In this document: positions 1-56,297 of the stretch, piece by piece
How positions within the stretch are numbered: the first letter of the stretch is position 1
Layout of the letters: each line of letters starts with the position of its first letter
From: Bacteroidaceae bacterium
GTDB lineage: Bacteria > Bacteroidota > Bacteroidia > Bacteroidales > Bacteroidaceae
Assembly (NCBI GenBank): GCA_045647345.1
Contig: JAZRMG010000181.1
Location: 1 to 56,297 of the forward strand
DNA length: 56,297 bases
Reading direction: 5' to 3'
Notes under the pieces: generated by a model
What the model was told of the DNA's origin: nothing
The model's database searches: none
What the model saw: only the letters and a program-made list of their open reading frames with translations
Made by a program: the position numbers and the translations under genes

Positions 1-1380
<1,380 letters not shown>

Positions 1381-1412
1381 TTAGTATGTTAGATTTGTAT
1401 GTCTTTACTGAA

Positions 1413-1420
1413 CAAAGGTA
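1413..1420 (-). promoter_or_regulatory. Bacteroidota -7 promoter element (TAccTTTG on minus strand) for the GH2 gene
   Basis: Plus-strand caaaggta equals TACCTTTG on the coding strand, about 41 nt upstream of ATG 1371. It matches the TAnnTTTG consensus of Bacteroides sigma-A promoters. Confidence 0.5.
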
Positions 1421-1681
1421 ATTAAAAAAAAAGAATCGTGCAATTTTTTTGGAAAAATGAAAATGTAGTCTCGCACTTCTAATAGGAAGCGTAAATGTTT
1501 TTCTTGTTTTTAATCTGCCACTCTCGGCCGTATGTGATTAACCGATTGGCAATGATTTAGTTAATGGCGGATGCTGCGGACGATTTTCAATGTCCGCCGC
1601 CATACACGTTGCCTGTCTGATGTCTATGGGATTTCCTTATTGGTTGCACCTTAAAATGGCCTGGCAAAACTGTGCGAATCT

Positions 1682-1769
1682 ATTTGCTGCTGCGCAACAT
1701 CATGGTTGCTGTTGCGCAACGGTAAGGTTACTGCTGCGCAAGGGTAGGGTTGCTGTTGCGCAGCGGTAA
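1682..1769. repeat. Four head-to-tail 22-bp repeats (consensus GGTTGCTGYTGCGCAAnGGTAr)
   Basis: The units are atttgctgctgcgcaacatcat / ggttgctgttgcgcaacggtaa / ggttactgctgcgcaagggtag / ggttgctgttgcgcagcggtaa. They lie in the 770-bp divergent intergenic region between the GH2 gene and the 2141 gene. Confidence 0.85.
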
Positions 1770-2053
1770 ATAACTTGGATGGACTTTCGTGGAGTCTACA
1801 TGAAGGATACAGAAGAAAATTTCCTCTATGCATATTATGGTATCTTACAGAGGGGGTGTATATCTATGCATGGCACACCTTGACGGGATGTGGACAATTG
1901 TCCTCAATATCAGCCGTCAATCTGCATGTATACAATTGCTTAAGGTGTGTTGGCGGATATTGGCATGTGAAATCGTAAACACTATATCTATCAATTAAAA
2001 AAGTCAGATGTGCCTTAATTTAGGCTAAATTTTGTAATTTAAAGTAATGTTTA

Positions 2054-2061
2054 TATCTTTG
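2054..2061 (+). promoter_or_regulatory. -7 promoter element TAtcTTTG upstream of the 2141 gene
   Basis: tatctttg followed by ca, about 79 nt upstream of the ATG. This is the canonical Bacteroides TAnnTTTG box. Confidence 0.5.
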
Positions 2062-2140
2062 CATGCTAATGTGTGCATGTATACCTGTTGTGTCACAACT
2101 AGTAGAAAGATTCGAAATAATGAAATTATACCGATAAATA

Positions 2141-4018
2141 ATGAAGTCGACAAACCAACTTAATCCTCAGGGTAGAGCAGTGCAGAAGGTAATCTCTGCT
2201 GAAAAACTGAAACGGCTACCTCTGATTGCGGGGCTTGCCTTTGCTGCTGTAGTGTGGACGTTGCTCAATGTGTTTGAATATGAATACCTCTTCCGTGTTC
2301 AAGAATTGTCTTTGTGGTTGCCAACAAAGGTCTACTTCGATGAACGTATGATGGTTCCTGGCGGACTGATGAGCTATATAGCCTGTTTCCTTACTCAGTT
2401 CTTCTATTATCCTTTGTTGGGTTCGTTCATTTATGTGGCGTTGCTACTCGTAGTGCAATGGCTCACGATGAAAGTGTTCAGTATTCCTAAGCGCCATGCT
2501 TTGTTGGCTCTTATTCCCAGTGTGCTGATTCTGTGCTGCTCTATGGTGGCTGGTTATTGGATATTCCAGATAAAGACTCAAGGCTATTTCTACTCCATGT
2601 TGGTAGGTTTTCTGTTTGTTCTTTCAGCTATGCGTCTCTATCAGGTTGCCAGGGGAGGATGGCGATATCTTTTAGTCGTTGCGGTTGCTGTTGCCGGCTA
2701 TCCGTTCTTTGGTTTTTATGCTTCTTTGGCGTTATTGGGCATTGCTCTATATAGCTTGCGTGTGGGCTCTGAGGGACGGGGAATTATAGCTCTGATTTGC
2801 GTTTCGGCTGTCGTGGCTATTCCTATATTATATTATAATGTATATGAACAGACTCGTTTTGTGCGTATGTTCACTGCTGGAATGCCCGCATTTCAGTTCT
2901 CGTCGCGTGATCTTTTTACATGGATTCCTTATGTCTTGCTCTATCTCTTTCCGCTGGTGATGCTGTTTGTGCCTTTGAAGAAAGAGGAAGATGCCGTGCG
3001 TGCAACTTTCTTTATGTTGGAGGGGATAGGGGGGATTATCTTAATTGTTGCCCTTGGACTTGTTTTCTGGTTTCGTGACCCCAACTTCCGCGCTGAAATC
3101 AAGATGAATCATCATATGGAACGTCTCGAATGGCGTAAGGTGCTTGACATAGCCAAGGAGTGTGAAGGAACCCCGACTCGCTTGATGGTGCTCAACAAGA
3201 ATCTCGCACTGCTCAAGCTGGGTCGAGCAGGTGATGAGATGTTCCATTACCTTGATGGCGGTGAAGCACCGGCTTCGCCTTTTCCGATACGTTTGATGCA
3301 GGTGGGCGGCAAGATGCTCTATTACCACTATGCCCGTATGAATTTCTGTTACCGTTGGTGCCTCGAAGATGCCGTTGAGTATGGTTGGAAGGTCGACTAT
3401 TTGAAATACATGGTGCGTACTTCTATCGTGTCGGGTGAATATGAGCTTGCTCGGAAATATATCAACACCTTGAAGAAGACGCTCTTCTATAAGGATTGGG
3501 CCGCGAAGTACGAAAAAATGCTTGATAATCCTGCACTTATAGCTAAAGATCGTGAGTTTGCCAGTATCCTTCCCTTGTATCAGTTCGAGGACCAATTGGA
3601 TGGAGATAATACGTTGGTAGAGATTTATCTACTCAACTACTTTGCCCATACATACAATGAGCTTAACACGCCTATGTTTGATGAGGCGGCGCTTATGTGT
3701 GCTCTTACGTTGAAGGATATTCCCACCTTCTGGAATTGCTTCTTCCGCTATGCCAATAGTCACAAGACCAGTCGCATGCCTACTCACTATCAAGAAGCTG
3801 CGTTGCTCTATGGTAACTTGGAGAAGACGGTAGATATCAGTAATATGCCTTTTGATAAGACTGTGAAGATGCGTTTCCAGGACTTTATGCGCTTCGCTCA
3901 GAAGCATGCAGTGGAGAATGTGGAGCGTGACCCTGAGGTAAAGAAACTTTTCTATGACCGCTATGGTGATACCTTTTGGTATTTTTATTTCTTTATTAGA
4001 GATGTGAAATCATATTGA
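2141..4018 (+). CDS. Polytopic inner-membrane protein with a C-terminal soluble helical domain (resembles the DUF6057 family; function unknown)
   Basis: 625-aa ORF. The N-terminal ~300 aa consist of many hydrophobic helices (LIAGLAFAAVVWTLL, FIYVALLLVVQWL, LALIPSVLILCCSMVAGYWIF and others). The C-terminal ~320 aa are soluble, helical and Y/W/K-rich. The family name is from memory only. Confidence 0.75.
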   Translation: MKSTNQLNPQGRAVQKVISAEKLKRLPLIAGLAFAAVVWTLLNVFEYEYLFRVQELSLWLPTKVYFDERMMVPGGLMSYIACFLTQFFYYPLLGSFIYVALLLVVQWLTMKVFSIPKRHALLALIPSVLILCCSMVAGYWIFQIKTQGYFYSMLVGFLFVLSAMRLYQVARGGWRYLLVVAVAVAGYPFFGFYASLALLGIALYSLRVGSEGRGIIALICVSAVVAIPILYYNVYEQTRFVRMFTAGMPAFQFSSRDLFTWIPYVLLYLFPLVMLFVPLKKEEDAVRATFFMLEGIGGIILIVALGLVFWFRDPNFRAEIKMNHHMERLEWRKVLDIAKECEGTPTRLMVLNKNLALLKLGRAGDEMFHYLDGGEAPASPFPIRLMQVGGKMLYYHYARMNFCYRWCLEDAVEYGWKVDYLKYMVRTSIVSGEYELARKYINTLKKTLFYKDWAAKYEKMLDNPALIAKDREFASILPLYQFEDQLDGDNTLVEIYLLNYFAHTYNELNTPMFDEAALMCALTLKDIPTFWNCFFRYANSHKTSRMPTHYQEAALLYGNLEKTVDISNMPFDKTVKMRFQDFMRFAQKHAVENVERDPEVKKLFYDRYGDTFWYFYFFIRDVKSY

Positions 4019-4079
4019 TAACCCTATATTCCTGTATCTCTGTAGATACCTATAGCTTCTATAAAAAAACTCAAAATTC

Positions 4080-5588
4080 ATGAAATACTCTCCCTTCCAC
4101 ATCCTCCTTCTTGGAGCCGCCCTGCTTGCAGGATGTACTGCTTCCGTGCCCGAACAGTACTCTGAGGCTGGAATTGCCCCCACAGTGTATCCAGACTATT
4201 CTGATGGTATAACTATTCCTTATAATATTGCTCCCCTCAACTTTGCCTATACGATGGAAGGGGAGAAATATGTTACAGAACTCAAGGCGGGGGAGCAATC
4301 TTTAGTAGTGAAAGGTAAACAAACCGATTGGGATATCAAGAAATGGCATACTTTCCTCGATAACAACAAGGGTAGATACATAGAGGTTAATGCTTATGTG
4401 CAGACCGACAATGGCTGGCAGAAATATCGTCCCATCACTTGGCGTGTAGCCGAAGAACCTGTCGACCCTTATATCTCATATCGTATCATTGCCCCTTCGT
4501 ATGTTACTTATGAAGAACTTAGCATACGTCAACGTGAATTGGGAACCTTTGATGAGGATATCATTTATAATAATATGCTGCTTAGTACCGATGAGGACGG
4601 ACAGTGTATCAACTGCCACTCATACAAGAACTATAAGACGGATCATATGCAGTTTCATGCCCGTCAGCATAAAGGAGGTACGCTTATTGTCAATGGTGAG
4701 GAGGTGCGCAAGGTGAGCCTCAAGACCGATTCCACCATATCGGCAGGCGTATATCCCGCATGGCATCCCACACACAATCTCATCGCCTACTCGGTGAACG
4801 ATACAGGTCAGTCGTTTCATACCAAGAAGAATAATAAGATTGAGGTGCAGGACCTCAAGAGCGACCTTATCCTCTATGATGTTGACCGCAACGAGGTGAG
4901 CCATATCGAGAACGACACGTTGGAATGGGAGGTGTTCCCCGCTTGGGCTCCCGATGGTAAGACCCTCTACTACTGTTCGGCGCATCTGGAGATACAGGAT
5001 CATGCGCAACGTGAACGTGATATTATCGACCGCTACCGCGACTTCAAGTACAATATCTACCGCAAGGCGTTTGATCCGGAAACCAAGACCTTCGGTCCCT
5101 CTGAACTGGTGCTCGATGCTCGTGCTATGGGCAAGAGCGCTACCTTCCCTCGCATTTCACCCGATGGCCGTTACCTGCTTTTCGGTATGGGAGAGTATGG
5201 TTGTTTTCATATCTGGCATAAAGATGCTGATTTATATATTATTGATTTGGAAACCATGAAGTTGCGCAATGTTCGTGAGGTCAATAGCGATGATGTGGAA
5301 AGCTATCATGCATGGTCAAGTAATGGACGATGGATGCTCTTTACTTCTCGCCGTGATGATGGTGGATATACTCGTCTCTATCTCGCCTATTTCGACAAAC
5401 GTGGTAGAGCACACAAACCCTTCTTGTTACCGCAACGCGACCCTTATTTCTATGGCGATTATTACAAGAGTTATAATGTGCCTGAGTTTATGGTCGAGCC
5501 GGTAGCGATTACTCCACAAGAATTTGCTGACTATCTTAATCAAGATGCCCAGTCGGCAATATTTCAAAGTCAATTCAAAGTGAAATGA
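4080..5588 (+). CDS. Lipoprotein with a single CXXCH motif and PD40/TolB-like beta-propeller repeats
   Basis: 502-aa ORF with a lipobox (LLAGC). It carries the motif GQCINCHSY and PD40-like repeats (AWAPDGKTLYYCS, FPRISPDGRYLLF, HAWSSNGRWMLFTSRRDDGGYTRLYLAYFD). It starts 62 nt after the preceding gene on the same strand. Confidence 0.75.
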   Translation: MKYSPFHILLLGAALLAGCTASVPEQYSEAGIAPTVYPDYSDGITIPYNIAPLNFAYTMEGEKYVTELKAGEQSLVVKGKQTDWDIKKWHTFLDNNKGRYIEVNAYVQTDNGWQKYRPITWRVAEEPVDPYISYRIIAPSYVTYEELSIRQRELGTFDEDIIYNNMLLSTDEDGQCINCHSYKNYKTDHMQFHARQHKGGTLIVNGEEVRKVSLKTDSTISAGVYPAWHPTHNLIAYSVNDTGQSFHTKKNNKIEVQDLKSDLILYDVDRNEVSHIENDTLEWEVFPAWAPDGKTLYYCSAHLEIQDHAQRERDIIDRYRDFKYNIYRKAFDPETKTFGPSELVLDARAMGKSATFPRISPDGRYLLFGMGEYGCFHIWHKDADLYIIDLETMKLRNVREVNSDDVESYHAWSSNGRWMLFTSRRDDGGYTRLYLAYFDKRGRAHKPFLLPQRDPYFYGDYYKSYNVPEFMVEPVAITPQEFADYLNQDAQSAIFQSQFKVK

Positions 5589-5673
5589 AAATGTGAATGA
5601 ATCAGAAAAGGTTAAAATCTTTCTTAAATATAAAAGACATTCCAATAAATTTGCTCGTATGAAGAAAGATATT

Positions 5674-5681
5674 TACCTTTG
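5674..5681 (+). promoter_or_regulatory. -7 promoter element TAccTTTG upstream of the FAS1/SusCD locus
   Basis: tacctttg followed by c, 42 nt upstream of ATG 5724. Confidence 0.5.
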
Positions 5682-5723
5682 CTCCATTAATTAAGTTGAA
5701 ATAATACTAACTAATATCAAAAT

Positions 5724-8684
5724 ATGAACAAAAGACACACATCGAAGGTCGGTAAGTACATGGGTATGGCTTGCCTCCTATTTGTTTGTGCAACCATGCA
5801 GTCGTGTCGGGATGAGTATCTTTACGACAACCCGGAATACACGCCAGAATGGTTGGGTGAGAGTATTTATGAGGAGTTGCAAGATGGTTTGCGCGACAAT
5901 GAATCTCCTGATGGTTGGAGTTTCAAGTATTTCCTCCAAGTCATTGACGATTGCGATTACACAGATGTCTTGATGAAGACTGGTAGTAAGACCCTTTTTG
6001 TGGCCGATGACTCAGCATTCGTCAGAGGTGTCAAGAAGGCATGGCCCAACATCACGGGTACTACTGGCGATGAGGTTTACGCTCAACTCGGCTTGGGTCA
6101 GAAGCGTACAATCCTCTTTAGTGCCATGCTTGACAATGCTTACTTGTTGGAGATGATGTCAAGCACTCCTGCCGTTGGTACGGGTGATCCCAATGTGGGT
6201 CAGGCTTTGCGTCATGAGACTGCAGCCAGCGTTTTGGATACCATTTATACCTATTCTGGCGACGAACTCCCTTGGGATACAGCGCATTGGACCAATGAAT
6301 TCCGTGAGAAGGGTATCCGTATGGCTTTGGATAACACCAAACCAATGATGGTACACTTCCTTGAAGAACAGCTCGATAGAGTAGGTATCACCGACGAGGA
6401 CCTTTCTTATCTGGTGTCTCGCAAGGGGGCTACCAAGCAGGATGCATACATTTTCGATAAGAAGGTGATCAAGCGCGACATTACTTGTAAGAACGGTTAC
6501 ATTAATCTCTTGGATGAACTGCTCGTTCCTCCCAGCAATATGGCTGAGGAGATTCGCAAGAATCCCAACTTGAGCATCTATAGCCGTATCTTGGATCGTT
6601 TCGCTGTGCCTGTATACAATGAGACATTGTCTGAGGAATACTATCAGAAACTCTTGAGTATGGATCCTAACGCTGAGTATGAAGATATCTACGAAAAGCG
6701 CTACTTTACTTCGGCTTCAAACCGTGCCAACTTCGGACAGGGATTCCTCGTTTATAAGGATATTGATGGAAACAACCATGAGACTGTGGCTGACGATGCG
6801 CTTGCTTTCTCTCCGGGTTGGAATCAGTATCGTTCAGAACAATTTGCTAAGGATGTAGATATGGCTGCCATGTTCGCCCCCACTGATGAGGCGTTGATGG
6901 CTTACTTCTCTCCAGGCGGAAAGGGCGCTTCACTTATCGATCGTTATGGTAATGGCGCGCCTCTGCCTCAGGCTATCGACTCTATTGAGTTGAAGATTAT
7001 TGCCAAGCTCGTACGCAATATGATGGAGCCTTCGTTCAACCAGTCGGTTCCTTCTAAGTTCTCTTCACTTAAGAACGATGCTAACGATGACAAGGGAGTA
7101 AGAGCTGCACACCTCAATGCTATTCAGCCCTGTATCGTGGCCAACAATGGTGTCATCTATGTCACAGAAGAGGTATATAGCCCTGCTGAGTATGTTTCAG
7201 TTTCAGCTCCTTCAATGTTGAATGAGAATATGTATAGCTTCTACAAGCTCATTACCAAGTTGGATGGCGATAAGGGTAGCGATACCGACTACAACAGCTA
7301 CTTGCTGGCTATGCAGACCGACTTCAGCTTGATTAACCCCATCAATGAAGCATTGACCTATTTTGATCCTGCAACAGCTATTACCTCTACTCCTATAGGT
7401 AGCAGCGCACAGACTCCTAAGTATTATACGTTGACTTACGATGTGAAGAATGAGGCATGGACAATCCGTCAAGGTGACTATACTTATGGTACAGATAGTT
7501 TAGGTGCACCGGCTATAAAGTTGGGTAAGTCTACTATAATTAATGATGATCAAAACATGACTTTCATGAAGTATCTGAAAGTTCAGATACTTGACCATTC
7601 TATTGTTGTGGGTGACATTACTAATGGCAATAAGTATCATCAGACCAAGGGACTTTCTACCATCAAGGTAAATAGCGAAGTAAATGGCGCTGATACTACA
7701 ATTTATCTTTGGGGTGGTCGTGAACTGGAGGACCAGTTGGCCGGTTACCGCGATAATGGTATTCTTGTAGCTCGTAAGTTCAATCAGGAGAATGGTAACA
7801 CCTATCGTGTTGATGAGGGTATGGTACATCCTGCTACACGCTCGGTATACAATATCTTAAAGACAACTAAGGAGTTTGCTCCTTTCTACAATCTCTGTGA
7901 GACTGCCGAGACCGATAGTATCATCCTTGCCGTGCGTGAAGTTGCAGAAGATGGCGCTACACCAACCAAGAATGCCGATGCTGCTGTGCGCGCATACCGC
8001 ATATTCGAGTGGGACAAGAGTTTCCCCGGTTTGGACTTTAACGTAACTTCGTTCAACTCATTCCACTACACGGTATATGTACCTGATAGCTTGAAGTTGC
8101 AGGAGGCTGTCGATGCTGGTATTCCTTTGTGGAACGAACTGACTCCTTTGTCTGAAGCTATTTGGGCAAATATCAGCAAAATTGAGGAACATAATAAGGT
8201 GATTGATAATAAGGAGACAGCAAAGAATGTGGTTGACAGCCTTACACAGGTGCGTAGCTTGCTGATTGCTGAGAATGCTGAACTCCGTGCTGAACTCAAA
8301 GAGTATGTAGAGTTGATTGTTGACTTTGTGAAGTACCACATGCAGGACTACTCCATCTATCTTGACAACACTCCTGTGATGGAGGATGGCGAGTATGTGA
8401 CAGCTTCAAAGGATAACAATACCAACCTGTTCAATAATGTATCAATTATGTCGGGTTCAAACGCATTGACCATAACCGATGCTTTGGGCACTAAACATAA
8501 CGTGGTGACTACAGGTGAGGAAAATGTCCTTTGGAACGTGATGGCACGCGACATCAAGAAGAGCAATTCAAGATTGTCTACCTCATCTTTCGCTGTAATC
8601 CATCAGATTGATGGCTGCTTGAACAATGGCCGCTGGGCTGCTACTATGGAGAAGTTTAATGAGTATCGTAATAAGAATAAATAA
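5724..8684 (+). CDS. Large fasciclin (FAS1) domain-containing surface lipoprotein
   Basis: 986-aa ORF with a lipobox (CATMQSC). It has FAS1-type motifs (GSKTLFVADDSAF, MFAPTDEALMAYF). The true start may be an internal Met (MGMACLL). Confidence 0.75.
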   Translation: MNKRHTSKVGKYMGMACLLFVCATMQSCRDEYLYDNPEYTPEWLGESIYEELQDGLRDNESPDGWSFKYFLQVIDDCDYTDVLMKTGSKTLFVADDSAFVRGVKKAWPNITGTTGDEVYAQLGLGQKRTILFSAMLDNAYLLEMMSSTPAVGTGDPNVGQALRHETAASVLDTIYTYSGDELPWDTAHWTNEFREKGIRMALDNTKPMMVHFLEEQLDRVGITDEDLSYLVSRKGATKQDAYIFDKKVIKRDITCKNGYINLLDELLVPPSNMAEEIRKNPNLSIYSRILDRFAVPVYNETLSEEYYQKLLSMDPNAEYEDIYEKRYFTSASNRANFGQGFLVYKDIDGNNHETVADDALAFSPGWNQYRSEQFAKDVDMAAMFAPTDEALMAYFSPGGKGASLIDRYGNGAPLPQAIDSIELKIIAKLVRNMMEPSFNQSVPSKFSSLKNDANDDKGVRAAHLNAIQPCIVANNGVIYVTEEVYSPAEYVSVSAPSMLNENMYSFYKLITKLDGDKGSDTDYNSYLLAMQTDFSLINPINEALTYFDPATAITSTPIGSSAQTPKYYTLTYDVKNEAWTIRQGDYTYGTDSLGAPAIKLGKSTIINDDQNMTFMKYLKVQILDHSIVVGDITNGNKYHQTKGLSTIKVNSEVNGADTTIYLWGGRELEDQLAGYRDNGILVARKFNQENGNTYRVDEGMVHPATRSVYNILKTTKEFAPFYNLCETAETDSIILAVREVAEDGATPTKNADAAVRAYRIFEWDKSFPGLDFNVTSFNSFHYTVYVPDSLKLQEAVDAGIPLWNELTPLSEAIWANISKIEEHNKVIDNKETAKNVVDSLTQVRSLLIAENAELRAELKEYVELIVDFVKYHMQDYSIYLDNTPVMEDGEYVTASKDNNTNLFNNVSIMSGSNALTITDALGTKHNVVTTGEENVLWNVMARDIKKSNSRLSTSSFAVIHQIDGCLNNGRWAATMEKFNEYRNKNK

Positions 8685-8693
8685 TAAACAGCC

Positions 8694-11600
8694 ATGAAAG
8701 CGTTTAAATATCTAGTATTGTCTATATTCAGCCTCGTGGCTGTACAGGTGAGTGCCCAGACGCGTATCTCGGGTCAGATTAGCGATGTCATGGGACCGCT
8801 CATGATGGTGAACGTGGTGGAAATCGATAAGGACAACCGTATCGTAGAGCACACCACCACCGACTTTGACGGTAACTTCGTAATGTTGGTAAAGAATACC
8901 AAGAACAAACTTAAAATCTCTTATGTGGGTTTCAAGGATGAGGTTCTTGAGATTGGCGACCGCACCGTCTTCAATATTACGATGAAGGACGACAACCAGA
9001 TTGAGGAAGTCGTGATTGAGGCTCGTCCTCGTACTAATACGGGTGGTCTTAACATCTTGGAACGTGAGGTGTCTGTAGCTAAGCAGACCTTCAAGATGAG
9101 CGATGTAGAGGGTCTCTCCTTCACCTCTGTCGATGAGGCTTTGCAGGGTCAGATTGCCGGTCTCGATATCGTGTTCGGTTCGGGTGACCTTGGCGCTGGT
9201 TCTACCATGCGTTTGCGTGGTGTCTCTTCTATCAATAGTAATGCCGAACCCCTTATTGTGGTAAATGACATTATCTTTGAGATGCCTCAAGGTGAAGAAT
9301 TCGATTTCAGTAGCGCCAACGAAGAAAAGTTCGCAGCTCTGCTCACCATCAATCCTGAGGATATCGAGAGTATCGATGTGTTGAAGGATGCTTCAGCTTC
9401 GGCCATCTACGGTTCGCGCGGTTCGAATGGTGTAATCATCATCAAGACCAAGCGTGGTTCGCGCGGTAAGACCAATGTGAACTACTCATACAAATTGCAG
9501 GACTCTTGGTTGCCTAAAGGACTCAACCTTCTCGATGGTGACGATTATTCTATGTTCTTGAAGGAGGCCTACTTCAATCCCCGTCAGGACAATGCCATCT
9601 CTAATGTGGATGAGTTGAACTACAACCAGAACTTCTCGGAGTATGCCAACTATAACAACAACACTGATTGGGTATCGGCTATTTCGAAGCATGGTTTGAA
9701 GCACCAGCATGACCTTTCACTTTCGGGTGGTGGTGAGCGTGCTACCTTCCGTATCTCTGGTAGCTACCAGCACGAGACAGGTTCGGTTATCAAGCAGCGT
9801 CTCGATCGTTTCACGACCCGTATGGCTTTGGACTACTATGTTTCTGATCGTATCAGAGTATCTTCAGACTTCTCATTGACCTACACTGACAACGACCAAA
9901 ACTATACCGGATTGCTCAATAGTGCACAGCTCATCATGCCTAACATGAGCATCTATGCACAAGAGCGTATGCCTGATGGTACTGAGGTCAATACGGCTGA
10001 TTACTACTTGATGTTGCAGGAGGACCAGAGTGTCGGTGGTGCCAATAAAATCTTTGATGACAATCAGAAGAACATTATCAACCCTGTGGCCATGGGTAAT
10101 TTGGCATGGAAAAATTCCAAGAGTTACAGCATTGCTCCGCAGCTCTCTATCGATTACAACTTGCTCGGTATTAATGCCGATGAGCATCAGTTGAAATATC
10201 ATGGTCTCGTGCGTATGAATGCCGGTACCAACAGTTATGGCGAATTCCTTCCTGGTAGTCTTTCTACCAAGGCATGGAATGCTTCTGACAAGAACGTTAG
10301 CTCTATCAGTGATGACAAGCGTCTCGAGTTCTTTACCCGTCATCAGTTGACCTATACTCCCTATCTCGGTGATTCAGGACACTGGCTTACCATGATGGCA
10401 CGTTTCGAGATGACCAAGGGTAGCTCAAGCAACCAGTCTGCTGCATCGTATGGTATACCTACAGGTATTGAGAGTCCCACTACGGGTTCTCAGCTCAGCT
10501 CAAGCCGTACCTCTACAGGTCAGTGGCGTTCTGTCGGCCTTTTGACCACAGCCACCTATTCTTATAAGGAGGGTCGTTACAGTGCTACAGCCACCTTCCG
10601 TCGCGATGGTAGCACCAAGTTCGGTGCCAAGCGTCGTTGGGGTAACTTCGGTAGTATTTCAGGCCGTTGGAATATTATCGACGAACCTTGGATGGATTGG
10701 GCTAAGGAAAATCTCAAGCTGAGCATGCTTTCTGTTCGTCCGGGTTGGGGTATTACTGGTAACCAGCCTGGTAGTGAATATTTGCACTATACTAAGTATG
10801 CTTCGTATGGAGCCTATTTGGGTGTGCCTGCTGTTTCGCAAGAGGGACTGCGCCTCACCGACTTGAAGTGGGAGAGAAAGACAGAGTATAACATCGGTTC
10901 GGATATCTCTTTCTTCCAGAATGAAATCTTGAAGTTCGGATTCAACTACTATAACAACTTGACCTCTGACCAGCTCATGGGTGGATATGCTATCCCCTCA
11001 TCGAATGGTTTCTCTACACTCGCCTACCGTAACACAGGTAGCGTCCGCAATAAGGGTTGGGAGTTGAATATCAATGGTGACAAGTTCATCAAGATCGGTA
11101 AGTTCTCTATGAACGCCTACTTCAACATTGGTCAGAACTTCAATACCGTAGTAGAGATGGAGGAGAGCGTACTCAATAGTGCTAACGGTGAGTTCAATTA
11201 CGAGAATGGCTCTTATATGGGACGTATCCAGATTGACAACCCCTTGGGCTCTATCTATGGTTTCAAGACCAAAGGACAGGGTAAGGGTAACAAGGTATAT
11301 CGCTACAGCTACAAGAACTACGACAAGGCAGTTATCGATGCGGCTAATGAGGGATTGAATGTTGAGGATCTCTGCCCTGTGGCTGTCGATAAGAATGGCG
11401 ATGTTATCATTGGTGCCAATGGAAAACCGTTGCCTATGATCTATAACTATGGTGGTAAGAACTACTACTTTAAGGGTGGTGACATCATTTATGAAGATAT
11501 CAATGGTGATGGTAACATCAACAATCTTGACCTCGTATACTTGGGTAATTCTAATCCCAAGGCACAAGGTGGTTTCGGTTTGACCTTCAACTATGCACGT

Positions 11601-12044
11601 TGGTCACTGCGTACCAACTTCAACTATCGTTACGATGTGGATGCCATCAACTACGCTCGTATGAATGTGGAGAATATGGCTTCAAATAACAACCAGAGCA
11701 TTGCGGTGAACCACCGCTGGCGCAAGGAGGGTGACCGCACTGATATTCCCCGCGCACTCAACAACTATGGTTACAACTGGCTCGGTAGTGACCGCTACGT
11801 TGAGGATGCTTCATTCCTCCGTCTTTCTTACCTCCAGCTTTCATATAGCGTAGATCCGCAGAAGTTGAAAAAGTATGGCTTGAATTCTTTGCGCTTCAAC
11901 GGCTCTATGAACAACCTCGCAGTATGGAGCAAGTACACAGGTCTTGATCCTGAGGTGGGTTATGGTAGCTGGGGACGTGCAGAGGACCATGCCAAGACTC
12001 CGCGTTCACGCTCATACACATTGGCAGTAACTGTAGGCTTCTAA
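8694..12044 (+). CDS. SusC/RagA-family TonB-dependent outer-membrane transporter (copy 1)
   Basis: 1116 aa. It has a signal peptide and a carboxypeptidase-regulatory-like N-terminal domain (ISGQISD...DFDGNFVM). A TonB-box-like IEEVVIEA is present, along with the plug motif LQGQIAGLDI...MRLRGVSSINSNAEPLIVVNDI. The C-terminus ends in an aromatic residue (TVGF). Confidence 0.9.
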   Translation: MKAFKYLVLSIFSLVAVQVSAQTRISGQISDVMGPLMMVNVVEIDKDNRIVEHTTTDFDGNFVMLVKNTKNKLKISYVGFKDEVLEIGDRTVFNITMKDDNQIEEVVIEARPRTNTGGLNILEREVSVAKQTFKMSDVEGLSFTSVDEALQGQIAGLDIVFGSGDLGAGSTMRLRGVSSINSNAEPLIVVNDIIFEMPQGEEFDFSSANEEKFAALLTINPEDIESIDVLKDASASAIYGSRGSNGVIIIKTKRGSRGKTNVNYSYKLQDSWLPKGLNLLDGDDYSMFLKEAYFNPRQDNAISNVDELNYNQNFSEYANYNNNTDWVSAISKHGLKHQHDLSLSGGGERATFRISGSYQHETGSVIKQRLDRFTTRMALDYYVSDRIRVSSDFSLTYTDNDQNYTGLLNSAQLIMPNMSIYAQERMPDGTEVNTADYYLMLQEDQSVGGANKIFDDNQKNIINPVAMGNLAWKNSKSYSIAPQLSIDYNLLGINADEHQLKYHGLVRMNAGTNSYGEFLPGSLSTKAWNASDKNVSSISDDKRLEFFTRHQLTYTPYLGDSGHWLTMMARFEMTKGSSSNQSAASYGIPTGIESPTTGSQLSSSRTSTGQWRSVGLLTTATYSYKEGRYSATATFRRDGSTKFGAKRRWGNFGSISGRWNIIDEPWMDWAKENLKLSMLSVRPGWGITGNQPGSEYLHYTKYASYGAYLGVPAVSQEGLRLTDLKWERKTEYNIGSDISFFQNEILKFGFNYYNNLTSDQLMGGYAIPSSNGFSTLAYRNTGSVRNKGWELNINGDKFIKIGKFSMNAYFNIGQNFNTVVEMEESVLNSANGEFNYENGSYMGRIQIDNPLGSIYGFKTKGQGKGNKVYRYSYKNYDKAVIDAANEGLNVEDLCPVAVDKNGDVIIGANGKPLPMIYNYGGKNYYFKGGDIIYEDINGDGNINNLDLVYLGNSNPKAQGGFGLTFNYARWSLRTNFNYRYDVDAINYARMNVENMASNNNQSIAVNHRWRKEGDRTDIPRALNNYGYNWLGSDRYVEDASFLRLSYLQLSYSVDPQKLKKYGLNSLRFNGSMNNLAVWSKYTGLDPEVGYGSWGRAEDHAKTPRSRSYTLAVTVGF

Positions 12045-12063
12045 CTTGAAAACAATACATCCT

Positions 12064-13917
12064 ATGAAAAGATATAACAAACAATTATCTCGCTTTTTAC
12101 ATGCTGTAAAAGTATTTGTAGGTGGTGCTGCTATCGCATTGTTTGCCTCATCATGCGATGACTTCCTGACCATCTATCCTACCGATAAGGTAATATTGGA
12201 GAATTATTGGAAGGAGAAAGCCGACGTGGAGGGTATGGTAGCCAACTGCTATCGCTCGATGATACAGCTCGGTTTCATGGAACGATTCCTTGTTTGGGGC
12301 GAGGTGCGCTCTGACAATGTCATGGAGGGTAGTAACAACAATCTGAGCGGTTCGCTCAAGGATGTGAACGAGATTAACCTTCTTCCCACCAACGGCTATT
12401 GCTCATGGGGCGATTTCTATAAGGTTATCAATAATTGTAACATCGTGATGGAGTATGCTCCCCAAGTAGCAGAGCTCGATCCTGACTACACGTCTGGTGA
12501 CTTGAGAGCACATACTGGACAGATGCTTGCCATGCGTTCGCTTTGTCACTTCTATTTGGTGCGTACTTTCCGCGATATCCCCTTGCTGCGCACTGCTATG
12601 ATTGATGACAGCCAGAACCTCTATCAGGAGCAGGTTGGGGCGCTCGAAGCGTTGGACAGCATCATCGTTGACCTTGAAGATGCTTACGACATGGTGATGA
12701 ACTCAGGTGGATATGCTACTCCGGCACAAAACAAGGGCTGGTTTACTAAGGATGCAGTGGCTGCTATTTTGACCGATGCATACTTGTGGAGAGCCTCTTT
12801 CACCGAACACTATAAGAGTGGTGATGCCAAGGTTTATTACACGCAGGCTATTGCGTGGGCCGATAGAGTGATTGATGCACGTCGCAACTATATCAAGCAG
12901 TATGCGACTACCTCTAACGGGGCAGCATATAAGGAATTGGCAACGTTGGATTATCCTTTGGTAAAGAGCTATAAAGAGGGCTTGAAGACTGTTGGTGATT
13001 TGGCCTATGAAGAGATATTCGGCGTAGGCATGAACAGCATAGCCGAGAGTATTCTTGAACTTCAGTTGTCTGGCGACGTAGAGCATCAGAACTATCTGAT
13101 TACAGCTTTCTATGGCCGTGAGAAGGGTGAGGGCGCTCCCTTTGTGGCAGGTCGAAACTTGCTTGATAAGTATGCACTCACTGACTATCGTCGCGAGAGT
13201 TTCCTGCTCCCCGCAGCTGAACCGGATGAGCCTACCAAAATTCTCAAGTATACGGCAGAGCGTCATGGCGGAATCTTCACTGCAGATGGAACTGATCCAT
13301 TCAGTCCGATTTATCGTACTACTCATCAGCAAAGTGATGATAAGAAGGCTAATCATAACAAGTATTATGTAAGCAGTACCAACTGGATTCTCTATCGCCT
13401 ATCTGACGTTATGTTGATGAAGGCCGAGGCATTGGCTTACAGAGCCAACAGCGGTGACTTGGATAAGGCATTCGAGTTGGTTGAGGCCGTTTATTATCGC
13501 TCTAACAACAAGAAATACATGGAGGATAATGACAAAAAGAATCTTCTTTTGGCTAAGCCAGGTAATGCGGCAGGTATGCGCACCTTGGTTCTTGATGAGC
13601 GTCAGCGCGAATTGGCCTTCGAGGGCAAGCGTTGGTACGACCTTGTGCGTCTGGCACTACGTGCGACCAAGGAGATTGTAGACCCTGAAGACGAGACACA
13701 GAAGCTGACTGTAGCTGACATCGCTACTACTGTCGATATTATTGTAAAGGGCAAGTTTATCGCTAACCAGAAATCCTATGCTAATAAGATGCCGTCAATC
13801 GATAATTTCTTCTTCCCCATCTCGGAGAGAGATTTGAATACGTATGGCGGTGAGCATGAGGGTAAACTGAAGCAGAACCCCGCTTATGAAACCGAATCAA
13901 CAATCGAAAAAAATTAA
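12064..13917 (+). CDS. SusD/RagB-family nutrient-binding lipoprotein (copy 1)
   Basis: The track ORF begins at a TTG (12046). The first ATG is at 12064 (MKRYNKQ...). It has a lipobox (FASSCDDFL), is TPR-like and helix-rich, and ends with a typical SusD tail (RWYDLVRL, FFFPISERDLN). It follows SusC immediately. Confidence 0.85.
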   Translation: MKRYNKQLSRFLHAVKVFVGGAAIALFASSCDDFLTIYPTDKVILENYWKEKADVEGMVANCYRSMIQLGFMERFLVWGEVRSDNVMEGSNNNLSGSLKDVNEINLLPTNGYCSWGDFYKVINNCNIVMEYAPQVAELDPDYTSGDLRAHTGQMLAMRSLCHFYLVRTFRDIPLLRTAMIDDSQNLYQEQVGALEALDSIIVDLEDAYDMVMNSGGYATPAQNKGWFTKDAVAAILTDAYLWRASFTEHYKSGDAKVYYTQAIAWADRVIDARRNYIKQYATTSNGAAYKELATLDYPLVKSYKEGLKTVGDLAYEEIFGVGMNSIAESILELQLSGDVEHQNYLITAFYGREKGEGAPFVAGRNLLDKYALTDYRRESFLLPAAEPDEPTKILKYTAERHGGIFTADGTDPFSPIYRTTHQQSDDKKANHNKYYVSSTNWILYRLSDVMLMKAEALAYRANSGDLDKAFELVEAVYYRSNNKKYMEDNDKKNLLLAKPGNAAGMRTLVLDERQRELAFEGKRWYDLVRLALRATKEIVDPEDETQKLTVADIATTVDIIVKGKFIANQKSYANKMPSIDNFFFPISERDLNTYGGEHEGKLKQNPAYETESTIEKN

Positions 13918-13924
13918 ATAAGAT

Positions 13925-16153
13925 ATGAGTACCAAAAAGACATTATTCAAACAGGCTGCCCTTGTGGCGACGGCACTGATGACGATGGGTGTACTCAACA
14001 GTTGTGTCGATGAGATAACTGATGAGAGCCGCTACACCTTCAAGGGAAACACCGTGGCCAGCTATCTGGAACAGTATCCCGATACCTACAGCAGTTTTGT
14101 ATACATCTTGAAGAAGGGTGACCGTTATAATTTGATGGAGGCATATGGTAGTTATACCTGTTTTGCACCCACCAACGATGCGGTGGCACAATACATCACT
14201 GAACAGTATGAAATCTATAAGAATCCGCCAGTGGATAAGAATGGAGTGCAGCGCGACACGATTTATACCGGTGTGTACTCTCCAAACTTGGAGGATCTTT
14301 CGGCAGAGAAGTGTAAGGAGATTGCGCAGACACATATCTTGCCTGTAAAGTACAAGACCAACGAAATCACAGGCGTTATCCCCACCATGAACCTCAACGA
14401 CCGTTTTGTGAGTTATGAGGTGGCCGAGGGTGCCAAGAAGATGGTCAACGGATATGCTGAAATTCAAGATCCCGACCAGGAGGTGGAGAATGGTGTGGTA
14501 CATGGCGGCTTGACCCGCGTGTTGCACCTCTCAACCAATACTGCTCCTGTTCAGCTCGAAGAACATGATTTCTTCAGCCTCTTCACTGCTGCACTGAAAG
14601 AGACGGGTATCGATGAGTATTTGCACGATATTGAAGACCCCGATTACATTTGTGACTATACAGAAGGTGAAAAGTATCAAGATAATGCAGCTACTACTGC
14701 ACGTCCGCTGAAGCGTCAGTATGGCTATTCTATCTTTGCTGAGACCGACTCGGTATTCGAAGCCAATGGCATACGTACCTTGGATGACTTGAAGGAGCGT
14801 TGCTTGAAGTGGTATCCCAATGCGAAGGATGAAGCGGAAGCACTCTACTACTTCGTTTCGTACCATATCATCAATCAGAATGTGATGTATGAAGAGCTTT
14901 GCTTCGTTGATCTCGTGAAGGGTGATTTCCGTTCTGATGCCAAGAATGGTTATGATACCAAGGAGAACACAAGTAATGCCGTTTCTCTCTCTGACCGCGT
15001 AGAGTACTATGAAACCTGGACTTCATACGAGGAGGGTAAGCCCAATGTAGCTCGTCTGCTCAAGGTGACCGTGCCGCGTAAGGATGGTAAGGATGTGACT
15101 GAGCGTGTCGTAAACTTTACTTCACGTGCTCGTGGAAAGGGTAGTGCGGTGAATCACATTCAAGTGGGTGATGTGGATATGGGTAACCACGTGGATGTGC
15201 ATGTGTACTCGGCAGAAGAGATGCAGGCTATGTATGGTGCCGATGCGTTTGATTCTGAAGCTAAGAACGGACGTATCCACCCCATCAGTAAGATTTTGGT
15301 TTACAATGAGGATGAGATGAAGACTAATATCTTCTACGATATCATGCGATTTGACTTTGCCGCATTGGCTCCTGAGTTGCGTAATAGCAACATCCGTTGG
15401 GCTAAGGCTAATGAAGCTGGTACACCGATTTATAACAGTAAGATTGCATTCGATTTGGTGGATAGAACCATGAATTTCTTCGAAAAATCACGTCATGTCA
15501 AGATCAACAATAAGGAGACCATGCTTTTCTATCTCTGTCCTAATCCTCAATATTGGCAAGATTTCCAGGGTGATGAGATGATTGCAACAGGATCTTATGA
15601 CCTCTCTTATAAGATACCTCCTCTTCCCTCGGGAACCTATGAAATTCGTGTGGGCTATAATGCGAACAACTTGCGTGGTATCGTACAGTTCTATATCAAT
15701 GACCAGGTGTCAGGTATTCCTCAAGACTTGCGTATCTATCCCAGCAATTATGGCTGGCAGAGCGATATCGAAGCTGAATTGAGAACCGACAAGGGATTGG
15801 GCATTGATGGCAAAGAATATGCCGGTATTATCAACGACAAGAACTTGAAGAACAATGGATACCTCAAAGGTCCTAATACCTCGAGAGCGAATAACTGTAT
15901 CACTGAGGGACAGTTGAGCGGCTCTTCTTTCTCTGGAACACAAGGTTTTGGTATTATGCGTAATACGGTAGGTTCTGTTCGCAAGGTGGTTGCTACCATA
16001 CAACTCAATTCGGATCAGGAAAACTGGCTCCGTATGAAGAACATGATGAAGAATGCATCGAGCGTGACACAGGGTATGCATGACTACCTGGAGATTGTTC
16101 CTTTGGAGTATGTCAACGACGAGAATATTCCTTTGGATGAGAAACGTAAATAA
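13925..16153 (+). CDS. Fasciclin (FAS1) domain-containing surface lipoprotein
   Basis: 742 aa with a lipobox (VLNSC) and the FAS1 motif YTCFAPTNDAVAQY. The C-terminal part looks like a beta-sandwich (IRVGYNANNLRGIVQFYINDQ ... MHDYLEIVPLEYV). Confidence 0.75.
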   Translation: MSTKKTLFKQAALVATALMTMGVLNSCVDEITDESRYTFKGNTVASYLEQYPDTYSSFVYILKKGDRYNLMEAYGSYTCFAPTNDAVAQYITEQYEIYKNPPVDKNGVQRDTIYTGVYSPNLEDLSAEKCKEIAQTHILPVKYKTNEITGVIPTMNLNDRFVSYEVAEGAKKMVNGYAEIQDPDQEVENGVVHGGLTRVLHLSTNTAPVQLEEHDFFSLFTAALKETGIDEYLHDIEDPDYICDYTEGEKYQDNAATTARPLKRQYGYSIFAETDSVFEANGIRTLDDLKERCLKWYPNAKDEAEALYYFVSYHIINQNVMYEELCFVDLVKGDFRSDAKNGYDTKENTSNAVSLSDRVEYYETWTSYEEGKPNVARLLKVTVPRKDGKDVTERVVNFTSRARGKGSAVNHIQVGDVDMGNHVDVHVYSAEEMQAMYGADAFDSEAKNGRIHPISKILVYNEDEMKTNIFYDIMRFDFAALAPELRNSNIRWAKANEAGTPIYNSKIAFDLVDRTMNFFEKSRHVKINNKETMLFYLCPNPQYWQDFQGDEMIATGSYDLSYKIPPLPSGTYEIRVGYNANNLRGIVQFYINDQVSGIPQDLRIYPSNYGWQSDIEAELRTDKGLGIDGKEYAGIINDKNLKNNGYLKGPNTSRANNCITEGQLSGSSFSGTQGFGIMRNTVGSVRKVVATIQLNSDQENWLRMKNMMKNASSVTQGMHDYLEIVPLEYVNDENIPLDEKRK

Positions 16154-16184
16154 TATGGTTTAACGAAAAGTGATACGATATAGT

Positions 16185-17891
16185 ATGAAACATAGATATG
16201 GTATACAGAAAGTATTGGGTTGCGGTATGGCACTGTTGATGGCTACCGCATGTACCGATACGTGGAACGACCACTATTCTGTAAACAACGATATGGTGAG
16301 CAACCAGAACAGCGACAAGACATTGTGGGATGTGATTGAAGGCAATGCCGAATTGGAACAGTTTGCCTCACTGCTTGAGAAGGTTGGATTCGACACCCTC
16401 TTGCAAAAGGACCGCACCTATACTGTATGGGCACCCGTAGGGCAGTTTGACTACACGGAGACCGACCTTGAATTGCTGAAGAAAGAGTTCGTACAGAACC
16501 ACATTGCCGATTTCCGTCATGTGGCTGCAGGTACATTGAAAAATGACAACACCGTGAAGATGCTCAATGGCAAAAGCCTTAGCTTCACCGGCTCTACAGG
16601 AGCTTACACATTCAATCGTGTAGGTGTGGTCGGTCAGCCGGAATATGCCAAGAATGGTGTGCTTTACTACATCGGTGGTAATGGTAGCTATTCGGCGTTC
16701 TTGCCCAATATTTGGGAATATTTTGACAAAAATCCGCAGATAGCCAAGTTTAACAGCTATTTGAAGGAGTTTACTGACAGTACGGTTAACCACACTGCCA
16801 GTGAGGCGGGTGGTAGCAGTATCAATGACCTCGGACAGGTGGAGTATGTAGACACCGTATGGAACGTATCGAACCAATGGTGGAATATGGTAGGCCCTCT
16901 TCATAATGAGGACTCGGCATATATCGTGATTGCTCCTACCGATGCAGCTTGGGATAAGATGTATGAAAAGGTGACTCCTTATCTCCGTCAAGACCCGATG
17001 CAATTGGCTATAGAAACTACCGATGACCCCGATTCGTTGTTGGATTTGAAGGTTAAGGAGTATATGTGTCGCCACTTGGTATTCAGCAAAAAGGTGAATC
17101 CTGATGCTGAAAAGTACGACTCATTGGTATCAAACTACCAGAACTATTTTGATCCCGTAGTATTCCGTGGTGCAGAGTATGAGGCGTTGTTTGCCAATCA
17201 GGTGGGTGCACCTGTAGAGTTGAGTAATGGTACAGTGCATATTGTAGACCAGCTCAACTACTTGCCCACGACCACCTTCCTTGATACCATCAAGGTGGAG
17301 GGTGAGAATACCAACCTGTGTATGCAGTTCCGAGACCAGGAAGCGGGAGGTAATACTATGATACTTTATGCTGCACAGACTGTAAAAAGAGATAGTGCCT
17401 ACTATTCTTCTATGTCTAATGGGGCTTATATGTTGGCCGAGCAGATTAAGCCGAGTACTGTAGCGTTGACCTATACATTGCCTAATGCCTATGCTGCTAA
17501 GTATAGAGTAAAGGTAGTAATGGTGCCTGCAACTATCCAAAACTGGCAAAACAAGGGCTACAAACCCGCTCCTATCACTATGAAGTTTGCAAGTCCTAAT
17601 GGTAAGGGTGGTGTTGTAGAGATTAGTTCTAAGGAGTACAAGTATACAGACTACAAGTATAACGATCCTGAATTGGGCTATGATGCTCAAAGATTGGATA
17701 CCATTACTTTTGTTGATAAAGATGGTAATGATTTTGTTGTACTCCCTTATTCAGAATATGGCTTGAATGTGGATAACTGCAAGACTACATTGACCATTAC
17801 GGCAACTCAAGGACGTAATGACAAGAATATTGATCCGGCTAAGGACCGTACCTTGCGTATCGACTGCATCATCATGGAGCCGATGGAATAA
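16185..17891 (+). CDS. Fasciclin (FAS1) domain-containing surface lipoprotein
   Basis: The track ORF starts at GTG 16170. The first ATG is at 16185 (MKHRYGIQ). It has a lipobox (LMATAC) and FAS1 motifs (YTVWAPVGQF, VIAPTDAAWDKM). The C-terminal region is beta-rich and ends LRIDCIIMEPME. Confidence 0.75.
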   Translation: MKHRYGIQKVLGCGMALLMATACTDTWNDHYSVNNDMVSNQNSDKTLWDVIEGNAELEQFASLLEKVGFDTLLQKDRTYTVWAPVGQFDYTETDLELLKKEFVQNHIADFRHVAAGTLKNDNTVKMLNGKSLSFTGSTGAYTFNRVGVVGQPEYAKNGVLYYIGGNGSYSAFLPNIWEYFDKNPQIAKFNSYLKEFTDSTVNHTASEAGGSSINDLGQVEYVDTVWNVSNQWWNMVGPLHNEDSAYIVIAPTDAAWDKMYEKVTPYLRQDPMQLAIETTDDPDSLLDLKVKEYMCRHLVFSKKVNPDAEKYDSLVSNYQNYFDPVVFRGAEYEALFANQVGAPVELSNGTVHIVDQLNYLPTTTFLDTIKVEGENTNLCMQFRDQEAGGNTMILYAAQTVKRDSAYYSSMSNGAYMLAEQIKPSTVALTYTLPNAYAAKYRVKVVMVPATIQNWQNKGYKPAPITMKFASPNGKGGVVEISSKEYKYTDYKYNDPELGYDAQRLDTITFVDKDGNDFVVLPYSEYGLNVDNCKTTLTITATQGRNDKNIDPAKDRTLRIDCIIMEPME

Positions 17892-17916
17892 ATTCTTTTG
17901 TAACTATTAAAGAGTA

Positions 17917-20900
17917 ATGACAATGAAAAGCAAAATATATAATTCACTGCGTTTGACCACCGTTGTTGCAGGCATTGTGCTGGGTGCGGGGCAAATGGTT
18001 GCTCAAGAAAATGGCAACGTACAGGAAAATAAGGTAGAAGCTGCCGAACAATTGACCGAAGTAAGCGGTATCGTATACGATGCGGCTACTAAGGAGGTAT
18101 TGCCCGGTGTGCGCGTTGAGGCTTTGGGTGACAATAAGTATACGGCCATGACCAAGCCCGATGGTAAGTTTGTTATCAAACTGCCTGCTCATGTGGCTTC
18201 GCTCTATGTATCTACACCCGGATATGAGGGATTGATTGTGAAAGCTGATGCTACTCAGTCTATGGTGATATATATGTATGATGAGGCGTTCAGCACCTTC
18301 GTAGAGAACAAGTTTGATGTCACAGGTAAGAGTGAAGCTCTTATCGGAGTGACCAAGGCACAGTCAATGGAAACTGAAATACAGAATCAGTTGGGTGCTG
18401 ACGTAAGAACAATTACACGCTCTGGTACTATCGGACTCGGTGGTATCATGATGATGCAAGGTATCAACTCGCTGAATACCTCAGCACAGCCGCTCATCGT
18501 ATTGGACGGTATCGTGCAGGATCTTCAAGACAGCTATACTACATTGCACGACGGTTACTATAACAATGTATTGGCAGGTATTGACGTGAACGACATCGAG
18601 AAGATTACCGTATTGAAGAATGCTACAGCACTCTATGGCGCAAAGGGTGGTAATGGTGTCATTCTCGTTGATACCAAGCGTGGACATAGCCAGGCTACAC
18701 GTATTGACGCCTCGGCTTACGCTTCTTATACAATGGCTCCGAAATTGCCTGATATGATGAACGCAAGTCAGTTCCGTCTCTATGCTAACGAGCTGATTGG
18801 CGGTGTGAAGAATCTGAATTCAACCAATTTCCCCTTCTTGAATGACGACCAGAGCAAGTCGTACTATGCCATGTATCACAATGAGACAGATTGGTCTGAC
18901 TATGTTTATCGCAATGCGATGATGCAGAACTATCATGTCAATGTACAGGGTGGTGACGAGCGTGCTATGTATAACTTCTCTGTCGGATTTGCAGATGGTG
19001 ACAATACAATCAAGCACAATGACTACAATCGTTTGAATATCCGATTCAATACCGATATCGTGTTGGCCGATTTCTTGGATACTCGTTTTGATATTTCGTA
19101 CAGCCGTATTAACCGTGACTTACGTAATGATGGTATTCAGCAGGATTTGACAAGTGGCCCTATTGCTTCGCCCGGATTCTTGGCTTTGATCAAGTCACCT
19201 TTCTTGAGTCCATATCGTTTCACCTCTAAGGGACAGATTACCCAGGCTTTGGATGGTGCTGACACATTTGCCAATGTGGACTATAGCACTATCAACAATA
19301 GCTTGGCTAATCCGCTGACCATCTTTGAGCATGGCGATGGCGAAAACAAGAACGTGCAAGAGTATACCGTATTTGACGTGACAGTAGCCCCTGAGGCTCG
19401 TTTGGGCAAGGGACTCACAGCCACCACACTCTTCAACTACCGTCTGCATCGTACTAATGAGAAGTATTTCCGTCCCATGACAGGTTCGCCCGCCTTCTCA
19501 ATTCCTAATTTGGGCGTTTCGAGAAATGAGGTGGCTTCGTTCTTCTCTAAGGAGACTGCTATCTATAGCGATACACATATCGATTGGGTAAAGAATGTTG
19601 GTAGCCACTATCTCAACGTATTCGGTGGATTCCGCTTCTCTAACTTTGCTTATGATTCAAGTTTCCAGTCTTGTCATAACACCGGTAACGATAAGTTGCC
19701 CGATATCAAGGAGTCATATGACTTTATCGATGAAGGTGGTGAACTCAATGTGGTACGCAATATGGCATGGTATGCCAATGCAGACTATAACTTGGCAAAC
19801 AAGTATTTCTTCCAGGCTAGTCTTACAGCAGAGTCTTCTTCACGCTTTGGTCGTGAGATTGAGGGTGCTCTTAAGTTAGGTGGTGTATGCTGGGGCTTGT
19901 TCCCCTCATTGCAAGCCGGTTGGTTGGTTTCTTCTGAGCCTTTCTTCAATACCAATACCATCAACTACTTGAAGTTGAGAGGTGGTATCGACTGGTCGGG
20001 TAATGACAATATTGTCAGCAACGCCGCTTACACCTATTTTAGCACTGTACAGTATGCAGGTACTGCTATGGGTATCAAGTTGGCTAACATCGAGAACCAA
20101 TCATTGCAGTGGGAGACTACCCGTCGCATGAACCTTGGATTTGATGTGCAGGCATTCAATAACCGTGTTCGCTTGTCTGGTGATGTATATCACAACAATA
20201 CCAACAACTTGCTCACTTTGGATAAGGTGCCCTATTTGACCGGTTTGCAGTATTACTGGTGTAATGGCGGTTCGCTTGTAAACAATGGTGCATCGGTTAA
20301 CCTTACTGTTAGAGCTATCAACAAGAAGGATTGGAAGTGGGAAGTAGGAGCTAGCGCTGGTACTTACAAGAATAAGATTACTAAGTTGCCTACTGGAACC
20401 AATTTCAAGAATGGTAAGGATGAGTTGTACGGATTCACTACAGACATCTATAATGGTACTGTACTCTCTGCAGAAGGTATGGCAGCAGGTGTGTTCTACG
20501 GTTATGCTACAGACGGTGTATACAAGGATGCTGCAGATGCTCTTGTAGATGGTAAGCCCGTTGAAACTTATGACGTGAACACAGGTTTGGTGACTCAGTT
20601 TGAGGCTGGTGATGTGAAGTTTGTTGACCAGGATGGTAATAACTTCATCGATGAGAACGACCGCGTGGTTATTGGTAACCCCAATCCTGCCCTCTTCGGA
20701 AATATCCAGAGCAGTCTGAAGTATAAGAACTTTACCTTGAGCGCAACCTTGAACTACTCGCTCGGTAACGATGTGTACAACTATCAGCGTTCATTGCTCG
20801 AGAGTGGCAGTAACTTCTATAACCAAACCGTTGCTGTTGTCAACCGTTGGAAGGCCGAGGGTGACGTGACCGATATGCCGCGTGCTACATATGGTGACCC

Positions 20901-21174
20901 GAAGGGTAACAATCGTTTCTCTGACCGTTGGATTGAGGATGGTTCATATCTCCGCTTGAAAGACTTGACCCTTTCTTATCAGGTCCCCGTATCTGCATCT
21001 TGGTTGCAAGGTCTCACAGTATGGGCTTCAGGTACAAACTTGTTCACATTGACCAAGTATTTGGGTAGCGATCCCGAGTTCTCGTTCAGCAACAACGTAT
21101 TGTATCAGGGTATCGACAATGGTATGCTCGGTCAAAGCCGTAGCTTCAACGTTGGCGTAAAAGTGAACTTGTAA
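17917..21174 (+). CDS. SusC/RagA-family TonB-dependent outer-membrane transporter (copy 2)
   Basis: 1085 aa with a carboxypeptidase-regulatory-like N-terminal domain (VSGIVYDAATKEVLPGVRVEALG...KPDGKFVIKLP). The plug motif is MMMQGINSLNTSAQPLIVLDGIV, followed by a long beta-barrel. The SusC-type C-terminal block is RWKAEGDVTDMPRA ... YLRLKDLTLSY ... KYLGSDPEF. Confidence 0.9.
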   Translation: MTMKSKIYNSLRLTTVVAGIVLGAGQMVAQENGNVQENKVEAAEQLTEVSGIVYDAATKEVLPGVRVEALGDNKYTAMTKPDGKFVIKLPAHVASLYVSTPGYEGLIVKADATQSMVIYMYDEAFSTFVENKFDVTGKSEALIGVTKAQSMETEIQNQLGADVRTITRSGTIGLGGIMMMQGINSLNTSAQPLIVLDGIVQDLQDSYTTLHDGYYNNVLAGIDVNDIEKITVLKNATALYGAKGGNGVILVDTKRGHSQATRIDASAYASYTMAPKLPDMMNASQFRLYANELIGGVKNLNSTNFPFLNDDQSKSYYAMYHNETDWSDYVYRNAMMQNYHVNVQGGDERAMYNFSVGFADGDNTIKHNDYNRLNIRFNTDIVLADFLDTRFDISYSRINRDLRNDGIQQDLTSGPIASPGFLALIKSPFLSPYRFTSKGQITQALDGADTFANVDYSTINNSLANPLTIFEHGDGENKNVQEYTVFDVTVAPEARLGKGLTATTLFNYRLHRTNEKYFRPMTGSPAFSIPNLGVSRNEVASFFSKETAIYSDTHIDWVKNVGSHYLNVFGGFRFSNFAYDSSFQSCHNTGNDKLPDIKESYDFIDEGGELNVVRNMAWYANADYNLANKYFFQASLTAESSSRFGREIEGALKLGGVCWGLFPSLQAGWLVSSEPFFNTNTINYLKLRGGIDWSGNDNIVSNAAYTYFSTVQYAGTAMGIKLANIENQSLQWETTRRMNLGFDVQAFNNRVRLSGDVYHNNTNNLLTLDKVPYLTGLQYYWCNGGSLVNNGASVNLTVRAINKKDWKWEVGASAGTYKNKITKLPTGTNFKNGKDELYGFTTDIYNGTVLSAEGMAAGVFYGYATDGVYKDAADALVDGKPVETYDVNTGLVTQFEAGDVKFVDQDGNNFIDENDRVVIGNPNPALFGNIQSSLKYKNFTLSATLNYSLGNDVYNYQRSLLESGSNFYNQTVAVVNRWKAEGDVTDMPRATYGDPKGNNRFSDRWIEDGSYLRLKDLTLSYQVPVSASWLQGLTVWASGTNLFTLTKYLGSDPEFSFSNNVLYQGIDNGMLGQSRSFNVGVKVNL

Positions 21175-21180
21175 TGAATT

Positions 21181-23076
21181 ATGAACAAACAAATAAAGTA
21201 TAGAGCAATGAAAAACAAATCATTTATAGGACTTGTTGCCGCTATCTTCTCACTGACGCTGACTACCTCGTGTGAGGATATGTTGACTGTTGACTCCAAC
21301 CGTGTGGTCTATGAAGAGGAGCATACGCTCAGCAGTACCGCCGACTCGGTATATACTACCAACGGAATCTTGCAGTCGTTCCAGCAGATAGCTGATAGAT
21401 ATATTCTCTTGGGTGAACTGAGAGGTGACTTGGTGGATGTGAATGAAATTACACAGGCCAAGTATCGTAATATTGCTGATTTCAAGTTTGACACAGAGAA
21501 TGAGCTGTTAGATCCGACCGACTATTATGCGGTGATTAATAACTGTAACTATCTGTTGAAGCACATGGATGTGTCGCACAAGAAGAATGGTAAGCCGTTG
21601 ATGCTTGATGAGTACGCCGCAGCGCTGAGCATTCGTGCATGGACCTATATGCAGCTCGCCATCAACTATGGTAAGGTACCTTTCTTCACAGAACCGCTCA
21701 CCAAGGTGGCTGACGCAGAGGCTATATTGGACAATGTGGCTGAATGGAAGGATATCAAGGGTATTGCTGAAGCCCTTGCTCCTGAGTTGGAAGAGCATGT
21801 TGAAACCGATATGCCGGCTTGGGCTTCACCCTTCTCTATTCCTACAAAGAATATGTTCCCTCCCGTGAAGTTGGTTTTGGGCGATTTGTACCTTTGGAAA
21901 GGTGATTACGAGCAGGCTTCATTCTATTTCTTGGACTTCTTGGCAAATAGAAACGAGAATCAGGCAGAGAACTATTCGGCTACATTGACAGGTAGTACGT
22001 ATGAGTTTGAAGGCTATATGGGTAATAATGGTAAGGCTGTGTATTTCGGTTATAATGACATTACTCGTAAGTTGTATACTTTTGCCACTACTATGAACGA
22101 CTGGTTGGATTATGCCGAGTTTACCGATTCGAAGAACGAGAACCTCTGTGCTATCGCAATGTCTACCTCTTCGGAGAGCGGTACGGTTTCTGAGGTTAAA
22201 GACTTGTTCTACAATTTTAATGGAACTCATCAGTTGGTGCCCTCTTCTGCTTGGTTGCAGCTGAATAACGAACAGAACTATTACCGTAAGTTGAAAATCC
22301 AAGGTTCAACCACAGATGATGATGATGCTTATGCCGAATATGTAAAGTATGGCGATGCACGTGGAAAGTATATTTATGACACTGAGAATAAGCTGACTTT
22401 AGAGAATGGATCAGAATATACTCCCTTGTCGAAGTTCCAGAATGCAACAGCTTCTACTATCGTGCTTTATAGACGTGCTGTTGTTTATTTGAGAGCTGCC
22501 GAGGCACTGAACAGCTATGCTGCTGTGGAGTATCAGAAAGGTGATGCTGTGTCTATGAAACATGCTGGTGAGCATGCTACCATTGCATTCAACTTCTTGA
22601 AGGATGCCTACAAGGCTTTCTTGATGATCAACGAACACACCTTGGATGCGGCTTATAGCAGTACTCCCGAGTATCGTTTGAAACTGAACAGCGACACTGC
22701 TGCATTTGTAAAGTATGAGGAGATGTTGAGAAGCGATTTCTTCCAAGGTGTACATGCCAGAGGTTGTGGCGAGGTGCATTTGGATACCGTACACTACACC
22801 TTGAAGCCTGAGGCTATTGCTGATTATCTCGGTGTAAGTGAGGTGACCTTCCAGGATACAATCACTTATGTGGAGGAGCGTATCCTTAACGAGTTGGCTC
22901 TCGAAGCTCCCTTCGAAGGAAACCGTTTCGGTGATCTCATCCGCTTTGCCGAGCGTCGTGGCGATGACAATCTCTTGATTGAACGCGTTGCCAATAGAAG
23001 TGGAAAGGAAAATCTTGAGATTAAGGCCAAGCTTCAAGATAAGGCTAACTGGTATCTCCCACTTCCTGTGAAATAA
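21181..23076 (+). CDS. SusD/RagB-family nutrient-binding lipoprotein (copy 2)
   Basis: 631 aa with a lipobox (LTTSCEDML). It is helical and TPR-like, with the typical tail ELALEAPFEGNRFGDLIRFA. It starts 6 nt after SusC copy 2. Confidence 0.85.
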   Translation: MNKQIKYRAMKNKSFIGLVAAIFSLTLTTSCEDMLTVDSNRVVYEEEHTLSSTADSVYTTNGILQSFQQIADRYILLGELRGDLVDVNEITQAKYRNIADFKFDTENELLDPTDYYAVINNCNYLLKHMDVSHKKNGKPLMLDEYAAALSIRAWTYMQLAINYGKVPFFTEPLTKVADAEAILDNVAEWKDIKGIAEALAPELEEHVETDMPAWASPFSIPTKNMFPPVKLVLGDLYLWKGDYEQASFYFLDFLANRNENQAENYSATLTGSTYEFEGYMGNNGKAVYFGYNDITRKLYTFATTMNDWLDYAEFTDSKNENLCAIAMSTSSESGTVSEVKDLFYNFNGTHQLVPSSAWLQLNNEQNYYRKLKIQGSTTDDDDAYAEYVKYGDARGKYIYDTENKLTLENGSEYTPLSKFQNATASTIVLYRRAVVYLRAAEALNSYAAVEYQKGDAVSMKHAGEHATIAFNFLKDAYKAFLMINEHTLDAAYSSTPEYRLKLNSDTAAFVKYEEMLRSDFFQGVHARGCGEVHLDTVHYTLKPEAIADYLGVSEVTFQDTITYVEERILNELALEAPFEGNRFGDLIRFAERRGDDNLLIERVANRSGKENLEIKAKLQDKANWYLPLPVK

Positions 23077-23092
23077 ATCAGAAATTATTGAA

Positions 23093-23130
23093 GGGCTGCT
23101 CCGGAGAATTATGCGGAGCAGCCCTTTGTT
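23093..23130 (+). terminator. Rho-independent terminator closing the FAS1/SusCD operon
   Basis: An 11-bp perfect stem (gggctgctccg / cggagcagccc, 23093-23103 and 23114-23124) is followed by tttgtt. It lies 17 nt after the SusD stop codon. Confidence 0.8.
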
Positions 23131-23167
23131 ATATTATAGAACTACTAAAGCATTACTTCGTCATTCA

Positions 23168-24292
23168 ATGTCTCGTCTATCCCTATTGTTATGTGTATGG
23201 CTGATGGCTATGGCTGTCAGTGCCAAAGATTTTACAGTGGTTATTGATGCTGGTCATGGTGGTAAGGACCCAGGTGCTGTCAGTGCCAATAAACAGATAT
23301 ATGAGAAGGATATCACACTGAAAGTAGCGCTTATGGTGGGAGAGAGCATTGCGGCGAGCCATCCTGAAGTGAAGGTGCTCTATACACGTAAGACAGACAA
23401 GTTTGTCGGACTTAATGACCGTGCACGCATGGCCAATAAGGCAAATGCCGATCTTTTCATCTCCATTCACGTCAATGCAGCCAAGAATCGTTCGGCTAAA
23501 GGTGCTGAGACCTTTACGTTAGGTGTAGAGGAAGAACGTACGGAGCTAAGTCTGGATGTCGCTAAACGGGAGAATGGAGTTATTCTCCTCGAAGATAACC
23601 ATGAGAAGACCTATGCAAACTTCAATCCCAATTCGCCAGAGAGTTATATCATCTTTGAATATATGCAGAGTGAGTTCGTGAAGGAGAGCATACACCTGGC
23701 TCAATATGTGCAGGAAAATTTTGCCAAAGATGCCAATCGGCAGGATCGTGGTGTCCGTCAAGCTGGATTCCTTGTGCTCAATGCCACTTCAATGCCCAGT
23801 ATCTTGGTAGAGTTGGGCTATATAAGCAATGCTGAGGAGGCCAAGTATCTGGCTTCTGCTACTGCTCAAAAGCGTTTGAGCCAATGTATTACCAAAGCGT
23901 TTGACCAGTATTATGCCGACTTGAAGAAGCTACAGAACAATATGCTGCTGGCAGAAGAGTCTCTCTCAAATGAACAGGAAAATGCAACGGGGAACTTGCA
24001 AACGGCGGTAGTGCGGGATGATACGCCTGTGTTTAAGGTGCAGTTCCTCTCTTCATCCAAGAAATTGGAGAAAGGCAATCCTGCATTCAAGGGAGTCGGC
24101 CCTGTATCTTATTATTACGAAAAGGGGTTATACAAGTATACTTGTGGGGAATCTGCTAACTATAATGAGATACTGCATGTAAAAAATAAGGTGAATGAGA
24201 AGTTCAAGGATGCTTTTGTTGTGGCCTTCGTCAAGGGCGAACGGATAGATACGCAGCAAGCCATTGCTTTGTTTAAGCAGCAGAATCCTTAG
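23168..24292 (+). CDS. N-acetylmuramoyl-L-alanine amidase (Amidase_3 / AmiC type) with a C-terminal SPOR domain
   Basis: The motifs are VVIDAGHGGKDPGA, DLFISIHVNA and GFLVLN...PSILVELGYISN. The C-terminal SPOR-like segment is VFKVQFLSS...AFVVAFVKGERI. The track start at 23111 lies inside the upstream terminator. The start MSRLSLLL (23168) gives a sensible signal peptide. Confidence 0.9.
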   Translation: MSRLSLLLCVWLMAMAVSAKDFTVVIDAGHGGKDPGAVSANKQIYEKDITLKVALMVGESIAASHPEVKVLYTRKTDKFVGLNDRARMANKANADLFISIHVNAAKNRSAKGAETFTLGVEEERTELSLDVAKRENGVILLEDNHEKTYANFNPNSPESYIIFEYMQSEFVKESIHLAQYVQENFAKDANRQDRGVRQAGFLVLNATSMPSILVELGYISNAEEAKYLASATAQKRLSQCITKAFDQYYADLKKLQNNMLLAEESLSNEQENATGNLQTAVVRDDTPVFKVQFLSSSKKLEKGNPAFKGVGPVSYYYEKGLYKYTCGESANYNEILHVKNKVNEKFKDAFVVAFVKGERIDTQQAIALFKQQNP

Positions 24293-24343
24293 CTCGAAAA
24301 GGAACTCATTTGCGTTCCCTTAGATACAAATAGTAGATAGAAT

Positions 24344-25231
24344 ATGAAACGTTTCAGCAAAGAGGTAAAGATTGGTGCTACTTTTCTAATTAGTGTTGCA
24401 CTATTGTATATTGGTGTGAATTTTCTCAAAGGGAGTAGTGTATTTTCCCATTACAGCACCTATTACACCGTTGTGAGTAATACAGGTGGAATTGCCGTTT
24501 CGTCGGTTGTCACAGCCAATGGCTATCAAGTAGGTACGGTCAGTCGTGTCGAATATGATTATGCCCGTCCTGAACGTATTGTGTTGGCTATGCGTGTGAA
24601 TGAGGCCTTACGTATACCGAAGGGGACGCACGCCTTTCTTGTAAACTCTTTGATGGGAGGGGTGAGCATAGAGCTTAGATTGGCTCAGTCTGCGGTGTAC
24701 TATGCTGATGGTGACACCCTGCCGAGCGGAGTGGCTGACGGACTGACAGGACAAATAGAAAATGTGATGTTGCCACAGGTCAATGCATTAGTCCCCAAGG
24801 TGGATAGTCTCATTACAGCATTGACCACATTGGTTGCCAATCCTGCTTTGGAGGCTTCAATAAGCAATGTGGAGAGCATTAGTGCTAAACTAAACCATAC
24901 GGCAGGCGAACTGAACCGTCTCTTTCATGATGAATTACCCCTGTTGGTCACTGACCTGCAGGGAACTGCGCGAAACGTGAATAAGATTACCTCCGAGTTG
25001 GCTACCATGGATTATGTGCAGACAATAGCTCGTGTGGATAGTGCCATTGCAGGTCTGCAAACGCTTTCGGAGGCTCTGACGAGCGATCGCAGCAGCATTG
25101 GCCGTCTGCTGGGTGATACGGCATTCTACAACAACCTCAATGAGGTGTGCACCAATGCCAATGCTCTCATCGAGGATGTGAAGGCTCACCCTTCGCGTTA
25201 TATCAATATCTCGGTCTTCGGAAAGAAATAA
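24344..25231 (+). CDS. MlaD/MCE-domain protein (lipid asymmetry / ABC transport substrate-binding component)
   Basis: 295 aa with an N-terminal TM helix (KIGATFLISVALLYIGVNFL). The MCE core is YTVVSNTGGIAVSSVVTANGYQVGTVSRVEY. The tail is long, helical and Ala/Leu-rich. Confidence 0.8.
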   Translation: MKRFSKEVKIGATFLISVALLYIGVNFLKGSSVFSHYSTYYTVVSNTGGIAVSSVVTANGYQVGTVSRVEYDYARPERIVLAMRVNEALRIPKGTHAFLVNSLMGGVSIELRLAQSAVYYADGDTLPSGVADGLTGQIENVMLPQVNALVPKVDSLITALTTLVANPALEASISNVESISAKLNHTAGELNRLFHDELPLLVTDLQGTARNVNKITSELATMDYVQTIARVDSAIAGLQTLSEALTSDRSSIGRLLGDTAFYNNLNEVCTNANALIEDVKAHPSRYINISVFGKK

Positions 25232-25247
25232 GCAGATAAGTTTTAGC

Positions 25248-25413
25248 AATAATATAGCTGTTGTCCAAAGAAACTTTCTCTCCGCGCTGAGTGTCATCCT
25301 GACAGAGCGTAGCGTCGGAAGGATCCCGCGCAGTGACTTGGCAAGAGACATTTGCGAGATGTTTCACTTCGTTCAACATGACAAACTATGCTTTGGACAA
25401 CTGCTATATTATT
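25248..25413. repeat. Copy A of a ~165-bp nested-palindrome repeat element (23-bp terminal inverted repeats around a GTCATCC...hairpin core)
   Basis: The terminal inverted repeats are aataatatagctgttgtccaaag (25248-25270) and ctttggacaactgctatattatt (25391-25413), with one mismatch. The core is gtgtcatcctgacagagcgtagcgtcggaaggatcccgcgc, with a partner arm gcgagatgtttcacttcgttcaacatgacaaac. Bases 25274-25331 are identical, as reverse complement, to 32138-32195. Confidence 0.85.
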
Positions 25414-25438
25414 ACCTAAGTTTTTATGTGTCAAATGG

Positions 25439-25540
25439 TTCCTATGCAGTGAGGAATTGCAATCTCACTGCATAGGAATTATAATCTCTGTATCGAGAAA
25501 TCGTAATCTCGCTACAGTGGAATTCGATTTCATATGCCTC
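25439..25540. repeat. 15-bp perfect hairpin overlapping four in-phase 22-bp tandem repeats (GGAATTnnAATCTCnnTnnnnn)
   Basis: The hairpin arms are ttcctatgcagtgag (25439-25453) and ctcactgcataggaa (25464-25478). The repeat units are ggaattgcaatctcactgcata / ggaattataatctctgtatcga / gaaatcgtaatctcgctacagt / ggaattcgatttcatatgcctc (25453-25540). They lie about 370-460 bp upstream of dnaA. Confidence 0.8.
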
Positions 25541-25869
25541 TTGAGAGAACAGCCGGATAGCATGTTTTTATAGGACGAAAAAGGTGCTAAATTAGATTTT
25601 GTCTAAAATAGTATGATTGTGCCAATGAGGCTCGGGAAGAGGCTGGAATATGCGATAAACCTCTATGAAAGTGGTGTTGCAGCAAGGGATTCAAACTTGA
25701 ATTTGAAAGTTGAAAAATGAAAAGTTGTTATTAATCAGCATGTTTGATATATGCAAGAGAAAAAAAGGGGAAGATAATGCGAAAAATACAAATAACTGAA
25801 AGTTAGCACCTTTGTAAACTGCAAATATTTGGAGAGTAAATATGGTTTGAAAATGTCGAATATGTAGCG

Positions 25870-25877
25870 TAACTTTG
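25870..25877 (+). promoter_or_regulatory. -7 promoter element TAacTTTG upstream of dnaA
   Basis: taactttg followed by ca, 35 nt upstream of ATG 25913. Confidence 0.5.
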
Positions 25878-25912
25878 CAATGTAGAAGTAAAAGGAAAAG
25901 AAAGAAGCAATC

Positions 25913-27316
25913 ATGACAGACATTCAGCTCACAGAACTTTGGGGCAAATGTTTGGATATTATTCGCGATAATATACCAAACAGCACGTTTAATACGTGGT
26001 TCTCTAATACTAAGCCCGCGTCATACGTGGACAATGTATTGACGATTTTTGTGCCCAGCCAATTTGTGTATGAGTATATTGAGGCTCATTACGTGAATTT
26101 GCTTAGTGCTGCGATTTATCGTGTGTTTGGGAACAACACTTTGCTGAATTATCGTGTGCTTACTGATCGTCAGAATCAGCTGACAGTAGATCAAGAGTCG
26201 GAGAAGCGTCCTAATTCTAAGCTTTCAGAGCAGGTTAAGAGCTCTAATAAAACACCCGACGCCATTGCTGTGCCCGTGCAGGATCTTGACCCGATGTTGC
26301 GCAGCAACTATAGGTTTGACAACTTCATAGAGGGATTGAGTAATAAGCTTCCTCGTGCAGCCGCGGAGAGTATTGCGATGAAGCCAGGAAAGACTGTGTT
26401 TAATCCTCTTTTCCTTTACGGTGCTTCGGGAGTGGGAAAGACGCATTTGGCGAATGCTATTGGCTTGAAGGTAAAGGAACTATATCCCGAAAAGCGCGTG
26501 CTTTACGTATCGGCACACTTGTTTAAGGTGCAATATACAGACTCGGTGCGTAAGAATACGCTTAACGATTTCATCAACTTCTATCAGAGTATTGATGTAC
26601 TTATCATTGATGATATTCAGGAGTTTGTCGGTGTAGAGAAAACTCAGAATACCTTCTTCCATGTCTTCAATCACCTGCATCAGAATGGCAAGCAGCTCAT
26701 TATGACTTGCGATCGCCCGCCTGTGATGTTGCAGGGCATCGAAGATCGTCTCATCACACGTTTCAAGTGGGGTCTCACCGCCGAGATTGAACGTCCCAAT
26801 CTGGAGTTGCGTCGTAGCATCCTCTCAGATAAGGTCCGCCGTGAAGGGATTATGTTGGAGTCTGATGTCTTGGAGTATATCGCAGAGAATGTGACCGACA
26901 GCGTGCGTGAACTTGAGGGTATATTGATCTCGCTTCATGCGCACTCTACACTCTATGGACGCGAGATTGACATGGCTTTGGCTCAGCGTGTTATCAGTAA
27001 GGCCGTGCGTGTTGTCGAAAAGGAGTTGACGGTAGAGGATATCGTGCATTCTACGTGTGAATACTACCATGTGAAAGATGATAGTATTTATACTTCTTCG
27101 CGTAAGCGCGATATTGTACTTGCTCGTCAGATAGCGATGTATCTTACCCACAAGCATCTTCCTAATCTCTCGCTGGCGCGTATCGGACAATGTATAGGCT
27201 CTAAGGACCATTCGACAGTGTTGCATGCCTGCCGCACCATTGAGGGGCAGATTGAGGTCGACAAGGCTGTCGAGCTTGCCATAGAAGAAATAGAGGCGAA
27301 AATTAAGACTCGATAA
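25913..27316 (+). CDS. dnaA: Chromosomal replication initiator protein DnaA
   Basis: 467 aa. The Walker A motif is LFLYGASGVGKTHL, Walker B is VLIIDDIQ, and the sensor region is LIMTCDRPP. The C-terminal DnaA-box-binding HTH reads RKRDIVLARQIAMYLTHKHLPNLSLARIGQCIGSKDHSTVLHACR. Confidence 0.97.
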   Translation: MTDIQLTELWGKCLDIIRDNIPNSTFNTWFSNTKPASYVDNVLTIFVPSQFVYEYIEAHYVNLLSAAIYRVFGNNTLLNYRVLTDRQNQLTVDQESEKRPNSKLSEQVKSSNKTPDAIAVPVQDLDPMLRSNYRFDNFIEGLSNKLPRAAAESIAMKPGKTVFNPLFLYGASGVGKTHLANAIGLKVKELYPEKRVLYVSAHLFKVQYTDSVRKNTLNDFINFYQSIDVLIIDDIQEFVGVEKTQNTFFHVFNHLHQNGKQLIMTCDRPPVMLQGIEDRLITRFKWGLTAEIERPNLELRRSILSDKVRREGIMLESDVLEYIAENVTDSVRELEGILISLHAHSTLYGREIDMALAQRVISKAVRVVEKELTVEDIVHSTCEYYHVKDDSIYTSSRKRDIVLARQIAMYLTHKHLPNLSLARIGQCIGSKDHSTVLHACRTIEGQIEVDKAVELAIEEIEAKIKTR

Positions 27317-27346
27317 TTCTTTCTCGGAAAAAGATTACGATATTAC

Positions 27347-27379
27347 TCCCACACGGAATATTTCTGTGTGGGATTTTTT
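27347..27379 (+). terminator. Rho-independent terminator of dnaA
   Basis: The stem tcccacac / gtgtggga (27347-27354 and 27366-27373) is followed by ttttttg. It lies 30 nt after the dnaA stop codon. Confidence 0.8.
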
Positions 27380-27414
27380 GTGTGTTGTGTTTCTGTGGTT
27401 TTCTTCTCAGTTTT

Positions 27415-27525
27415 CTGTTGGGTTTTTGTTTTGGAAAACATTCTTGTTTTCTCGAAAATGTAATCCTTTTATTATTAGGCTGTTGTGTTTTTGTTTTGGA
27501 AAACTTTTACTTTTTCTCGATTTTC
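27415..27525. repeat. Two ~46-bp direct repeats with a 65-bp period (a third, degenerate copy lies near 27571-27600) in a T-rich spacer between dnaA and nrdJ
   Basis: The copies are ctgttgggtttttgttttggaaaacattcttgttttctcgaaaatg (27415-27460) and ctgttgtgtttttgttttggaaaacttttactttttctcgattttc (27480-27525). Each contains GTTTTGGAAAAC. The third copy has cttttgtttcgaaaagtttt, which includes the palindrome TTTCGAAA. Confidence 0.8.
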
Positions 27526-27561
27526 ATTGTTGGGAAATTTTGTCAAGTCGGAAAGGTTGTG

Positions 27562-27569
27562 TAACTTTG
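27562..27569 (+). promoter_or_regulatory. -7 promoter element TAacTTTG upstream of nrdJ
   Basis: taactttg followed by ca, 78 nt upstream of the GTG start at 27648. Confidence 0.5.
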
Positions 27570-27647
27570 CAGAGCTTTTGTTTCGAAAAGTTTTACTTCT
27601 ACGCTAAACTTACTTTTTGAACAACTTTTTTAACCTGATAAAATACA

Positions 27648-30206
27648 GTGGAACAGAAAACTTACACGTTTGAAGAGGCGCAGAACGCTACGCTTGAATA
27701 TTTCGGTGGTGATGCGCTTGCTGCTAGAGTTTGGGCCAACAAGTATGCCATGAAAGACTCTGCGGGTAACATTTATGAAGAGACCCCGAGAGACATGCAT
27801 TGGCGCATTGCCAATGAGATTGCTCGCGTAGAGGCCAAGTACCCCAACGCTTTGTCGGCTAGTCAGCTGTTTGACTTGCTCGACCATTTCAAGTATATTG
27901 TGCCACAGGGTAGCCCCATGACAGGTATCGGTAACAACTATCAGATTGCTTCACTCTCCAACTGCTTCGTTATCGGTATGGATGGCAATGCCGACTCCTA
28001 TGGTGCCATTATCCGTATCGACGAGGAGCAGGTGCAGCTCATGAAGCGTCGCGGTGGTGTAGGCCATGACCTCTCTCACATCCGTCCTAAGGGTTCGCCC
28101 GTGAAGAACTCGGCATTGACCTCTACCGGTCTTGTGCCCTTCATGGAGCGTTATTCTAACTCTACCCGTGAGGTAGCTCAGGATGGTCGTCGTGGTGCAT
28201 TGATGCTTAGTGTGTCCATCAAGCATCCCGATTCAGAGTCGTTCATTGATGCCAAGATGACTGAGGGCAAGGTAACCGGTGCTAATGTATCGGTCAAGAT
28301 GGACGATGACTTCATGCGTGCCGCAGTAGAAGGTAAGACCTATACACAAAAGTATCCTATTGATAGCACCGATCCTTTATATACCAAGGATGTGAATGCT
28401 TCGGAGTTGTGGAAGAAGATTGTTCACAATGCTTGGAAGAGCGCCGAGCCTGGTGTGCTCTTCTGGGACACCATCATCCGTGAGTCTGTGCCCGACTGCT
28501 ATGCCGATCTCGGCTTCAAGACGGTGTCTACCAATCCTTGTGGTGAGATTCCTCTCTGTCCCTACGACTCTTGCCGTTTGTTGGCTTTGAACCTCTATTC
28601 ATACGTGGTAAATCCGTTTACCCCCCAAGCCTATTTCGACTTTGATCTCTTCAAGAAGCATGTGGCTGTTGCCCAGCGCATCATGGATGACATCATCGAC
28701 TTGGAGATCGAGAAGATTGAGGCCATCATGGCGAAGGTGGAGAGCGACCCCGAGAGTGAGGAGGTAAAGGGTGCTGAACGTACCTTGTGGCAGAAGATTA
28801 TGGACAAGAGTACCATGGGTCGCCGTACCGGTGTGGGTATCACCGCCGAGGGCGACATGCTTGCCGCTATGGGACTTCGCTATGGTACCGACGAGGCTAC
28901 AGACTTCTCTGAAAAGGTGCACCGTACTATCGCCATCGAGGCCTACCGCTCATCGGTGCAGATGGCCAAGGAGCGTGGAGCATTCAAGGTATATGACAGC
29001 GAGCGTGAGAAGAACAACCCCTTCATCAACCGACTCAAGGATGCTGACCCCGCTCTTTACGAAGAGATGAAGCAGTATGGCCGTCGCAACATTGCTTGTT
29101 TGACCATCGCCCCCACGGGTACTGTAAGTTTGATGACACAGACTACCTCAGGTATCGAGCCCGTATTCATGCCTGTGTACAAGCGTCGCCGCAAGGTGAA
29201 TCCTAACGACCCCGATGTACATGTAGACTTTACAGACGAGACAGGCGACTCATTCGAAGAGTTCATCGTATACCATCCCAAGTTCATGACTTGGATGGAG
29301 ACCAAGGGTTACGACACCACCAAGCGCTACACTCAGGAAGAGATTGACGCTATGGTAGCTGAGAGTCCCTATCACAAGGCTACAGCCAACGACATCGACT
29401 GGCTCAAGAAGGTGCAGATGCAGGGTCGCATCCAGAAGTGGGTAGACCACAGCATCAGCGTAACCATCAATCTGCCCGCAGACGTAAGCGAGGAGCTCGT
29501 CAACGACCTCTATGTAGAGGCATGGAAGTGCGGATGTAAGGGCTGTACCGTATACCGTGACGGTTCACGTAGCGGTGTACTCATCGCCACCGACAATAAG
29601 AAGAAAACCGCCGACGGCAAGCCCGTAGAGGAGCCTTGCACTTGTAAGCCCCCTGTAGTGGTAGAGACACGTCCTCGCGTGCTTGAAGCCGATGTGGTAC
29701 GTTTCCAGAACAACAAGGAGAAGTGGGTGGCATTCGTAGGCTTGCTCGATGGTCGTCCCTACGAGATCTTCACCGGTTTGGCCGACGATGATGAAGGCAT
29801 CTTGTTGCCCAAGTCGGTTACCAACGGATATATCATCAAGAACGTTGACGAGAATGGTGTGAAGCGCTACGACTTCCAGTTCAGCAACAAGCGCGGTTAC
29901 AAGACCACCATCGAGGGACTTTCCGAGAAGTTCGACAAGGAGTATTGGAACTACGCCAAGTTGATCTCTGGTGTGCTCCGCTACCGCATGCCTATCGAGC
30001 AGGTAATCAAGCTCGTAAGTTCGCTTCAGCTTGATAGCGAGAACATCAACTCTTGGAAGGTCGGTGTAGAGCGTGCCCTTAAGAAGTATGTACAGGACGG
30101 CACCTCTGCCAAGGGTCAGATTTGCCCCAACTGCGGACAAGAGACGCTCGTATACCAAGAGGGTTGCCTCATTTGCACCAACTGCGGCACCAGCCGTTGC
30201 GGATAA
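27648..30206 (+). CDS. nrdJ: Adenosylcobalamin-dependent (class II) ribonucleoside-diphosphate/triphosphate reductase
   Basis: 852 aa with a GTG start. The N-terminus TFEEAQNATLEYFGGDALAARVWANKYAMKD is typical of the family. The active-site region is LSNCFV, STNPCGEIPL and TIAPTGTVSL. The C-terminal Cys4 ribbon is CPNCGQETLVYQEGCLICTNCG. Confidence 0.92.
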   Translation: MEQKTYTFEEAQNATLEYFGGDALAARVWANKYAMKDSAGNIYEETPRDMHWRIANEIARVEAKYPNALSASQLFDLLDHFKYIVPQGSPMTGIGNNYQIASLSNCFVIGMDGNADSYGAIIRIDEEQVQLMKRRGGVGHDLSHIRPKGSPVKNSALTSTGLVPFMERYSNSTREVAQDGRRGALMLSVSIKHPDSESFIDAKMTEGKVTGANVSVKMDDDFMRAAVEGKTYTQKYPIDSTDPLYTKDVNASELWKKIVHNAWKSAEPGVLFWDTIIRESVPDCYADLGFKTVSTNPCGEIPLCPYDSCRLLALNLYSYVVNPFTPQAYFDFDLFKKHVAVAQRIMDDIIDLEIEKIEAIMAKVESDPESEEVKGAERTLWQKIMDKSTMGRRTGVGITAEGDMLAAMGLRYGTDEATDFSEKVHRTIAIEAYRSSVQMAKERGAFKVYDSEREKNNPFINRLKDADPALYEEMKQYGRRNIACLTIAPTGTVSLMTQTTSGIEPVFMPVYKRRRKVNPNDPDVHVDFTDETGDSFEEFIVYHPKFMTWMETKGYDTTKRYTQEEIDAMVAESPYHKATANDIDWLKKVQMQGRIQKWVDHSISVTINLPADVSEELVNDLYVEAWKCGCKGCTVYRDGSRSGVLIATDNKKKTADGKPVEEPCTCKPPVVVETRPRVLEADVVRFQNNKEKWVAFVGLLDGRPYEIFTGLADDDEGILLPKSVTNGYIIKNVDENGVKRYDFQFSNKRGYKTTIEGLSEKFDKEYWNYAKLISGVLRYRMPIEQVIKLVSSLQLDSENINSWKVGVERALKKYVQDGTSAKGQICPNCGQETLVYQEGCLICTNCGTSRCG

Positions 30207-30343
30207 TAACGCACGATTCATCCCCACGGGGATTATAAGGAGAAAATCTTTTTCTTTTACATACGCGAGAAAGGGGGTCGCTCATAGAGTTGAGGGCTCC
30301 CTTTCATTTTCCACAAAGCATACAAGAAATTCCAATACAAGAT

Positions 30344-30715
30344 ATGACTATCACACACAGCACCATTGAGTTACAGGGCCTCACCTTCCATGCTCACCAC
30401 GGTGTGCTTCCCGAGGAGCGCCTTTTGGGCAACACATTCATTGTAGACCTGACGCTCATGGCCGACATCAGTCACGCTATCGCCACCGACGAACTCTGCG
30501 GAACCATCAACTATGCCGAAGCCTACGAGGTGGTGAAGAGCGAGATGGACACCCCCTCGCAGCTGCTCGAACATATATGCGGCCGTATTGGGAGTGCTCT
30601 GCTCCGTCGTTTTGCCACCTTGCAAAGCGTGCAGGTACGAGTGGCCAAGTGCAATCCACCCATCGAGGGGGCCGGTAATTGCCTGTCAGCGGTCACGCTT
30701 ACGTTTGTACGTTAG
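30344..30715 (+). CDS. folB: Dihydroneopterin aldolase
   Basis: The 123-aa reading from ATG 30344 is MTITHSTIELQGLTFHAHHGVLPEERLLGNTFIVDLTL...INYAEAYEVV...LLEHICGRI. This is the typical FolB pattern (GxxxxxxHGVxxxE...F..D). The track ORF begins 54 nt upstream at a non-ATG codon. Confidence 0.85.
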   Translation: MTITHSTIELQGLTFHAHHGVLPEERLLGNTFIVDLTLMADISHAIATDELCGTINYAEAYEVVKSEMDTPSQLLEHICGRIGSALLRRFATLQSVQVRVAKCNPPIEGAGNCLSAVTLTFVR

Positions 30716-30725
30716 CAACTATGCA

Positions 30726-30753
30726 TATCCCCCGACTTTACAGCCGGGGGATA
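30726..30753. terminator. Bidirectional hairpin terminator between convergent folB and the DUF362-like gene
   Basis: The stem is tatcccccg (30726-30734) / cgggggata (30745-30753). It is nested inside a second inverted repeat, ttagcaact / agttgctaa. Confidence 0.65.
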
Positions 30754-30788
30754 GTGCTATTTCGAGAGTTGCTAAATCTGAACTCCTC

Positions 30789-32027
30789 TTACTGCTTCAC
30801 GTATATCATGTCGAGCTTCGTGTAGCGGCGCTCCTTGTCGGCATGCTCCATGAGGCCGAGCGGAGCCGTCAGAGGCTTGCCGTCGCGCTCAGGGTCATAT
30901 ACTACGCCTGTCACGGGGTGGGGGATGGTGGCCGCTTCGCGCAGGTACTCGTCGCAATAGTTGAGACTGCCAAACTCGGGCCACTCATGGATGATCATGT
31001 CCATGCCCACCACGTCGCATGCCAAGGGGTCTTGCGATACGATGATGCTGCAGCACCAGTCGTTGTTGAAGGGAGCCTTCTGCCACTTGGGTGCAGGTGC
31101 TCCGTTGACGTGGCGGCTTCCGTAGGTGCCGTCGATGAGGAAGAGCAGGCACTTCTGTCCCAGGTCCTTATGGCCTATCCAGTCCACCATGGTCTTGTAG
31201 CTGGGCTTGCCGTGGCGCTTGTCGGCGCTGATGCCATTGTGGGCATTCTTGCGCCACAGGAGGTTGATGTCGGTGGCTCCGTACCAGTTCTTGGCGGTGA
31301 GCGTCACGCCGGGGCCGTTGTGTGTCTTCAGCAGGGCCGAGTTGATGAGGTAGTCGGCATCCACCACGCACTTGGCCAGTCCGCGGGCCATCTTGCCATT
31401 GTCCACCGAGTACTTCAGCTGTTCGGGGTAGTACTCGCACTTGAGGCGTCCGTCGCCACCGATGTTGTCGATGAACACCACGTCGGGGAACTCGCGGTGA
31501 ATCTTGTTGTAGATGCTGTCGGTGATGGCACGGCTCGGCTCGCACACGATGATGTCCTCCTGCGCCACACCAGCTTCGTTCACCAGGCTGCGCACGAGTG
31601 CCAGCGTCACGAAGGGCGATGAGTTCAGCTCCACCGTGTCGCGATGGGTGATGGCGTTGTTCATGTTCAGCTTGATGGCAATCTTCTCGCCCTTCTGGTA
31701 GCCCCTGTTGCCTCGGCCGTGTGTTTGGTTGAAGTTCTTGAACAGCGCCTTCCAAGCCTTCTTGGCTCTCTTCTCGCCTGCCAGCTGGGTCACTGCCGAG
31801 CGTATCATCTTGTCGGCCTTCTCTTGGTCGTTCCAGCGGTCCTCTACCCAGAGACCCGTCTCACCGTCCCACGAGGCCACACCGGGGCTATGCACCCATA
31901 CTACGCGTCCGGGATGAACACCCTTGCCCTCGCCGAGCGGCTCGTTGGGCTGTACAAACAATTTCGGCTGAGCCGATGCCATGATGGCCGACAGGGCCAT
32001 GGTGGCAAGTAAAAGAATCTTTTTCAT
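30789..32027 (-). CDS. Secreted DUF362-like protein (function unknown)
   Basis: 412 aa with a signal peptide (MKKILLLATMALSAIMASAQ). The DUF362-like core is GEKIAIKLNMNN ... IIVCEPSRAI ... SALLKTHNGPGVTLTAKNWYG. The family call is from memory of the KPN/H motif pattern. Confidence 0.7.
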   Translation of the reverse strand: MKKILLLATMALSAIMASAQPKLFVQPNEPLGEGKGVHPGRVVWVHSPGVASWDGETGLWVEDRWNDQEKADKMIRSAVTQLAGEKRAKKAWKALFKNFNQTHGRGNRGYQKGEKIAIKLNMNNAITHRDTVELNSSPFVTLALVRSLVNEAGVAQEDIIVCEPSRAITDSIYNKIHREFPDVVFIDNIGGDGRLKCEYYPEQLKYSVDNGKMARGLAKCVVDADYLINSALLKTHNGPGVTLTAKNWYGATDINLLWRKNAHNGISADKRHGKPSYKTMVDWIGHKDLGQKCLLFLIDGTYGSRHVNGAPAPKWQKAPFNNDWCCSIIVSQDPLACDVVGMDMIIHEWPEFGSLNYCDEYLREAATIPHPVTGVVYDPERDGKPLTAPLGLMEHADKERRYTKLDMIYVKQ

Positions 32028-32058
32028 TGTATATCGTTTTATAGGTTTATATTTTGTG

Positions 32059-32220
32059 GTAATATAGCAGTTTGCTAGTGGAACTTGTCATGCTGAACGT
32101 AGTGAAGCATCTCGCAAATGTTTCTTGCTAAGTCCCAGCGCGGGATCCTTCCGACGCTACGCTCTGTCAGGATGACACTCAGCGCGGAGAGAAAGCTTCT
32201 TTGGACAACAGCTATTTTAG
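32059..32220. repeat. Copy B of the ~165-bp nested-palindrome repeat element, inverted relative to copy A
   Basis: Bases 32138-32195 (gcgcgggatccttccgacgctacgctctgtcaggatgacactcagcgcggagagaaag) are the exact reverse complement of 25274-25331. The flanks are about 90 percent similar by manual alignment. Track ORFs 24935..25351(-) and 32118..32321(+) share the peptide RGILPTLRSVRMTLSAERK for this reason. Confidence 0.85.
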
Positions 32221-32227
32221 CATTGGT

Positions 32228-32300
32228 GTCATATCGAACGCATGTGAGATATCTCTGTCGTCCGTTTTTTTTGAGATCCCTCACTGCGTGTCGGGATGAC
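32228..32300. repeat. GTCAT...GATGAC hairpin element (family copy) abutting copy B
   Basis: The left arm is gtcatatcgaacgcatgtgagatatctc and the right arm is gagatccctcactgcgtgtcgggatgac. The loop is tgtcgtccgttttttttga. Confidence 0.7.
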
Positions 32301-32338
32301 ATTGACTTACGGGTCAACTGAAAGAATATTACCAAACT

Positions 32339-33436
32339 TTACTTGAATCTCCCAAACCGACAGCTCTTCCTCACCACCGGCTCGTCGAGCAGTTGGAATG
32401 TGGTGGCAGGTCCCAGGTTGCGGTCGCCCTTCCACGACGACACCTCCCAGGCCACATGTCCGTCGGGGGTGAGCTCTATCATCTGCAGCGGAGCACGTGA
32501 GGGGTTGAAGGTGGCCACGGCCGTCTTGTCCCATTCGTTGAACCAGTTGGTGATCACCGTGTTGCCATTCTTCAGTCGGTAGGCCTTCTGCGGGTTGTTC
32601 ACGCCATACAGTGTCGTGTTGGTCTCCCACACCACGGTGCCGTCGCGCTTCACCTCCTTGACGGGACCCTTGCGCCCCACCATCAGGATGTTGCCGTTCT
32701 CCAGCTCGGTAGCCGACCAGGGACCGAAGAGCTCCCATCGGTGCAGCTCCTTGCCCTTGGCATTGTATTCGGCCACGAAGCCCATCGCCATGTTGGCCAC
32801 CAGCAGGGTGCCTTGGCTGGTGAGGCGTGCATTGCGGAACTGTCCGTGCACGCTCCCCTTCTCGGGGTAGGGAATCACAAATTCGTGCACCACCTTCTGC
32901 TTGGCGATGTTCATCACCACCACCTTGGCAGGCTTGCCGTTCTGCACGTAGAGCACGTGCTTCTCGCCCACGGGCTGTATGGTGTGTATCTCGGTGCCCT
33001 CGGGGGCTTGGTGGCGCCATAGCTCGCGGCCCTCGGCATCGACCTCGGCAATGCCATACTGGTCGGCAATGAGGATATGTCCGTCGTCCGTCAGCACCGC
33101 GTCGCTTATCTCGCCCCGTCCATCAGCGTTGTCGTATCGCCAGATGATGTCGCCATCCTTCACCTTATACATGCGTCGGTTCTTCGACTGGCCCGTGTAG
33201 AGGAAATTGTGGCGGGCGAGGTCGCCCAGGTCTATGTATCCGTCTTCGTTGCCCAGGTATACGGTGCCGTCTGCCACGGTGGCGCTTCCCTTCAGGGTGC
33301 CGTCGTGGTGCGAGCTGCTCTTGTCGCTCACCGTTGTGCCCTCATCGCCCACGAAGTCGTAGTGCAAGATCAGCCCCTCTTGAGCCATGGCGCCCATCGT
33401 GAAGCACACCAGCAGTGTGAAAAGAAGTTTTTTCAT
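32339..33436 (-). CDS. Secreted beta-propeller repeat protein (function unknown)
   Basis: 365 aa with a signal peptide (MKKLLFTLLVCFTMGAMAQ). The N-terminal stretch LILHYDFVGDEGTTVSDKSSSHHDGTLKGSATV resembles the start of a LamG-like module. It is followed by repeated blade-like segments (DGDIIWRY, DGHILIAD, QGTLLVAN, NGNILMVG, NGNTVITN). Confidence 0.7.
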   Translation of the reverse strand: MKKLLFTLLVCFTMGAMAQEGLILHYDFVGDEGTTVSDKSSSHHDGTLKGSATVADGTVYLGNEDGYIDLGDLARHNFLYTGQSKNRRMYKVKDGDIIWRYDNADGRGEISDAVLTDDGHILIADQYGIAEVDAEGRELWRHQAPEGTEIHTIQPVGEKHVLYVQNGKPAKVVVMNIAKQKVVHEFVIPYPEKGSVHGQFRNARLTSQGTLLVANMAMGFVAEYNAKGKELHRWELFGPWSATELENGNILMVGRKGPVKEVKRDGTVVWETNTTLYGVNNPQKAYRLKNGNTVITNWFNEWDKTAVATFNPSRAPLQMIELTPDGHVAWEVSSWKGDRNLGPATTFQLLDEPVVRKSCRFGRFK

Positions 33437-33468
33437 GATAAAATTCTTTGTTAGTTGTGTTTGATTTA

Positions 33469-33476
33469 CAAAGATA
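33469..33476 (-). promoter_or_regulatory. -7 promoter element (TAtcTTTG on minus strand) for the beta-propeller gene
   Basis: Plus-strand caaagata lies 32 nt upstream of ATG 33436. Confidence 0.5.
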
Positions 33477-33690
33477 CGAATAAGCGAGCGAGAAATATGA
33501 AGCTCGCTTCAATATTTTTCACAGCGAACGAAAGTATTTTCATGGCGCAGCCATAAAGATACATATAAACGATCGAATAAAAAGGGCGGCAAGAAGAAAA
33601 GTTTACTTTTATCTCTCGCAGTGCTATTTTATTCACCGCGAGCGAGAAATATCAAACTTGCTTTAGGTTTGTAAAGGAGTGTCGCACTCA

Positions 33691-33759
33691 TCACATAAGG
33701 ATGAGTGCGACTAATGCCAGCCCTATGCCGCGCAGCACGCGGATGAAAACTTCGTTCAT
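33691..33759 (-). CDS. Possible 22-aa hydrophobic micro-ORF downstream of the smalltalk-like ORF
   Basis: The minus-strand reading is MNEVFIRVLRGIGLALVALILM*, starting 12 nt after the stop of the upstream micro-ORF. Its 3' end lies inside a 12-bp perfect hairpin (gtcgcactcatc / gatgagtgcgac, about 33681-33711) that could be the terminator. The ORF is too short to support on sequence alone. Confidence 0.2.
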   Translation of the reverse strand: MNEVFIRVLRGIGLALVALILM

Positions 33760-33771
33760 GGCCGTTCGCGT

Positions 33772-33876
33772 TTAGGACATGCAGCTCACGATACCGAGCG
33801 AGCCTGCAAGCGCGGTGAGCACAGCGATGAGGATTTTGAGAATTTGTTTCCAGTCGGGTTGAGTTTTTGAGTTCAT
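33772..33876 (-). CDS. 34-aa single-TM micro-protein resembling the Bacteroidales 'smalltalk' family
   Basis: The minus-strand reading is MNSKTQPDWKQILKILIAVLTALAGSLGIVSCMS*. It has a polar N-terminus, one TM helix and a C-terminal SC motif. It lies downstream of an HU-family gene on the same strand, which is the context I recall for smalltalk proteins. It is below the 60-aa cut-off of the ORF track. Confidence 0.5.
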   Translation of the reverse strand: MNSKTQPDWKQILKILIAVLTALAGSLGIVSCMS

Positions 33877-33908
33877 AAGTTTTTGAGTTTTTCAGTTAAA
33901 GGTTTAGT

Positions 33909-33954
33909 GTCATCTCGAACGGAGTGAGAGATCCCTCGCCCTGCTCGGGATGAC
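33909..33954. repeat. Compact GTCATC...GATGAC hairpin element (family copy)
   Basis: The sequence is gtcatctcgaacggagtgagagatccctcgccctgctcgggatgac. The arms pair at about 19 of 25 positions. The element is flanked on both sides by ggtttagtgt (33901-33910 and 33961-33970). Confidence 0.7.
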
Positions 33955-33961
33955 ACGAATG

Positions 33962-34106
33962 GTTTAGTGTTTAGAGTTTAGTGTTTAGAGTTTTTGGAGT
34001 TCAGTAGTCAGTAGTTCAGCCAAATGTCTTTTTGCTGCTTTTCGTCATTGTTATCAACAGTCGAAACTATCGTCTAAACTCCTGTAACTCCTGACTCCTG
34101 AACTCC
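33962..34106. repeat. Word-array block: 15-bp tandem repeat x2 followed by an inverted pair of stuttering repeats
   Basis: gtttagtgtttagag occurs twice in tandem (33962-33991). ggagttcagtagtcagtagttcag (33996-34019) is an imperfect reverse complement of ctcctgtaactcctgactcctgaactcc (34079-34106). The two are separated by a 59-bp spacer. Confidence 0.75.
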
Positions 34107-34141
34107 TTGTAATTGTCCAGCGCATCGAGCGCAGGCCCCAG

Positions 34142-34555
34142 TTACGCCATCACCTCGGAGCCGATGCGCTTATACTGTATCGCCTTGGCGATATCCTTCT
34201 TCAGCTCCACCTCGGGGCGGAAGTTGATGTGGTAGCCGCGTATCATGCTGCTGGGGACGAAGTCCTTGGCCTCAATGGTGTCGCGGGTGAAGCACTTCGA
34301 GCGGATGCTGATGACAAACGAACCCAGGTCTTCGAGCACTACGCGGCGACCGCTGAGCAGCGCGTTCTGCACGAAGGGCTTGATGCTCGAGAGCACGGCC
34401 AGCGCGTCGGCCTTGGTACAGGTGGTAGAGTAGGCGATGTCCTGCGCCAGCTCCTTGAAGGTGTAGTCACTGGTCTTCGATGCCTTACATGAGAAGTAGT
34501 CGGTGCCCTCGGCACCATTGGGGTTCTTACATTTCGATACTTTGTAGTTGATCAT
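34142..34555 (-). CDS. HU-family (Bacteroidales-type) DNA-binding protein
   Basis: 137 aa: MINYKVSKCKNPNGAEGTDYF...FKELAQDIAYSTTCTKADALAVLSSIKPFVQNALLSGRRVVLEDLGSFVISIRSK. This matches the pattern of the HU-like family that accompanies VirE/DUF3987 genes in Bacteroides. Confidence 0.75.
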   Translation of the reverse strand: MINYKVSKCKNPNGAEGTDYFSCKASKTSDYTFKELAQDIAYSTTCTKADALAVLSSIKPFVQNALLSGRRVVLEDLGSFVISIRSKCFTRDTIEAKDFVPSSMIRGYHINFRPEVELKKDIAKAIQYKRIGSEVMA

Positions 34556-34630
34556 AGTGTTTAGGGGTTAAGGGTTAAAGGTTAAGGGATAAGGGATTCG
34601 AATTTCGTTCCTCGTTCAACGTTGACGATG

Positions 34631-34638
34631 CAAAGATA
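34631..34638 (-). promoter_or_regulatory. -7 promoter element (TAtcTTTG on minus strand) for the HU-family gene
   Basis: Plus-strand caaagata lies 75 nt upstream of ATG 34555. Confidence 0.5.
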
Positions 34639-34794
34639 CTACATCTTTTTTTGTCGTTCCTGCTTGGTGCAACAGACCGCCAAAGACCTTGCGCAAGTGA
34701 TTTTGTTTCAGTGAAATAAAAAAATATCGCACCTGCGGCGCTCCGCGCTCGCAGGTGCGTGAATAATCGTTCGTGGGGCAGAAAATACCCAAAG

Positions 34795-34988
34795 GTCAAC
34801 AGTAAACAGTCAACAGTTACTTTGCTCTGTCACCCCCTTTTTCGCTTTCGTCAGCGCCTATAATAATAGGGCTTATTTATTTATTAAATATACGTAGTAT
34901 ATATAAATAATAAATAAGACTTTTTTTATATGAACATTTCAAGCCCTGATGTGAGTGCGCTAATTATCTGTTGACTGTTACTGTTGAC
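34795..34988. repeat. 21-22-bp inverted repeats built of CAGT/CAAC words, flanking a 150-bp spacer with an AT-rich imperfect palindrome
   Basis: gtcaacagtaaacagtcaacag (34795-34816) pairs with ctgttgactgttactgttgac (34968-34988), with one indel. The spacer holds cttatttatttattaaatatacgtagtatatataaataataaataag, centred on TACGTA (34891-34896). The right arm overlaps the last codons and stop of the HUH-Y1 gene. Confidence 0.8.
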
Positions 34989-36399
34989 ACATCTCCTCTG
35001 CTATCACATTCATCGCTACAAAGCGGTAGCGCCCCGTGGTGTGGGGTATGTTGCCCGTCTTGGCCGTTACGCGCCGGGCTATCTCGGGGCGCTCCAGCGC
35101 CCCGGCGTGCGGCTCTACCAGCAGCAGGCGCCCCGCGGCGCATGCCTCGAAGTACACCCCCTGAGGCTTGTAGTAGCGGTAGTGGCTGCTCTCGGGGTTG
35201 GGGAAGCCCTGCTCCAGCAGGATGATGAGCGGGAAGCCGTGCTCGCGCAGCGAGCGTGCTATCACCTTCTCGCCCTGCGATATGGCGGCGGTGATGAATA
35301 CCGCACCGTTGGCAGCCTGCATCAGGCATTCGTGCCTGCGTGCCTCGATCTGCTCGGGGGTGAGGCGCCGCGAGCATTGCAGCACCTGCCGCTGCGGATG
35401 CCCGGCAAGGAAGATGTTGCCCAGCACCGTACACGGGAAGCCACCTACGGTATAGTCTTGCCTGATGCGGAACAGCTCGCGGTTGGCCCTCTTCAGCGCC
35501 AGGCGCCGCGGGTTGTCCTTGATGTAGCTCTTCATGCGTGCCAGCTGTCCCCTGCCATAGAGCAGGCTGTCGTGATACTCGTGGGCGAAGAGGAGGAGGT
35601 TGCGGCTCTTGGGGCTCACCATACTCGCGGAGACACCCGCGAGTACCCGACGCGCCGCCTCGCGCGATGCATCGCTGCCAGCGCCCCATGCCCCAGTCGT
35701 AGCGCCCGCGCCAGCATGGGTGGGCGTGGCACCAGTGGCGTCGCTTGCGGTGGTGGCGCTTGTGTTGGTGTTGGTGGTGTCGCTTGCGGTGGTGTTGTTG
35801 GCGTTGTTGTTTGTGTTGGTGTTGTTGGTGGTGTTGTTGGTGTCGCTTGCGTTGGCGTTGTTTGTGTCGCTTGCGTTGGTGGTGTTGGTGTTGTTTTTGG
35901 TGTTAGCATTGCTTGCGTTGGCGTTAGCGTTATTGTTCTCGCGGCTATCTCCGCGAGCCATCCCTGATCCTGCCATCCCTGATCCCGCCATCCCCGTGCC
36001 CGCCATCACCTCGCGAGCCGTTTCCACCATGGCCGTGAAGGCATCGCTGCACTGCACCTTGAACCATCGTATATACTGCCCCAGGTGCCTGGGCAGCCTA
36101 TCGTGGATGTGTAGCAAGATGTGCACATGGTCGGGCATGATCACATAGTCGAGGATCTCTATCGAGGCGGCGCCCAGGTAGGTGGGTATGCGCTCTATCT
36201 CTGCGGCCACTGCCGAGCCCAGTGCCGTGAGGGCTACGGTATTGCCTTGCAGCACGCCCAGGAGCGGCCTGCGATCTACGGTCACCAGCGTCAGCATCTG
36301 TATGGATGGTGACTGGTAGTCCATCCATCGGGCGCGGTAGAGGTGCTCTCTGAGCTTCTCGCACCGCCACCCCTCGGGTGTGAGGTGTGCCTTAGCCAT
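34978..36399 (-). CDS. HUH-Y1 (IS200/RAYT-like) transposase-domain protein with an internal low-complexity insert and a C-terminal extension
   Basis: The HUH motif is DYVIMPDHVHILLHI, with the HVH codons at 36121-36129. The Tyr motif is LFAHEYHDSLLYGRGQLARMKSYIKDNPRRL, with the Y codon at 35575-35577. About 135 aa of MAG(S/T)G x4 and N/T/A/S-rich sequence lie between them. A ~165-aa C-terminal domain follows. I prefer the start at MAKAHLT (36399) because a -7 box lies inside the longer track ORF. Confidence 0.75.
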   Translation of the reverse strand: MAKAHLTPEGWRCEKLREHLYRARWMDYQSPSIQMLTLVTVDRRPLLGVLQGNTVALTALGSAVAAEIERIPTYLGAASIEILDYVIMPDHVHILLHIHDRLPRHLGQYIRWFKVQCSDAFTAMVETAREVMAGTGMAGSGMAGSGMARGDSRENNNANANASNANTKNNTNTTNASDTNNANASDTNNTTNNTNTNNNANNTTASDTTNTNTSATTASDATGATPTHAGAGATTGAWGAGSDASREAARRVLAGVSASMVSPKSRNLLLFAHEYHDSLLYGRGQLARMKSYIKDNPRRLALKRANRELFRIRQDYTVGGFPCTVLGNIFLAGHPQRQVLQCSRRLTPEQIEARRHECLMQAANGAVFITAAISQGEKVIARSLREHGFPLIILLEQGFPNPESSHYRYYKPQGVYFEACAAGRLLLVEPHAGALERPEIARRVTAKTGNIPHTTGRYRFVAMNVIAEEMCQQ

Positions 36400-36420
36400 G
36401 CTTGCAGTTTCTTCTTGCCG

Positions 36421-36428
36421 CAAAGATA
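36421..36428 (-). promoter_or_regulatory. -7 promoter element (TAtcTTTG on minus strand) for the HUH-Y1 gene
   Basis: Plus-strand caaagata lies 21 nt upstream of ATG 36399. Confidence 0.45.
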
Positions 36429-36561
36429 CAAAAGTATCTCCGAGTTTCAATTCAAAAGAGAGTGCTTTTTGTTCTCTCCGTCCGTCCATCAGCCCGTCCT
36501 TCCGTTCTCGCGGGTGTCTCTGCGGGTAAAAGAGAGGTCAGCACACCCTCCCAGATAACAG

Positions 36562-36590
36562 CACGGGAGCGCCTGGTGGGCGCTCCCGTG
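36562..36590 (-). terminator. Hairpin terminator of the LRR gene
   Basis: A perfect 12-bp stem, cacgggagcgcc / ggcgctcccgtg, with a 5-nt loop. It lies 32 nt downstream of the LRR gene stop at 36622. Confidence 0.7.
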
Positions 36591-36621
36591 AGTGCTGTGG
36601 TGTGAGTGATGGAGAGGGCTG

Positions 36622-37536
36622 TTACATGCCTGTCTTCACCATCACCTTCTTGCCGTCCACGATGTATATGCCGTCCTTGGTGGGGGTGGCTACGCGGCGG
36701 CCGTGGAGGTCGTAAATTGTTATTCGTGCATTGTCAATTGTCAATTGCTCCACGCCCATCTCCTCGTCGGTGAGTGCCACGATGTTGCCGAAGCTGCTCC
36801 AGGGAGCGGTAGTCTTATAGCTTTCAATAGCGCTGGCAGGTACATGCAGGGTGGCATACTCGATGTATGAGCCATTGAAGGCATCACTCTCTGCCGAGGG
36901 CACCTTCTCGGCATAGCAGTACACATCGGTCAGCTCGGGGCAGCCCGCAAAGGTCTCGCTATTAATATACTTTACACTCTTGGGCAGCACGATCGTGGTG
37001 AGGCTGCTGCAACCCTGGAAAGCATAGATTCCAAAGCTCGTCACGCCCTCGGGGATGTTGATGGCGGTGAGGCTGCTGCACAGATAGAAAGCATAGCCTC
37101 CAATGCTTGTCACGCCCTCGGGGAGGATGATGGCGGTGAGGCTGCTGCAACTCATGAAAGCAGATTCTCCAATGCTCGTCACGCCCTCGGGGATGGTGAT
37201 GGCGGCGAGGCTGCTGCAACCCCAGAAAGCACCGTTTTCAATGCTCGTCACGCCCTCGGGGAGGGTGATGGCGGTGAGGCTGCTGCAAAGAGCTAAAGCA
37301 CCCTCTCCAATGCTCGTCACGCTATATGCCACGCCATCGTAGGTGACGGTGGCGGGGATGGTGATAGAGCCGGAGTAGTCGTTATCGTAATAAGGATCAT
37401 CTCCCTTGTAGGTCACCTCGGCCTGCTTGGCCTTAGATACGAGGTTATACCAGATGCCGTCGATCTCGACTTTGGTTTGCGCACTGGCCAGCATGGGCAG
37501 CAGGGCTGCGAAAAGGAATAGTAGATGCTTCTTCAT
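36622..37536 (-). CDS. BspA-type leucine-rich-repeat surface protein with a T9SS C-terminal sorting domain
   Basis: 304 aa with a signal peptide (LPMLASAQ). Five 23-aa repeats are present (SLTAITLPEGVTSIENGAFWGCS and variants). The C-terminal tail ITIYDLHGRRVATPTKDGIYIVDGKKVMVK is typical of Por/T9SS CTDs. Confidence 0.85.
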   Translation of the reverse strand: MKKHLLFLFAALLPMLASAQTKVEIDGIWYNLVSKAKQAEVTYKGDDPYYDNDYSGSITIPATVTYDGVAYSVTSIGEGALALCSSLTAITLPEGVTSIENGAFWGCSSLAAITIPEGVTSIGESAFMSCSSLTAIILPEGVTSIGGYAFYLCSSLTAINIPEGVTSFGIYAFQGCSSLTTIVLPKSVKYINSETFAGCPELTDVYCYAEKVPSAESDAFNGSYIEYATLHVPASAIESYKTTAPWSSFGNIVALTDEEMGVEQLTIDNARITIYDLHGRRVATPTKDGIYIVDGKKVMVKTGM

Positions 37537-37573
37537 GTTTTGTTTAATGTTTAATGATGAATGTTGAATGATG

Positions 37574-37581
37574 CAAAGGTA
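37574..37581 (-). promoter_or_regulatory. -7 promoter element (TAccTTTG on minus strand) for the LRR gene
   Basis: Plus-strand caaaggta lies 37 nt upstream of ATG 37536. Confidence 0.5.
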
Positions 37582-37792
37582 ATGAAAGAGAATGGGATAG
37601 CCAACGATGGGTGTCTAAATTGTGAAAAAGGGGCGAAAAGATGTTTCACAACATACTGCGGAATTTGAATTTTCGGGGCGCTGCTGAGCGTCAATTTGTT
37701 GCGCGAAGGGGCAGAAAAGTTATCCACCGAAGGGCGCTGAAACGGTGGAAAACTTTTCCCTCCCTGTCCCACGATATAGGACATCAATGCAC

Positions 37793-37800
37793 TATATTTG
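37793..37800 (+). promoter_or_regulatory. -7 promoter element TAtaTTTG upstream of the S24 peptidase gene
   Basis: tatatttg followed by ca, 76 nt upstream of ATG 37877. The leader contains an 8-bp hairpin (gggcagac / gtctgccc, 37815-37836), followed by the G-free tandem array. Confidence 0.5.
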
Positions 37801-37876
37801 CACTCTGAATGCACGGGCAGACACGTCGGTCTGCCCCTACACACTAAACCCTACACACTAAACCCTACACAAAACC

Positions 37877-38770
37877 ATGACCTACCAACGCTTACCCCAA
37901 GTTCCACCGATGGAACTGCCCGAAGAATTGAAAGAGACGTTTGCCCTGCTCGAGGCGCAGGGCTTGAACCCCGAGTTGTGCGACACGCCCGTGCCCTACT
38001 TCGATGCGGGCATCCCTTGCGGCAGTCCGCGCGAGGTGTATGAGGCCACGCCCGACGGCTACATCCTGGTGCCCCGCTCGCTCGTGGGCAATGATGCCAC
38101 GGTGATAGCGCGCGTGACGGGCGACTCGATGAAGGATGCCGGCATCGAGCACGATGACCAGCTGCACATCCTGCTCGACGCACCGGTGCACGATGGCGAT
38201 GTGGTGGTGGCCTGCATCGATGGCGAGTGCACGGTGAAGTCGTACTACAAGGATGCCGATGGTGCTGTGTGGCTGGTGCCACGCAACGATGACTACCGTC
38301 CCATACGCATCACCGAGGAGATGAACGCGCATATCGTGGGTAAGGTCATCTCGCACCGCAAGCCTGCTCCGCGCACCTCGTTCAGCTACATGCAGCGTGC
38401 CGTGGAGCGCACGCTTGCCGAGCGTGCCGAGGCGGCAGCTACCGTGATCCATACGACGGACGAGGTGCGCAACATGCTGCTGGAGGCATGTGTGGGGACG
38501 ATGACCGTATCGGCCGACTGGATTGCCGTGTACCGCATCCTTGTGGATAGGTGTGGTGCTCCCTCTTCGTTCAAGGCCTTTGCCGAGTATGTCAACGACC
38601 TAGCGCTTGATGAGCTGCCCCCGTGCACTGCCGACTCGTTGCGCAAGGCCGACCCCGTGTATCTGCGGCCTCTCTTTGAGTGGACTCCCGAGAGGGCTCC
38701 CAAGGTGCGTGTATCTATCCTTGACAAGCGTCTCTCTATGGCTCGCGCACTGCGTAAGATGCTGGCATAG
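37877..38770 (+). CDS. S24 (LexA/UmuD-like) self-cleaving peptidase domain protein with a C-terminal domain of unknown function
   Basis: 297 aa. The sequence VPYFDAGIPCGSPREV...ARVTGDSMKDAGIEHDDQLHILLDAPVHDGDVVVACIDGECTVKSYY carries the Ser (GDSM) and Lys (TVKS) dyad. It also has a CG/AG-type cleavage-site-like segment. No N-terminal HTH is visible. Residues ~170-297 are unassigned. Confidence 0.75.
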   Translation: MTYQRLPQVPPMELPEELKETFALLEAQGLNPELCDTPVPYFDAGIPCGSPREVYEATPDGYILVPRSLVGNDATVIARVTGDSMKDAGIEHDDQLHILLDAPVHDGDVVVACIDGECTVKSYYKDADGAVWLVPRNDDYRPIRITEEMNAHIVGKVISHRKPAPRTSFSYMQRAVERTLAERAEAAATVIHTTDEVRNMLLEACVGTMTVSADWIAVYRILVDRCGAPSSFKAFAEYVNDLALDELPPCTADSLRKADPVYLRPLFEWTPERAPKVRVSILDKRLSMARALRKMLA

Positions 38771-38780
38771 CACCTCTGGT

Positions 38781-38874
38781 ATTTTGCCCAGAAGTTGGCC
38801 AAATTTTGGCCGCTCATTCCAAGAGTTTGGCCGCTCGGGCAAGAATTTGCCCATAAGTTGTCCATAAGTTGTCC
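38781..38874. promoter_or_regulatory. Helically phased array of seven (A)AnTTGNCC words between the S24 gene and its terminator
   Basis: TTGCCC/TTGGCC/TTGTCC words start at 38784, 38795, 38806, 38827, 38847, 38858 and 38869. The spacings are 11, 11, 21, 20, 11 and 11 bp. Confidence 0.5.
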
Positions 38875-38875
38875 T

Positions 38876-38906
38876 CCCTCACCGAGATTTTCGGTGGGGG
38901 ATTTTT
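38876..38906 (+). terminator. Rho-independent terminator downstream of the S24 gene
   Basis: The stem ccctcaccga / tcggtggggg includes one G-U pair, has the loop gattt, and is followed by attttt. Confidence 0.7.
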
Positions 38907-39081
38907 GTATGCGTAACTTCGCATTGTCAACGATGCCGACGCGGTATGAAAGCGTCGGTTGCGACGACGGGAGGTTTATCTCCCCAAAGGAGTAATTATT
39001 AACCCGGGTAGTGGGCCGAGGAGATTTCTCGAGAATCAGGTGGCCGCCGTTTCTGAAGCTCGCCCATTAAACGAAACAACA

Positions 39082-39864
39082 ATGAACACAACAATTCAGA
39101 TTTTCGAGAATGCCGAGTTTGGCAAGGTAAGGACAATGCAGGATGCCGAGGGCGAACCGCTCTTCTGCGCCAAGGATGTGGCAGTAGCATTGGGGTATGG
39201 CAATAGCCGTGAAGCGTTGCGAAAACATGTGGAGCAAGAGGATGTCACAAAACGTGACACCCCAACCGCAGGAGGGACCCAGCAGATGCAGTATGTGAAC
39301 GAGAGCGGCCTCTATGCCCTCATCCTGGGCTCTAAACTTGATAGCGCCCGCCGATTCAAGCACTGGGTGACCTCGGAGGTATTGCCCGCCATACGCCGAC
39401 AGGGCGGCTACATGGTGGCTCGCATGAACGAGAGCGACGAGGTGATCATGGCCCGCGCACTGCAGATCATGCAGGCCACACTGGAGCGTCGCGACCGCGA
39501 GATAGCGCTGCTCAAGCCACGCGCCGAGTATGCCGACCACGTGCTCGACTCCATCGCCTGTCTCACCGTGACGCAGATAGCCAAGGAGCTCTCCATGACG
39601 GGCCACGAGCTCAACCGCCTGCTCTGCCAGCGCGGCATCCAGTACCCGCAATCGGGGCAGTACCTCCTCTACGCCAAGTATGCCCGCCGCGGCTATGCGC
39701 AGAACCGCACGCACGAGTGGTGCAACACCATGGGCGAACTCGTGACACGCACCTACTTGGTGTGGACGGAGGCGGGACGGGAGTTTATACACCAGCTGGT
39801 GCACGGTGCTGAATATTTCGTTCCCACACGAAATACACAAGACTCACAAAGGGCAGGTCGCTAA
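39082..39864 (+). CDS. Phage-type antirepressor (BRO-N domain plus KilAC/ANT C-terminal domain)
   Basis: The reading from ATG 39082 begins MNTTIQIFENAEFGKVRTMQDAEGEPLFCAKDVAVALGY...ESGLYALILGSKLDSARRFKHWVTSEVLPAIRRQGGY, which is the BRO-N domain. It continues ADHVLDS..LTVTQIAKELSMTGHELNRLLCQRGIQY, which is KilAC-like. The track ORF starts 123 nt upstream. Confidence 0.8.
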   Translation: MNTTIQIFENAEFGKVRTMQDAEGEPLFCAKDVAVALGYGNSREALRKHVEQEDVTKRDTPTAGGTQQMQYVNESGLYALILGSKLDSARRFKHWVTSEVLPAIRRQGGYMVARMNESDEVIMARALQIMQATLERRDREIALLKPRAEYADHVLDSIACLTVTQIAKELSMTGHELNRLLCQRGIQYPQSGQYLLYAKYARRGYAQNRTHEWCNTMGELVTRTYLVWTEAGREFIHQLVHGAEYFVPTRNTQDSQRAGR

Positions 39865-40115
39865 CGCCCTTGCACCCTCCGGATAACCTTTTTCTTCTCA
39901 CGCAGAATCCGCAGAAAACGCAGAGGCAAGTCGCTACGCCCTTGCTGTCGGCGTTGCCGCCGAGTGTTCTCATCCGGAGGTACATACGAGCGATAGCGAT
40001 GTATGAAGGTCTGCGCAAGTCCGCGATTTCTGCGTGAGAAACAAGAAGCTCTGCGTGAGACAATCTCCGCGATGCAAGCAATAAACAATCAAACAATCAA
40101 AAAAAACTACACAAT

Positions 40116-40511
40116 ATGAAACAATATTTTAATAGCAACGAGACCTTCGAACATTGCGAGGTGAAGGTGAGCCAGGACGGTCGCATCGAGATACATACCC
40201 CGAGTTTCTACACTGCCGAGCTGGAGCGCCTGGGCAAACCTGAGAAGACCATCCGCGGCCGCGTGAAAATGGTGGAGAAGGACTTCATCTTCGAACCCTA
40301 TGCCGAGAACTCGCGCAAGCCTACCTTCTCGAAGCAGGTGGTGGTGGGCAGCACCACGCTGGGCGTGACCGAGGATAAGCTGAAACTCTCTATGGTAATG
40401 CCTCGCCACATGCGCAAGGAGCTCATGGTGATGTACATACAGGCCGAGATCGATGAGGTGAAGCGCAGGCTGGAGGAGGACCTATACAATAAATTGAAAA
40501 TTGAGAATTGA
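40116..40511 (+). CDS. Hypothetical protein (131 aa)
   Basis: An intact ORF with a G-free leader. I recognise no motif. The last codons (NKLKIEN*) run into a 7-bp ATTGARA tandem array (40492-40523). Confidence 0.55.
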   Translation: MKQYFNSNETFEHCEVKVSQDGRIEIHTPSFYTAELERLGKPEKTIRGRVKMVEKDFIFEPYAENSRKPTFSKQVVVGSTTLGVTEDKLKLSMVMPRHMRKELMVMYIQAEIDEVKRRLEEDLYNKLKIEN

Positions 40512-40579
40512 GAATTGAAAATTCGTGCAAGCGAGCGCAGCCGAATTTCGACGAAGTCAAAATTGAAACCCGCGTCTCT

Positions 40580-40696
40580 GTCATCCTGAGCGAAGCGAAT
40601 GGATCCCGCGCGGTGGCTATGAAACGTCGCGTGAGACTCATCGAAGAGGATTGCGCCAGGTCCTAACGCGAGATCCCTCTCTACGCTCGGGATGAC
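40580..40696. repeat. GTCATCC...GGATGAC long hairpin element (family copy)
   Basis: The left arm is gtcatcctgagcgaagcgaatggatcccgcg and the right arm is cgcgagatccctctctacgctcgggatgac. About 57 bp lie between the arms. It is flanked by word arrays: ATTGARA x4 on the left and cacactaaactctaaaaac on the right. Confidence 0.8.
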
Positions 40697-40736
40697 ACGA
40701 CACACTAAACTCTAAAAACGACACTCTAATCAAAAC

Positions 40737-41150
40737 ATGAAATATTTTAAGATAGACGAACTCACCCACAGCCTCAGAGCGCAGGCCTGCGGCATCGACA
40801 ATACGCCTCCTGCCTCGGCCGTACCTCTGATGGTGGAACTCATCACCAAGGTGCTCGACCCCATCCGCGAAAAGTGGCAGTCGCCCATCTACATCACTAG
40901 CGGCTACCGCTGCCCCATGCTGAACAAGAAGGTGGGCGGTGTAGAGAACAGCTATCACCTGCGCGGCATGGCAGCGGACATCACGGCCAAGAGCGTGTTC
41001 TACAACACGGCACTCTACACCGAGATACGCATCCTGCATGCCAAGGGACTCATCCCCCTCACCGAGTGCTACATGCACCGCCAAGGGCTATACATCCACG
41101 TGGCGTATGACCCAGCCGCACCGAGCGACAATCCGTTCTTCACAAAGTAG
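40737..41150 (+). CDS. Peptidase M15A-family (D-Ala-D-Ala carboxypeptidase / phage endolysin-like) zinc metallohydrolase
   Basis: 137 aa: FKIDELTHS...ACGIDNTPP...ITSGYRCPMLNKKVGGVENSYHLRGMAADI...LYIHVAYD. It carries the H-x6-D ... H pattern of Peptidase_M15_3. Confidence 0.75.
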   Translation: MKYFKIDELTHSLRAQACGIDNTPPASAVPLMVELITKVLDPIREKWQSPIYITSGYRCPMLNKKVGGVENSYHLRGMAADITAKSVFYNTALYTEIRILHAKGLIPLTECYMHRQGLYIHVAYDPAAPSDNPFFTK

Positions 41151-41284
41151 GAGACCCACCCCATCCCTCCCTGTGAGGGAGGGGGTGCGGAGTCCACTGA
41201 AAAGAGTGTTTAGTATTTAACAAACCCCACCACGCAGCGATGTCTGCAAGTCCTCCCTCACAGGGAGGATTTAGGTGGGTCTCC
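41150..41284. repeat. 135-bp element with ~33-bp terminal inverted repeats, each arm itself a hairpin
   Basis: The left arm is ggagacccaccccatccctccctgtgagggaggg. The right arm is cctccctcacagggaggatttaggtgggtctcc. The inner self-complementary cores are at 41165-41183 and 41251-41269. The element starts in the M15 stop codon and ends 11 nt before the primase-helicase ATG. Confidence 0.8.
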
Positions 41285-41295
41285 TATATTTTTTT

Positions 41296-43698
41296 ATGAT
41301 AAATTACGTCAACAACTCATTCGATAAAGTGCTGAAGCCGTGCGATGCTCAGCAATTTATGACCCTCACCCAAAGCGAGCAGACCGAGAAACTCATTCTC
41401 GGTCATCGCGCAGGGGAGAAGAATAGCAAGGCCAAGTTGCCTGCACTCACCTATATGGGCGTGCTCGACGAGGCCAAGTATAAGGAATATTTGAAGAAAT
41501 GCGAGGCGCAGGGCACCAAGCCGCTCGGCTCGCGTCGCATCGACTTCATGCGCCCCACGGGGCTCTTGATGCTCGACTTCGACCATGTACAGACCCCCTC
41601 CAACCTCCCCCTCTATGGGGAGGCTTCACAGGCATCGCGGACTATCATTGACTCTCCCGTGAAGTTGTGGGAGTATATCGTGAATGTTTATGATAATGTG
41701 GACTTGCCCCTTACTGAGTGGGTCTGTCTCGCCCACATCACGCCCAGCGGCGATGGCTTGCGTGTGGTAGTGAAGCGCACCGAGGGCACTACCATCGAGC
41801 AGGAGCAGTACGAATGGTGCAAGGCAATGAAACTCGATGCCGTAGGTATCAAGCCCGATGCCGCGTGCAAGGACATCTCGCGCCTGTCGTTCGCTCCCAT
41901 GCAGAAGGAAATCTTGTATTACAACCCCTCACTGCTCTTTGCCCCACTGCCCGAAGCGAAGGATTACCCCGATGGTTCCATCTTTGGAGTGTCTCCTGTC
42001 ATCCTGTGCAACGCGAAGGATCTCGCAGAGTGTAATGGTGAGAATGGCTTGCAAGGTCCCTGCGCGGGATCCTTCGCATCCGCTCAGGATGACACGAAGG
42101 GTGCGGTTTCTTTCCCCACAGACTACAATGGAGTGGAATATGAGGAGATTGTCCGTCGCCTCGAAGAACAGCTTGGCGGCCGCCCCGAGCATGGCGCGCG
42201 CAACTCGTTCATCTTCTCCATGGCCTGTAACCTGCGCTACATCTGCAATGACGATGCCGCATGGATAGCTCAGATACTCCCCACCTATGGCGAAGACCCG
42301 CAGAAGCAGCGCGCCACCATTCAGAGTGCTGTGAACCGCCCCATGAGTCGCACCATGCCCGAGACCATGAGTCGCGCCATCCGTATCGCCAAACTGGGAG
42401 CCGAGGTGGATAAATCAGAAATCAGAAATCATAAATCAGAATTGCCACCGGCAATGCCATCGGCTTTGCCGGAGCTAATGGAACTGCTCACCTCACGCAC
42501 GCCCGACAAGATGCGTGCTGCCGTGGCCATGAGTGTGTTCCCACCGCTCGGTGCTCACCTGCAGGATGTGAAGTTTACCTATTGGGATGGCCGCGACTAC
42601 GAACCCTCGTTTATGAATGTGCTCGCCGCTCCGCTCTCGGCAGGTAAGAGCGCCGTAAACATCCCCATCGACTATCTCATTGCCGACATCGAGGCGCGCG
42701 ACGAGGTGGCACGCGAGAAGGAGGCTGCGTGGAAGGAGCGCTGCGCCACACTGAAGACCACCGAGGATAAGCCTGCGCGTCCCAAGGGATTGAGCGTGCA
42801 AGTGCTCTCGTCGGATATGACCAATGCTGCCTTCGTGCAGCGACTCTCCGATGCCGAGGGTAAGTTCCTCTACACGCAGATGGACGAGATAGAACTGCTC
42901 AACGGCCTCAAGGCCAACGGCTCCTCTGACGTGGTGAGTGCCATCTTGCGACTCGCCTTCGACTGCGGCAAGTATGGTCAGGAGCGCGTGGCCTCGAACG
43001 CCATCAACGCCAAGGTGCGCGTGCGGTGGAACTGGAATGCCTCGACCACCATACAGCGCGTGCGCAAGTATTTTGCCAAGAACATTGCCGATGGTACCCT
43101 CTCGCGCCTCTCCTTCGCCACCATCATCAAGGACGAGGATGACTGGGGCGAGCAGCGCCCCAAGTTCGCGCAGTATGGGCAGCCCTTTGCCGATGCCCTG
43201 CAGCCCTATATCGACCGCCTGTGTACCTGCTCGGGTACGCTCGTGTGCCCCGAAGCCATCGCGTGGGCTGAGCAGATGTGTGATGAGCAGGTCGCCTATG
43301 CTCGCGAGATAGACGACCGCACCTATGCGCAGTTCTCGTTCCGCTCGGTGCTCATGGGCTTCTACCGCGCCATGCTGCTCTACATCGCCCACGGCATGCA
43401 GTGGTCGGGCGAGATTGCCGAGTTTGCCGCATGGAGCGTGCGCTACGACATGTGGTGCAAGATGCGTTTCTTCAGCGACATGATGCACAAGGATATGGAA
43501 GAGGAGCGCTCTGCCGTGCAGCGTGGCCCCGTATCACTGCTCGCCCTGCTGCCGCAGGAGTTTACCAAGCAGCAAGTGCAAGAGGTGCGCGTGGCGCAGG
43601 GGATGAGTCCGAATCCGAAAAATATGCTGAACTCTTGGAAGCAACGCGGATACATTGTTCTTGATCATGAGCGAGGCGTATATATGAAGTGTAAATAG
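41296..43698 (+). CDS. Primase-helicase-like replication protein (VirE/BT4734-type N-terminal domain, PriCT-like middle, DUF3987-type P-loop C-terminal domain)
   Basis: 800 aa from ATG 41296; the track ORF begins at GTG 41275, inside the upstream inverted repeat. The motifs are LPALTYMGV...GLLMLDFDHV...LAHITPSGDGLRVVVKR...DISRLSF, followed by the PriCT-like ARNSFIFSMACNLRY. Walker A is APLSAGKSAV (about 42630-42660) and the Walker B-like motif is FLYTQMDEIE. Confidence 0.8.
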   Translation: MINYVNNSFDKVLKPCDAQQFMTLTQSEQTEKLILGHRAGEKNSKAKLPALTYMGVLDEAKYKEYLKKCEAQGTKPLGSRRIDFMRPTGLLMLDFDHVQTPSNLPLYGEASQASRTIIDSPVKLWEYIVNVYDNVDLPLTEWVCLAHITPSGDGLRVVVKRTEGTTIEQEQYEWCKAMKLDAVGIKPDAACKDISRLSFAPMQKEILYYNPSLLFAPLPEAKDYPDGSIFGVSPVILCNAKDLAECNGENGLQGPCAGSFASAQDDTKGAVSFPTDYNGVEYEEIVRRLEEQLGGRPEHGARNSFIFSMACNLRYICNDDAAWIAQILPTYGEDPQKQRATIQSAVNRPMSRTMPETMSRAIRIAKLGAEVDKSEIRNHKSELPPAMPSALPELMELLTSRTPDKMRAAVAMSVFPPLGAHLQDVKFTYWDGRDYEPSFMNVLAAPLSAGKSAVNIPIDYLIADIEARDEVAREKEAAWKERCATLKTTEDKPARPKGLSVQVLSSDMTNAAFVQRLSDAEGKFLYTQMDEIELLNGLKANGSSDVVSAILRLAFDCGKYGQERVASNAINAKVRVRWNWNASTTIQRVRKYFAKNIADGTLSRLSFATIIKDEDDWGEQRPKFAQYGQPFADALQPYIDRLCTCSGTLVCPEAIAWAEQMCDEQVAYAREIDDRTYAQFSFRSVLMGFYRAMLLYIAHGMQWSGEIAEFAAWSVRYDMWCKMRFFSDMMHKDMEEERSAVQRGPVSLLALLPQEFTKQQVQEVRVAQGMSPNPKNMLNSWKQRGYIVLDHERGVYMKCK
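41998..42093. repeat. GTCATCC...GGATGAC hairpin element embedded in frame inside the primase-helicase CDS
   Basis: The sequence is gtcatcctgtgcaacgcgaaggatctcgca ... cgcgggatccttcgcatccgctcaggatgac. It is 96 nt long and translates as VILCNAKDLAECNGENGLQGPCAGSFASAQDD. Confidence 0.75.
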
Positions 43699-43737
43699 GT
43701 ATACAGATACAGTATACAGTTAATATGCTCTCAATAA

Positions 43738-43986
43738 ATGTGTATTATGCTAAACGTTCCTGCAATTATGGCGAGATTTGAGATTCTAACCTATGGCTAC
43801 GGCGAATTGGCCGAGGCGTATTACCCCGATAGGGAGTATAGCACCGCTGTCCGCCTCTTCCATAAAGACCTGCACTGCACGCGCGGCTTGTGGGGTGCCC
43901 TACAGAAGCAGGGCTACAAGGAGGGCGACCGCATCTTTACAAGGGCGCAAGTGAAGACTATAGTCAAGTACCTGGGCGACCCGTAA
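43738..43986 (+). CDS. DUF4248 domain-containing protein
   Basis: 82 aa or shorter from an internal Met. ELAEAYYPD...AVRLFHKDLHCTRGLWGALQKQGYKEGDRIFTRAQVKTIVKYLGDP matches my recollection of the DUF4248 C-terminal signature (...Q+..I+.+LGEP). In Bacteroides this family is usually found next to VirE/DUF3987 genes. Confidence 0.65.
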   Translation: MCIMLNVPAIMARFEILTYGYGELAEAYYPDREYSTAVRLFHKDLHCTRGLWGALQKQGYKEGDRIFTRAQVKTIVKYLGDP

Positions 43987-44139
43987 TATAAAGTTTGTAT
44001 ATTTGTTTTTAGAGATTTGTTTTGGGGTGCGCTCTGCTGTGAAGCAGGGCGCATCTTGCTACTATGAGCGGCAGCTACGGCAACCTGTATAAAAAAGTAA
44101 GTAACCAGGCATAGTCTTCGCCAAATCGAAAAATTAGCT

Positions 44140-44147
44140 TATCTTTG
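44140..44147 (+). promoter_or_regulatory. -7 promoter element TAtcTTTG upstream of the 44189 gene
   Basis: tatctttg lies 41 nt upstream of the ATG. Confidence 0.5.
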
Positions 44148-44188
44148 TCCCGTAATTTATTAACTTTTTAATCTGTTTTGACAAGGAC

Positions 44189-44929
44189 ATGAAGAAAAAC
44201 AATGTATTAGCTATTCTATGCGCTCTTCTTCTCGGGGGCTCTGTGGCTCCGCTTGGTGCGCAGGAGCGTGGTGACTGGTCTATGACCGTAGGTGCCGATG
44301 CCGTGAGCAGTTTCCTGTGGCGTGGATTTGATATGGCAGGACCAAGTGTTCAGCCCTCGGCCTACATTGACTATGAAGGTGAAGAGTGGTCGGTAAGTAT
44401 GGGTGCGTGGGGCAGCAAAGCGCTACAGAAGGGCGAATACAACGAGTGGGACCTCTCTGTGGAGGCTACGTGGCGCAACATCACGCTCTCGCTGGCCAAC
44501 TATCGTGAGTATTATGGTGCAGCATTTGATGATAACTACCTCGACCTGGGCCTCAGTGTCACACTGAGTGAAGATATCCCTGTCACCTTCTCGTGGTACT
44601 CTATCGTGAACCATCTTGATGGTGGCGTATGGGACGGTAGTGACCGCTTCCATTGGGCCGACGCCTTCCCCTCATACTTTGAGGTGAGCTACGACTTCTC
44701 CCTCTCGGTGGTCGACTGTACCGTGGCAGCCGGTGTGCTCCCCTTCGGGTCGGACTATTACGGCAACGATGCCTTTGGCGTATGTAACCTGGGTCTCAGT
44801 GCCGGGCACGAGTTTGAACTTAGGCATGGTGGCACGCTCCCCGTGGCTGCTCAGGTGATGTATAACCCCATGGGACGTGATTGCTTCTGGGGGGTAAGCG
44901 TGGGCTACTACTTCACGTGGGACTGGTAA
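44189..44929 (+). CDS. Outer-membrane beta-barrel protein, TorF-like putative porin
   Basis: 246 aa with a signal peptide (LLLGGSVAPLGAQ). It shows an alternating-hydrophobic beta-strand pattern, SSFLWRGFDMAGPSVQPSAYIDY, and an aromatic C-terminus (YYFTWDW). The family assignment is tentative. Confidence 0.6.
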   Translation: MKKNNVLAILCALLLGGSVAPLGAQERGDWSMTVGADAVSSFLWRGFDMAGPSVQPSAYIDYEGEEWSVSMGAWGSKALQKGEYNEWDLSVEATWRNITLSLANYREYYGAAFDDNYLDLGLSVTLSEDIPVTFSWYSIVNHLDGGVWDGSDRFHWADAFPSYFEVSYDFSLSVVDCTVAAGVLPFGSDYYGNDAFGVCNLGLSAGHEFELRHGGTLPVAAQVMYNPMGRDCFWGVSVGYYFTWDW

Positions 44930-44953
44930 GGGTCTAAAAAAAAAGAAAAGAAA

Positions 44954-44979
44954 AAGAGGGTGTGCAATTGCATACCCTC
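44954..44979. terminator. Bidirectional hairpin terminator between convergent genes
   Basis: The stem agagggtgtgc / gcataccctct has one wobble pair and the loop aatt. An A-run lies upstream and ttgctt downstream. Confidence 0.65.
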
Positions 44980-45000
44980 TTTGCTTGTATGTGTATAGGC

Positions 45001-45576
45001 TTATTGGGCCAGCAGGCTATCAATCGTAGCTACTAAATCGTTGAACTCAGGCTCCACGAATCGGCGGGTGAGCTTTACGATGCGGCCGTCGCGGTCGATG
45101 AGTACGTTGCGTGTGATGCCTGACTTGCGCAAGGCATAGCTGGCAAAGACGTCGCCTCGCTCGTCGAGAAGCATGGGGTAGGTGGTGCCCAGTTGAGCGG
45201 TGTATGCCTCGACCACTTCGGCGGGCTCCTCGCGGTCTACACCTACGAGCACAAAGCTTGTGTTGTCTTTATGGGGTTGCCATATGCGGCTCTCGATATG
45301 GGGCATCTCATTGCGGCAGATGCCACACCAACTGGCGGTGAACTGTAGCATCACGACCTTGCCGCGCAAGGACGAAAGTGTGAACTCTGTGCCGTCGGTG
45401 TACTTCAACGTGAAGTCGGGAGCCATATCACCTACCTTTACCAGATATTCGTGCTCGTACACGATCGTGTCTGTCGTTGTGACAGGCTCTGTAATGGGTG
45501 CATCGCTCTTCTTGTCGAGATTATTACATGCGGTGATCGTTGCGAGTGCCGCCATCAGTAATGCTGTCTTTTTCAT
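45001..45576 (-). CDS. TlpA/ResA-family thiol-disulfide oxidoreductase lipoprotein (thioredoxin fold)
   Basis: 191 aa with a lipobox (LATITAC) and the CxxC motif in FTASWCGICRNEMP. Confidence 0.85.
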   Translation of the reverse strand: MKKTALLMAALATITACNNLDKKSDAPITEPVTTTDTIVYEHEYLVKVGDMAPDFTLKYTDGTEFTLSSLRGKVVMLQFTASWCGICRNEMPHIESRIWQPHKDNTSFVLVGVDREEPAEVVEAYTAQLGTTYPMLLDERGDVFASYALRKSGITRNVLIDRDGRIVKLTRRFVEPEFNDLVATIDSLLAQ

Positions 45577-45749
45577 ACCTTATTATATATTGTCGGGGTT
45601 TGCGTGTTTGCGTTTCTGCGGCGAAATTAGTAAAAATATCGGTATCAGAGGCGTTTTTTGCACGAAAAAATGGTTTGTGGCAGTTAGGGGCCTTCCTTTT
45701 TATCATAGTGGTTGGAATTGATGAAGACGGGCAATTTTTTTTGTTCTAA

Positions 45750-45757
45750 TATTTTTG
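45750..45757 (+). promoter_or_regulatory. -7 promoter element TAttTTTG upstream of pepT
   Basis: tatttttg followed by ca, 37 nt upstream of ATG 45795. Confidence 0.5.
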
Positions 45758-45794
45758 CATCTGCTAAAGATGTTGTATCTTAGCGTCCATAAAT

Positions 45795-47027
45795 ATGGAA
45801 GATATGGATTTGATCAGTCGTTTTATGCGCTATGTGCGCGTCAATACAGAGTCGGCCGAAGATGCCGGAGTGACGCCCAGTACCCCGGGACAAATGGAGT
45901 TTGTGCAGATGTTGCGCACGGAACTGGAGGCTATGGGGCTCGAGGAGATTACCCTTGACGAGTATGGCTACCTGTTTGCCACCTTACCTGCCAATACCTC
46001 ACGTACGGTACCTACTGTCGGATTTATTGCTCACGTGGATACGAGTCCTGATGTGACAGGCAAGGATGTGAAGCCACGTATCGTGGAGAACTACAATGGC
46101 ACCGATATCGTGCTATCGACCGAGGAGCATACGGTGCTCTCGACGGAGGAGTTTCCCGAACTGCTGCGCTACGTGGGCAATGACCTCATCGTGACTGACG
46201 GACGTACGCTACTCGGTGCCGACGATAAGGCTGGTGTGGCCGAAATAGTGTCGGCCATCGCTTACCTGCAGGCACATCCCGAAATTGAGCATGGAAAGAT
46301 ACGCATAGGATTCAATCCTGACGAAGAGATCGGACTGGGAGCTCATAAGTTTGATGTGAAACTGTTTGGCTGCGACTGGGCTTATACAATGGACGGTGGC
46401 GAGGTAGGCGAACTGGAATATGAGAATTTCAATGCTGCTTCGGCTCGCATCACGATTAATGGACGCAACGTGCATCCTGGCTATGCTAAAGGCAAGATGC
46501 TCAACTCGATGCGTGTGGCTGCAGAGCTGATGGGTATGTTGCCTAAGAACGAAGTCCCCGAATGTACAGAGGGCTACGAAGGGTTCTACCACTTGGTGGG
46601 GCTGAAGGGTGGGGTAGAGCAGACCACACTCAGCTATATCATACGTGATCATAGCGCAGAGATATTCGCTAAGCGCAAGGACTTGATGCAGACGTGTGTG
46701 CAGCAACTCAACAAGAAATATGGTGCGGGTACCGCTACGATAGAGCTCACTACGCAGTATGCCAATATGCGTGAGGTGATAGAGCCGATGATGTATGTAG
46801 TCGATATCGCCTGTCAGGCTATGCGCGAGGTGGGAGTAGAGCCCAAGATTAAGCCTATACGTGGTGGCACGGACGGTGCGCAGCTCTCCTTCAAGGGGTT
46901 GCCTTGCCCTAACATCTTTGCTGGCGGTGTTAACTTCCATAGCCGTTATGAGTTTGTGCCAGTGCAGTCTATGGAAAAAGCTATGATGACCATCGTAAAG
47001 ATTGCCGAGATAGTGGGCAAGAGGTGA
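45795..47027 (+). CDS. pepT: Peptidase T (tripeptide aminopeptidase, M20B)
   Basis: 410 aa: [15 protein letters not shown]...[11 protein letters not shown]...[13 protein letters not shown]...NPDEEIG...[31 protein letters not shown]. The start may be the internal MDLISRF. Confidence 0.92.
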
Positions 47028-47088
47028 TGCCTTCTGACGGCTACCTGTGTGCTTGCAATATATTTTATAAACTCAAAAATGAAGAGAA

Positions 47089-47514
47089 ATGTATAGCGAT
47101 CCTAAAGATTGTCTCTATTGCCAGAACAATGAGACCCTTCACAATCTGATGATTGAAATCTGTCACCTCCGTGTGTCACGTCTTTTCCTGTTTAAGGAGC
47201 AGACCTATCACGGCCGTTGCCTTGTAGCGTATGACAAGCATGTGAACGACCTTAACGAGCTCTCTGATGAGGAACGTAATGCCTTCATGGCCGATGTGGC
47301 CCAGGCTACCCGTGCTATGCAGAAGGCTTTCAATCCGGAAAAGATCAACTATGGTGCTTATAGCGACAAACTCTGTCACTTGCACTTTCATCTAGCACCC
47401 AAGTATGTCGATGGTCCCGACTATGGAGGTACGTTCCAAATGAACCCTGGCAAGGTGTATCTCTCCGATGAGGAGTATGCCCAGCTTGTCGAGGCGGTAA
47501 AGGCTTGTTTGTAA
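47089..47514 (+). CDS. HIT-family (histidine triad) protein
   Basis: 141 aa with the histidine triad HLHFHLAP. Confidence 0.8.
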   Translation: MYSDPKDCLYCQNNETLHNLMIEICHLRVSRLFLFKEQTYHGRCLVAYDKHVNDLNELSDEERNAFMADVAQATRAMQKAFNPEKINYGAYSDKLCHLHFHLAPKYVDGPDYGGTFQMNPGKVYLSDEEYAQLVEAVKACL

Positions 47515-47543
47515 CAAGTGCGTTTGCTGAAAGAAGAAAAAAC

Positions 47544-47576
47544 AACTCCCGACTTTCACAATGGAAGTCGGGAGTT
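47544..47576. terminator. Bidirectional hairpin terminator between HIT and the S4-domain gene
   Basis: A perfect 12-bp stem, aactcccgactt / aagtcgggagtt, followed by ttct. Confidence 0.75.
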
Positions 47577-47601
47577 TTCTTATAGCATTGTAGGGTAAGG
47601 G

Positions 47602-48033
<432 letters not shown>

Positions 48034-48048
48034 GTGTTTAGTTCACCT

Positions 48049-48612
48049 TTAACCTTTCTTATTATACTGATTCATGGTGATGGTGATACCTGCGAGGCAG
48101 AAGCTCTTGACGATGTCGCACGCCGTGGGGAGCTGCTTCTCGATGATGGCCTCATCTTCGGCGCTGAACTTGCCGAGCACAAAGTCGGCCTGCGCACCAC
48201 GGGGAAAGTCGTTGCCGATACCGAACTTCAGTCGGGCATAGCCTTGACCGATGAGCTGGGCGATGTGCTTCAGTCCATTGTGGCCGCCATCGCTACCCTT
48301 GGCCCTCAGTCGCAGGGTGCCGGTGGGCAGTGAGAGGTCGTCGACCACTACGAGCAGGTTCTCGGTGGGGATGTTCTCTTTCTCCAGCCAATAGCGCACG
48401 GCATTGCCGCTGAGGTTCATGAAAGTGGTGGGCTTGAGCAGCACGATTTGGGCATTCTTGACACGCATTTGTGCCACGAAGCCGTAGCGCTTGTCCTCCC
48501 ACACGGCACCTGCAGCGCTGGCAAGGGCATCTACCACACGAAACCCTATGTTGTGACGTGTGCCGTCGTACTCATAGCCCGGGTTGCCGAGGCCTACGAT
48601 AAGGTATTTCAT
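48049..48612 (-). CDS. pth: Peptidyl-tRNA hydrolase
   Basis: 187 aa: [24 protein letters not shown] ... GGHNGLKHI. Confidence 0.95.
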
Positions 48613-48701
48613 CTGTTTCTTCCTTTTCTTATAAATGAAAGGGTTGAAAGCTGGGACCTACATCCGCAACCCTCAACCCTTAAGGTTTAATCACTCTCTG
48701 A

Positions 48702-49277
48702 TTACTTCTTGCCGTTGGCAGCCTCACGTGAAGCACGTGTAGCAGCTACGCTACATACAACGGTCTGAGCGGGAGTAACGAGCTCGAGACCCTCGAATGA
48801 GAGCTCACCTACCTTGATAGACTTGCCGAGGCCAAGCTCAGTTACGTCTACGGTCAACTTCTCGGGGATGTTAGCGTATACAGCCTTCACCTTGATCTTG
48901 CGGATAGCCTGCTGAAGCTTACCACCAAGCTTAACACCAGCTGCGAGACCAGTGAGAACGGTGGGAACCTCCATTACGATAGCCTTGTCCTCAACGATCT
49001 GGAGGAAGTCCATGTGAAGGATGGTATCCTTAACGGGGTGGAACTGGATGTCCTTCAATACAGCCTTGCACTCAACACCATCGATGGTGAGGTTTACTAC
49101 ATGGATGTCGGGAGTGTAAACGAGCTTGCGTACAGCGTCAGTGGTTACAGCGAAAGCCTTAGCCTCCTTCTCGATTCCGTACAGGATGCAAGGAATACCG
49201 TTGTTCTTACGGAGCTCGTTAGTGCTCTTCTTACCTACTTCAGTGCGTGAAGTACCTTTCAAATCAAATGATTTCAT
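48702..49277 (-). CDS. rplY: 50S ribosomal protein L25 / general stress protein Ctc
   Basis: 191 aa: RTEVGKKSTNELRKNNGIPCILYG ... VLKDIQFHPVKDTILHMDF. It lies upstream of pth, as in many bacteria. Confidence 0.92.
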   Translation of the reverse strand: MKSFDLKGTSRTEVGKKSTNELRKNNGIPCILYGIEKEAKAFAVTTDAVRKLVYTPDIHVVNLTIDGVECKAVLKDIQFHPVKDTILHMDFLQIVEDKAIVMEVPTVLTGLAAGVKLGGKLQQAIRKIKVKAVYANIPEKLTVDVTELGLGKSIKVGELSFEGLELVTPAQTVVCSVAATRASREAANGKK

Positions 49278-49381
49278 GTTTGTTTCTTTTTTTAATGTGT
49301 TACTCTAAATTAAGTTCTCTCTCAATTCGCCATCACACGATGTAAGAGCGCCTTCACGAGGTGCTCTACGAAAAGCGGGTG

Positions 49382-49389
49382 CAAAATTA
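49382..49389 (-). promoter_or_regulatory. -7 promoter element (TAatTTTG on minus strand) for rplY-pth
   Basis: Plus-strand caaaatta sits inside tgcaaaattagtgcaaaccgagcgaaa, about 104 nt upstream of ATG 49277. Confidence 0.45.
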
Positions 49390-49451
49390 GTGCAAACCGA
49401 GCGAAAATGCAAATTTATTTGCGATTTTCCGAGGTGCAGCCTAATTTCAGG

Positions 49452-49589
49452 CTACGAAGTAGGCTAAAGGTAGTGCAAACCGAGCGAAACCTTCAAGCTG
49501 CGAAGCAGATTAAAATTAGTGCAAACCGAGCGAAACCCACAGTCTGCGAAGTAGACTAAAGGTAGTGCACCAACGCATGAGCAAACAAG
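49452..49589. repeat. Three 46-bp tandem repeats containing the core TAGTGCAAACCGAGCGAAA
   Basis: The units start at 49452, 49498 and 49544; the third is diverged. A fourth copy of the core lies at 49388-49406. The core is the reverse complement of the tttcgctc..ttgcacta motif at 50462-50480, upstream of nusB. Confidence 0.8.
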
Positions 49590-49753
49590 AGTCAAGCTCG
49601 CTTGAACACTTCCGGCGAACGAGAAGAAAGAAAACAACGTTGATCAGCGTCAATAACGAAAAAGTGAAGAGTACAAGTGGAACGGTGCATGAAACTTCTT
49701 TGCAGCAACGTTCAATTCCGAAAGAGCGGAATTCTATGAGGCATTTCCAGGAA

Positions 49754-50125
49754 CTATTCGAAGTCGATTTTGATGTCGATGCCTTCGCTCAGTTCGCTCA
49801 ATGGCTCCTCGGTGAAATGCATATCGTTCTCAGACGTTGTCTCAGCCTGTATCGGATATCGGTAATCTTCAATCTGATTTTTTTGGATGTATCCGATGGC
49901 TTTGCTCAGTGCACCAATGAATTTTGTGAAGTCCTCTTGGTAGAGAAATATTTTGTGCTTTTCGAACGTATAGGGAGTGTCGGGTCCTTCGCCTGTGGCG
50001 ATTTTCTTGCTTTCTGTGATGGCTAAGAATAGTTCACCCTTTCTGTTGCGTTTTACGTCGAGGTAATAGATGCGCTTGCCGGCCTTGATGGCTTGTGAGT
50101 ATACGATGTCTTTTTCGTTATCCAT
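49754..50125 (-). CDS. PUR-alpha-like ssDNA/RNA-binding protein (DUF3276)
   Basis: 123 aa: VYSQAIKAGKRIYYLDVKRNRKGELFLAITESKK ... FEKHKIFLYQEDFTKFIGAL. This is the typical Bacteroidota PUR repeat pattern. Confidence 0.7.
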   Translation of the reverse strand: MDNEKDIVYSQAIKAGKRIYYLDVKRNRKGELFLAITESKKIATGEGPDTPYTFEKHKIFLYQEDFTKFIGALSKAIGYIQKNQIEDYRYPIQAETTSENDMHFTEEPLSELSEGIDIKIDFE

Positions 50126-50478
50126 AGTTGATCAGATTTTTTGTTGGCGTTTGGGCGTTCGTAATTGTTAATTCGGTTCCAAATTTGAAACTTTTATTTG
50201 AAAAATGCAAATAATTAGTGCATTTTTGTTGAAAAAATGACAATATATACAGTTGGGCGAATCCTTTATGTTATGTAGGATATAGTATGACATTATATAA
50301 TAAGGATATAATAAGGGCTTTCCAAAACCTTGTTTTCGTGTGGAGCAGCACTCCTTTGTGAAGCAAAAGCTTCAGTCGGCGCAACCGACGCTCACCACGT
50401 GTCGGCACTAAGTGAAGAAAATGCAGGCCTTTTCTCTACTTTCGCTCGTTGAGATTTGGTATTTCGCTCACCTTGCAC

Positions 50479-50486
50479 TAATTTTG
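50479..50486 (+). promoter_or_regulatory. -7 promoter element TAatTTTG upstream of nusB
   Basis: taattttg followed by ca, 23 nt upstream of ATG 50510. Confidence 0.5.
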
Positions 50487-50509
50487 CAAAAAAATTATCA
50501 TATAGAGTT

Positions 50510-51436
50510 ATGATCAATAGAGTACTTATTAGACTGAAGGTGATTCAGGTTGTCTATGCTTACTATCAGAACGAGGGTAAGACTATAGAGGCTGCAGAGA
50601 AGGAGTTGTTTTATAGTTTGTCCAAGGCGTACGATCTGTACAAATACTTATTGTTGCTGATGGTGGAGATTACTCGCTTTGCCGACCGCCGTATCGACAA
50701 TCGTCGTCACAAGTTGCGTCCTACGTATGAGGATCTCAATCCAAATACTAGATTTATCGACAATGCATTCATGGAACAGTTGGCGCAAAATAAACAATTG
50801 GAAGAGTTTGCTGCCAACCAGAAACGTTCATGGGAAGATGAGGGTGATTTTGTGAAACGCTTGTTTAGCCTTGTCGAGGAGACAAAAGCGTATCAGGAGT
50901 ATATGGCCAAAGAGTCTCTCACTTATGAAGATGATCGCGAACTGTGGCGTAAGTTGTATCGTACAGTGATAGTACAGAACCAGGAGATAGATGAGATATT
51001 GGAGGATCAAAGCTTGTATTGGAACGATGATAAGGCTATTGTCGATACCTTCGTGCTGAAGACTATCAGAAAATTTGAACCCGAGAATGGCGCCGAGCAG
51101 GAATTGATTCCAGAATATCGTAACGATGAGGATAAGGAGTTTGCCCGTAAATTGTTGCGTAGTGCCATTACGAATGCTGATGCTTATCGTAAGCTGATGG
51201 AGAATAATGCCAAGAATTGGGATATGGAGCGTTTTGCTTTTATGGATATCCTAATCATGCAGGTGGCACTAGCCGAAATTTTCTCTTTCCCCTCAATCCC
51301 GGTGACGGTGTCGCTCAATGAATATGTTGAGGTTGCTAAGATGTATAGTACACCCAAGAGCGGAAGTTTTATCAATGGTATGCTCGATACAATTGTTAAT
51401 CAATTGAAAAAAGAAAACAAATTGAACAAGGCATAA
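50510..51436 (+). CDS. nusB: Transcription antitermination factor NusB (long Bacteroidota form)
   Basis: 308 aa from ATG 50510: MINRVLIRLKVIQVVYAYYQ ... DILIMQVALAEIFSFPSIPVTVSLNEYVEVAKMYSTPKSGSFINGMLD. Confidence 0.85.
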   Translation: MINRVLIRLKVIQVVYAYYQNEGKTIEAAEKELFYSLSKAYDLYKYLLLLMVEITRFADRRIDNRRHKLRPTYEDLNPNTRFIDNAFMEQLAQNKQLEEFAANQKRSWEDEGDFVKRLFSLVEETKAYQEYMAKESLTYEDDRELWRKLYRTVIVQNQEIDEILEDQSLYWNDDKAIVDTFVLKTIRKFEPENGAEQELIPEYRNDEDKEFARKLLRSAITNADAYRKLMENNAKNWDMERFAFMDILIMQVALAEIFSFPSIPVTVSLNEYVEVAKMYSTPKSGSFINGMLDTIVNQLKKENKLNKA

Positions 51437-51448
51437 TTGAATATTGTG

Positions 51449-51456
51449 TATCTTTG
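51449..51456 (+). promoter_or_regulatory. -7 promoter-like element TAtcTTTG upstream of yajC
   Basis: tatctttg lies 54 nt upstream of ATG 51511. Confidence 0.4.
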
Positions 51457-51510
51457 TCGGCAAAAAGAGATAGAAGTTAATTGTAAAATAAATATTAAAA
51501 TCAAAAAAGT

Positions 51511-51834
51511 ATGTTGTTATTGCAAGCACAAGCGGGAGGCGCAACAGGTATCTTGGCTAATCCTCTTACTATGATTGTATTGATGTTTGTCATCATGTGG
51601 TTTTTTATGATTCGTCCCCAGCGTAAGCAGCAGAAAGCTATTGAGGCTTTCCGCAATAGTCTCAGCGCAGGCCAACAGGTGGTGACAAGTAGCGGTGTGT
51701 ATGGTACTGTGAAGGATATCGTCAATGAGAACGGACGTAGCATTGTGGTGTTGGAAATCGCTCCCAATGTCAAGATAAAGATAGACAAGTCGTCTATATT
51801 TGCTGATATGTCGGCAAATGCTCAGCAGCGATAA
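51511..51834 (+). CDS. yajC: Preprotein translocase subunit YajC
   Basis: 107 aa: MIVLMFVIMWFFMIRPQRKQQKA...GQQVVTSSGVYGTVKDI. Confidence 0.9.
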   Translation: MLLLQAQAGGATGILANPLTMIVLMFVIMWFFMIRPQRKQQKAIEAFRNSLSAGQQVVTSSGVYGTVKDIVNENGRSIVVLEIAPNVKIKIDKSSIFADMSANAQQR

Positions 51835-51857
51835 GAATTGCTTCAAAAATTGTTCTG

Positions 51858-52871
51858 ATGACTAGAAAACAGTCATATCAGCTGCAGAATACTAAACAGT
51901 TTGTGAGAAACTTCCTGCGCGTCAACAACAGCGGGGAGTTTCTTGTGTTTTTGTTTTTTCTGTTCATGGCCTTTGTGTTTTGGTATCTGATGACCATGAA
52001 TGGAGAGTATGAAATGACCTATTCTACCAAGCTCAAACTTAAGAATGTACCAGAGGATATGTTGGTGATAGTGCCGCTTCCTGAACGGATTGATGTGGTG
52101 CTTAGGGATAAGGGAGACAAATTGGTGGAATATAAGACTCGCGGGAAATTGAAGGAGCTGGTGGTCGATTATCGACAGTATGCCAATGTGAAGGGGCGTA
52201 CGGCTATCTATGGCGGGGAGCTGAACAAACTGTTCTCTTCTCGGTTGGCTTCGTCTACGGAGATTGTCTCCTTCTCGATGGATACATTGCAGTACTATGT
52301 GGCTTCATCAGAAGGAATGAAGGTGCCTGTAAAGGTTAATGGAAGTATTGAACCAGCCAGGCACTATGCTGTCAGTCGTGTAGAATTGCAGCCCGATAGT
52401 GTTACTGTGTATGCTTCGCAGGTCTATTTGGATTCTCTTAAAGTCGTATATACACCAGAAGTGCATTACGAAAATCTGACAGATTCGGTGAATACGATAT
52501 TGACGTTGAATGCTGGAGTGCGTGGTGTGAAGATTGTGCCTTCTGAGGTTCAGCTCGGTGTGGCGGTAAGTCCATATGTGACCAAGAGTGTAGAGGTCCC
52601 TATTGCGGGATATCTCTTCCCTTATGGGGTCTCGATCAAAACTTTTCCATCAAAGGCCAGGGTGACTTTTCGTGTCAGCTTGGAGGATTATGCATGGGTG
52701 TCGGCTGAGGACTTTGCCTTGCAAGTGCCTTATTCGCAGATTATGGACAATGTGTCAGGCAAGGTGGTCCCACGTTTGGAAACGTACTCAGACAAGGTGC
52801 ACGATGTCAAGGTAGAACCGTCTGAGGTGGATTATTTGCTTGAAATTAGTGTGTTGTCATCAGGTATATAA
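51858..52871 (+). CDS. YbbR-like domain-containing membrane-anchored protein
   Basis: 337 aa with an N-terminal TM helix (FLVFLFFLFMAFVFWYLM). Repeated beta-rich ~80-aa modules follow. Its position between yajC and coaE is the usual one in Bacteroidales. Confidence 0.6.
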   Translation: MTRKQSYQLQNTKQFVRNFLRVNNSGEFLVFLFFLFMAFVFWYLMTMNGEYEMTYSTKLKLKNVPEDMLVIVPLPERIDVVLRDKGDKLVEYKTRGKLKELVVDYRQYANVKGRTAIYGGELNKLFSSRLASSTEIVSFSMDTLQYYVASSEGMKVPVKVNGSIEPARHYAVSRVELQPDSVTVYASQVYLDSLKVVYTPEVHYENLTDSVNTILTLNAGVRGVKIVPSEVQLGVAVSPYVTKSVEVPIAGYLFPYGVSIKTFPSKARVTFRVSLEDYAWVSAEDFALQVPYSQIMDNVSGKVVPRLETYSDKVHDVKVEPSEVDYLLEISVLSSGI

Positions 52872-52886
52872 TTAGTACTTATAGAT

Positions 52887-53489
52887 ATGTCTCAGCGTCC
52901 GTATAAGATAGCGATTGTTGGAGGGATAGGAAGCGGAAAGTCTGTAGTATCGCGCTTGTTGCGCTTGCTTGGAATACCTGTTTATGAATGTGATGCCGAA
53001 GCAAAGCGCTTGATGAATGTGAATGAATCTTTGCGCTTGGCATTGACGAATGCTGTTGGTTGTGAGGCTTATGGATCTGATGGCCGTCTGGACCGTCGCT
53101 ATTTGGCGAACTATATGTTTGGTCATGCCGATCGTGTGGCTTTGGTCAATAGCATTGTGCATCCTGTGGTACGCAATGATTTTAGAGAATGGGCGCAACG
53201 TATGGGAGATCCGGTTGTTGCGGTAGAGACAGCTATTCTTTTTGAGTCGGGATTAGATGCCGATGTGGATGCCATACTGTTGGTATATGCGCCTGAAAAA
53301 CTCCGGGTCGAGCGTGCTATGCGGCGTGATGGTGCCGATGAGGCGTCGGTGCGTAGGCGTATGGAGAACCAAAGAAAGGATGAGGAACTGATGTCACTGT
53401 CTACTTATATTATCTATAATGACGATACCGAATCTGTCATAGCTCAAGTAAAGTCGGTTTTGGAAGATATAAATGAAAAAAGGAGATAG
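52887..53489 (+). CDS. coaE: Dephospho-CoA kinase
   Basis: 200 aa with the P-loop IAIVGGIGSGKSVV. Confidence 0.88.
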   Translation: MSQRPYKIAIVGGIGSGKSVVSRLLRLLGIPVYECDAEAKRLMNVNESLRLALTNAVGCEAYGSDGRLDRRYLANYMFGHADRVALVNSIVHPVVRNDFREWAQRMGDPVVAVETAILFESGLDADVDAILLVYAPEKLRVERAMRRDGADEASVRRRMENQRKDEELMSLSTYIIYNDDTESVIAQVKSVLEDINEKRR

Positions 53490-53535
53490 GCTGTAATTTT
53501 TTTCGCTATATCTTTTTCAATTTGTCTATAATGTT

Positions 53536-53543
53536 TATTTTTG
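53536..53543 (+). promoter_or_regulatory. -7 promoter element TAttTTTG upstream of the 53608 gene
   Basis: tatttttg followed by ca, 64 nt upstream of the ATG. Confidence 0.5.
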
Positions 53544-53607
53544 CATCCCAATTAAATAGAAATAGGTAAAGTAAATTTTATAAACCATTAAAAGAAGTAA
53601 AACTATT

Positions 53608-54036
53608 ATGCTTAAAACAATTTTAACTATTGCCGGAAAGCCTGGCTTATATAAGCTTGTATCAAACGGACGTAATATGATTATTGTTGAGACTGTAGAT
53701 GCAAACAAGAAGCGTGTGCCTGTTCATGGTATGGACAAGGTCGTTTCGCTTGGTGATATAGCAATGTATACGGATGACGAAGAGGTTCCCTTGTGGCAGG
53801 TGCTTGATAGCGTTAAGACCAAGTGTGATGGCGTGGCTTGTAGCATTGATTACAAGAAGGCTACCAATGAGGAGTTGGCTGATTTTTTTGCAGAGGTGTT
53901 GCCTAACTATGATCGCGATAGAGTATATATGTCTCATGTGCGTAAACTGATTCAATGGTACAATCTTCTTGTTGAAGCGGGTATGACCGATTTTGTCCCT
54001 GAGAATATAGAAGAAAGTGATGAGGTAAATGCTTAA
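53608..54036 (+). CDS. DUF5606 domain-containing protein
   Basis: 142 aa. MLKTILTIAGKPGLYKLVSNGRNMIIVETVD matches my recollection of the DUF5606 N-terminus. Confidence 0.55.
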   Translation: MLKTILTIAGKPGLYKLVSNGRNMIIVETVDANKKRVPVHGMDKVVSLGDIAMYTDDEEVPLWQVLDSVKTKCDGVACSIDYKKATNEELADFFAEVLPNYDRDRVYMSHVRKLIQWYNLLVEAGMTDFVPENIEESDEVNA

Positions 54037-54046
54037 TGAGGCTTTT

Positions 54047-54796
54047 ATGAAAAAAATGTTTGGCGTATTTGCCTTTGTGGGCATGATGTCTTCATGTGGA
54101 AGTGTCTTGACCTTGAATAATGCATATACCTCTCCTGCTGCTGAGAAATCTGAGGTGTCGGTGCAGCCGCAGACTGTAGAGGCATCTGATAATACAGGAA
54201 CAGCGTTGTTGGGTGGCTTGCTGAGCTCGTTGGCGGGCAATGGCTCTACTGCCGCCAATGATGATGGGACGGCATTGACTACAGGTGGTGTGGTGTCGGG
54301 TTTGTTGGGATCGATTCTCAATGCTTTCACTACCGTTGACGAGAATACGATTGTTGGTACTTGGAAGTTCAAGGGATCGGCATTCGTTTTTGAGAGCGAG
54401 AATGCATTGGCTACTCTTGGTAGTGATGCCGTTGCTGCACAGGTGGAATCCAAAGTAGATCAATATTTGGCTAAATATAACATTAAGGCGGGCGTGTGCT
54501 CCATCACCTTTAACAGCGATGGAACCTATGTGTTTACAGCTGGCGAGCGTTGTGTGAATGGTACCTATGAACTCAATGCTGATACCAAGGAATTGAAAAT
54601 GACTTTCGGCATGTTTGCAACTACGGCCTTCCTTGTGTATGATGCAGGAACGATAAATATTGTATATCAGAGCGATGCCCTTTTGCGTGTCCTTAAGGCG
54701 GTAGGTTCGATGAGCAATAATGCAACTTTTGCTCTGCTCAATACCTTGTTGGGCCAGTACGACGGCTTGCGTATAGGTATGGCATTTGCTAAATGA
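54047..54796 (+). CDS. DUF4923-like lipocalin-fold lipoprotein
   Basis: 249 aa from ATG 54047 (MKKMFGVFAFVGMMSSCGS lipobox). It has a low-complexity linker, then GTWKFKGSAFVFESENALA ... ITFNSDGTYVF. The upstream part of the track ORF overlaps the preceding gene. Confidence 0.55.
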   Translation: MKKMFGVFAFVGMMSSCGSVLTLNNAYTSPAAEKSEVSVQPQTVEASDNTGTALLGGLLSSLAGNGSTAANDDGTALTTGGVVSGLLGSILNAFTTVDENTIVGTWKFKGSAFVFESENALATLGSDAVAAQVESKVDQYLAKYNIKAGVCSITFNSDGTYVFTAGERCVNGTYELNADTKELKMTFGMFATTAFLVYDAGTINIVYQSDALLRVLKAVGSMSNNATFALLNTLLGQYDGLRIGMAFAK

Positions 54797-54820
54797 TATT
54801 GTGATAAGATATAAATGGAT

Positions 54821-54856
54821 GAGAGAAGAGGGCTTAGGCTCTCTTCTCTTTTTTTG
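54821..54856 (+). terminator. Rho-independent terminator
   Basis: The stem gagaagag / ctcttctc (54823-54830 and 54841-54848) is followed by tttttttg. Confidence 0.7.
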
Positions 54857-54961
54857 TAGAGGATAGGGCCTATTTCTGTGATTTTGCGGAAAATATCTTA
54901 ATAAGTTTTTCTAATTGTTATAAAATATTGGAACTGACTTTATGTTTTGCGTGTTTATTAT

Positions 54962-54969
54962 TATCTTTG
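54962..54969 (+). promoter_or_regulatory. -7 promoter element TAtcTTTG upstream of iorA
   Basis: tatctttg followed by c, 30 nt upstream of ATG 55000. Confidence 0.5.
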
Positions 54970-54999
54970 CTGTTACTTTGTAAGTAAAAAAGCATAAAT

Positions 55000-56297
55000 A
55001 TGAAATTATTGTTAGGAGATGAGGCCGTAGCGTTAGGAGCTATACATGCTGGAATAAGTGGTGTGTATGCGTATCCGGGTACGCCATCGACCGAGATTAC
55101 TGAATATATACAGGCTCATGCGCTGGAAGTGCGTAGCCGCTGGTGTACGAATGAGAAGACGGCTATGGAGGCTGCCTTGGGTATGTCGTATGCCGGTAAG
55201 CGCTCGCTCGTGTGTATGAAACATGTGGGTATGAATGTGGCTGCCGATGCGTTTGTCAACTCGGCCATTACGGGTGTGAATGGTGGACTCGTAGTATTGG
55301 CCGCCGATGACCCCTCGATGCACTCATCGCAGAATGAGCAGGATTCGCGATTCTATGGCAAATTTGCCATGATCCCTATTATGGAGCCGTCGTCGCAACA
55401 GGAGGCATATGATATGATGCCTTATGCCTATGCGCTGTCTGAAGAGTTGAAACTTCCTGTACTCATGCGTGTGGTGACACGCTTGGCCCACTCGCGTGCT
55501 GAGATTGCAGTGCGTGAGCCGCTGAAGCAGAAAACGCTCTGCCCCGATAATGAGCGTACGCATTGGGTGCTGCTCCCGGGTAATGCTCGACGCCAGTATG
55601 CAACATTGGTGGAGAAGCAAACGCAGCTACTTGTGTCGTCTGAGGAGTCGGCCTATAATAAATCAGAAATCATAAATCAGAAATCCAAGTTGGGTGTCAT
55701 CGCTTGTGGCATTGCCTATAACTATGTAATGGAGAACGAACCCCAGAAACGAGGAGTTCCCGTGCTGAAGGTTTCTCAATATCCGCTTCCGGAGAAGATG
55801 ATAACCGACTTTGCCGCTCAGTGCGAGTCGCTGCTCATTGCCGAGGACGGTCAGCCCATGGTGGAGGAGCAGGTGAAGGCATTGCTTGGTGCAGACTATC
55901 CCGTTAGGGGACGTCTGACAGGTGAACTGCCGCGTATGGGCGAGCTTACTCCCGATAGTGTGGGCGAGGCGCTTGGGGTGAAGGTCGAACAACCCTATGT
56001 CCAGGCGCAGCATGTGATGCCGCGCCCGCCAGCCTTGTGTCAGGGATGTGGACATCGTGATGTATACGATGCTCTCAATAAGGTGGCTGCCGAATATCCC
56101 GATGCACGCATCTTTGGTGATATTGGCTGTTATACGTTGGGCGCATTGCGTCCCTTCCGAGCTATCGACAGCTGTGTGGATATGGGCGCCTCTATCACAA
56201 TGGCTAAAGGTGCGGCGGATGCAGGACTGCATCCAGCCATCGCGGTTATCGGTGACTCTACCTTCACGCATTCGGGTATGACTGGCTTGCTCGATGC
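55000..56297 (+). CDS. iorA: Indolepyruvate:ferredoxin oxidoreductase subunit alpha (N-terminal 432 codons; continues beyond the right edge)
   Basis: Not in the ORF track because there is no stop codon. The reading is MKLLLGDEAVALGAIHAGISGVYAYPGTPSTEI...AALGMSYAGKRSLVCMKHVGMNVAADAF...LAADDPSMHSSQNEQDSR...CQGCGHRDVY...GDIGCYTLG...GDSTFTHSGMTGL. Confidence 0.88.
   Translation, partial: MKLLLGDEAVALGAIHAGISGVYAYPGTPSTEITEYIQAHALEVRSRWCTNEKTAMEAALGMSYAGKRSLVCMKHVGMNVAADAFVNSAITGVNGGLVVLAADDPSMHSSQNEQDSRFYGKFAMIPIMEPSSQQEAYDMMPYAYALSEELKLPVLMRVVTRLAHSRAEIAVREPLKQKTLCPDNERTHWVLLPGNARRQYATLVEKQTQLLVSSEESAYNKSEIINQKSKLGVIACGIAYNYVMENEPQKRGVPVLKVSQYPLPEKMITDFAAQCESLLIAEDGQPMVEEQVKALLGADYPVRGRLTGELPRMGELTPDSVGEALGVKVEQPYVQAQHVMPRPPALCQGCGHRDVYDALNKVAAEYPDARIFGDIGCYTLGALRPFRAIDSCVDMGASITMAKGAADAGLHPAIAVIGDSTFTHSGMTGLLD

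Follow-up and report, generated by a model that had tools for sequence, protein, structure and literature searches.

The window analyzed here is a stretch of 56,297 nucleotides, and an initial annotation had singled out the region from 33691 to 43986, for which it listed ten genes. Matches to Pfam, PHROGs, and NF033879 show this list to be essentially correct. The left end of the island is probably about 1.4 kb beyond where it was first placed, with the LamG-derived gene at 32339 to 33436 included. Its left part contains the following features.

32028 to 32338, no strand: left junction zone, from the start of DUF362 to the LamG-derived gene (in a related species, GH2 and then DUF362 directly)
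32085 to 32215, in the left junction zone: MITE-like element of 131 nt, 94% identical to a copy at 25254 to 25384
32339 to 33436, minus strand: LamG-derived surface-protein gene (365 aa, Mal_s_1-like match), inside the inserted segment
33772 to 33876, minus strand: smalltalk/DUF6486 peptide, 34 aa with a single TM, left-end frame gene (NF033879, 43 bits; cut-off, 24.7)
34142 to 34555, minus strand: HU-HIG DNA-binding protein (HU-HIG match, E 2e-20)
34978 to 36489, minus strand: RAYT-like HUH-Y1 protein (HVH and SYIKDNP motifs) with an uncharacterized C-terminal domain
36622 to 37536, minus strand: BspA-type LRR surface protein, 304 aa, cargo (LRR_5, E 5e-61; signal peptide)
37537 to 37876, no strand: divergent control region with -7 boxes for the LRR gene (TACCTTTG at 37581) and the S24 gene (TATATTTG at 37793) and a (CCCTACACACTAAA)n leader

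The conserved frame consists of the HU-HIG and smalltalk pair at one end and, at the other, a rightward operon encoding a regulator, a small protein, a peptidoglycan hydrolase, a BT4734-type primase/P-loop protein, and DUF4248. Between them lies a cargo slot, which in the window is filled by the RAYT-like gene and the BspA-LRR surface-protein gene. In relatives, restriction-modification or Abi genes, or else large Ig/LRR surface proteins, frequently occupy the equivalent upstream stretch. The 365-aa LamG-derived gene is a deletion variant of a conspecific 534-aa Laminin_G_3 gene, and the position of the 304-aa LRR protein, whose C terminus resembles a T9SS sorting domain as judged by eye only, is taken in conspecific strains by a 783-aa protein or a non-LRR protein. 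The HU-HIG gene, with a -7 box (TATCTTTG) 83 nt upstream, encodes a protein that is 100% identical among conspecific strains. HU-HIG proteins are a multi-copy clade of Bacteroidetes HU proteins with a proposed role in conflicts with invasive DNA, for which Burroughs et al. (2017) reported almost no conserved gene linkage (PMC5499826); in contrast to that report, the gene in this island is recurrently linked to smalltalk, the two being paired in relatives, and in 10 of 35 loci HU-HIG is no more than 10 kb upstream of the primase module (here and below, the 35 loci are those with enough upstream sequence). As for the protein initially called HUH-Y1, the two motifs are present, but its scores fall below the family cut-offs (Y1_Tnp, 21 bits; REP_Tyr_transpos, 31 bits versus 80) and about 150 aa of inserted low-complexity sequence separate its catalytic motifs. 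Orthologues occur at loci L011, L091 to L094, and L119; a RAYT-like match is found in 2 of the 35 loci, and L122 is without one.

The right part of the island is made up as follows.

37877 to 38770, plus strand: S24 self-cleaving protein (Peptidase_S24, E 2e-24)
38779 to 38874, plus strand: allele-specific direct-repeat array, TTTG[GC]CC four times and AAGTTG[GT]CC three times, a candidate operator for the S24 C-terminal domain (repeat comparison among loci)
38873 to 38921, plus strand: conserved hairpin CCTCCCTCACCGAGATTTTCGGTGGGGGA with a T-run (S24 terminator), then a near-consensus -7 box TAACTTCG (rightward-operon promoter)
38959 to 39864, plus strand: Bro-N/KilAC (Ant-like) protein, matching Bro-N and KilAC; true start uncertain, with an ATG at 39082
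40116 to 40511, plus strand: 131-aa protein (u131), which in the window's clade is conserved at a position immediately 5' of the hydrolase and primase genes
40578 to 40705, no strand: MITE-like palindromic element TGTCATCCTGA...TCGGGATGACA
40737 to 41150, plus strand: Peptidase_M15_3 cell-wall hydrolase of endolysin type (phrog_894 endolysin)
41148 to 41286, no strand: second inverted-repeat element TAGGAGACCCACC...GGTGGGTCTCCTA
41296 to 43698, plus strand: BT4734-type AEP primase fused to a P-loop (Walker A/B) domain, "VirE-like," about 800 aa (BT4734-like_N match)
41996 to 42102: in-frame MITE within the primase gene (MITE comparison)
43738 to 43986, plus strand: DUF4248 small protein, right-end frame gene (family match)
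43987 to 44214, no strand: right junction, where similarity to alternative-arrangement strains sets in abruptly at 44214

The S24 protein resembles LexA, lambda CI, and UmuD in its S24 fold, Ser/Lys dyad, and GDSM motif, as well as in a loop (PCG) that precedes the protease core and is likely the cleavage site. An AF2 model (pLDDT 83.7) gave the C-terminal domains of LexA, UmuD', and CI as best Foldseek matches (E 1e-8), and residues G82, S84, M85, and K121 are invariant. Compared to LexA and CI, however, the domains come in inverted order: an N-terminal HTH is missing, the peptidase is N-terminal (about aa 46 to 160), and a variable, all-alpha domain of about 130 aa (aa 169 to 297) forms the C terminus. 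The N-terminal part is 97 to 98% identical to those of conspecifics, versus 43 to 44% for the C-terminal domain. Many loci have five to eight allele-specific repeats of 8 to 10 nt followed by the conserved hairpin and the -7 box, with the window's array being more degenerate than those of relatives; these putative operators consist of direct repeats in tandem instead of dyads. The unit follows the S24 C-terminal domain, in that L015 and L122 have a common unit and C-terminal domains that are 77% identical, compared to 54% for the N-terminal part and 67% for VirE. It follows neither the primase (L047 and L082 differ in unit with VirE proteins 89% identical) nor Bro (the window and L101 differ in unit with Bro proteins 98% identical). 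The co-variation with the C-terminal domain points to a LexA-like switch in which the domain order is inverted, though it could be explained by physical linkage alone. The pairing of S24 with Bro, initially regarded as special to the window, is not so: S24 lies upstream of VirE in 12 of the 35 loci and Bro in 8, and both are present in all conspecific contigs.

In the primase protein, the AEP motifs DFDH, GLR, and D200 (as defined in PMC11724360) and Walker A/B-like motifs are invariant. The latter are what stands of its first assignment to VirE/DUF3987, since neither domain was detected in the window protein or five relatives, and the C-terminal half matches no helicase family. The description of the island as repeat-saturated also needs qualification: the repeats are real but heterogeneous, comprising tandem 7/14-nt A/C-rich 5' leaders, four or five MITE-like palindromes, coding repeats, and the direct-repeat array, with no long dispersed repeat in the island. 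The negative findings of the initial annotation were confirmed: by Pfam and PHROGs, the island's ten proteins include no integrase, capsid, terminase, tail, or conjugation family, and the window contains no tRNA. There are likewise no Rfam matches in the window, no integrase within 10 kb on either side in conspecific contigs, and no capsid-redirection or terS-like genes in the island, and no pseudogenes were seen within the frame. The domain content may indicate a capacity for self-replication and lysis, although lysis is conjectural because no holin was identified in the island.

Comparison of presence, absence, and junctions among related genomes, as the initial annotation had proposed, revealed both an empty GH2/DUF362 site and an alternative right junction at 44214. 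In 24 contigs of a related species, GH2 directly abuts DUF362 with a 4-nt overlap; its GH2 protein shares 79% identity with a conspecific GH2 (L101), and for DUF362 the identity to the window's is 90.7%. The two genes are about 12.5 kb apart in the window's species, with the LamG gene and the module between them. By this comparison, the segment is an insertion relative to the congeneric genome, though the empty site could in principle be read as a deletion. The junction point at 44214 falls inside the signal-peptide codons of a flanking OMP-like gene, and the island junctions showed no resolvable att-like direct repeats. In L119, gcvT and proC flank the frame, which there too has the RAYT-like and LRR genes, and across the surveyed genome loci (119 proteins in all), the first three genes 3' of the primase gene belong to 178 different Pfam families, mostly housekeeping. 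Among conspecific strains, the left flank is syntenic in all contigs and flanking proteins are more than 99% identical, while the interior is mosaic (HU, 100%; Bro, 93 to 98%; u131, 98% or 50%; S24, 73%; VirE, 59 to 62%; DUF4248, about 50%). Thus, judged by sequence comparison, the region is an accessory island, as first proposed, and not core chromosome, because there is an empty site in a related species, the frame recurs at other chromosomal sites, conspecifics are mosaic, and the right junction has an alternative. At the orthologous site of a sister species, DUF4248 is 89% and the primase 41% identical; the site adjoining GH2 is occupied in at least two species, which fits long residence as well as mobility.

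The primase family comprises 624 clusters at 50% identity (E ≤ 1e-30). Members of the island family are roughly 10-kb mosaic islands of gut Bacteroidaceae. Single genomes hold two or three diverged copies, which give no sign of recent transposition because they are 40 to 88% identical and never near-identical. The primase-helicase family is almost absent from IMG/VR (1 remote match, where patterns built on the same alignment gave 177 in the genome collection), GenBank phages (1 remote match), and PLSDB, and we found no circular contig, replication origin, excision product, or circular form. In relatives, restriction and abortive-infection genes abound in the stretch upstream of VirE, with 295 PADLOC families matched upstream versus 47 downstream.

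AgaPP/AgaPH islands, which are integrated in Bacteroidota, encode a BT4734-like (VirE-N) primase-polymerase and a PriCT-DUF3987 helicase (PMC11724360). These elements and NBU-type transposons share with the present island a BT4734-family AEP primase with GLK or GLR as motif II, a Walker A/B ATPase, small DNA-binding proteins, and variable accessory or defence cargo. However, AgaPP/AgaPH elements are bounded by an integrase on one side and a tRNA att site on the opposite side, with primase and helicase encoded as separate proteins, whereas the island lacks integrase, tRNA, and Mob, carries a single fusion of about 800 aa with no detectable DUF3987, and adds S24, Bro, hydrolase, HU, and smalltalk to its frame. 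Like defence islands and hotspots, it varies in content between strains and has relatives rich in RM, Abi, and candidate defence families; unlike them, it carries surface-protein rather than defence cargo and is framed by its own regulatory and replication genes instead of core housekeeping genes.

We tentatively favor, at somewhat less than even confidence, the reading that this region represents a single copy from a large family of accessory islands in Bacteroidaceae that is derived from a phage or mobile element and encodes no integrase. It is possible, but on balance doubtful, that the region is instead a hypervariable locus of the chromosome, domesticated and immobile, where defence and surface-protein cargo recombines as in a hotspot, whose frame genes serve as homology arms or cargo regulators and whose primase/P-loop protein works in repair or defence and not in element replication. 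The missing recombinase and circular or viral copies, the occupation of the same site in two species with the primase swapped in place beside a conserved DUF4248, the syntenic left flank, and the consistent divergence of within-genome copies all agree with such a locus, as do the defence-rich upstream neighbourhood, the BT4734-type primases inside defence systems (PADLOC matches; PMC11724360), and the conflict role proposed for HU-HIG proteins (PMC5499826). Against it, an identical 9- to 10-kb frame sits between unrelated housekeeping operons, the congener's empty site argues for insertion of a whole unit, and the self-cleaving repressor, Ant, endolysin-type hydrolase, and primase-helicase make up a mobile-element early module. 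Of the defence or competition module suggested initially, the neighbourhood in relatives lends some support, but the window's copy has no recognisable defence gene.

The initial annotation also suggested a phage satellite, in which a helper phage would induce the island and supply excision and packaging while the island provided only regulation, replication, and lysis. Phage satellites (P4-like, PICI/cfPICI, and PICMI) do share with it a compact regulator plus primase-helicase, the lack of virion genes, and a variable-cargo hotspot. To our knowledge, every described satellite encodes an integrase plus at least one helper-exploitation or packaging function, and satellites are recovered in virions; none of these was found for the island, which has neither helper-hijacking genes nor an integrase, a gene at the core of all described satellite families. 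The literature searched describes no satellite in Bacteroidota. The regulator pair and variable cargo recall P4-like defence hotspots (PMC9122126), the allelic diversity of repressor and replicase, also seen in satellites, resembles immunity or incompatibility types, and several diverged copies share a genome, but the near absence from IMG/VR and GenBank phages, the lack of capsid-redirection or terS-like genes, and junctions without resolvable att-like repeats make a true satellite unlikely.

We give little credence to mobilization of the island in the window's clade by the RAYT-like enzyme through hairpin (REP/MITE-like) ends, whether by single-strand transposition or rolling-circle release. 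The gene accompanies the frame in the window and at the loci with orthologues, it carries intact HUH and Y motifs, parts of it are flanked by REP-like hairpins, and palindromic elements are abundant in junctions and spacers, one lying at the left junction. Yet few loci have a match, the scores are under the cut-offs, the catalytic halves are parted, no conserved terminal hairpins were defined, and RAYTs are normally domesticated single-copy genes acting on short REPs. It is very improbable that the region is a prophage, NBU-type mobilizable transposon, or ICE in decay, with the integrase and further genes already lost: phage-type genes (Ant, endolysin-like M15, S24) are present and BT4734-type primases are known from Bacteroides mobilizable elements, with VirE/DUF3987 beside integrase and Mob genes in B. 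thetaiotaomicron, but the integrase-less frame, in which no pseudogenes were seen, turns up with ORFs of about 800 aa still intact in hundreds of 50%-identity clusters and in many genera, which random decay would not reproduce.

If the region is an island of the integrase-less accessory family, the S24 protein would act as a LexA/CI-like self-cleaving repressor of inverted domain order, with its variable helical C-terminal domain binding the allele-specific array upstream of the Bro-u131-M15-primase-DUF4248 promoter. S24 autocleavage on an SOS or phage cue, or antagonism by an Ant-like protein, would switch on the operon, after which the primase/P-loop protein may replicate the island, in place or after helper-encoded release, and the hydrolase would act on the cell wall. 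Spread and allele replacement would proceed via helper elements, homologous recombination, or both, with no self-encoded recombinase. The initial annotation's case for an undescribed system loses the supposed uniqueness of the S24/Bro pair but keeps its core, as no description of the module was found in the literature searched. The interest of the island would thus lie in a large, undescribed family that, without integrase or virion genes, joins a self-cleaving-repressor switch to a primase-helicase and a cell-wall hydrolase.

The ~10-kb segment around positions 33691-43986 was described in the initial annotation as an integrase-less accessory island of about ten genes. We found that nearly all of the genes listed there were upheld by ORF listing and by profile searches (Pfam, PHROGs, PADLOC and Rfam, with ARAGORN for tRNA genes). 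They are given below with their identity to the conspecific contigs, which come from same-species relatives of the window strain.

Genes of the island, with identity to the conspecific contigs.
33772-33876, minus strand: smalltalk/DUF6486 (NF033879, 43.1 bits versus a curated cut-off of 24.7); 85%
34142-34555, minus strand: HU-HIG (PF18291, 73.3 bits versus a curated cut-off of 26.2); 100%
34978-36489, minus strand: RAYT-like protein, 503 aa (weak Y1_Tnp and REP-transposase matches); 89-94%
36622-37536, minus strand: BspA LRR_5 protein (signal peptide; C-terminus like a T9SS sorting signal, judged by eye); 42-50%, with 304 aa in the window versus 783 aa or a non-LRR protein
37877-38770, plus strand: Peptidase_S24 protein (Pfam, PF00717, E 2e-24); 73%
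38959-39864, plus strand: Bro-N/KilAC protein, Bro (Pfam and PHROGs matches); 93-98%
40116-40511, plus strand: u131, 131 aa (matches no family); 98% or 50%
40737-41150, plus strand: Peptidase_M15_3 (phrog_894 endolysin); 88%, or gene absent
41296-43698, plus strand: BT4734-like_N primase protein, ~800 aa (Pfam; PADLOC PrimPol); 59-62%
43738-43986, plus strand: DUF4248 (Pfam match); ~50%

As had been claimed, the ten island proteins include no integrase, virion or conjugation family, and ARAGORN finds 0 tRNA genes in the window; the Rfam search of the window also gave no match. The sole PADLOC match among the island proteins was the PrimPol domain of the primase protein, with no recognisable defence gene. 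Exact-protein look-ups returned no record for the window's primase, LamG variant, M15 and u131 proteins and only short contigs for DUF4248 and DUF362, and PDB sequence and profile searches with the RAYT-like protein, DUF4248 and u131 found nothing significant. The LamG variant is a 365-aa 'Mal_s_1-like' gene (32339-33436), a deletion variant (~490 bp missing) of a 534-aa Laminin_G_3 gene that is found in all conspecific contigs. The G+C content of the island is as high as that of its housekeeping flanks, so composition is no marker of the island.

Comparison of relatives for junctions and variation revealed a mosaic interior, an alternative right junction and an empty site; the accessory island is real. 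The left flank common to the conspecific contigs (MlaD, DnaA, ribonucleotide reductase, FolB and DUF362) shows 96.5-98.4% DNA identity and >99% protein identity, and the interior is mosaic, with identities that range from 100% for HU to about 50% or less for DUF4248 and the LRR protein. The right neighbour of DUF4248 is a GH2-GH28 pair in the conspecific contigs and, in the window, an OMP-like gene followed by redoxin and M20 genes. Contigs with an identical redoxin fall into two classes (L numbers denote related loci in other contigs or genomes): L003 and L008 are arranged like the window, and in L001, L002, L004 and L006 similarity to the window stops exactly at 44214, in the signal-peptide codons of the OMP-like gene. 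Between strains, this flanking gene occurs with either of two 5' ends and promoters (window 44189-44214 versus L001 4255-4560), with a recombination breakpoint within the signal-peptide codons and an intact signal peptide in both versions.

The empty site was found in 24 contigs of a single related species, in which GH2 (79% identical to the conspecific GH2) is followed directly by DUF362 (90.7% identical to that of the window) with a 4-nt overlap. The window's species has ~12.5 kb between GH2 and DUF362, made up of the LamG-type gene and the entire module; given how tightly the two genes overlap at the empty site, insertion is a more parsimonious explanation than deletion. No target-site duplication was resolvable between GH2 and DUF362 at such sequence divergence, and the island ends held only low-complexity or short chance-level matches as att-like repeats. 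A GH2-like fragment at 1-1371 of the window, whose strain carries a larger rearrangement, was considered as the island-flanking GH2 of the conspecific contigs and rejected, as it is not the same GH2. In a sister species (GH2 93% and GH28 91% identical) the site adjoining GH2 is also occupied, with DUF4248 89% and primase 41% identical; this means that the primase was replaced in place by a different type, so that long residence with cassette exchange is part of the picture. We also observed that only ~6.5 kb separate dnaA (25913-27316), on the left, from the module, both in the window and in every conspecific contig; since GC skew does not change sign nearby, this area may not be the origin region.

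Related modules occupy other sites. A 187-kb contig carries smalltalk, HU, RAYT-like (72% identical), LRR, u131-like, M15, primase and DUF4248 genes at a gcvT|proC site, and in another genome HU, a 1800-aa Ig-like surface protein, S24, u131-like, M15, primase and DUF4248 genes adjoin a rhamnogalacturonan lyase gene. The first three genes 3' of the primase in the surveyed genome loci (119 proteins) belong to 178 Pfam families, mostly housekeeping and none recurrent. On the same count, residence in capsule loci was rejected as a general rule, these families being unrelated to one another.

The primase family is large. Scanning one genome per species turned up 177 relatives, and an exhaustive profile search gave 624 clusters at 50% identity (E<=1e-30), while a metagenome scan with the window primase yielded 10 loci, mostly short. 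The nearest homologues, 74% identical, belong to uncultured gut Bacteroidaceae of ruminants and other animals, and several MAGs hold two or three copies that are 40-88% identical and never near-identical. Placing the window proteins on 80 loci and grouping every ORF by clustering brought out a frame of recurrent genes. HU-HIG and smalltalk lie on the minus strand, followed by variable genes and then by the plus-strand genes: a regulator and, in many loci, Bro/KilAC, and next a small unknown protein, a hydrolase (M15 or a 160-aa unknown family), the primase protein and DUF4248. The regulator position is filled by S24, or by a sigma-70-like protein in other clades. Of the 35 loci that extend 6 kb or more upstream of the primase, 12 carry S24, 10 HU, 8 Bro and 8 smalltalk, and DUF4248 followed the primase in 24 of 57 loci, all of these counts being lower bounds from single-sequence searches. 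The S24/Bro pair, which had been taken for a peculiarity of the window, thus recurs as a common part of the family. In Prevotella-type modules (L028-L036, L051, L053 and L055) a sigma-70-like protein with regions 2 and 4 replaces S24/Bro; it is flanked by two small unknown proteins, and this trio is often preceded by two more conserved unknowns of ~340 and ~280 aa.

In relatives, the 7 kb upstream of the primase hold genes outside the frame that include those for HaeIII, DpnII, SacI and DpnI restriction enzymes, several methyltransferases, and ResIII, Fic, RhuM, AIPR, Abi_2, fimbrillin-like and OmpA proteins. Upstream neighbours match 295 PADLOC families versus 47 for downstream neighbours (E<=1e-10), a clear contrast in a count inflated by redundancy of the restriction-modification models. 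Large LRR or Ig-like surface proteins are the typical cargo adjoining the regulator in the window's clade.

To characterise the regulator, we examined an AlphaFold2 model of the S24 protein built from 63 homologues (pLDDT 83.7). Residues 67-161 match the LexA, UmuD' and lambda CI C-terminal domains (Foldseek E 1e-8, TM 0.83), and G82, S84, M85 and K121 are invariant in the 63 sequences. With this modelled S24 fold and Ser/Lys dyad (S84, K121), the protein has the protease features of the LexA/CI/UmuD self-cleaving proteins, and cleavage is predicted. The domain order differs from theirs: LexA and CI carry an N-terminal HTH, whereas the protease domain of the window S24 is itself N-terminal, preceded by only ~45 residues and followed by an extra domain (residues 169-297) that is confidently all-helical in the model and was matched to no fold in a Foldseek list dominated by the S24 domain. 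LexA_DNA_bind (PF01726) occurred only in the most distant S24 matches, which are ~205 aa long. Compared with conspecific alleles, the N-terminal part of S24 is 97-98% identical and the C-terminal domain 43-44% identical.

Right after the S24 stop codon, many loci from several genera share one layout, in which an array of five to eight allele-specific direct repeats of 8-10 nt (38779-38874 in the window) is followed by a conserved hairpin with a T-run and then by a near-consensus Bacteroides -7 box (TAACTTCG or TAACTTTG).

Repeat units of the array.
window: AAGTTG[GT]CC and TTTG[GC]CC
L101 (a conspecific contig) and L092: AAGTTTCC
L015 and L122: CATTCCGC
L078 and L079: AACTTTACG
L068: AAACTTTCC

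We found that the repeat unit tracks the C-terminal domain of S24. L101 and L092 share a unit and are 97% identical in this domain, and L015 and L122 share a unit with 77% identity there, compared to 54% in the N-terminal part and 67% in the primase. The unit does not track the N-terminal part of S24 or Bro, each 98% identical between the window and L101, or the primase, 89% identical between L047 and L082; in both pairs of loci the units differ. Exact -7 boxes (TAnnTTTG) stand only before HU, LRR, S24 and two flanking genes, a placement that points to four transcription units: HU-smalltalk, LRR-RAYT, S24, and Bro to DUF4248. We propose that S24 would act as a LexA-like self-cleaving regulator with inverted domain order; through its swappable C-terminal domain it would recognise the neighbouring array and govern the rightward operon. 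The same co-variation of array and C-terminal domain could also arise from physical linkage alone.

The start of the primase protein was placed at the ATG at 41296 by homologue alignment. BT4734-like_N (PF08800) scores 30.5 bits against a gathering threshold of 22.4, PADLOC PrimPol matches with E 1.6e-8, and the motifs D101-F-D103-H, G161-L-R163 and D200 are invariant in 24 homologues. BT4734-like AEPs are defined by motif I, DhD; motif II, with K/R replacing H (GLK); and motif III, hD (PMC11724360). The protein thus has motifs I-III and PF08800 of this family, and primase activity is predicted. The earlier label 'VirE/DUF3987' found no profile support in its remainder, since neither PF13148 nor PF05272 matched, even at E<=5 on the C-terminal half, and neither DUF3987 nor VirE (PF05272) was detectable in five relatives; what stands is a likely P-loop NTPase, as Walker A (SxGKS) and Walker B (DE)-like motifs are invariant in the same 24 homologues. 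An AlphaFold2 model from the 24-sequence alignment reached pLDDT 52 with non-significant Foldseek matches, and PDB sequence and profile searches with the protein and two family alignments found nothing significant. Four hypervariable loops of the homologues (alignment columns ~150-330 and 430-560) hold differing translated repeat elements, which account for their length range of 757-897 aa. In the window, a MITE-like palindrome lies in frame within the gene (41996-42102) and is translated as ...SPVILCNAKDLAECNGENGLQGPCAGSFASAQDDTKG....

'Repeat-saturated' proved a fair description of the island, with the qualification that the repeats are of several distinct kinds. The 5' leaders of smalltalk, HU, LRR, S24, u131 and M15 consist of A/C-rich, G-poor tandem repeats of 7 and 14 nt (33859-34107, 34561-34595, 37546-37573, 37835-37876, 40075-40101 and 40687-40736; for example, CCCTACACACTAAA x3 and CCCTTAA x5), and such arrays are far longer in related loci (for example, ACTCTGAGA x11 in L066). 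A MITE-like palindromic family (TGTCATCCYGA...TCRGGATGACA) has copies at 25254, 32085, ~33918, 40578 and 41996. Two of them, of 131 nt (25254-25384 and 32085-32215), are 94% identical in inverted orientation and bracket the dnaA-ribonucleotide reductase-folB-DUF362 block, the second lying exactly in the left junction zone of the island. There are also a second inverted-repeat element (41148-41286), coding repeats within the LRR and RAYT-like genes, and a near-perfect 61-nt A/T-only palindrome in G+C-rich surroundings between the RAYT-like stop codon and the HU promoter (34865-34925). Unrelated tandem repeats occur outside the island at 1684-1769 (22 nt x3.9) and 49446-49569 (46 nt x2.7).

The RAYT-like protein had been called an HUH-Y1 fusion. 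It has HVH and SYIKDNP motifs with an Asn/Thr/Ala-rich insert between them, but its profile scores fall below the cut-offs (NF047646, 31 bits versus 80; PF01797, 21.1 versus 23). Three REP-like hairpins (CTCGCGGAGACACCCGCGAG) lie in or just upstream of the gene (35622-35646, 35935-35957 and 36504-36528), two of them, inverted, flanking the GTTGGT-like tandem tract (35735-35925) that codes for the insert, and the called length of the gene differs among conspecific contigs (488-557 aa). The gene accompanies the cargo in the window, the conspecific contigs, L011 and L119 and not in others, such as L122.

We also asked how the island might move. No recombinase is encoded by the ten island genes or in the 10-kb flanks of the conspecific contigs, and relaxase, T4SS and integrase families are absent from the same set. 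There was no recurrent recombinase among 237 neighbouring proteins, with at most two recombinase-family members matching in each neighbour set (118-119 proteins each) and Phage_integrase absent from the families listed. The primase family had one remote match in IMG/VR, one in GenBank phages and none among PLSDB plasmids, compared to the 177 in genomes, IMG/VR being a set that is not VLP-only and captures satellites poorly. None of 118 loci had the terminal overlap of a circular contig.

These results separate the island from ICE/IME, NBU and CTn elements, which carry an integrase and relaxase/oriT or a T4SS; no integrase, relaxase or T4SS family occurs in the island proteins or flanks. Phage satellites (P4-like, PICI, cfPICI, PICMI and PLE) encode their own integrase with att sites, and neither was found for the island. 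Among helper-exploitation and packaging functions (sid/psu/delta, terS, capsid-size redirection and cos/pac) none was found, PHROGs and Pfam giving regulator, DNA-binding and endolysin matches only. A feature that does agree with the satellite reading is the island's own replication module (primase and/or helicase), with enzyme activity predicted from the primase/P-loop protein. Since the defining integrase was tested for and is absent, we do not class the island as a phage satellite; a satellite-like way of working is possible. Otherwise identical strains differ in regulator domain, primase and DUF4248, a diversity that resembles the types of immunity and replicon specificity known from phages and satellites. 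Candidates for island movement are helper-dependent transfer, homologous recombination via the flanks or, in this clade, the RAYT-like enzyme.

In the literature searched, the module is given no function or mobility mechanism, no phage satellite of Bacteroidota is described, and mentions of DUF4248/DUF3987 genes are confined to expression tables or a P. gingivalis deletion study. HU-HIG proteins were reported without conserved linkage (PMC5499826). Among characterised elements, the closest are islands that pair a BT4734-type primase with a DUF3987 helicase (PMC11724360) and, unlike the present island, bear an integrase. The initial annotation was largely right in its observations and in recognising an accessory island, and its interpretation is partly supported. 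The evidence best fits an accessory island derived from a mobile element, in which a conserved frame and a cargo slot are combined with an operon, under proposed S24 control, for an Ant-like protein, a hydrolase and the primase/P-loop protein. A more far-reaching proposal, which we think unlikely, is that the modules would represent integrase-less inducible replicons of a new class, embedded in Bacteroidales chromosomes, either the first satellite-like 'hitchers' of Bacteroidota or in-place amplifiers of themselves and their defence or surface cargo, in which an inverted S24 repressor with a swappable C-terminal domain would read tandem-repeat operators and set immunity types.

The family stands out for its abundance in an important phylum, and the proposed S24 switch with tandem-repeat operators, which is directly testable, offers a concrete way into island induction. 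Gut Bacteroidaceae carry several module copies per genome, from a primase family of hundreds of clusters at 50% identity, and few parts of otherwise near-identical strains vary as much as the islands do. Since they are so variable and in relatives lie beside restriction, abortive-infection or large surface-protein genes, they probably shape phage resistance and strain individuality in the gut and rumen.

Follow-up and report, generated by a model that had tools for sequence, protein, structure and literature searches.

The minus-strand gene at 34978-36399 of the window (the whole 56,297-nucleotide stretch of DNA analysed here) probably encodes a catalytically intact, RAYT-like HUH/Y1 endonuclease of class 2 that is specific for single-stranded DNA (ssDNA), is chromosomal and vertically inherited, and carries a truncated DprA-like domain. 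By RAYT-like we mean a domesticated relative of the IS200/IS605 transposases. The protein consists of three parts: an HUH/Y1 core, a disordered insert that lies in frame, and a C-terminal domain of 168 residues that resembles DprA (Table 1). This fusion of Y1 and DprA-like domains defines a large, undescribed and unannotated family. Literature searches turned up no such fusion, and database labels of relatives read only "hypothetical" or "transposase", the latter being the name that NCBI gives to two of them.

Starting from the first ATG of the minus-strand reading frame would give a protein of 503 residues (34978-36489), the in-frame ATG at 36489 adding 30 residues. The start proposed originally, at 36399 (MAKAHL...), is retained here, as it yields the N-terminus common to nearly all homologues. 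Purifying selection acts on both the Y1 core and the C-terminal domain, with dN/dS values against orthologues of 0.11 to 0.18. Compared with a sister strain, a 98-bp deletion in the window strain has removed the last ~12 codons together with the original stop; the missing tail is an extension that is not conserved among orthologues. The AT-rich palindrome at 34795-34988, whose inverted repeats read CTGTTGAC, was considered as an inserted MITE that had truncated the gene. This reading was rejected because the difference between the strains is the deletion, and the element is present in both of them.

Table 1. Positions of the fusion gene, its domains and motifs, and the nearby palindromic elements in the window.
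Feature	Position	Strand	Basis
Y1-DprA-like fusion CDS, 473 aa	34978..36399	-	ORF list and sequence
TAA stop of the fusion CDS	34978-34980	-	
Y1 core, part 1 (~residues 25-134): beta1, alphaA, beta2, beta3 with HUH, long helix	35998..36327	-	
HUH motif H91-V92-H93 in invariant M-P-D-H-x-H	36121..36129	-	85-member alignment
Disordered low-complexity insert (~residues 135-242), placed in the Y1 fold after the long helix and before beta4	35674..35997	-	
15-bp tandem repeat x3.4, MAG(T/S)G units	35957..36007	-	TRF, 88% matches
Degenerate minisatellite, periods 9/12/24/39/60 bp	35735..35925	-	TRF and direct-repeat family D1
Y1 core, part 2 (residues 243-305): beta4 (LLFAHEYHD) and catalytic helix alphaD	35485..35673	-	
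Y motif Y292-I-K-D-N296	35512..35526	-	Invariance in 85 members and class-2 motif match
Y292, predicted nucleophile	35524-35526	-	
N296, predicted third metal ligand	35512-35514	-	
DprA-like Rossmannoid domain (residues 306-473, 168 aa)	34981..35484	-	AF2, Foldseek, PDB profile search, hhalign
C342-S343-R344, counterpart of DprA motif 1 (G-S/T/A-R)	35368..35376	-	HMM and hhalign alignment on DprA "GTR"
E377, aligned to the Asp of DprA "G-I-D"	35269..35271	-	No variation in alignments A2 and A3; paired with DprA D70 by hhalign
F460-V-A-M-N464, counterpart of DprA motif F/L/Y-x-x-R-N	35008..35022	-	hhalign
GTCAT...ATGAC palindromic element, nearest copy	33909..33954	.	Alignment and scan
Other GTCAT...ATGAC copies	32087-32176, 32228-32300, 40580-40696, 41998-42093		Alignment and scan

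An HUH-Y1 domain had been predicted for the N-terminal portion of the protein, and both profile and structure comparisons bear this out. Since a search of the PDB with the whole protein sequence returned nothing significant, profiles were needed. Matches to Pfam Y1_Tnp (PF01797) and NCBIfam REP_Tyr_transpos (NF047646) cover residues 76 to 130. With the Pfam model, the window protein reaches 21.2 bits and so stays under the cut-off of 23, because the insert splits its Y1 domain. Orthologues that have no insert pass the gathering threshold (27.5 bits for P0086 and 24.6 bits for P0076), and their alignments run over profile positions 34-121 of 121, ending within one position of the end. Scores against the NCBIfam models are 31.3 bits for REP_Tyr_transpos, whose equivalog cut-off is 80, and 16.6 bits for transpos_IS200, whose cut-off is 55. 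In the AF2 model the two halves of the Y1 core fold together with pLDDT above 90. Foldseek matches this beta-alpha-beta-beta-alpha-beta-alpha fold with a probability of 1.00 to 2XM3, 2A6M, 2VJU, 2F4F and 4ER8; its matches include the transposases of IS608, ISDra2 and IS200 and a RAYT structure (4ER8).

The catalytic motifs are intact. The HUH motif, placed earlier within PDHVHILLHI, is indeed present: P-D-H-V-H makes up residues 89 to 93, and M88, P89, D90, H91 and H93 are invariant among 85 diverse family members. A PDB sequence search aligns P-D-H-V-H to the HUH of ISDra2 and IS200. HUH/Y1 enzymes are defined by a single catalytic Tyr on a C-terminal helix, with Q or N four residues on (PMC6006769). 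The original prediction assigned this Tyr to the segment FAHEYHDSLLYGRGQLARMKSYIKDNPRRL. The segment is there, and the codon at 35575-35577 does encode a Tyr, Y275. However, the predicted catalytic residue is Y292 in YIKDNP, since Y292 and N296 are invariant in the 85 members and Y275 is not. AF2 places a strand at residues 271-279 and a helix at residues 285-305, and the latter bears Y292-I-K-D-N296-P, an instance of Y-x-x-x-Q/N. The same residues match the Y motif tabulated for class-2 TnpAY1 proteins, Y-I-x-x-N-P (PMC6006769). Degradation of the HUH or Tyr motif, which would have pointed to a pseudogene, is not seen among these members.

The insert separates the two halves of the Y1 core by about 110 to 140 residues (about 139 as measured against short orthologues), is built of tandem repeats, and remains in frame. 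AF2 gives residues 135-242 no regular secondary structure, with pLDDT below 50 for residues 151-180 and 182-234 and recovery by about residue 241. The 15-bp units encoding MAG(S/T)G that had been described are present; there are three full units and a partial one (MARGD) by Tandem Repeats Finder, rather than four. The minisatellite that follows them is likewise real, but it extends over about 190 nt instead of about 250. Its arrays overlap; its plus strand is GT-rich, and it encodes a sequence rich in N, T, A, S and D. Aligning the orthologues, as had been suggested, reveals that the insert is missing from many of them, is composed of unrelated repeats in others, and varies in length between strains. 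Otherwise near-identical alleles differ by up to about 90 residues in this segment, and the frame is always kept. We read the insert as an in-frame minisatellite that is prone to slippage and sits in a surface loop tolerant of it; the fold can do without it.

Multiple comparisons support the assignment of the C-terminal domain as a divergent, truncated Rossmann domain of the DprA type. A C-terminal extension of ~165 residues with likeness to DprA and the SLOG superfamily had been proposed from sequence patterns; the domain spans residues 306-473, and AF2 models it (pLDDT 96.8) as a beta-hairpin and a four-stranded parallel sheet. In a Foldseek search of the PDB with this domain, the top 12 matches are all DprA or ShosA, with probabilities of 0.57 to 1.00 and query-normalised TM scores of 0.47 to 0.50. 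The similarity is moderate (TM ~0.5, rmsd ~6 A, E-values of 4e-3 or weaker), and after these matches the probability falls to 0.2 or less, with weaker hits to LOG proteins and a TRPM SLOG domain. A sequence-profile search of the PDB (HMMER) also returns DprA for its top four matches, at E-values of 0.045 to 0.34. With hhalign, the profile of the C-terminal domain aligns to a DprA profile built from nine sequences over 125 collinear columns (DprA positions 17-142 of 204) with a probability of 80.6% and an E-value of 1.3e-5. The latter profile was used in place of the single E. coli Smf sequence, against which hhalign gave a probability of 5.7% and an off-register alignment. Foldseek, the PDB profile search and hhalign all rank DprA first, and the fold is similar to that of the SLOG superfamily. 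No model in Pfam, NCBIfam, PADLOC or PHROGs covers the domain, so it is not an already annotated RAYT appendage; Pfam DNA_processg_A (PF02481) matches just 1 of 44 members, weakly (E 0.066).

The hhalign alignment places five signatures in register with DprA: GN..LL, [GC]-[ST]-R, S-x-x-x-x-G-[ID]-[DE], G-[FL]-x and F-x-x-x-N. In DprA, motif 1 (G-S/T/A-R) sits in the loop that follows the first strand of the Rossmann fold, and motif 2 (F/L/Y-x-x-R-N/D) lies on helix alpha6; R52 of the H. pylori protein is essential for ssDNA binding, and the Arg of motif 2 is important for it (PMC3950713). In the fusion family, S343 and R344 both reach 90% conservation or more and the motif-1 Gly gives way to Cys or another residue, whereas in motif 2 N464 is invariant (alignment A3) but the Arg is Met or Leu. 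The domain keeps the Ser-Arg pair that belongs to the ssDNA pocket of DprA, as well as the acidic and Asn signature positions. The complete DprA Rossmann domain comprises about 205 residues, and here the last third of the fold is missing; hence its parallel sheet has four strands, whereas a sheet of nine strands is reported for ShosA.

The protein can be compared with several known systems. With the RAYT/TnpAREP proteins (E. coli YafM, PDB 4ER8; class 2 TnpAY1, PMC6006769) it shares the HUH/Y1 fold, the HuH and Y-I-x-x-N-P motifs, an R..W.DY signature at the N-terminus, low copy number, divergent paralogues, a chromosomal location and vertical inheritance, and a subset of the family is flanked by matching hairpin repeats, as RAYTs are. 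It differs from RAYTs in its REP_Tyr_transpos score (31 against 80 bits), in the substitution of the conserved Trp of the "W" motif by Phe-Ala, and, for the window copy, in not being directly flanked by REPs. None of the 12 published TnpAY1 subclasses (148-325 residues; PMC6006769) has a 168-residue DprA-like C-terminal domain, nor do their lengths and their HuH and Y motifs fit the fusion protein. Subclass 2.1.2, in which a class-2 Y1 core is followed by a C-terminal Bac_DnaA_C or HTH domain and IS features are lacking (PMC6006769), is a precedent for joining a Y1 core to a C-terminal nucleic-acid-binding domain. There, however, the partner is a helix-turn-helix of ~50-70 residues that binds double-stranded DNA, whereas here it is a Rossmannoid of 168 residues resembling an ssDNA binder.

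The IS200/IS605 TnpA proteins (IS608, ISDra2, IS200) share the catalytic fold and, by prediction, the HUH chemistry, and they give the best Foldseek and PDB sequence matches of the N-terminal domain. Yet they are single-domain proteins of 130-155 residues with a Y-x-x-x-Q motif, whereas the fusion protein has 473 residues, an extra domain and Y-I-K-D-N-P. They are also multi-copy, near-identical within a genome and often accompanied by TnpB, none of which applies here. The gene thus departs from IS200/IS605 subclass 1.1 in its Y motif, length, divergent paralogues and lack of an annotated TnpB-type neighbour in the contexts looked up. On the DprA/Smf side (PF02481; 4LJK, 4LJR, 5MLL, 3UQZ, 3MAJ), the C-terminal domain aligns collinearly to the Rossmann domain over the first two-thirds of the latter and shares the GN..LL..P lead-in, the [G/C]-S-R loop, the S-x-x-x-x-G-[I/E]-[D/E] helix start, the G-F/L-x turn and the F-x-x-x-N helix. 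It differs in having Cys for the motif-1 Gly and Met or Leu for the motif-2 Arg, in lacking SAM and winged-helix domains, and in being fused to a nuclease. The second-best structural match of the domain is ShosA (PDB 8ZVA), which acts as the antitoxin in ShosTA defence and is DprA-like; in ShosA, a DprA-like domain that binds ssDNA and promotes recombination has been recruited outside natural transformation (PMC11961720). Besides a full DprA domain, ShosA contains a SAM domain, and its partner is a phosphoribosyltransferase toxin. In contrast, the fusion gene has no ShosT-like neighbour and no PADLOC match.

The family is large and, as far as the genome matches go, confined to Bacteroidales of the gut and rumen. 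The two-domain architecture has 666 matches in clusters at 90% identity, and the C-terminal domain alone accounts for at least 644 clusters at 50% identity, nearly all of them preceded by P-D-H-x-H and Y-x-x-x-N-P. A tblastn search of 72,556 plasmids and 50,697 phage records found no full-length match; one plasmid (from Fulvitalea) has a weak match to the N-terminal domain only, and the phages have none. Paralogues within one genome are 36-74% identical. The gene is low-copy, has the same neighbours in independent samples, and is syntenic among close relatives; in these respects, and in the divergence of its paralogues, it resembles the RAYTs, which are single or low in copy number and vertically inherited. 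We conclude that the gene is probably functional, and that it is chromosomal, non-mobile and vertically inherited. No neighbour is conserved throughout the family so as to indicate a pathway. Clade-specific neighbours are comM, a type IIG-like methyltransferase gene and LRR_5/HU-HIG genes; in 14 Muribaculaceae-type loci the gene lies directly downstream of comM, the transformation helicase gene. Neither PADLOC nor PHROGs returned a meaningful match, and thus a role in defence or in phage biology finds no support.

The gene had been described as sitting among REP-like hairpins, which holds only loosely. Five GTCAT...ATGAC elements, for which folding as ssDNA gives hairpins (z-scores -2.0 to -5.5), lie 1-6 kb from the gene and all within ~6.4 kb of its centre in the 56-kb window; the hairpins that actually adjoin the gene (36562-36590 and 34728-34759) are unique sequences, unlike each other, so this copy does not show the REPtron arrangement of a RAYT in the strict sense, whose cognate REP hairpins flank the gene and are dispersed in the genome. 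An Rfam scan of the whole window gave no matches. The GTCAT...ATGAC element is a candidate substrate only. It was also considered as a partner of the whole family and rejected, because in 88 loci (710 kb scanned) it is confined to the window and its closest relatives (L001-L004), apart from a single marginal match each in L041 and L084. Across the family, the same hairpin occurs within 400 bp on both sides of 6 of 75 family genes, compared with 1 of 207 other, neighbouring genes (Fisher p 0.0017); matching flanking hairpins are thus enriched, although they were detected in just 8% of members. At L032, 9 hairpins are arrayed upstream of the gene and 7 downstream of it, and in L043, L051, L057, L063 and L067 the gene has a hairpin close by on either side, the upstream and downstream ones being near-identical. 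L031 was set aside as a REPtron example: its flanking hairpins end in A6/T6 and are located between tandem paralogues, so they are probably duplicated terminators.

Other explanations can be weighed against this evidence. The hairpin layout of the latter five loci would also fit IS200/IS605 ends, and with the Y1 catalytic residues intact and two relatives named "transposase", the protein might be the transposase of an active insertion sequence whose flanking hairpins are left-end and right-end subterminal hairpins. This is quite improbable, given that orthologues keep their chromosomal context in independent samples, that paralogues of one genome are far from 100% identical, that the Y motif is YIxxNP of class 2 rather than the YxxxQ of IS200 (PMC6006769), that none of the contexts looked up has a Pfam-annotated neighbour of the TnpB type (OrfB_IS605), that plasmid and phage copies are lacking while both domains are under purifying selection, and that the window copy has no matching flanking hairpins. 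One might instead suppose that the gene is decaying and that the low-complexity expansion broke the Y1 fold to leave a non-functional relic, in view of the long disordered insert between the HUH and Tyr motifs, the scores under the curated Pfam and NCBIfam cut-offs, and the lost C-terminal codons and stop. There is very little chance of this: every allele keeps its frame despite large changes in length, the catalytic and family-invariant residues are all intact at low dN/dS, AF2 folds the two Y1 halves together with high confidence, and the deleted tail is a non-conserved extension.

Two further alternatives concern the C-terminal domain. It may be a ligand-sensing SLOG module, as in ThsA and LOG, through which a nucleotide-derived small molecule would switch the Y1 nuclease allosterically. 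DprA is itself a member of the SLOG superfamily, and this reading could draw on the lower-ranked, weak Foldseek matches to LOG proteins and the TRPM SLOG-like domain, on one member that matches the Pfam YAcAr SLOG family (E 0.07), on the loss of the motif-2 Arg, and on the invariant E377 and conserved K411, C420 and N464, which could line a small pocket. Nevertheless we think it unlikely, as all confident sequence and structure matches are to DprA or ShosA and never to LOG or ThsA, the LOG signature PGGxGTxxE is missing, Ser and Arg of the ssDNA pocket are kept, and there is neither a conserved nucleotide-signal-generating partner gene nearby nor a PADLOC match. Less probable still is that the likeness to DprA reflects generic Rossmann similarity and that the domain is an independent appendage, for example for dimerisation or protein interaction, without a DprA-like function. 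The modest Foldseek values, the marginal HMMER E-values, the different register taken by hhalign with a single DprA sequence, and the sparse Pfam matches would fit such a view; against it, three independent methods put DprA first with nothing else near, and the profile-profile alignment is collinear with the DprA signatures in register.

The reading that we favour, a RAYT-like nuclease joined to a DprA-like domain, suggests a mechanism by homology. The Y1 module would bind a DNA hairpin exposed in ssDNA, with H91, H93 and N296 coordinating a divalent metal, and would cut at the foot of the hairpin, becoming joined to the DNA by a 5'-phosphotyrosyl bond at Y292. The C-terminal domain would most likely add ssDNA binding and/or dimerisation, and may contact recombination proteins. 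A bolder proposal, which we regard as doubtful, is that the fusion physically links recombination to the site-specific cutting of hairpin ssDNA. In that case, the Y1 domain would nick a REP-like hairpin, for example in the lagging-strand template or in incoming transforming DNA, and the DprA-like domain would keep hold of the ssDNA and pass it on to RecA or other recombination proteins. If so, domesticated RAYTs would gain a host role in recombination, fork processing or natural transformation, and the adjacency to comM would reflect a shared pathway.

The strain-variable minisatellite makes a handy strain marker and exemplifies a permissive loop within the Y1 fold, and the REPtron-like loci, such as L032 and L051, supply ready-made candidate substrates. 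The work also defines a large domain family that had been unannotated. The role of domesticated Y1 transposases in their hosts is an open question (PMC5581495, PMC6006769). That a widespread and strongly conserved protein joins a RAYT-like nuclease to a domain related to DprA, a recombination mediator that binds ssDNA, is a concrete hint at RAYT function, and it suggests that such enzymes act on ssDNA together with the recombination machinery.

The gene under study lies in a single long open reading frame on the minus strand (34978-36489). The ATG at 36399 (MAKAHLTPEGWRC...) provides the N-terminus common to nearly all homologues, and thus a gene for 473 aa with the limits originally predicted (34978-36399) is likely. 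The predicted architecture, a Y1 domain split by a low-complexity insert and followed by a C-terminal extension, is also borne out, with small numerical corrections. Relative to a sister strain (L089:1960-2080, protein P0002), the window has a 98-bp deletion (34978-34990) that has removed ~12 codons from the end of the gene together with its original stop and some of the 3' UTR; the window protein ends in ...EEMCQQ* and P0002 in ...EEMCGDHAPMNQTL*. The tail lost in this way is non-conserved, and nothing else is affected. Inverted GTCAACAGT(A/T)A repeats, which overlap the stop codon of the Y1 gene, enclose a palindrome (34865-34925, inside 34795-34988) that is AT-rich although the genome is GC-rich. 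Since the sister strain has the palindrome too, a recent insertion is ruled out; the region might serve the downstream HU-HIG gene as promoter or terminator.

The HUH motif is present at the codons first assigned to it. Since the insert interrupts the domain, matches of the window protein to Pfam Y1_Tnp and NCBIfam REP_Tyr_transpos fall below the cut-offs and cover the surroundings of this motif only. Two orthologues that lack the insert, P0086 and P0076, exceed the Pfam Y1_Tnp threshold, and the P0086 alignment reaches the final profile position (34-121 of 121). An AlphaFold2 model made from an 85-sequence alignment has a pLDDT >90 at 316 residues. Foldseek pairs the N-terminal module of this model with the transposases of IS608, ISDra2, and IS200 and with an E. 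coli RAYT (REP-associated tyrosine transposase), 4ER8, at a probability of 1.00. Residues M88, P89, D90, H91, H93, Y292, N296, and E377 are invariant in the alignment. The original prediction took Y275, within EYHD (codon 35575-35577), as the catalytic tyrosine, but this residue lies on strand beta4, is not invariant, and stands where RAYTs have a 'W-Q/E-x-R-F/Y' segment. In contrast, Y292 begins Y292-I-K-D-N296-P on predicted helix 285-305, an instance of the 'YIxxNP' motif that defines class-2 TnpAY1 proteins (Table 1, PMC6006769). Invariance together with the class-2 motif, neither of which holds for Y275, makes Y292 (35524-35526) the predicted nucleophile. N296 is predicted to complete the metal site as the third ligand, as Q131 does in IS608.

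In the model, residues 306-473 (the C-domain) form a beta-hairpin followed by a four-stranded parallel alpha/beta domain (pLDDT 96.8). No Pfam family matched when 44 diverse C-domains were scanned, and no model in NCBIfam, PADLOC, or PHROGs covers the domain. Three independent comparisons indicate DprA, in agreement with the initial suggestion of a possible DprA/SLOG-like domain. When a profile of the 44 C-domains was searched against the PDB, the top four matches were H. pylori and S. pneumoniae DprA (E 0.045-0.34), with 'GN.FLL..P...V.CSR' paired with DprA 'G...LL..P..VAIIGTR'. In Foldseek, the best 12 PDB matches are all DprA (4LJK, 4LJL, 4LJR, 5MLL, 3MAJ, 3UQZ) or ShosA (8ZVA), a DprA-like antitoxin. 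Eleven of these have probabilities of 0.97-1.00 and the twelfth, 3UQZ, has 0.57; TM scores normalised to the query are 0.47-0.50. The remaining non-DprA matches of the C-domain have probabilities of ~0.4 or less. With the full-length model, the same DprA/ShosA set provides the only confident non-transposase matches. Finally, hhalign against a DprA profile (E. coli Smf plus eight diverse DprA sequences from phage records) places C-domain positions 17-168 on DprA columns 17-142 of 204 (probability 80.6%, E 1.3e-5, 125 collinear columns). This alignment sets C342-S343-R344 on DprA motif 1, 'G-S/T/A-R', whose Arg (R52 in H. pylori DprA) is essential for ssDNA binding (PMC3950713), and the invariant E377 on the Asp of 'G-I-D'. 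Motif 2, 'F/L/Y-x-x-R-N', is paired with F460-V-A-M-N464, with the Asn invariant and Met or Leu in place of Arg, and the domain lacks the final third of the Rossmann fold of DprA. Together, the three comparisons and these differences indicate that the C-domain is DprA-like rather than canonical DprA: it belongs at the level of the SLOG superfamily, with DprA as its nearest relative.

The insert falls between a long helix (residues 106-134) and beta4 (271-279). Residues 135-242 are modelled without regular structure, with pLDDT <50 at 151-180 and 182-234. The repeats reported within it are real, but they amount to 3.4 rather than four 15-bp units and to ~190 rather than 250 nt of minisatellite. 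In a 20-sequence alignment of relatives 57-97% identical, the insert is the sole hypervariable region. It varies in length among orthologues and is nearly absent from many, the region having ~10 residues in many orthologues of 326-348 aa. Other orthologues carry unrelated repeats, such as HTSARPALAA(T/V) units in P0073 and TTNNREASTTxQAPS units in P0040. The window allele and those encoding P0001, P0002, and P0003 are essentially identical outside the N/T-rich tract, whose length varies by up to ~90 aa, always in frame. The hypervariability, the unrelated repeats, and the in-frame length changes argue that the insert is a recurrent slippage-driven expansion in a permissive loop rather than a conserved functional module.

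Proteins of this architecture are numerous. An insert-free query retrieves 666 clusters at 90% identity (222-557 aa among the 120 matches listed), and the C-domain alone retrieves 644 clusters at 50% identity. Most proteins of at least 300 aa from the latter search contain P-[DN]-H-x-H, with Y-x-x-x-N-P directly N-terminal of the C-domain. All 80 genome loci retrieved, with search patterns derived from close relatives, come from Bacteroidales MAGs (Bacteroidaceae, Paludibacteraceae, Muribaculaceae, Prevotella, and Sodaliphilus). Source records name the proteins 'hypothetical protein', 'transposase', or 'RayT'. Between the window gene and its orthologues, dN/dS is 0.16-0.28 for the N-terminal Y1 core and 0.11-0.18 for the C-domain. 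The same protein recurs with the same neighbours in independent metagenomes, within-genome paralogues are 36-74% identical, and no full-length match was found in plasmid and phage collections. By these features, namely purifying selection, constant neighbours, divergent paralogues, and absence from plasmids and phages, the family behaves as domesticated class-2 TnpAY1/RAYT genes rather than as insertion sequences. The 12 TnpAY1 subclasses of Quentin et al. have median lengths of 148-325 aa, with Bac_DnaA_C, HTH, or short tails as C-terminal additions (PMC6006769). None of them fits this family, which differs in length, in the HuH and Y motifs, and in its C-terminal addition, and full-text literature searches found no description of a Y1-DprA fusion. 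The family is a large unannotated RAYT-like subfamily with a DprA-like domain, so far found in Bacteroidales only.

In 14 Muribaculaceae-type loci (L040, L046, L048, L050, L053, L059, L061, L062, L065, L069, L070, L078, L085, L087), comM/yifB, a Mg-chelatase-like AAA+ gene, lies directly upstream of the family gene and co-oriented with it, with gaps of ~80-400 bp. A lipoprotein gene precedes comM/yifB in 12 of the 14; the downstream neighbours vary, and the family proteins share 26-84% identity. The adjacency may point to a role connected with transformation and recombination, or be no more than synteny of long standing. In four Paludibacteraceae loci (L014, L016, L017, L018), the upstream neighbour is a protein of 870-925 aa that looks, by eye, like a type IIG restriction-modification enzyme or N6-adenine methyltransferase. 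In the window, the neighbouring gene 36622-37536(-) contains 69-bp tandem repeats (36974-37322), which are BspA-type LRR_5 repeats of a secreted protein and thus ordinary repeat-protein structure. Upstream of this LRR_5 gene is a phage-like or island-like cluster (37877-43698), also present beside the orthologue in L001-L004, with genes for a Peptidase_S24 (LexA/UmuD-like) protein whose C-terminus is greatly extended, a Bro-N/ANT antirepressor, and a Peptidase_M15_3 protein, and with an ORF of 807 aa that matches no Pfam family.

Palindromic elements, insert repeats, and related features of the window
Feature	Coordinates	Strand	Remarks
HUH motif P-D-H-V-H	residues 89-93; HVH codons 36121-36129	-	
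15-bp repeat x3.4	35957-36007	-	Tandem Repeats Finder; encodes MAGTG-MAGSG-MAGSG-MA
Overlapping degenerate arrays, period 9-60 bp	35735-35925	-	Tandem Repeats Finder; N/T/A/S/D-rich product
Palindromic element family	32087-32176, 32228-32300, 33909-33954, 40580-40696, 41998-42093		
Adjoining hairpins	36562-36590, 34728-34759		unique sequences; probably terminators

The 'GTCATCC hairpin family' of the original prediction exists, as five imperfect palindromic elements of 46-117 nt whose ends, TGTCAT(CC)...(GG)ATGACA, are conserved and whose middle varies. All five are intergenic, and as ssDNA they fold into hairpins (z-scores -2.0 to -5.5). Their clustering within ~6.4 kb of the gene centre, in a 56-kb window, is suggestive. 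Among 88 related loci (710 kb), such elements occur in those of the closest relatives, L001-L004, and L041 and L084 each have one marginal match. The REP-like setting that had been proposed needs correcting: the immediately flanking hairpins are unique and none of the five abuts the gene. The window has two other sets of repeats. In an intergenic stretch at 49383-49583, a 46-bp unit, TTCAGGCTACGAAGTAGGCTAAAGGTAGTGCAAACCGAGCGAAACC, occurs three times in tandem, every copy containing a small hairpin, and the AGTGCAAACCGAGCGAAA core recurs in a partial fourth copy; Rfam gives no match here. At 1684-1769 there are tandem 22-bp units TTGCTGCTGCGCAAC..., each with palindrome TTGCGCAA.

For the family as a whole, a link to hairpin repeats is statistically supported: matching hairpins lie within 400 bp on both sides of 6 of 75 family genes, as opposed to 1 of the 207 other genes that these loci contain (Fisher p 0.0017), and this sole exception borders a family gene. 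For the window copy the link is only circumstantial. The REPtron-like layouts are in other clades, which have hairpins of their own. The clearest such locus, and a ready candidate substrate, is L032, where the window protein and the family member share 50% identity. A 42-44-bp unit with hairpin TTGTCCCAATGATGGGACAA, arrayed in tandem and in the same orientation on both sides (L032:3600-3985 and 5110-5440), places nine hairpins upstream and seven downstream, with the ATG of the gene inside the last upstream unit. In L051, GTTATCGGTCGAG(T/C)TCGACCGATAAC, with hairpin sequence GTTATCGGTCGAGTTCGACCGATAAC, lies 26 bp upstream and 3 bp downstream of the gene.

Homology suggests, as the most likely reading, a Y1 endonuclease that the host has kept and that acts on hairpins in ssDNA. 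The Y1 module would hold a metal through the HUH motif and N296 and use Y292 as the nucleophile, with a hairpin in ssDNA as its target. The DprA-like domain probably supplies additional ssDNA binding and/or dimerisation and might contact recombination proteins. However, with the motif-2 Arg replaced and the DprA fold incomplete, the C-domain might have a different role, for example as a SLOG module that senses a ligand or as a domain for interaction alone. The fusion provides a way to test what domesticated Y1 transposases do.
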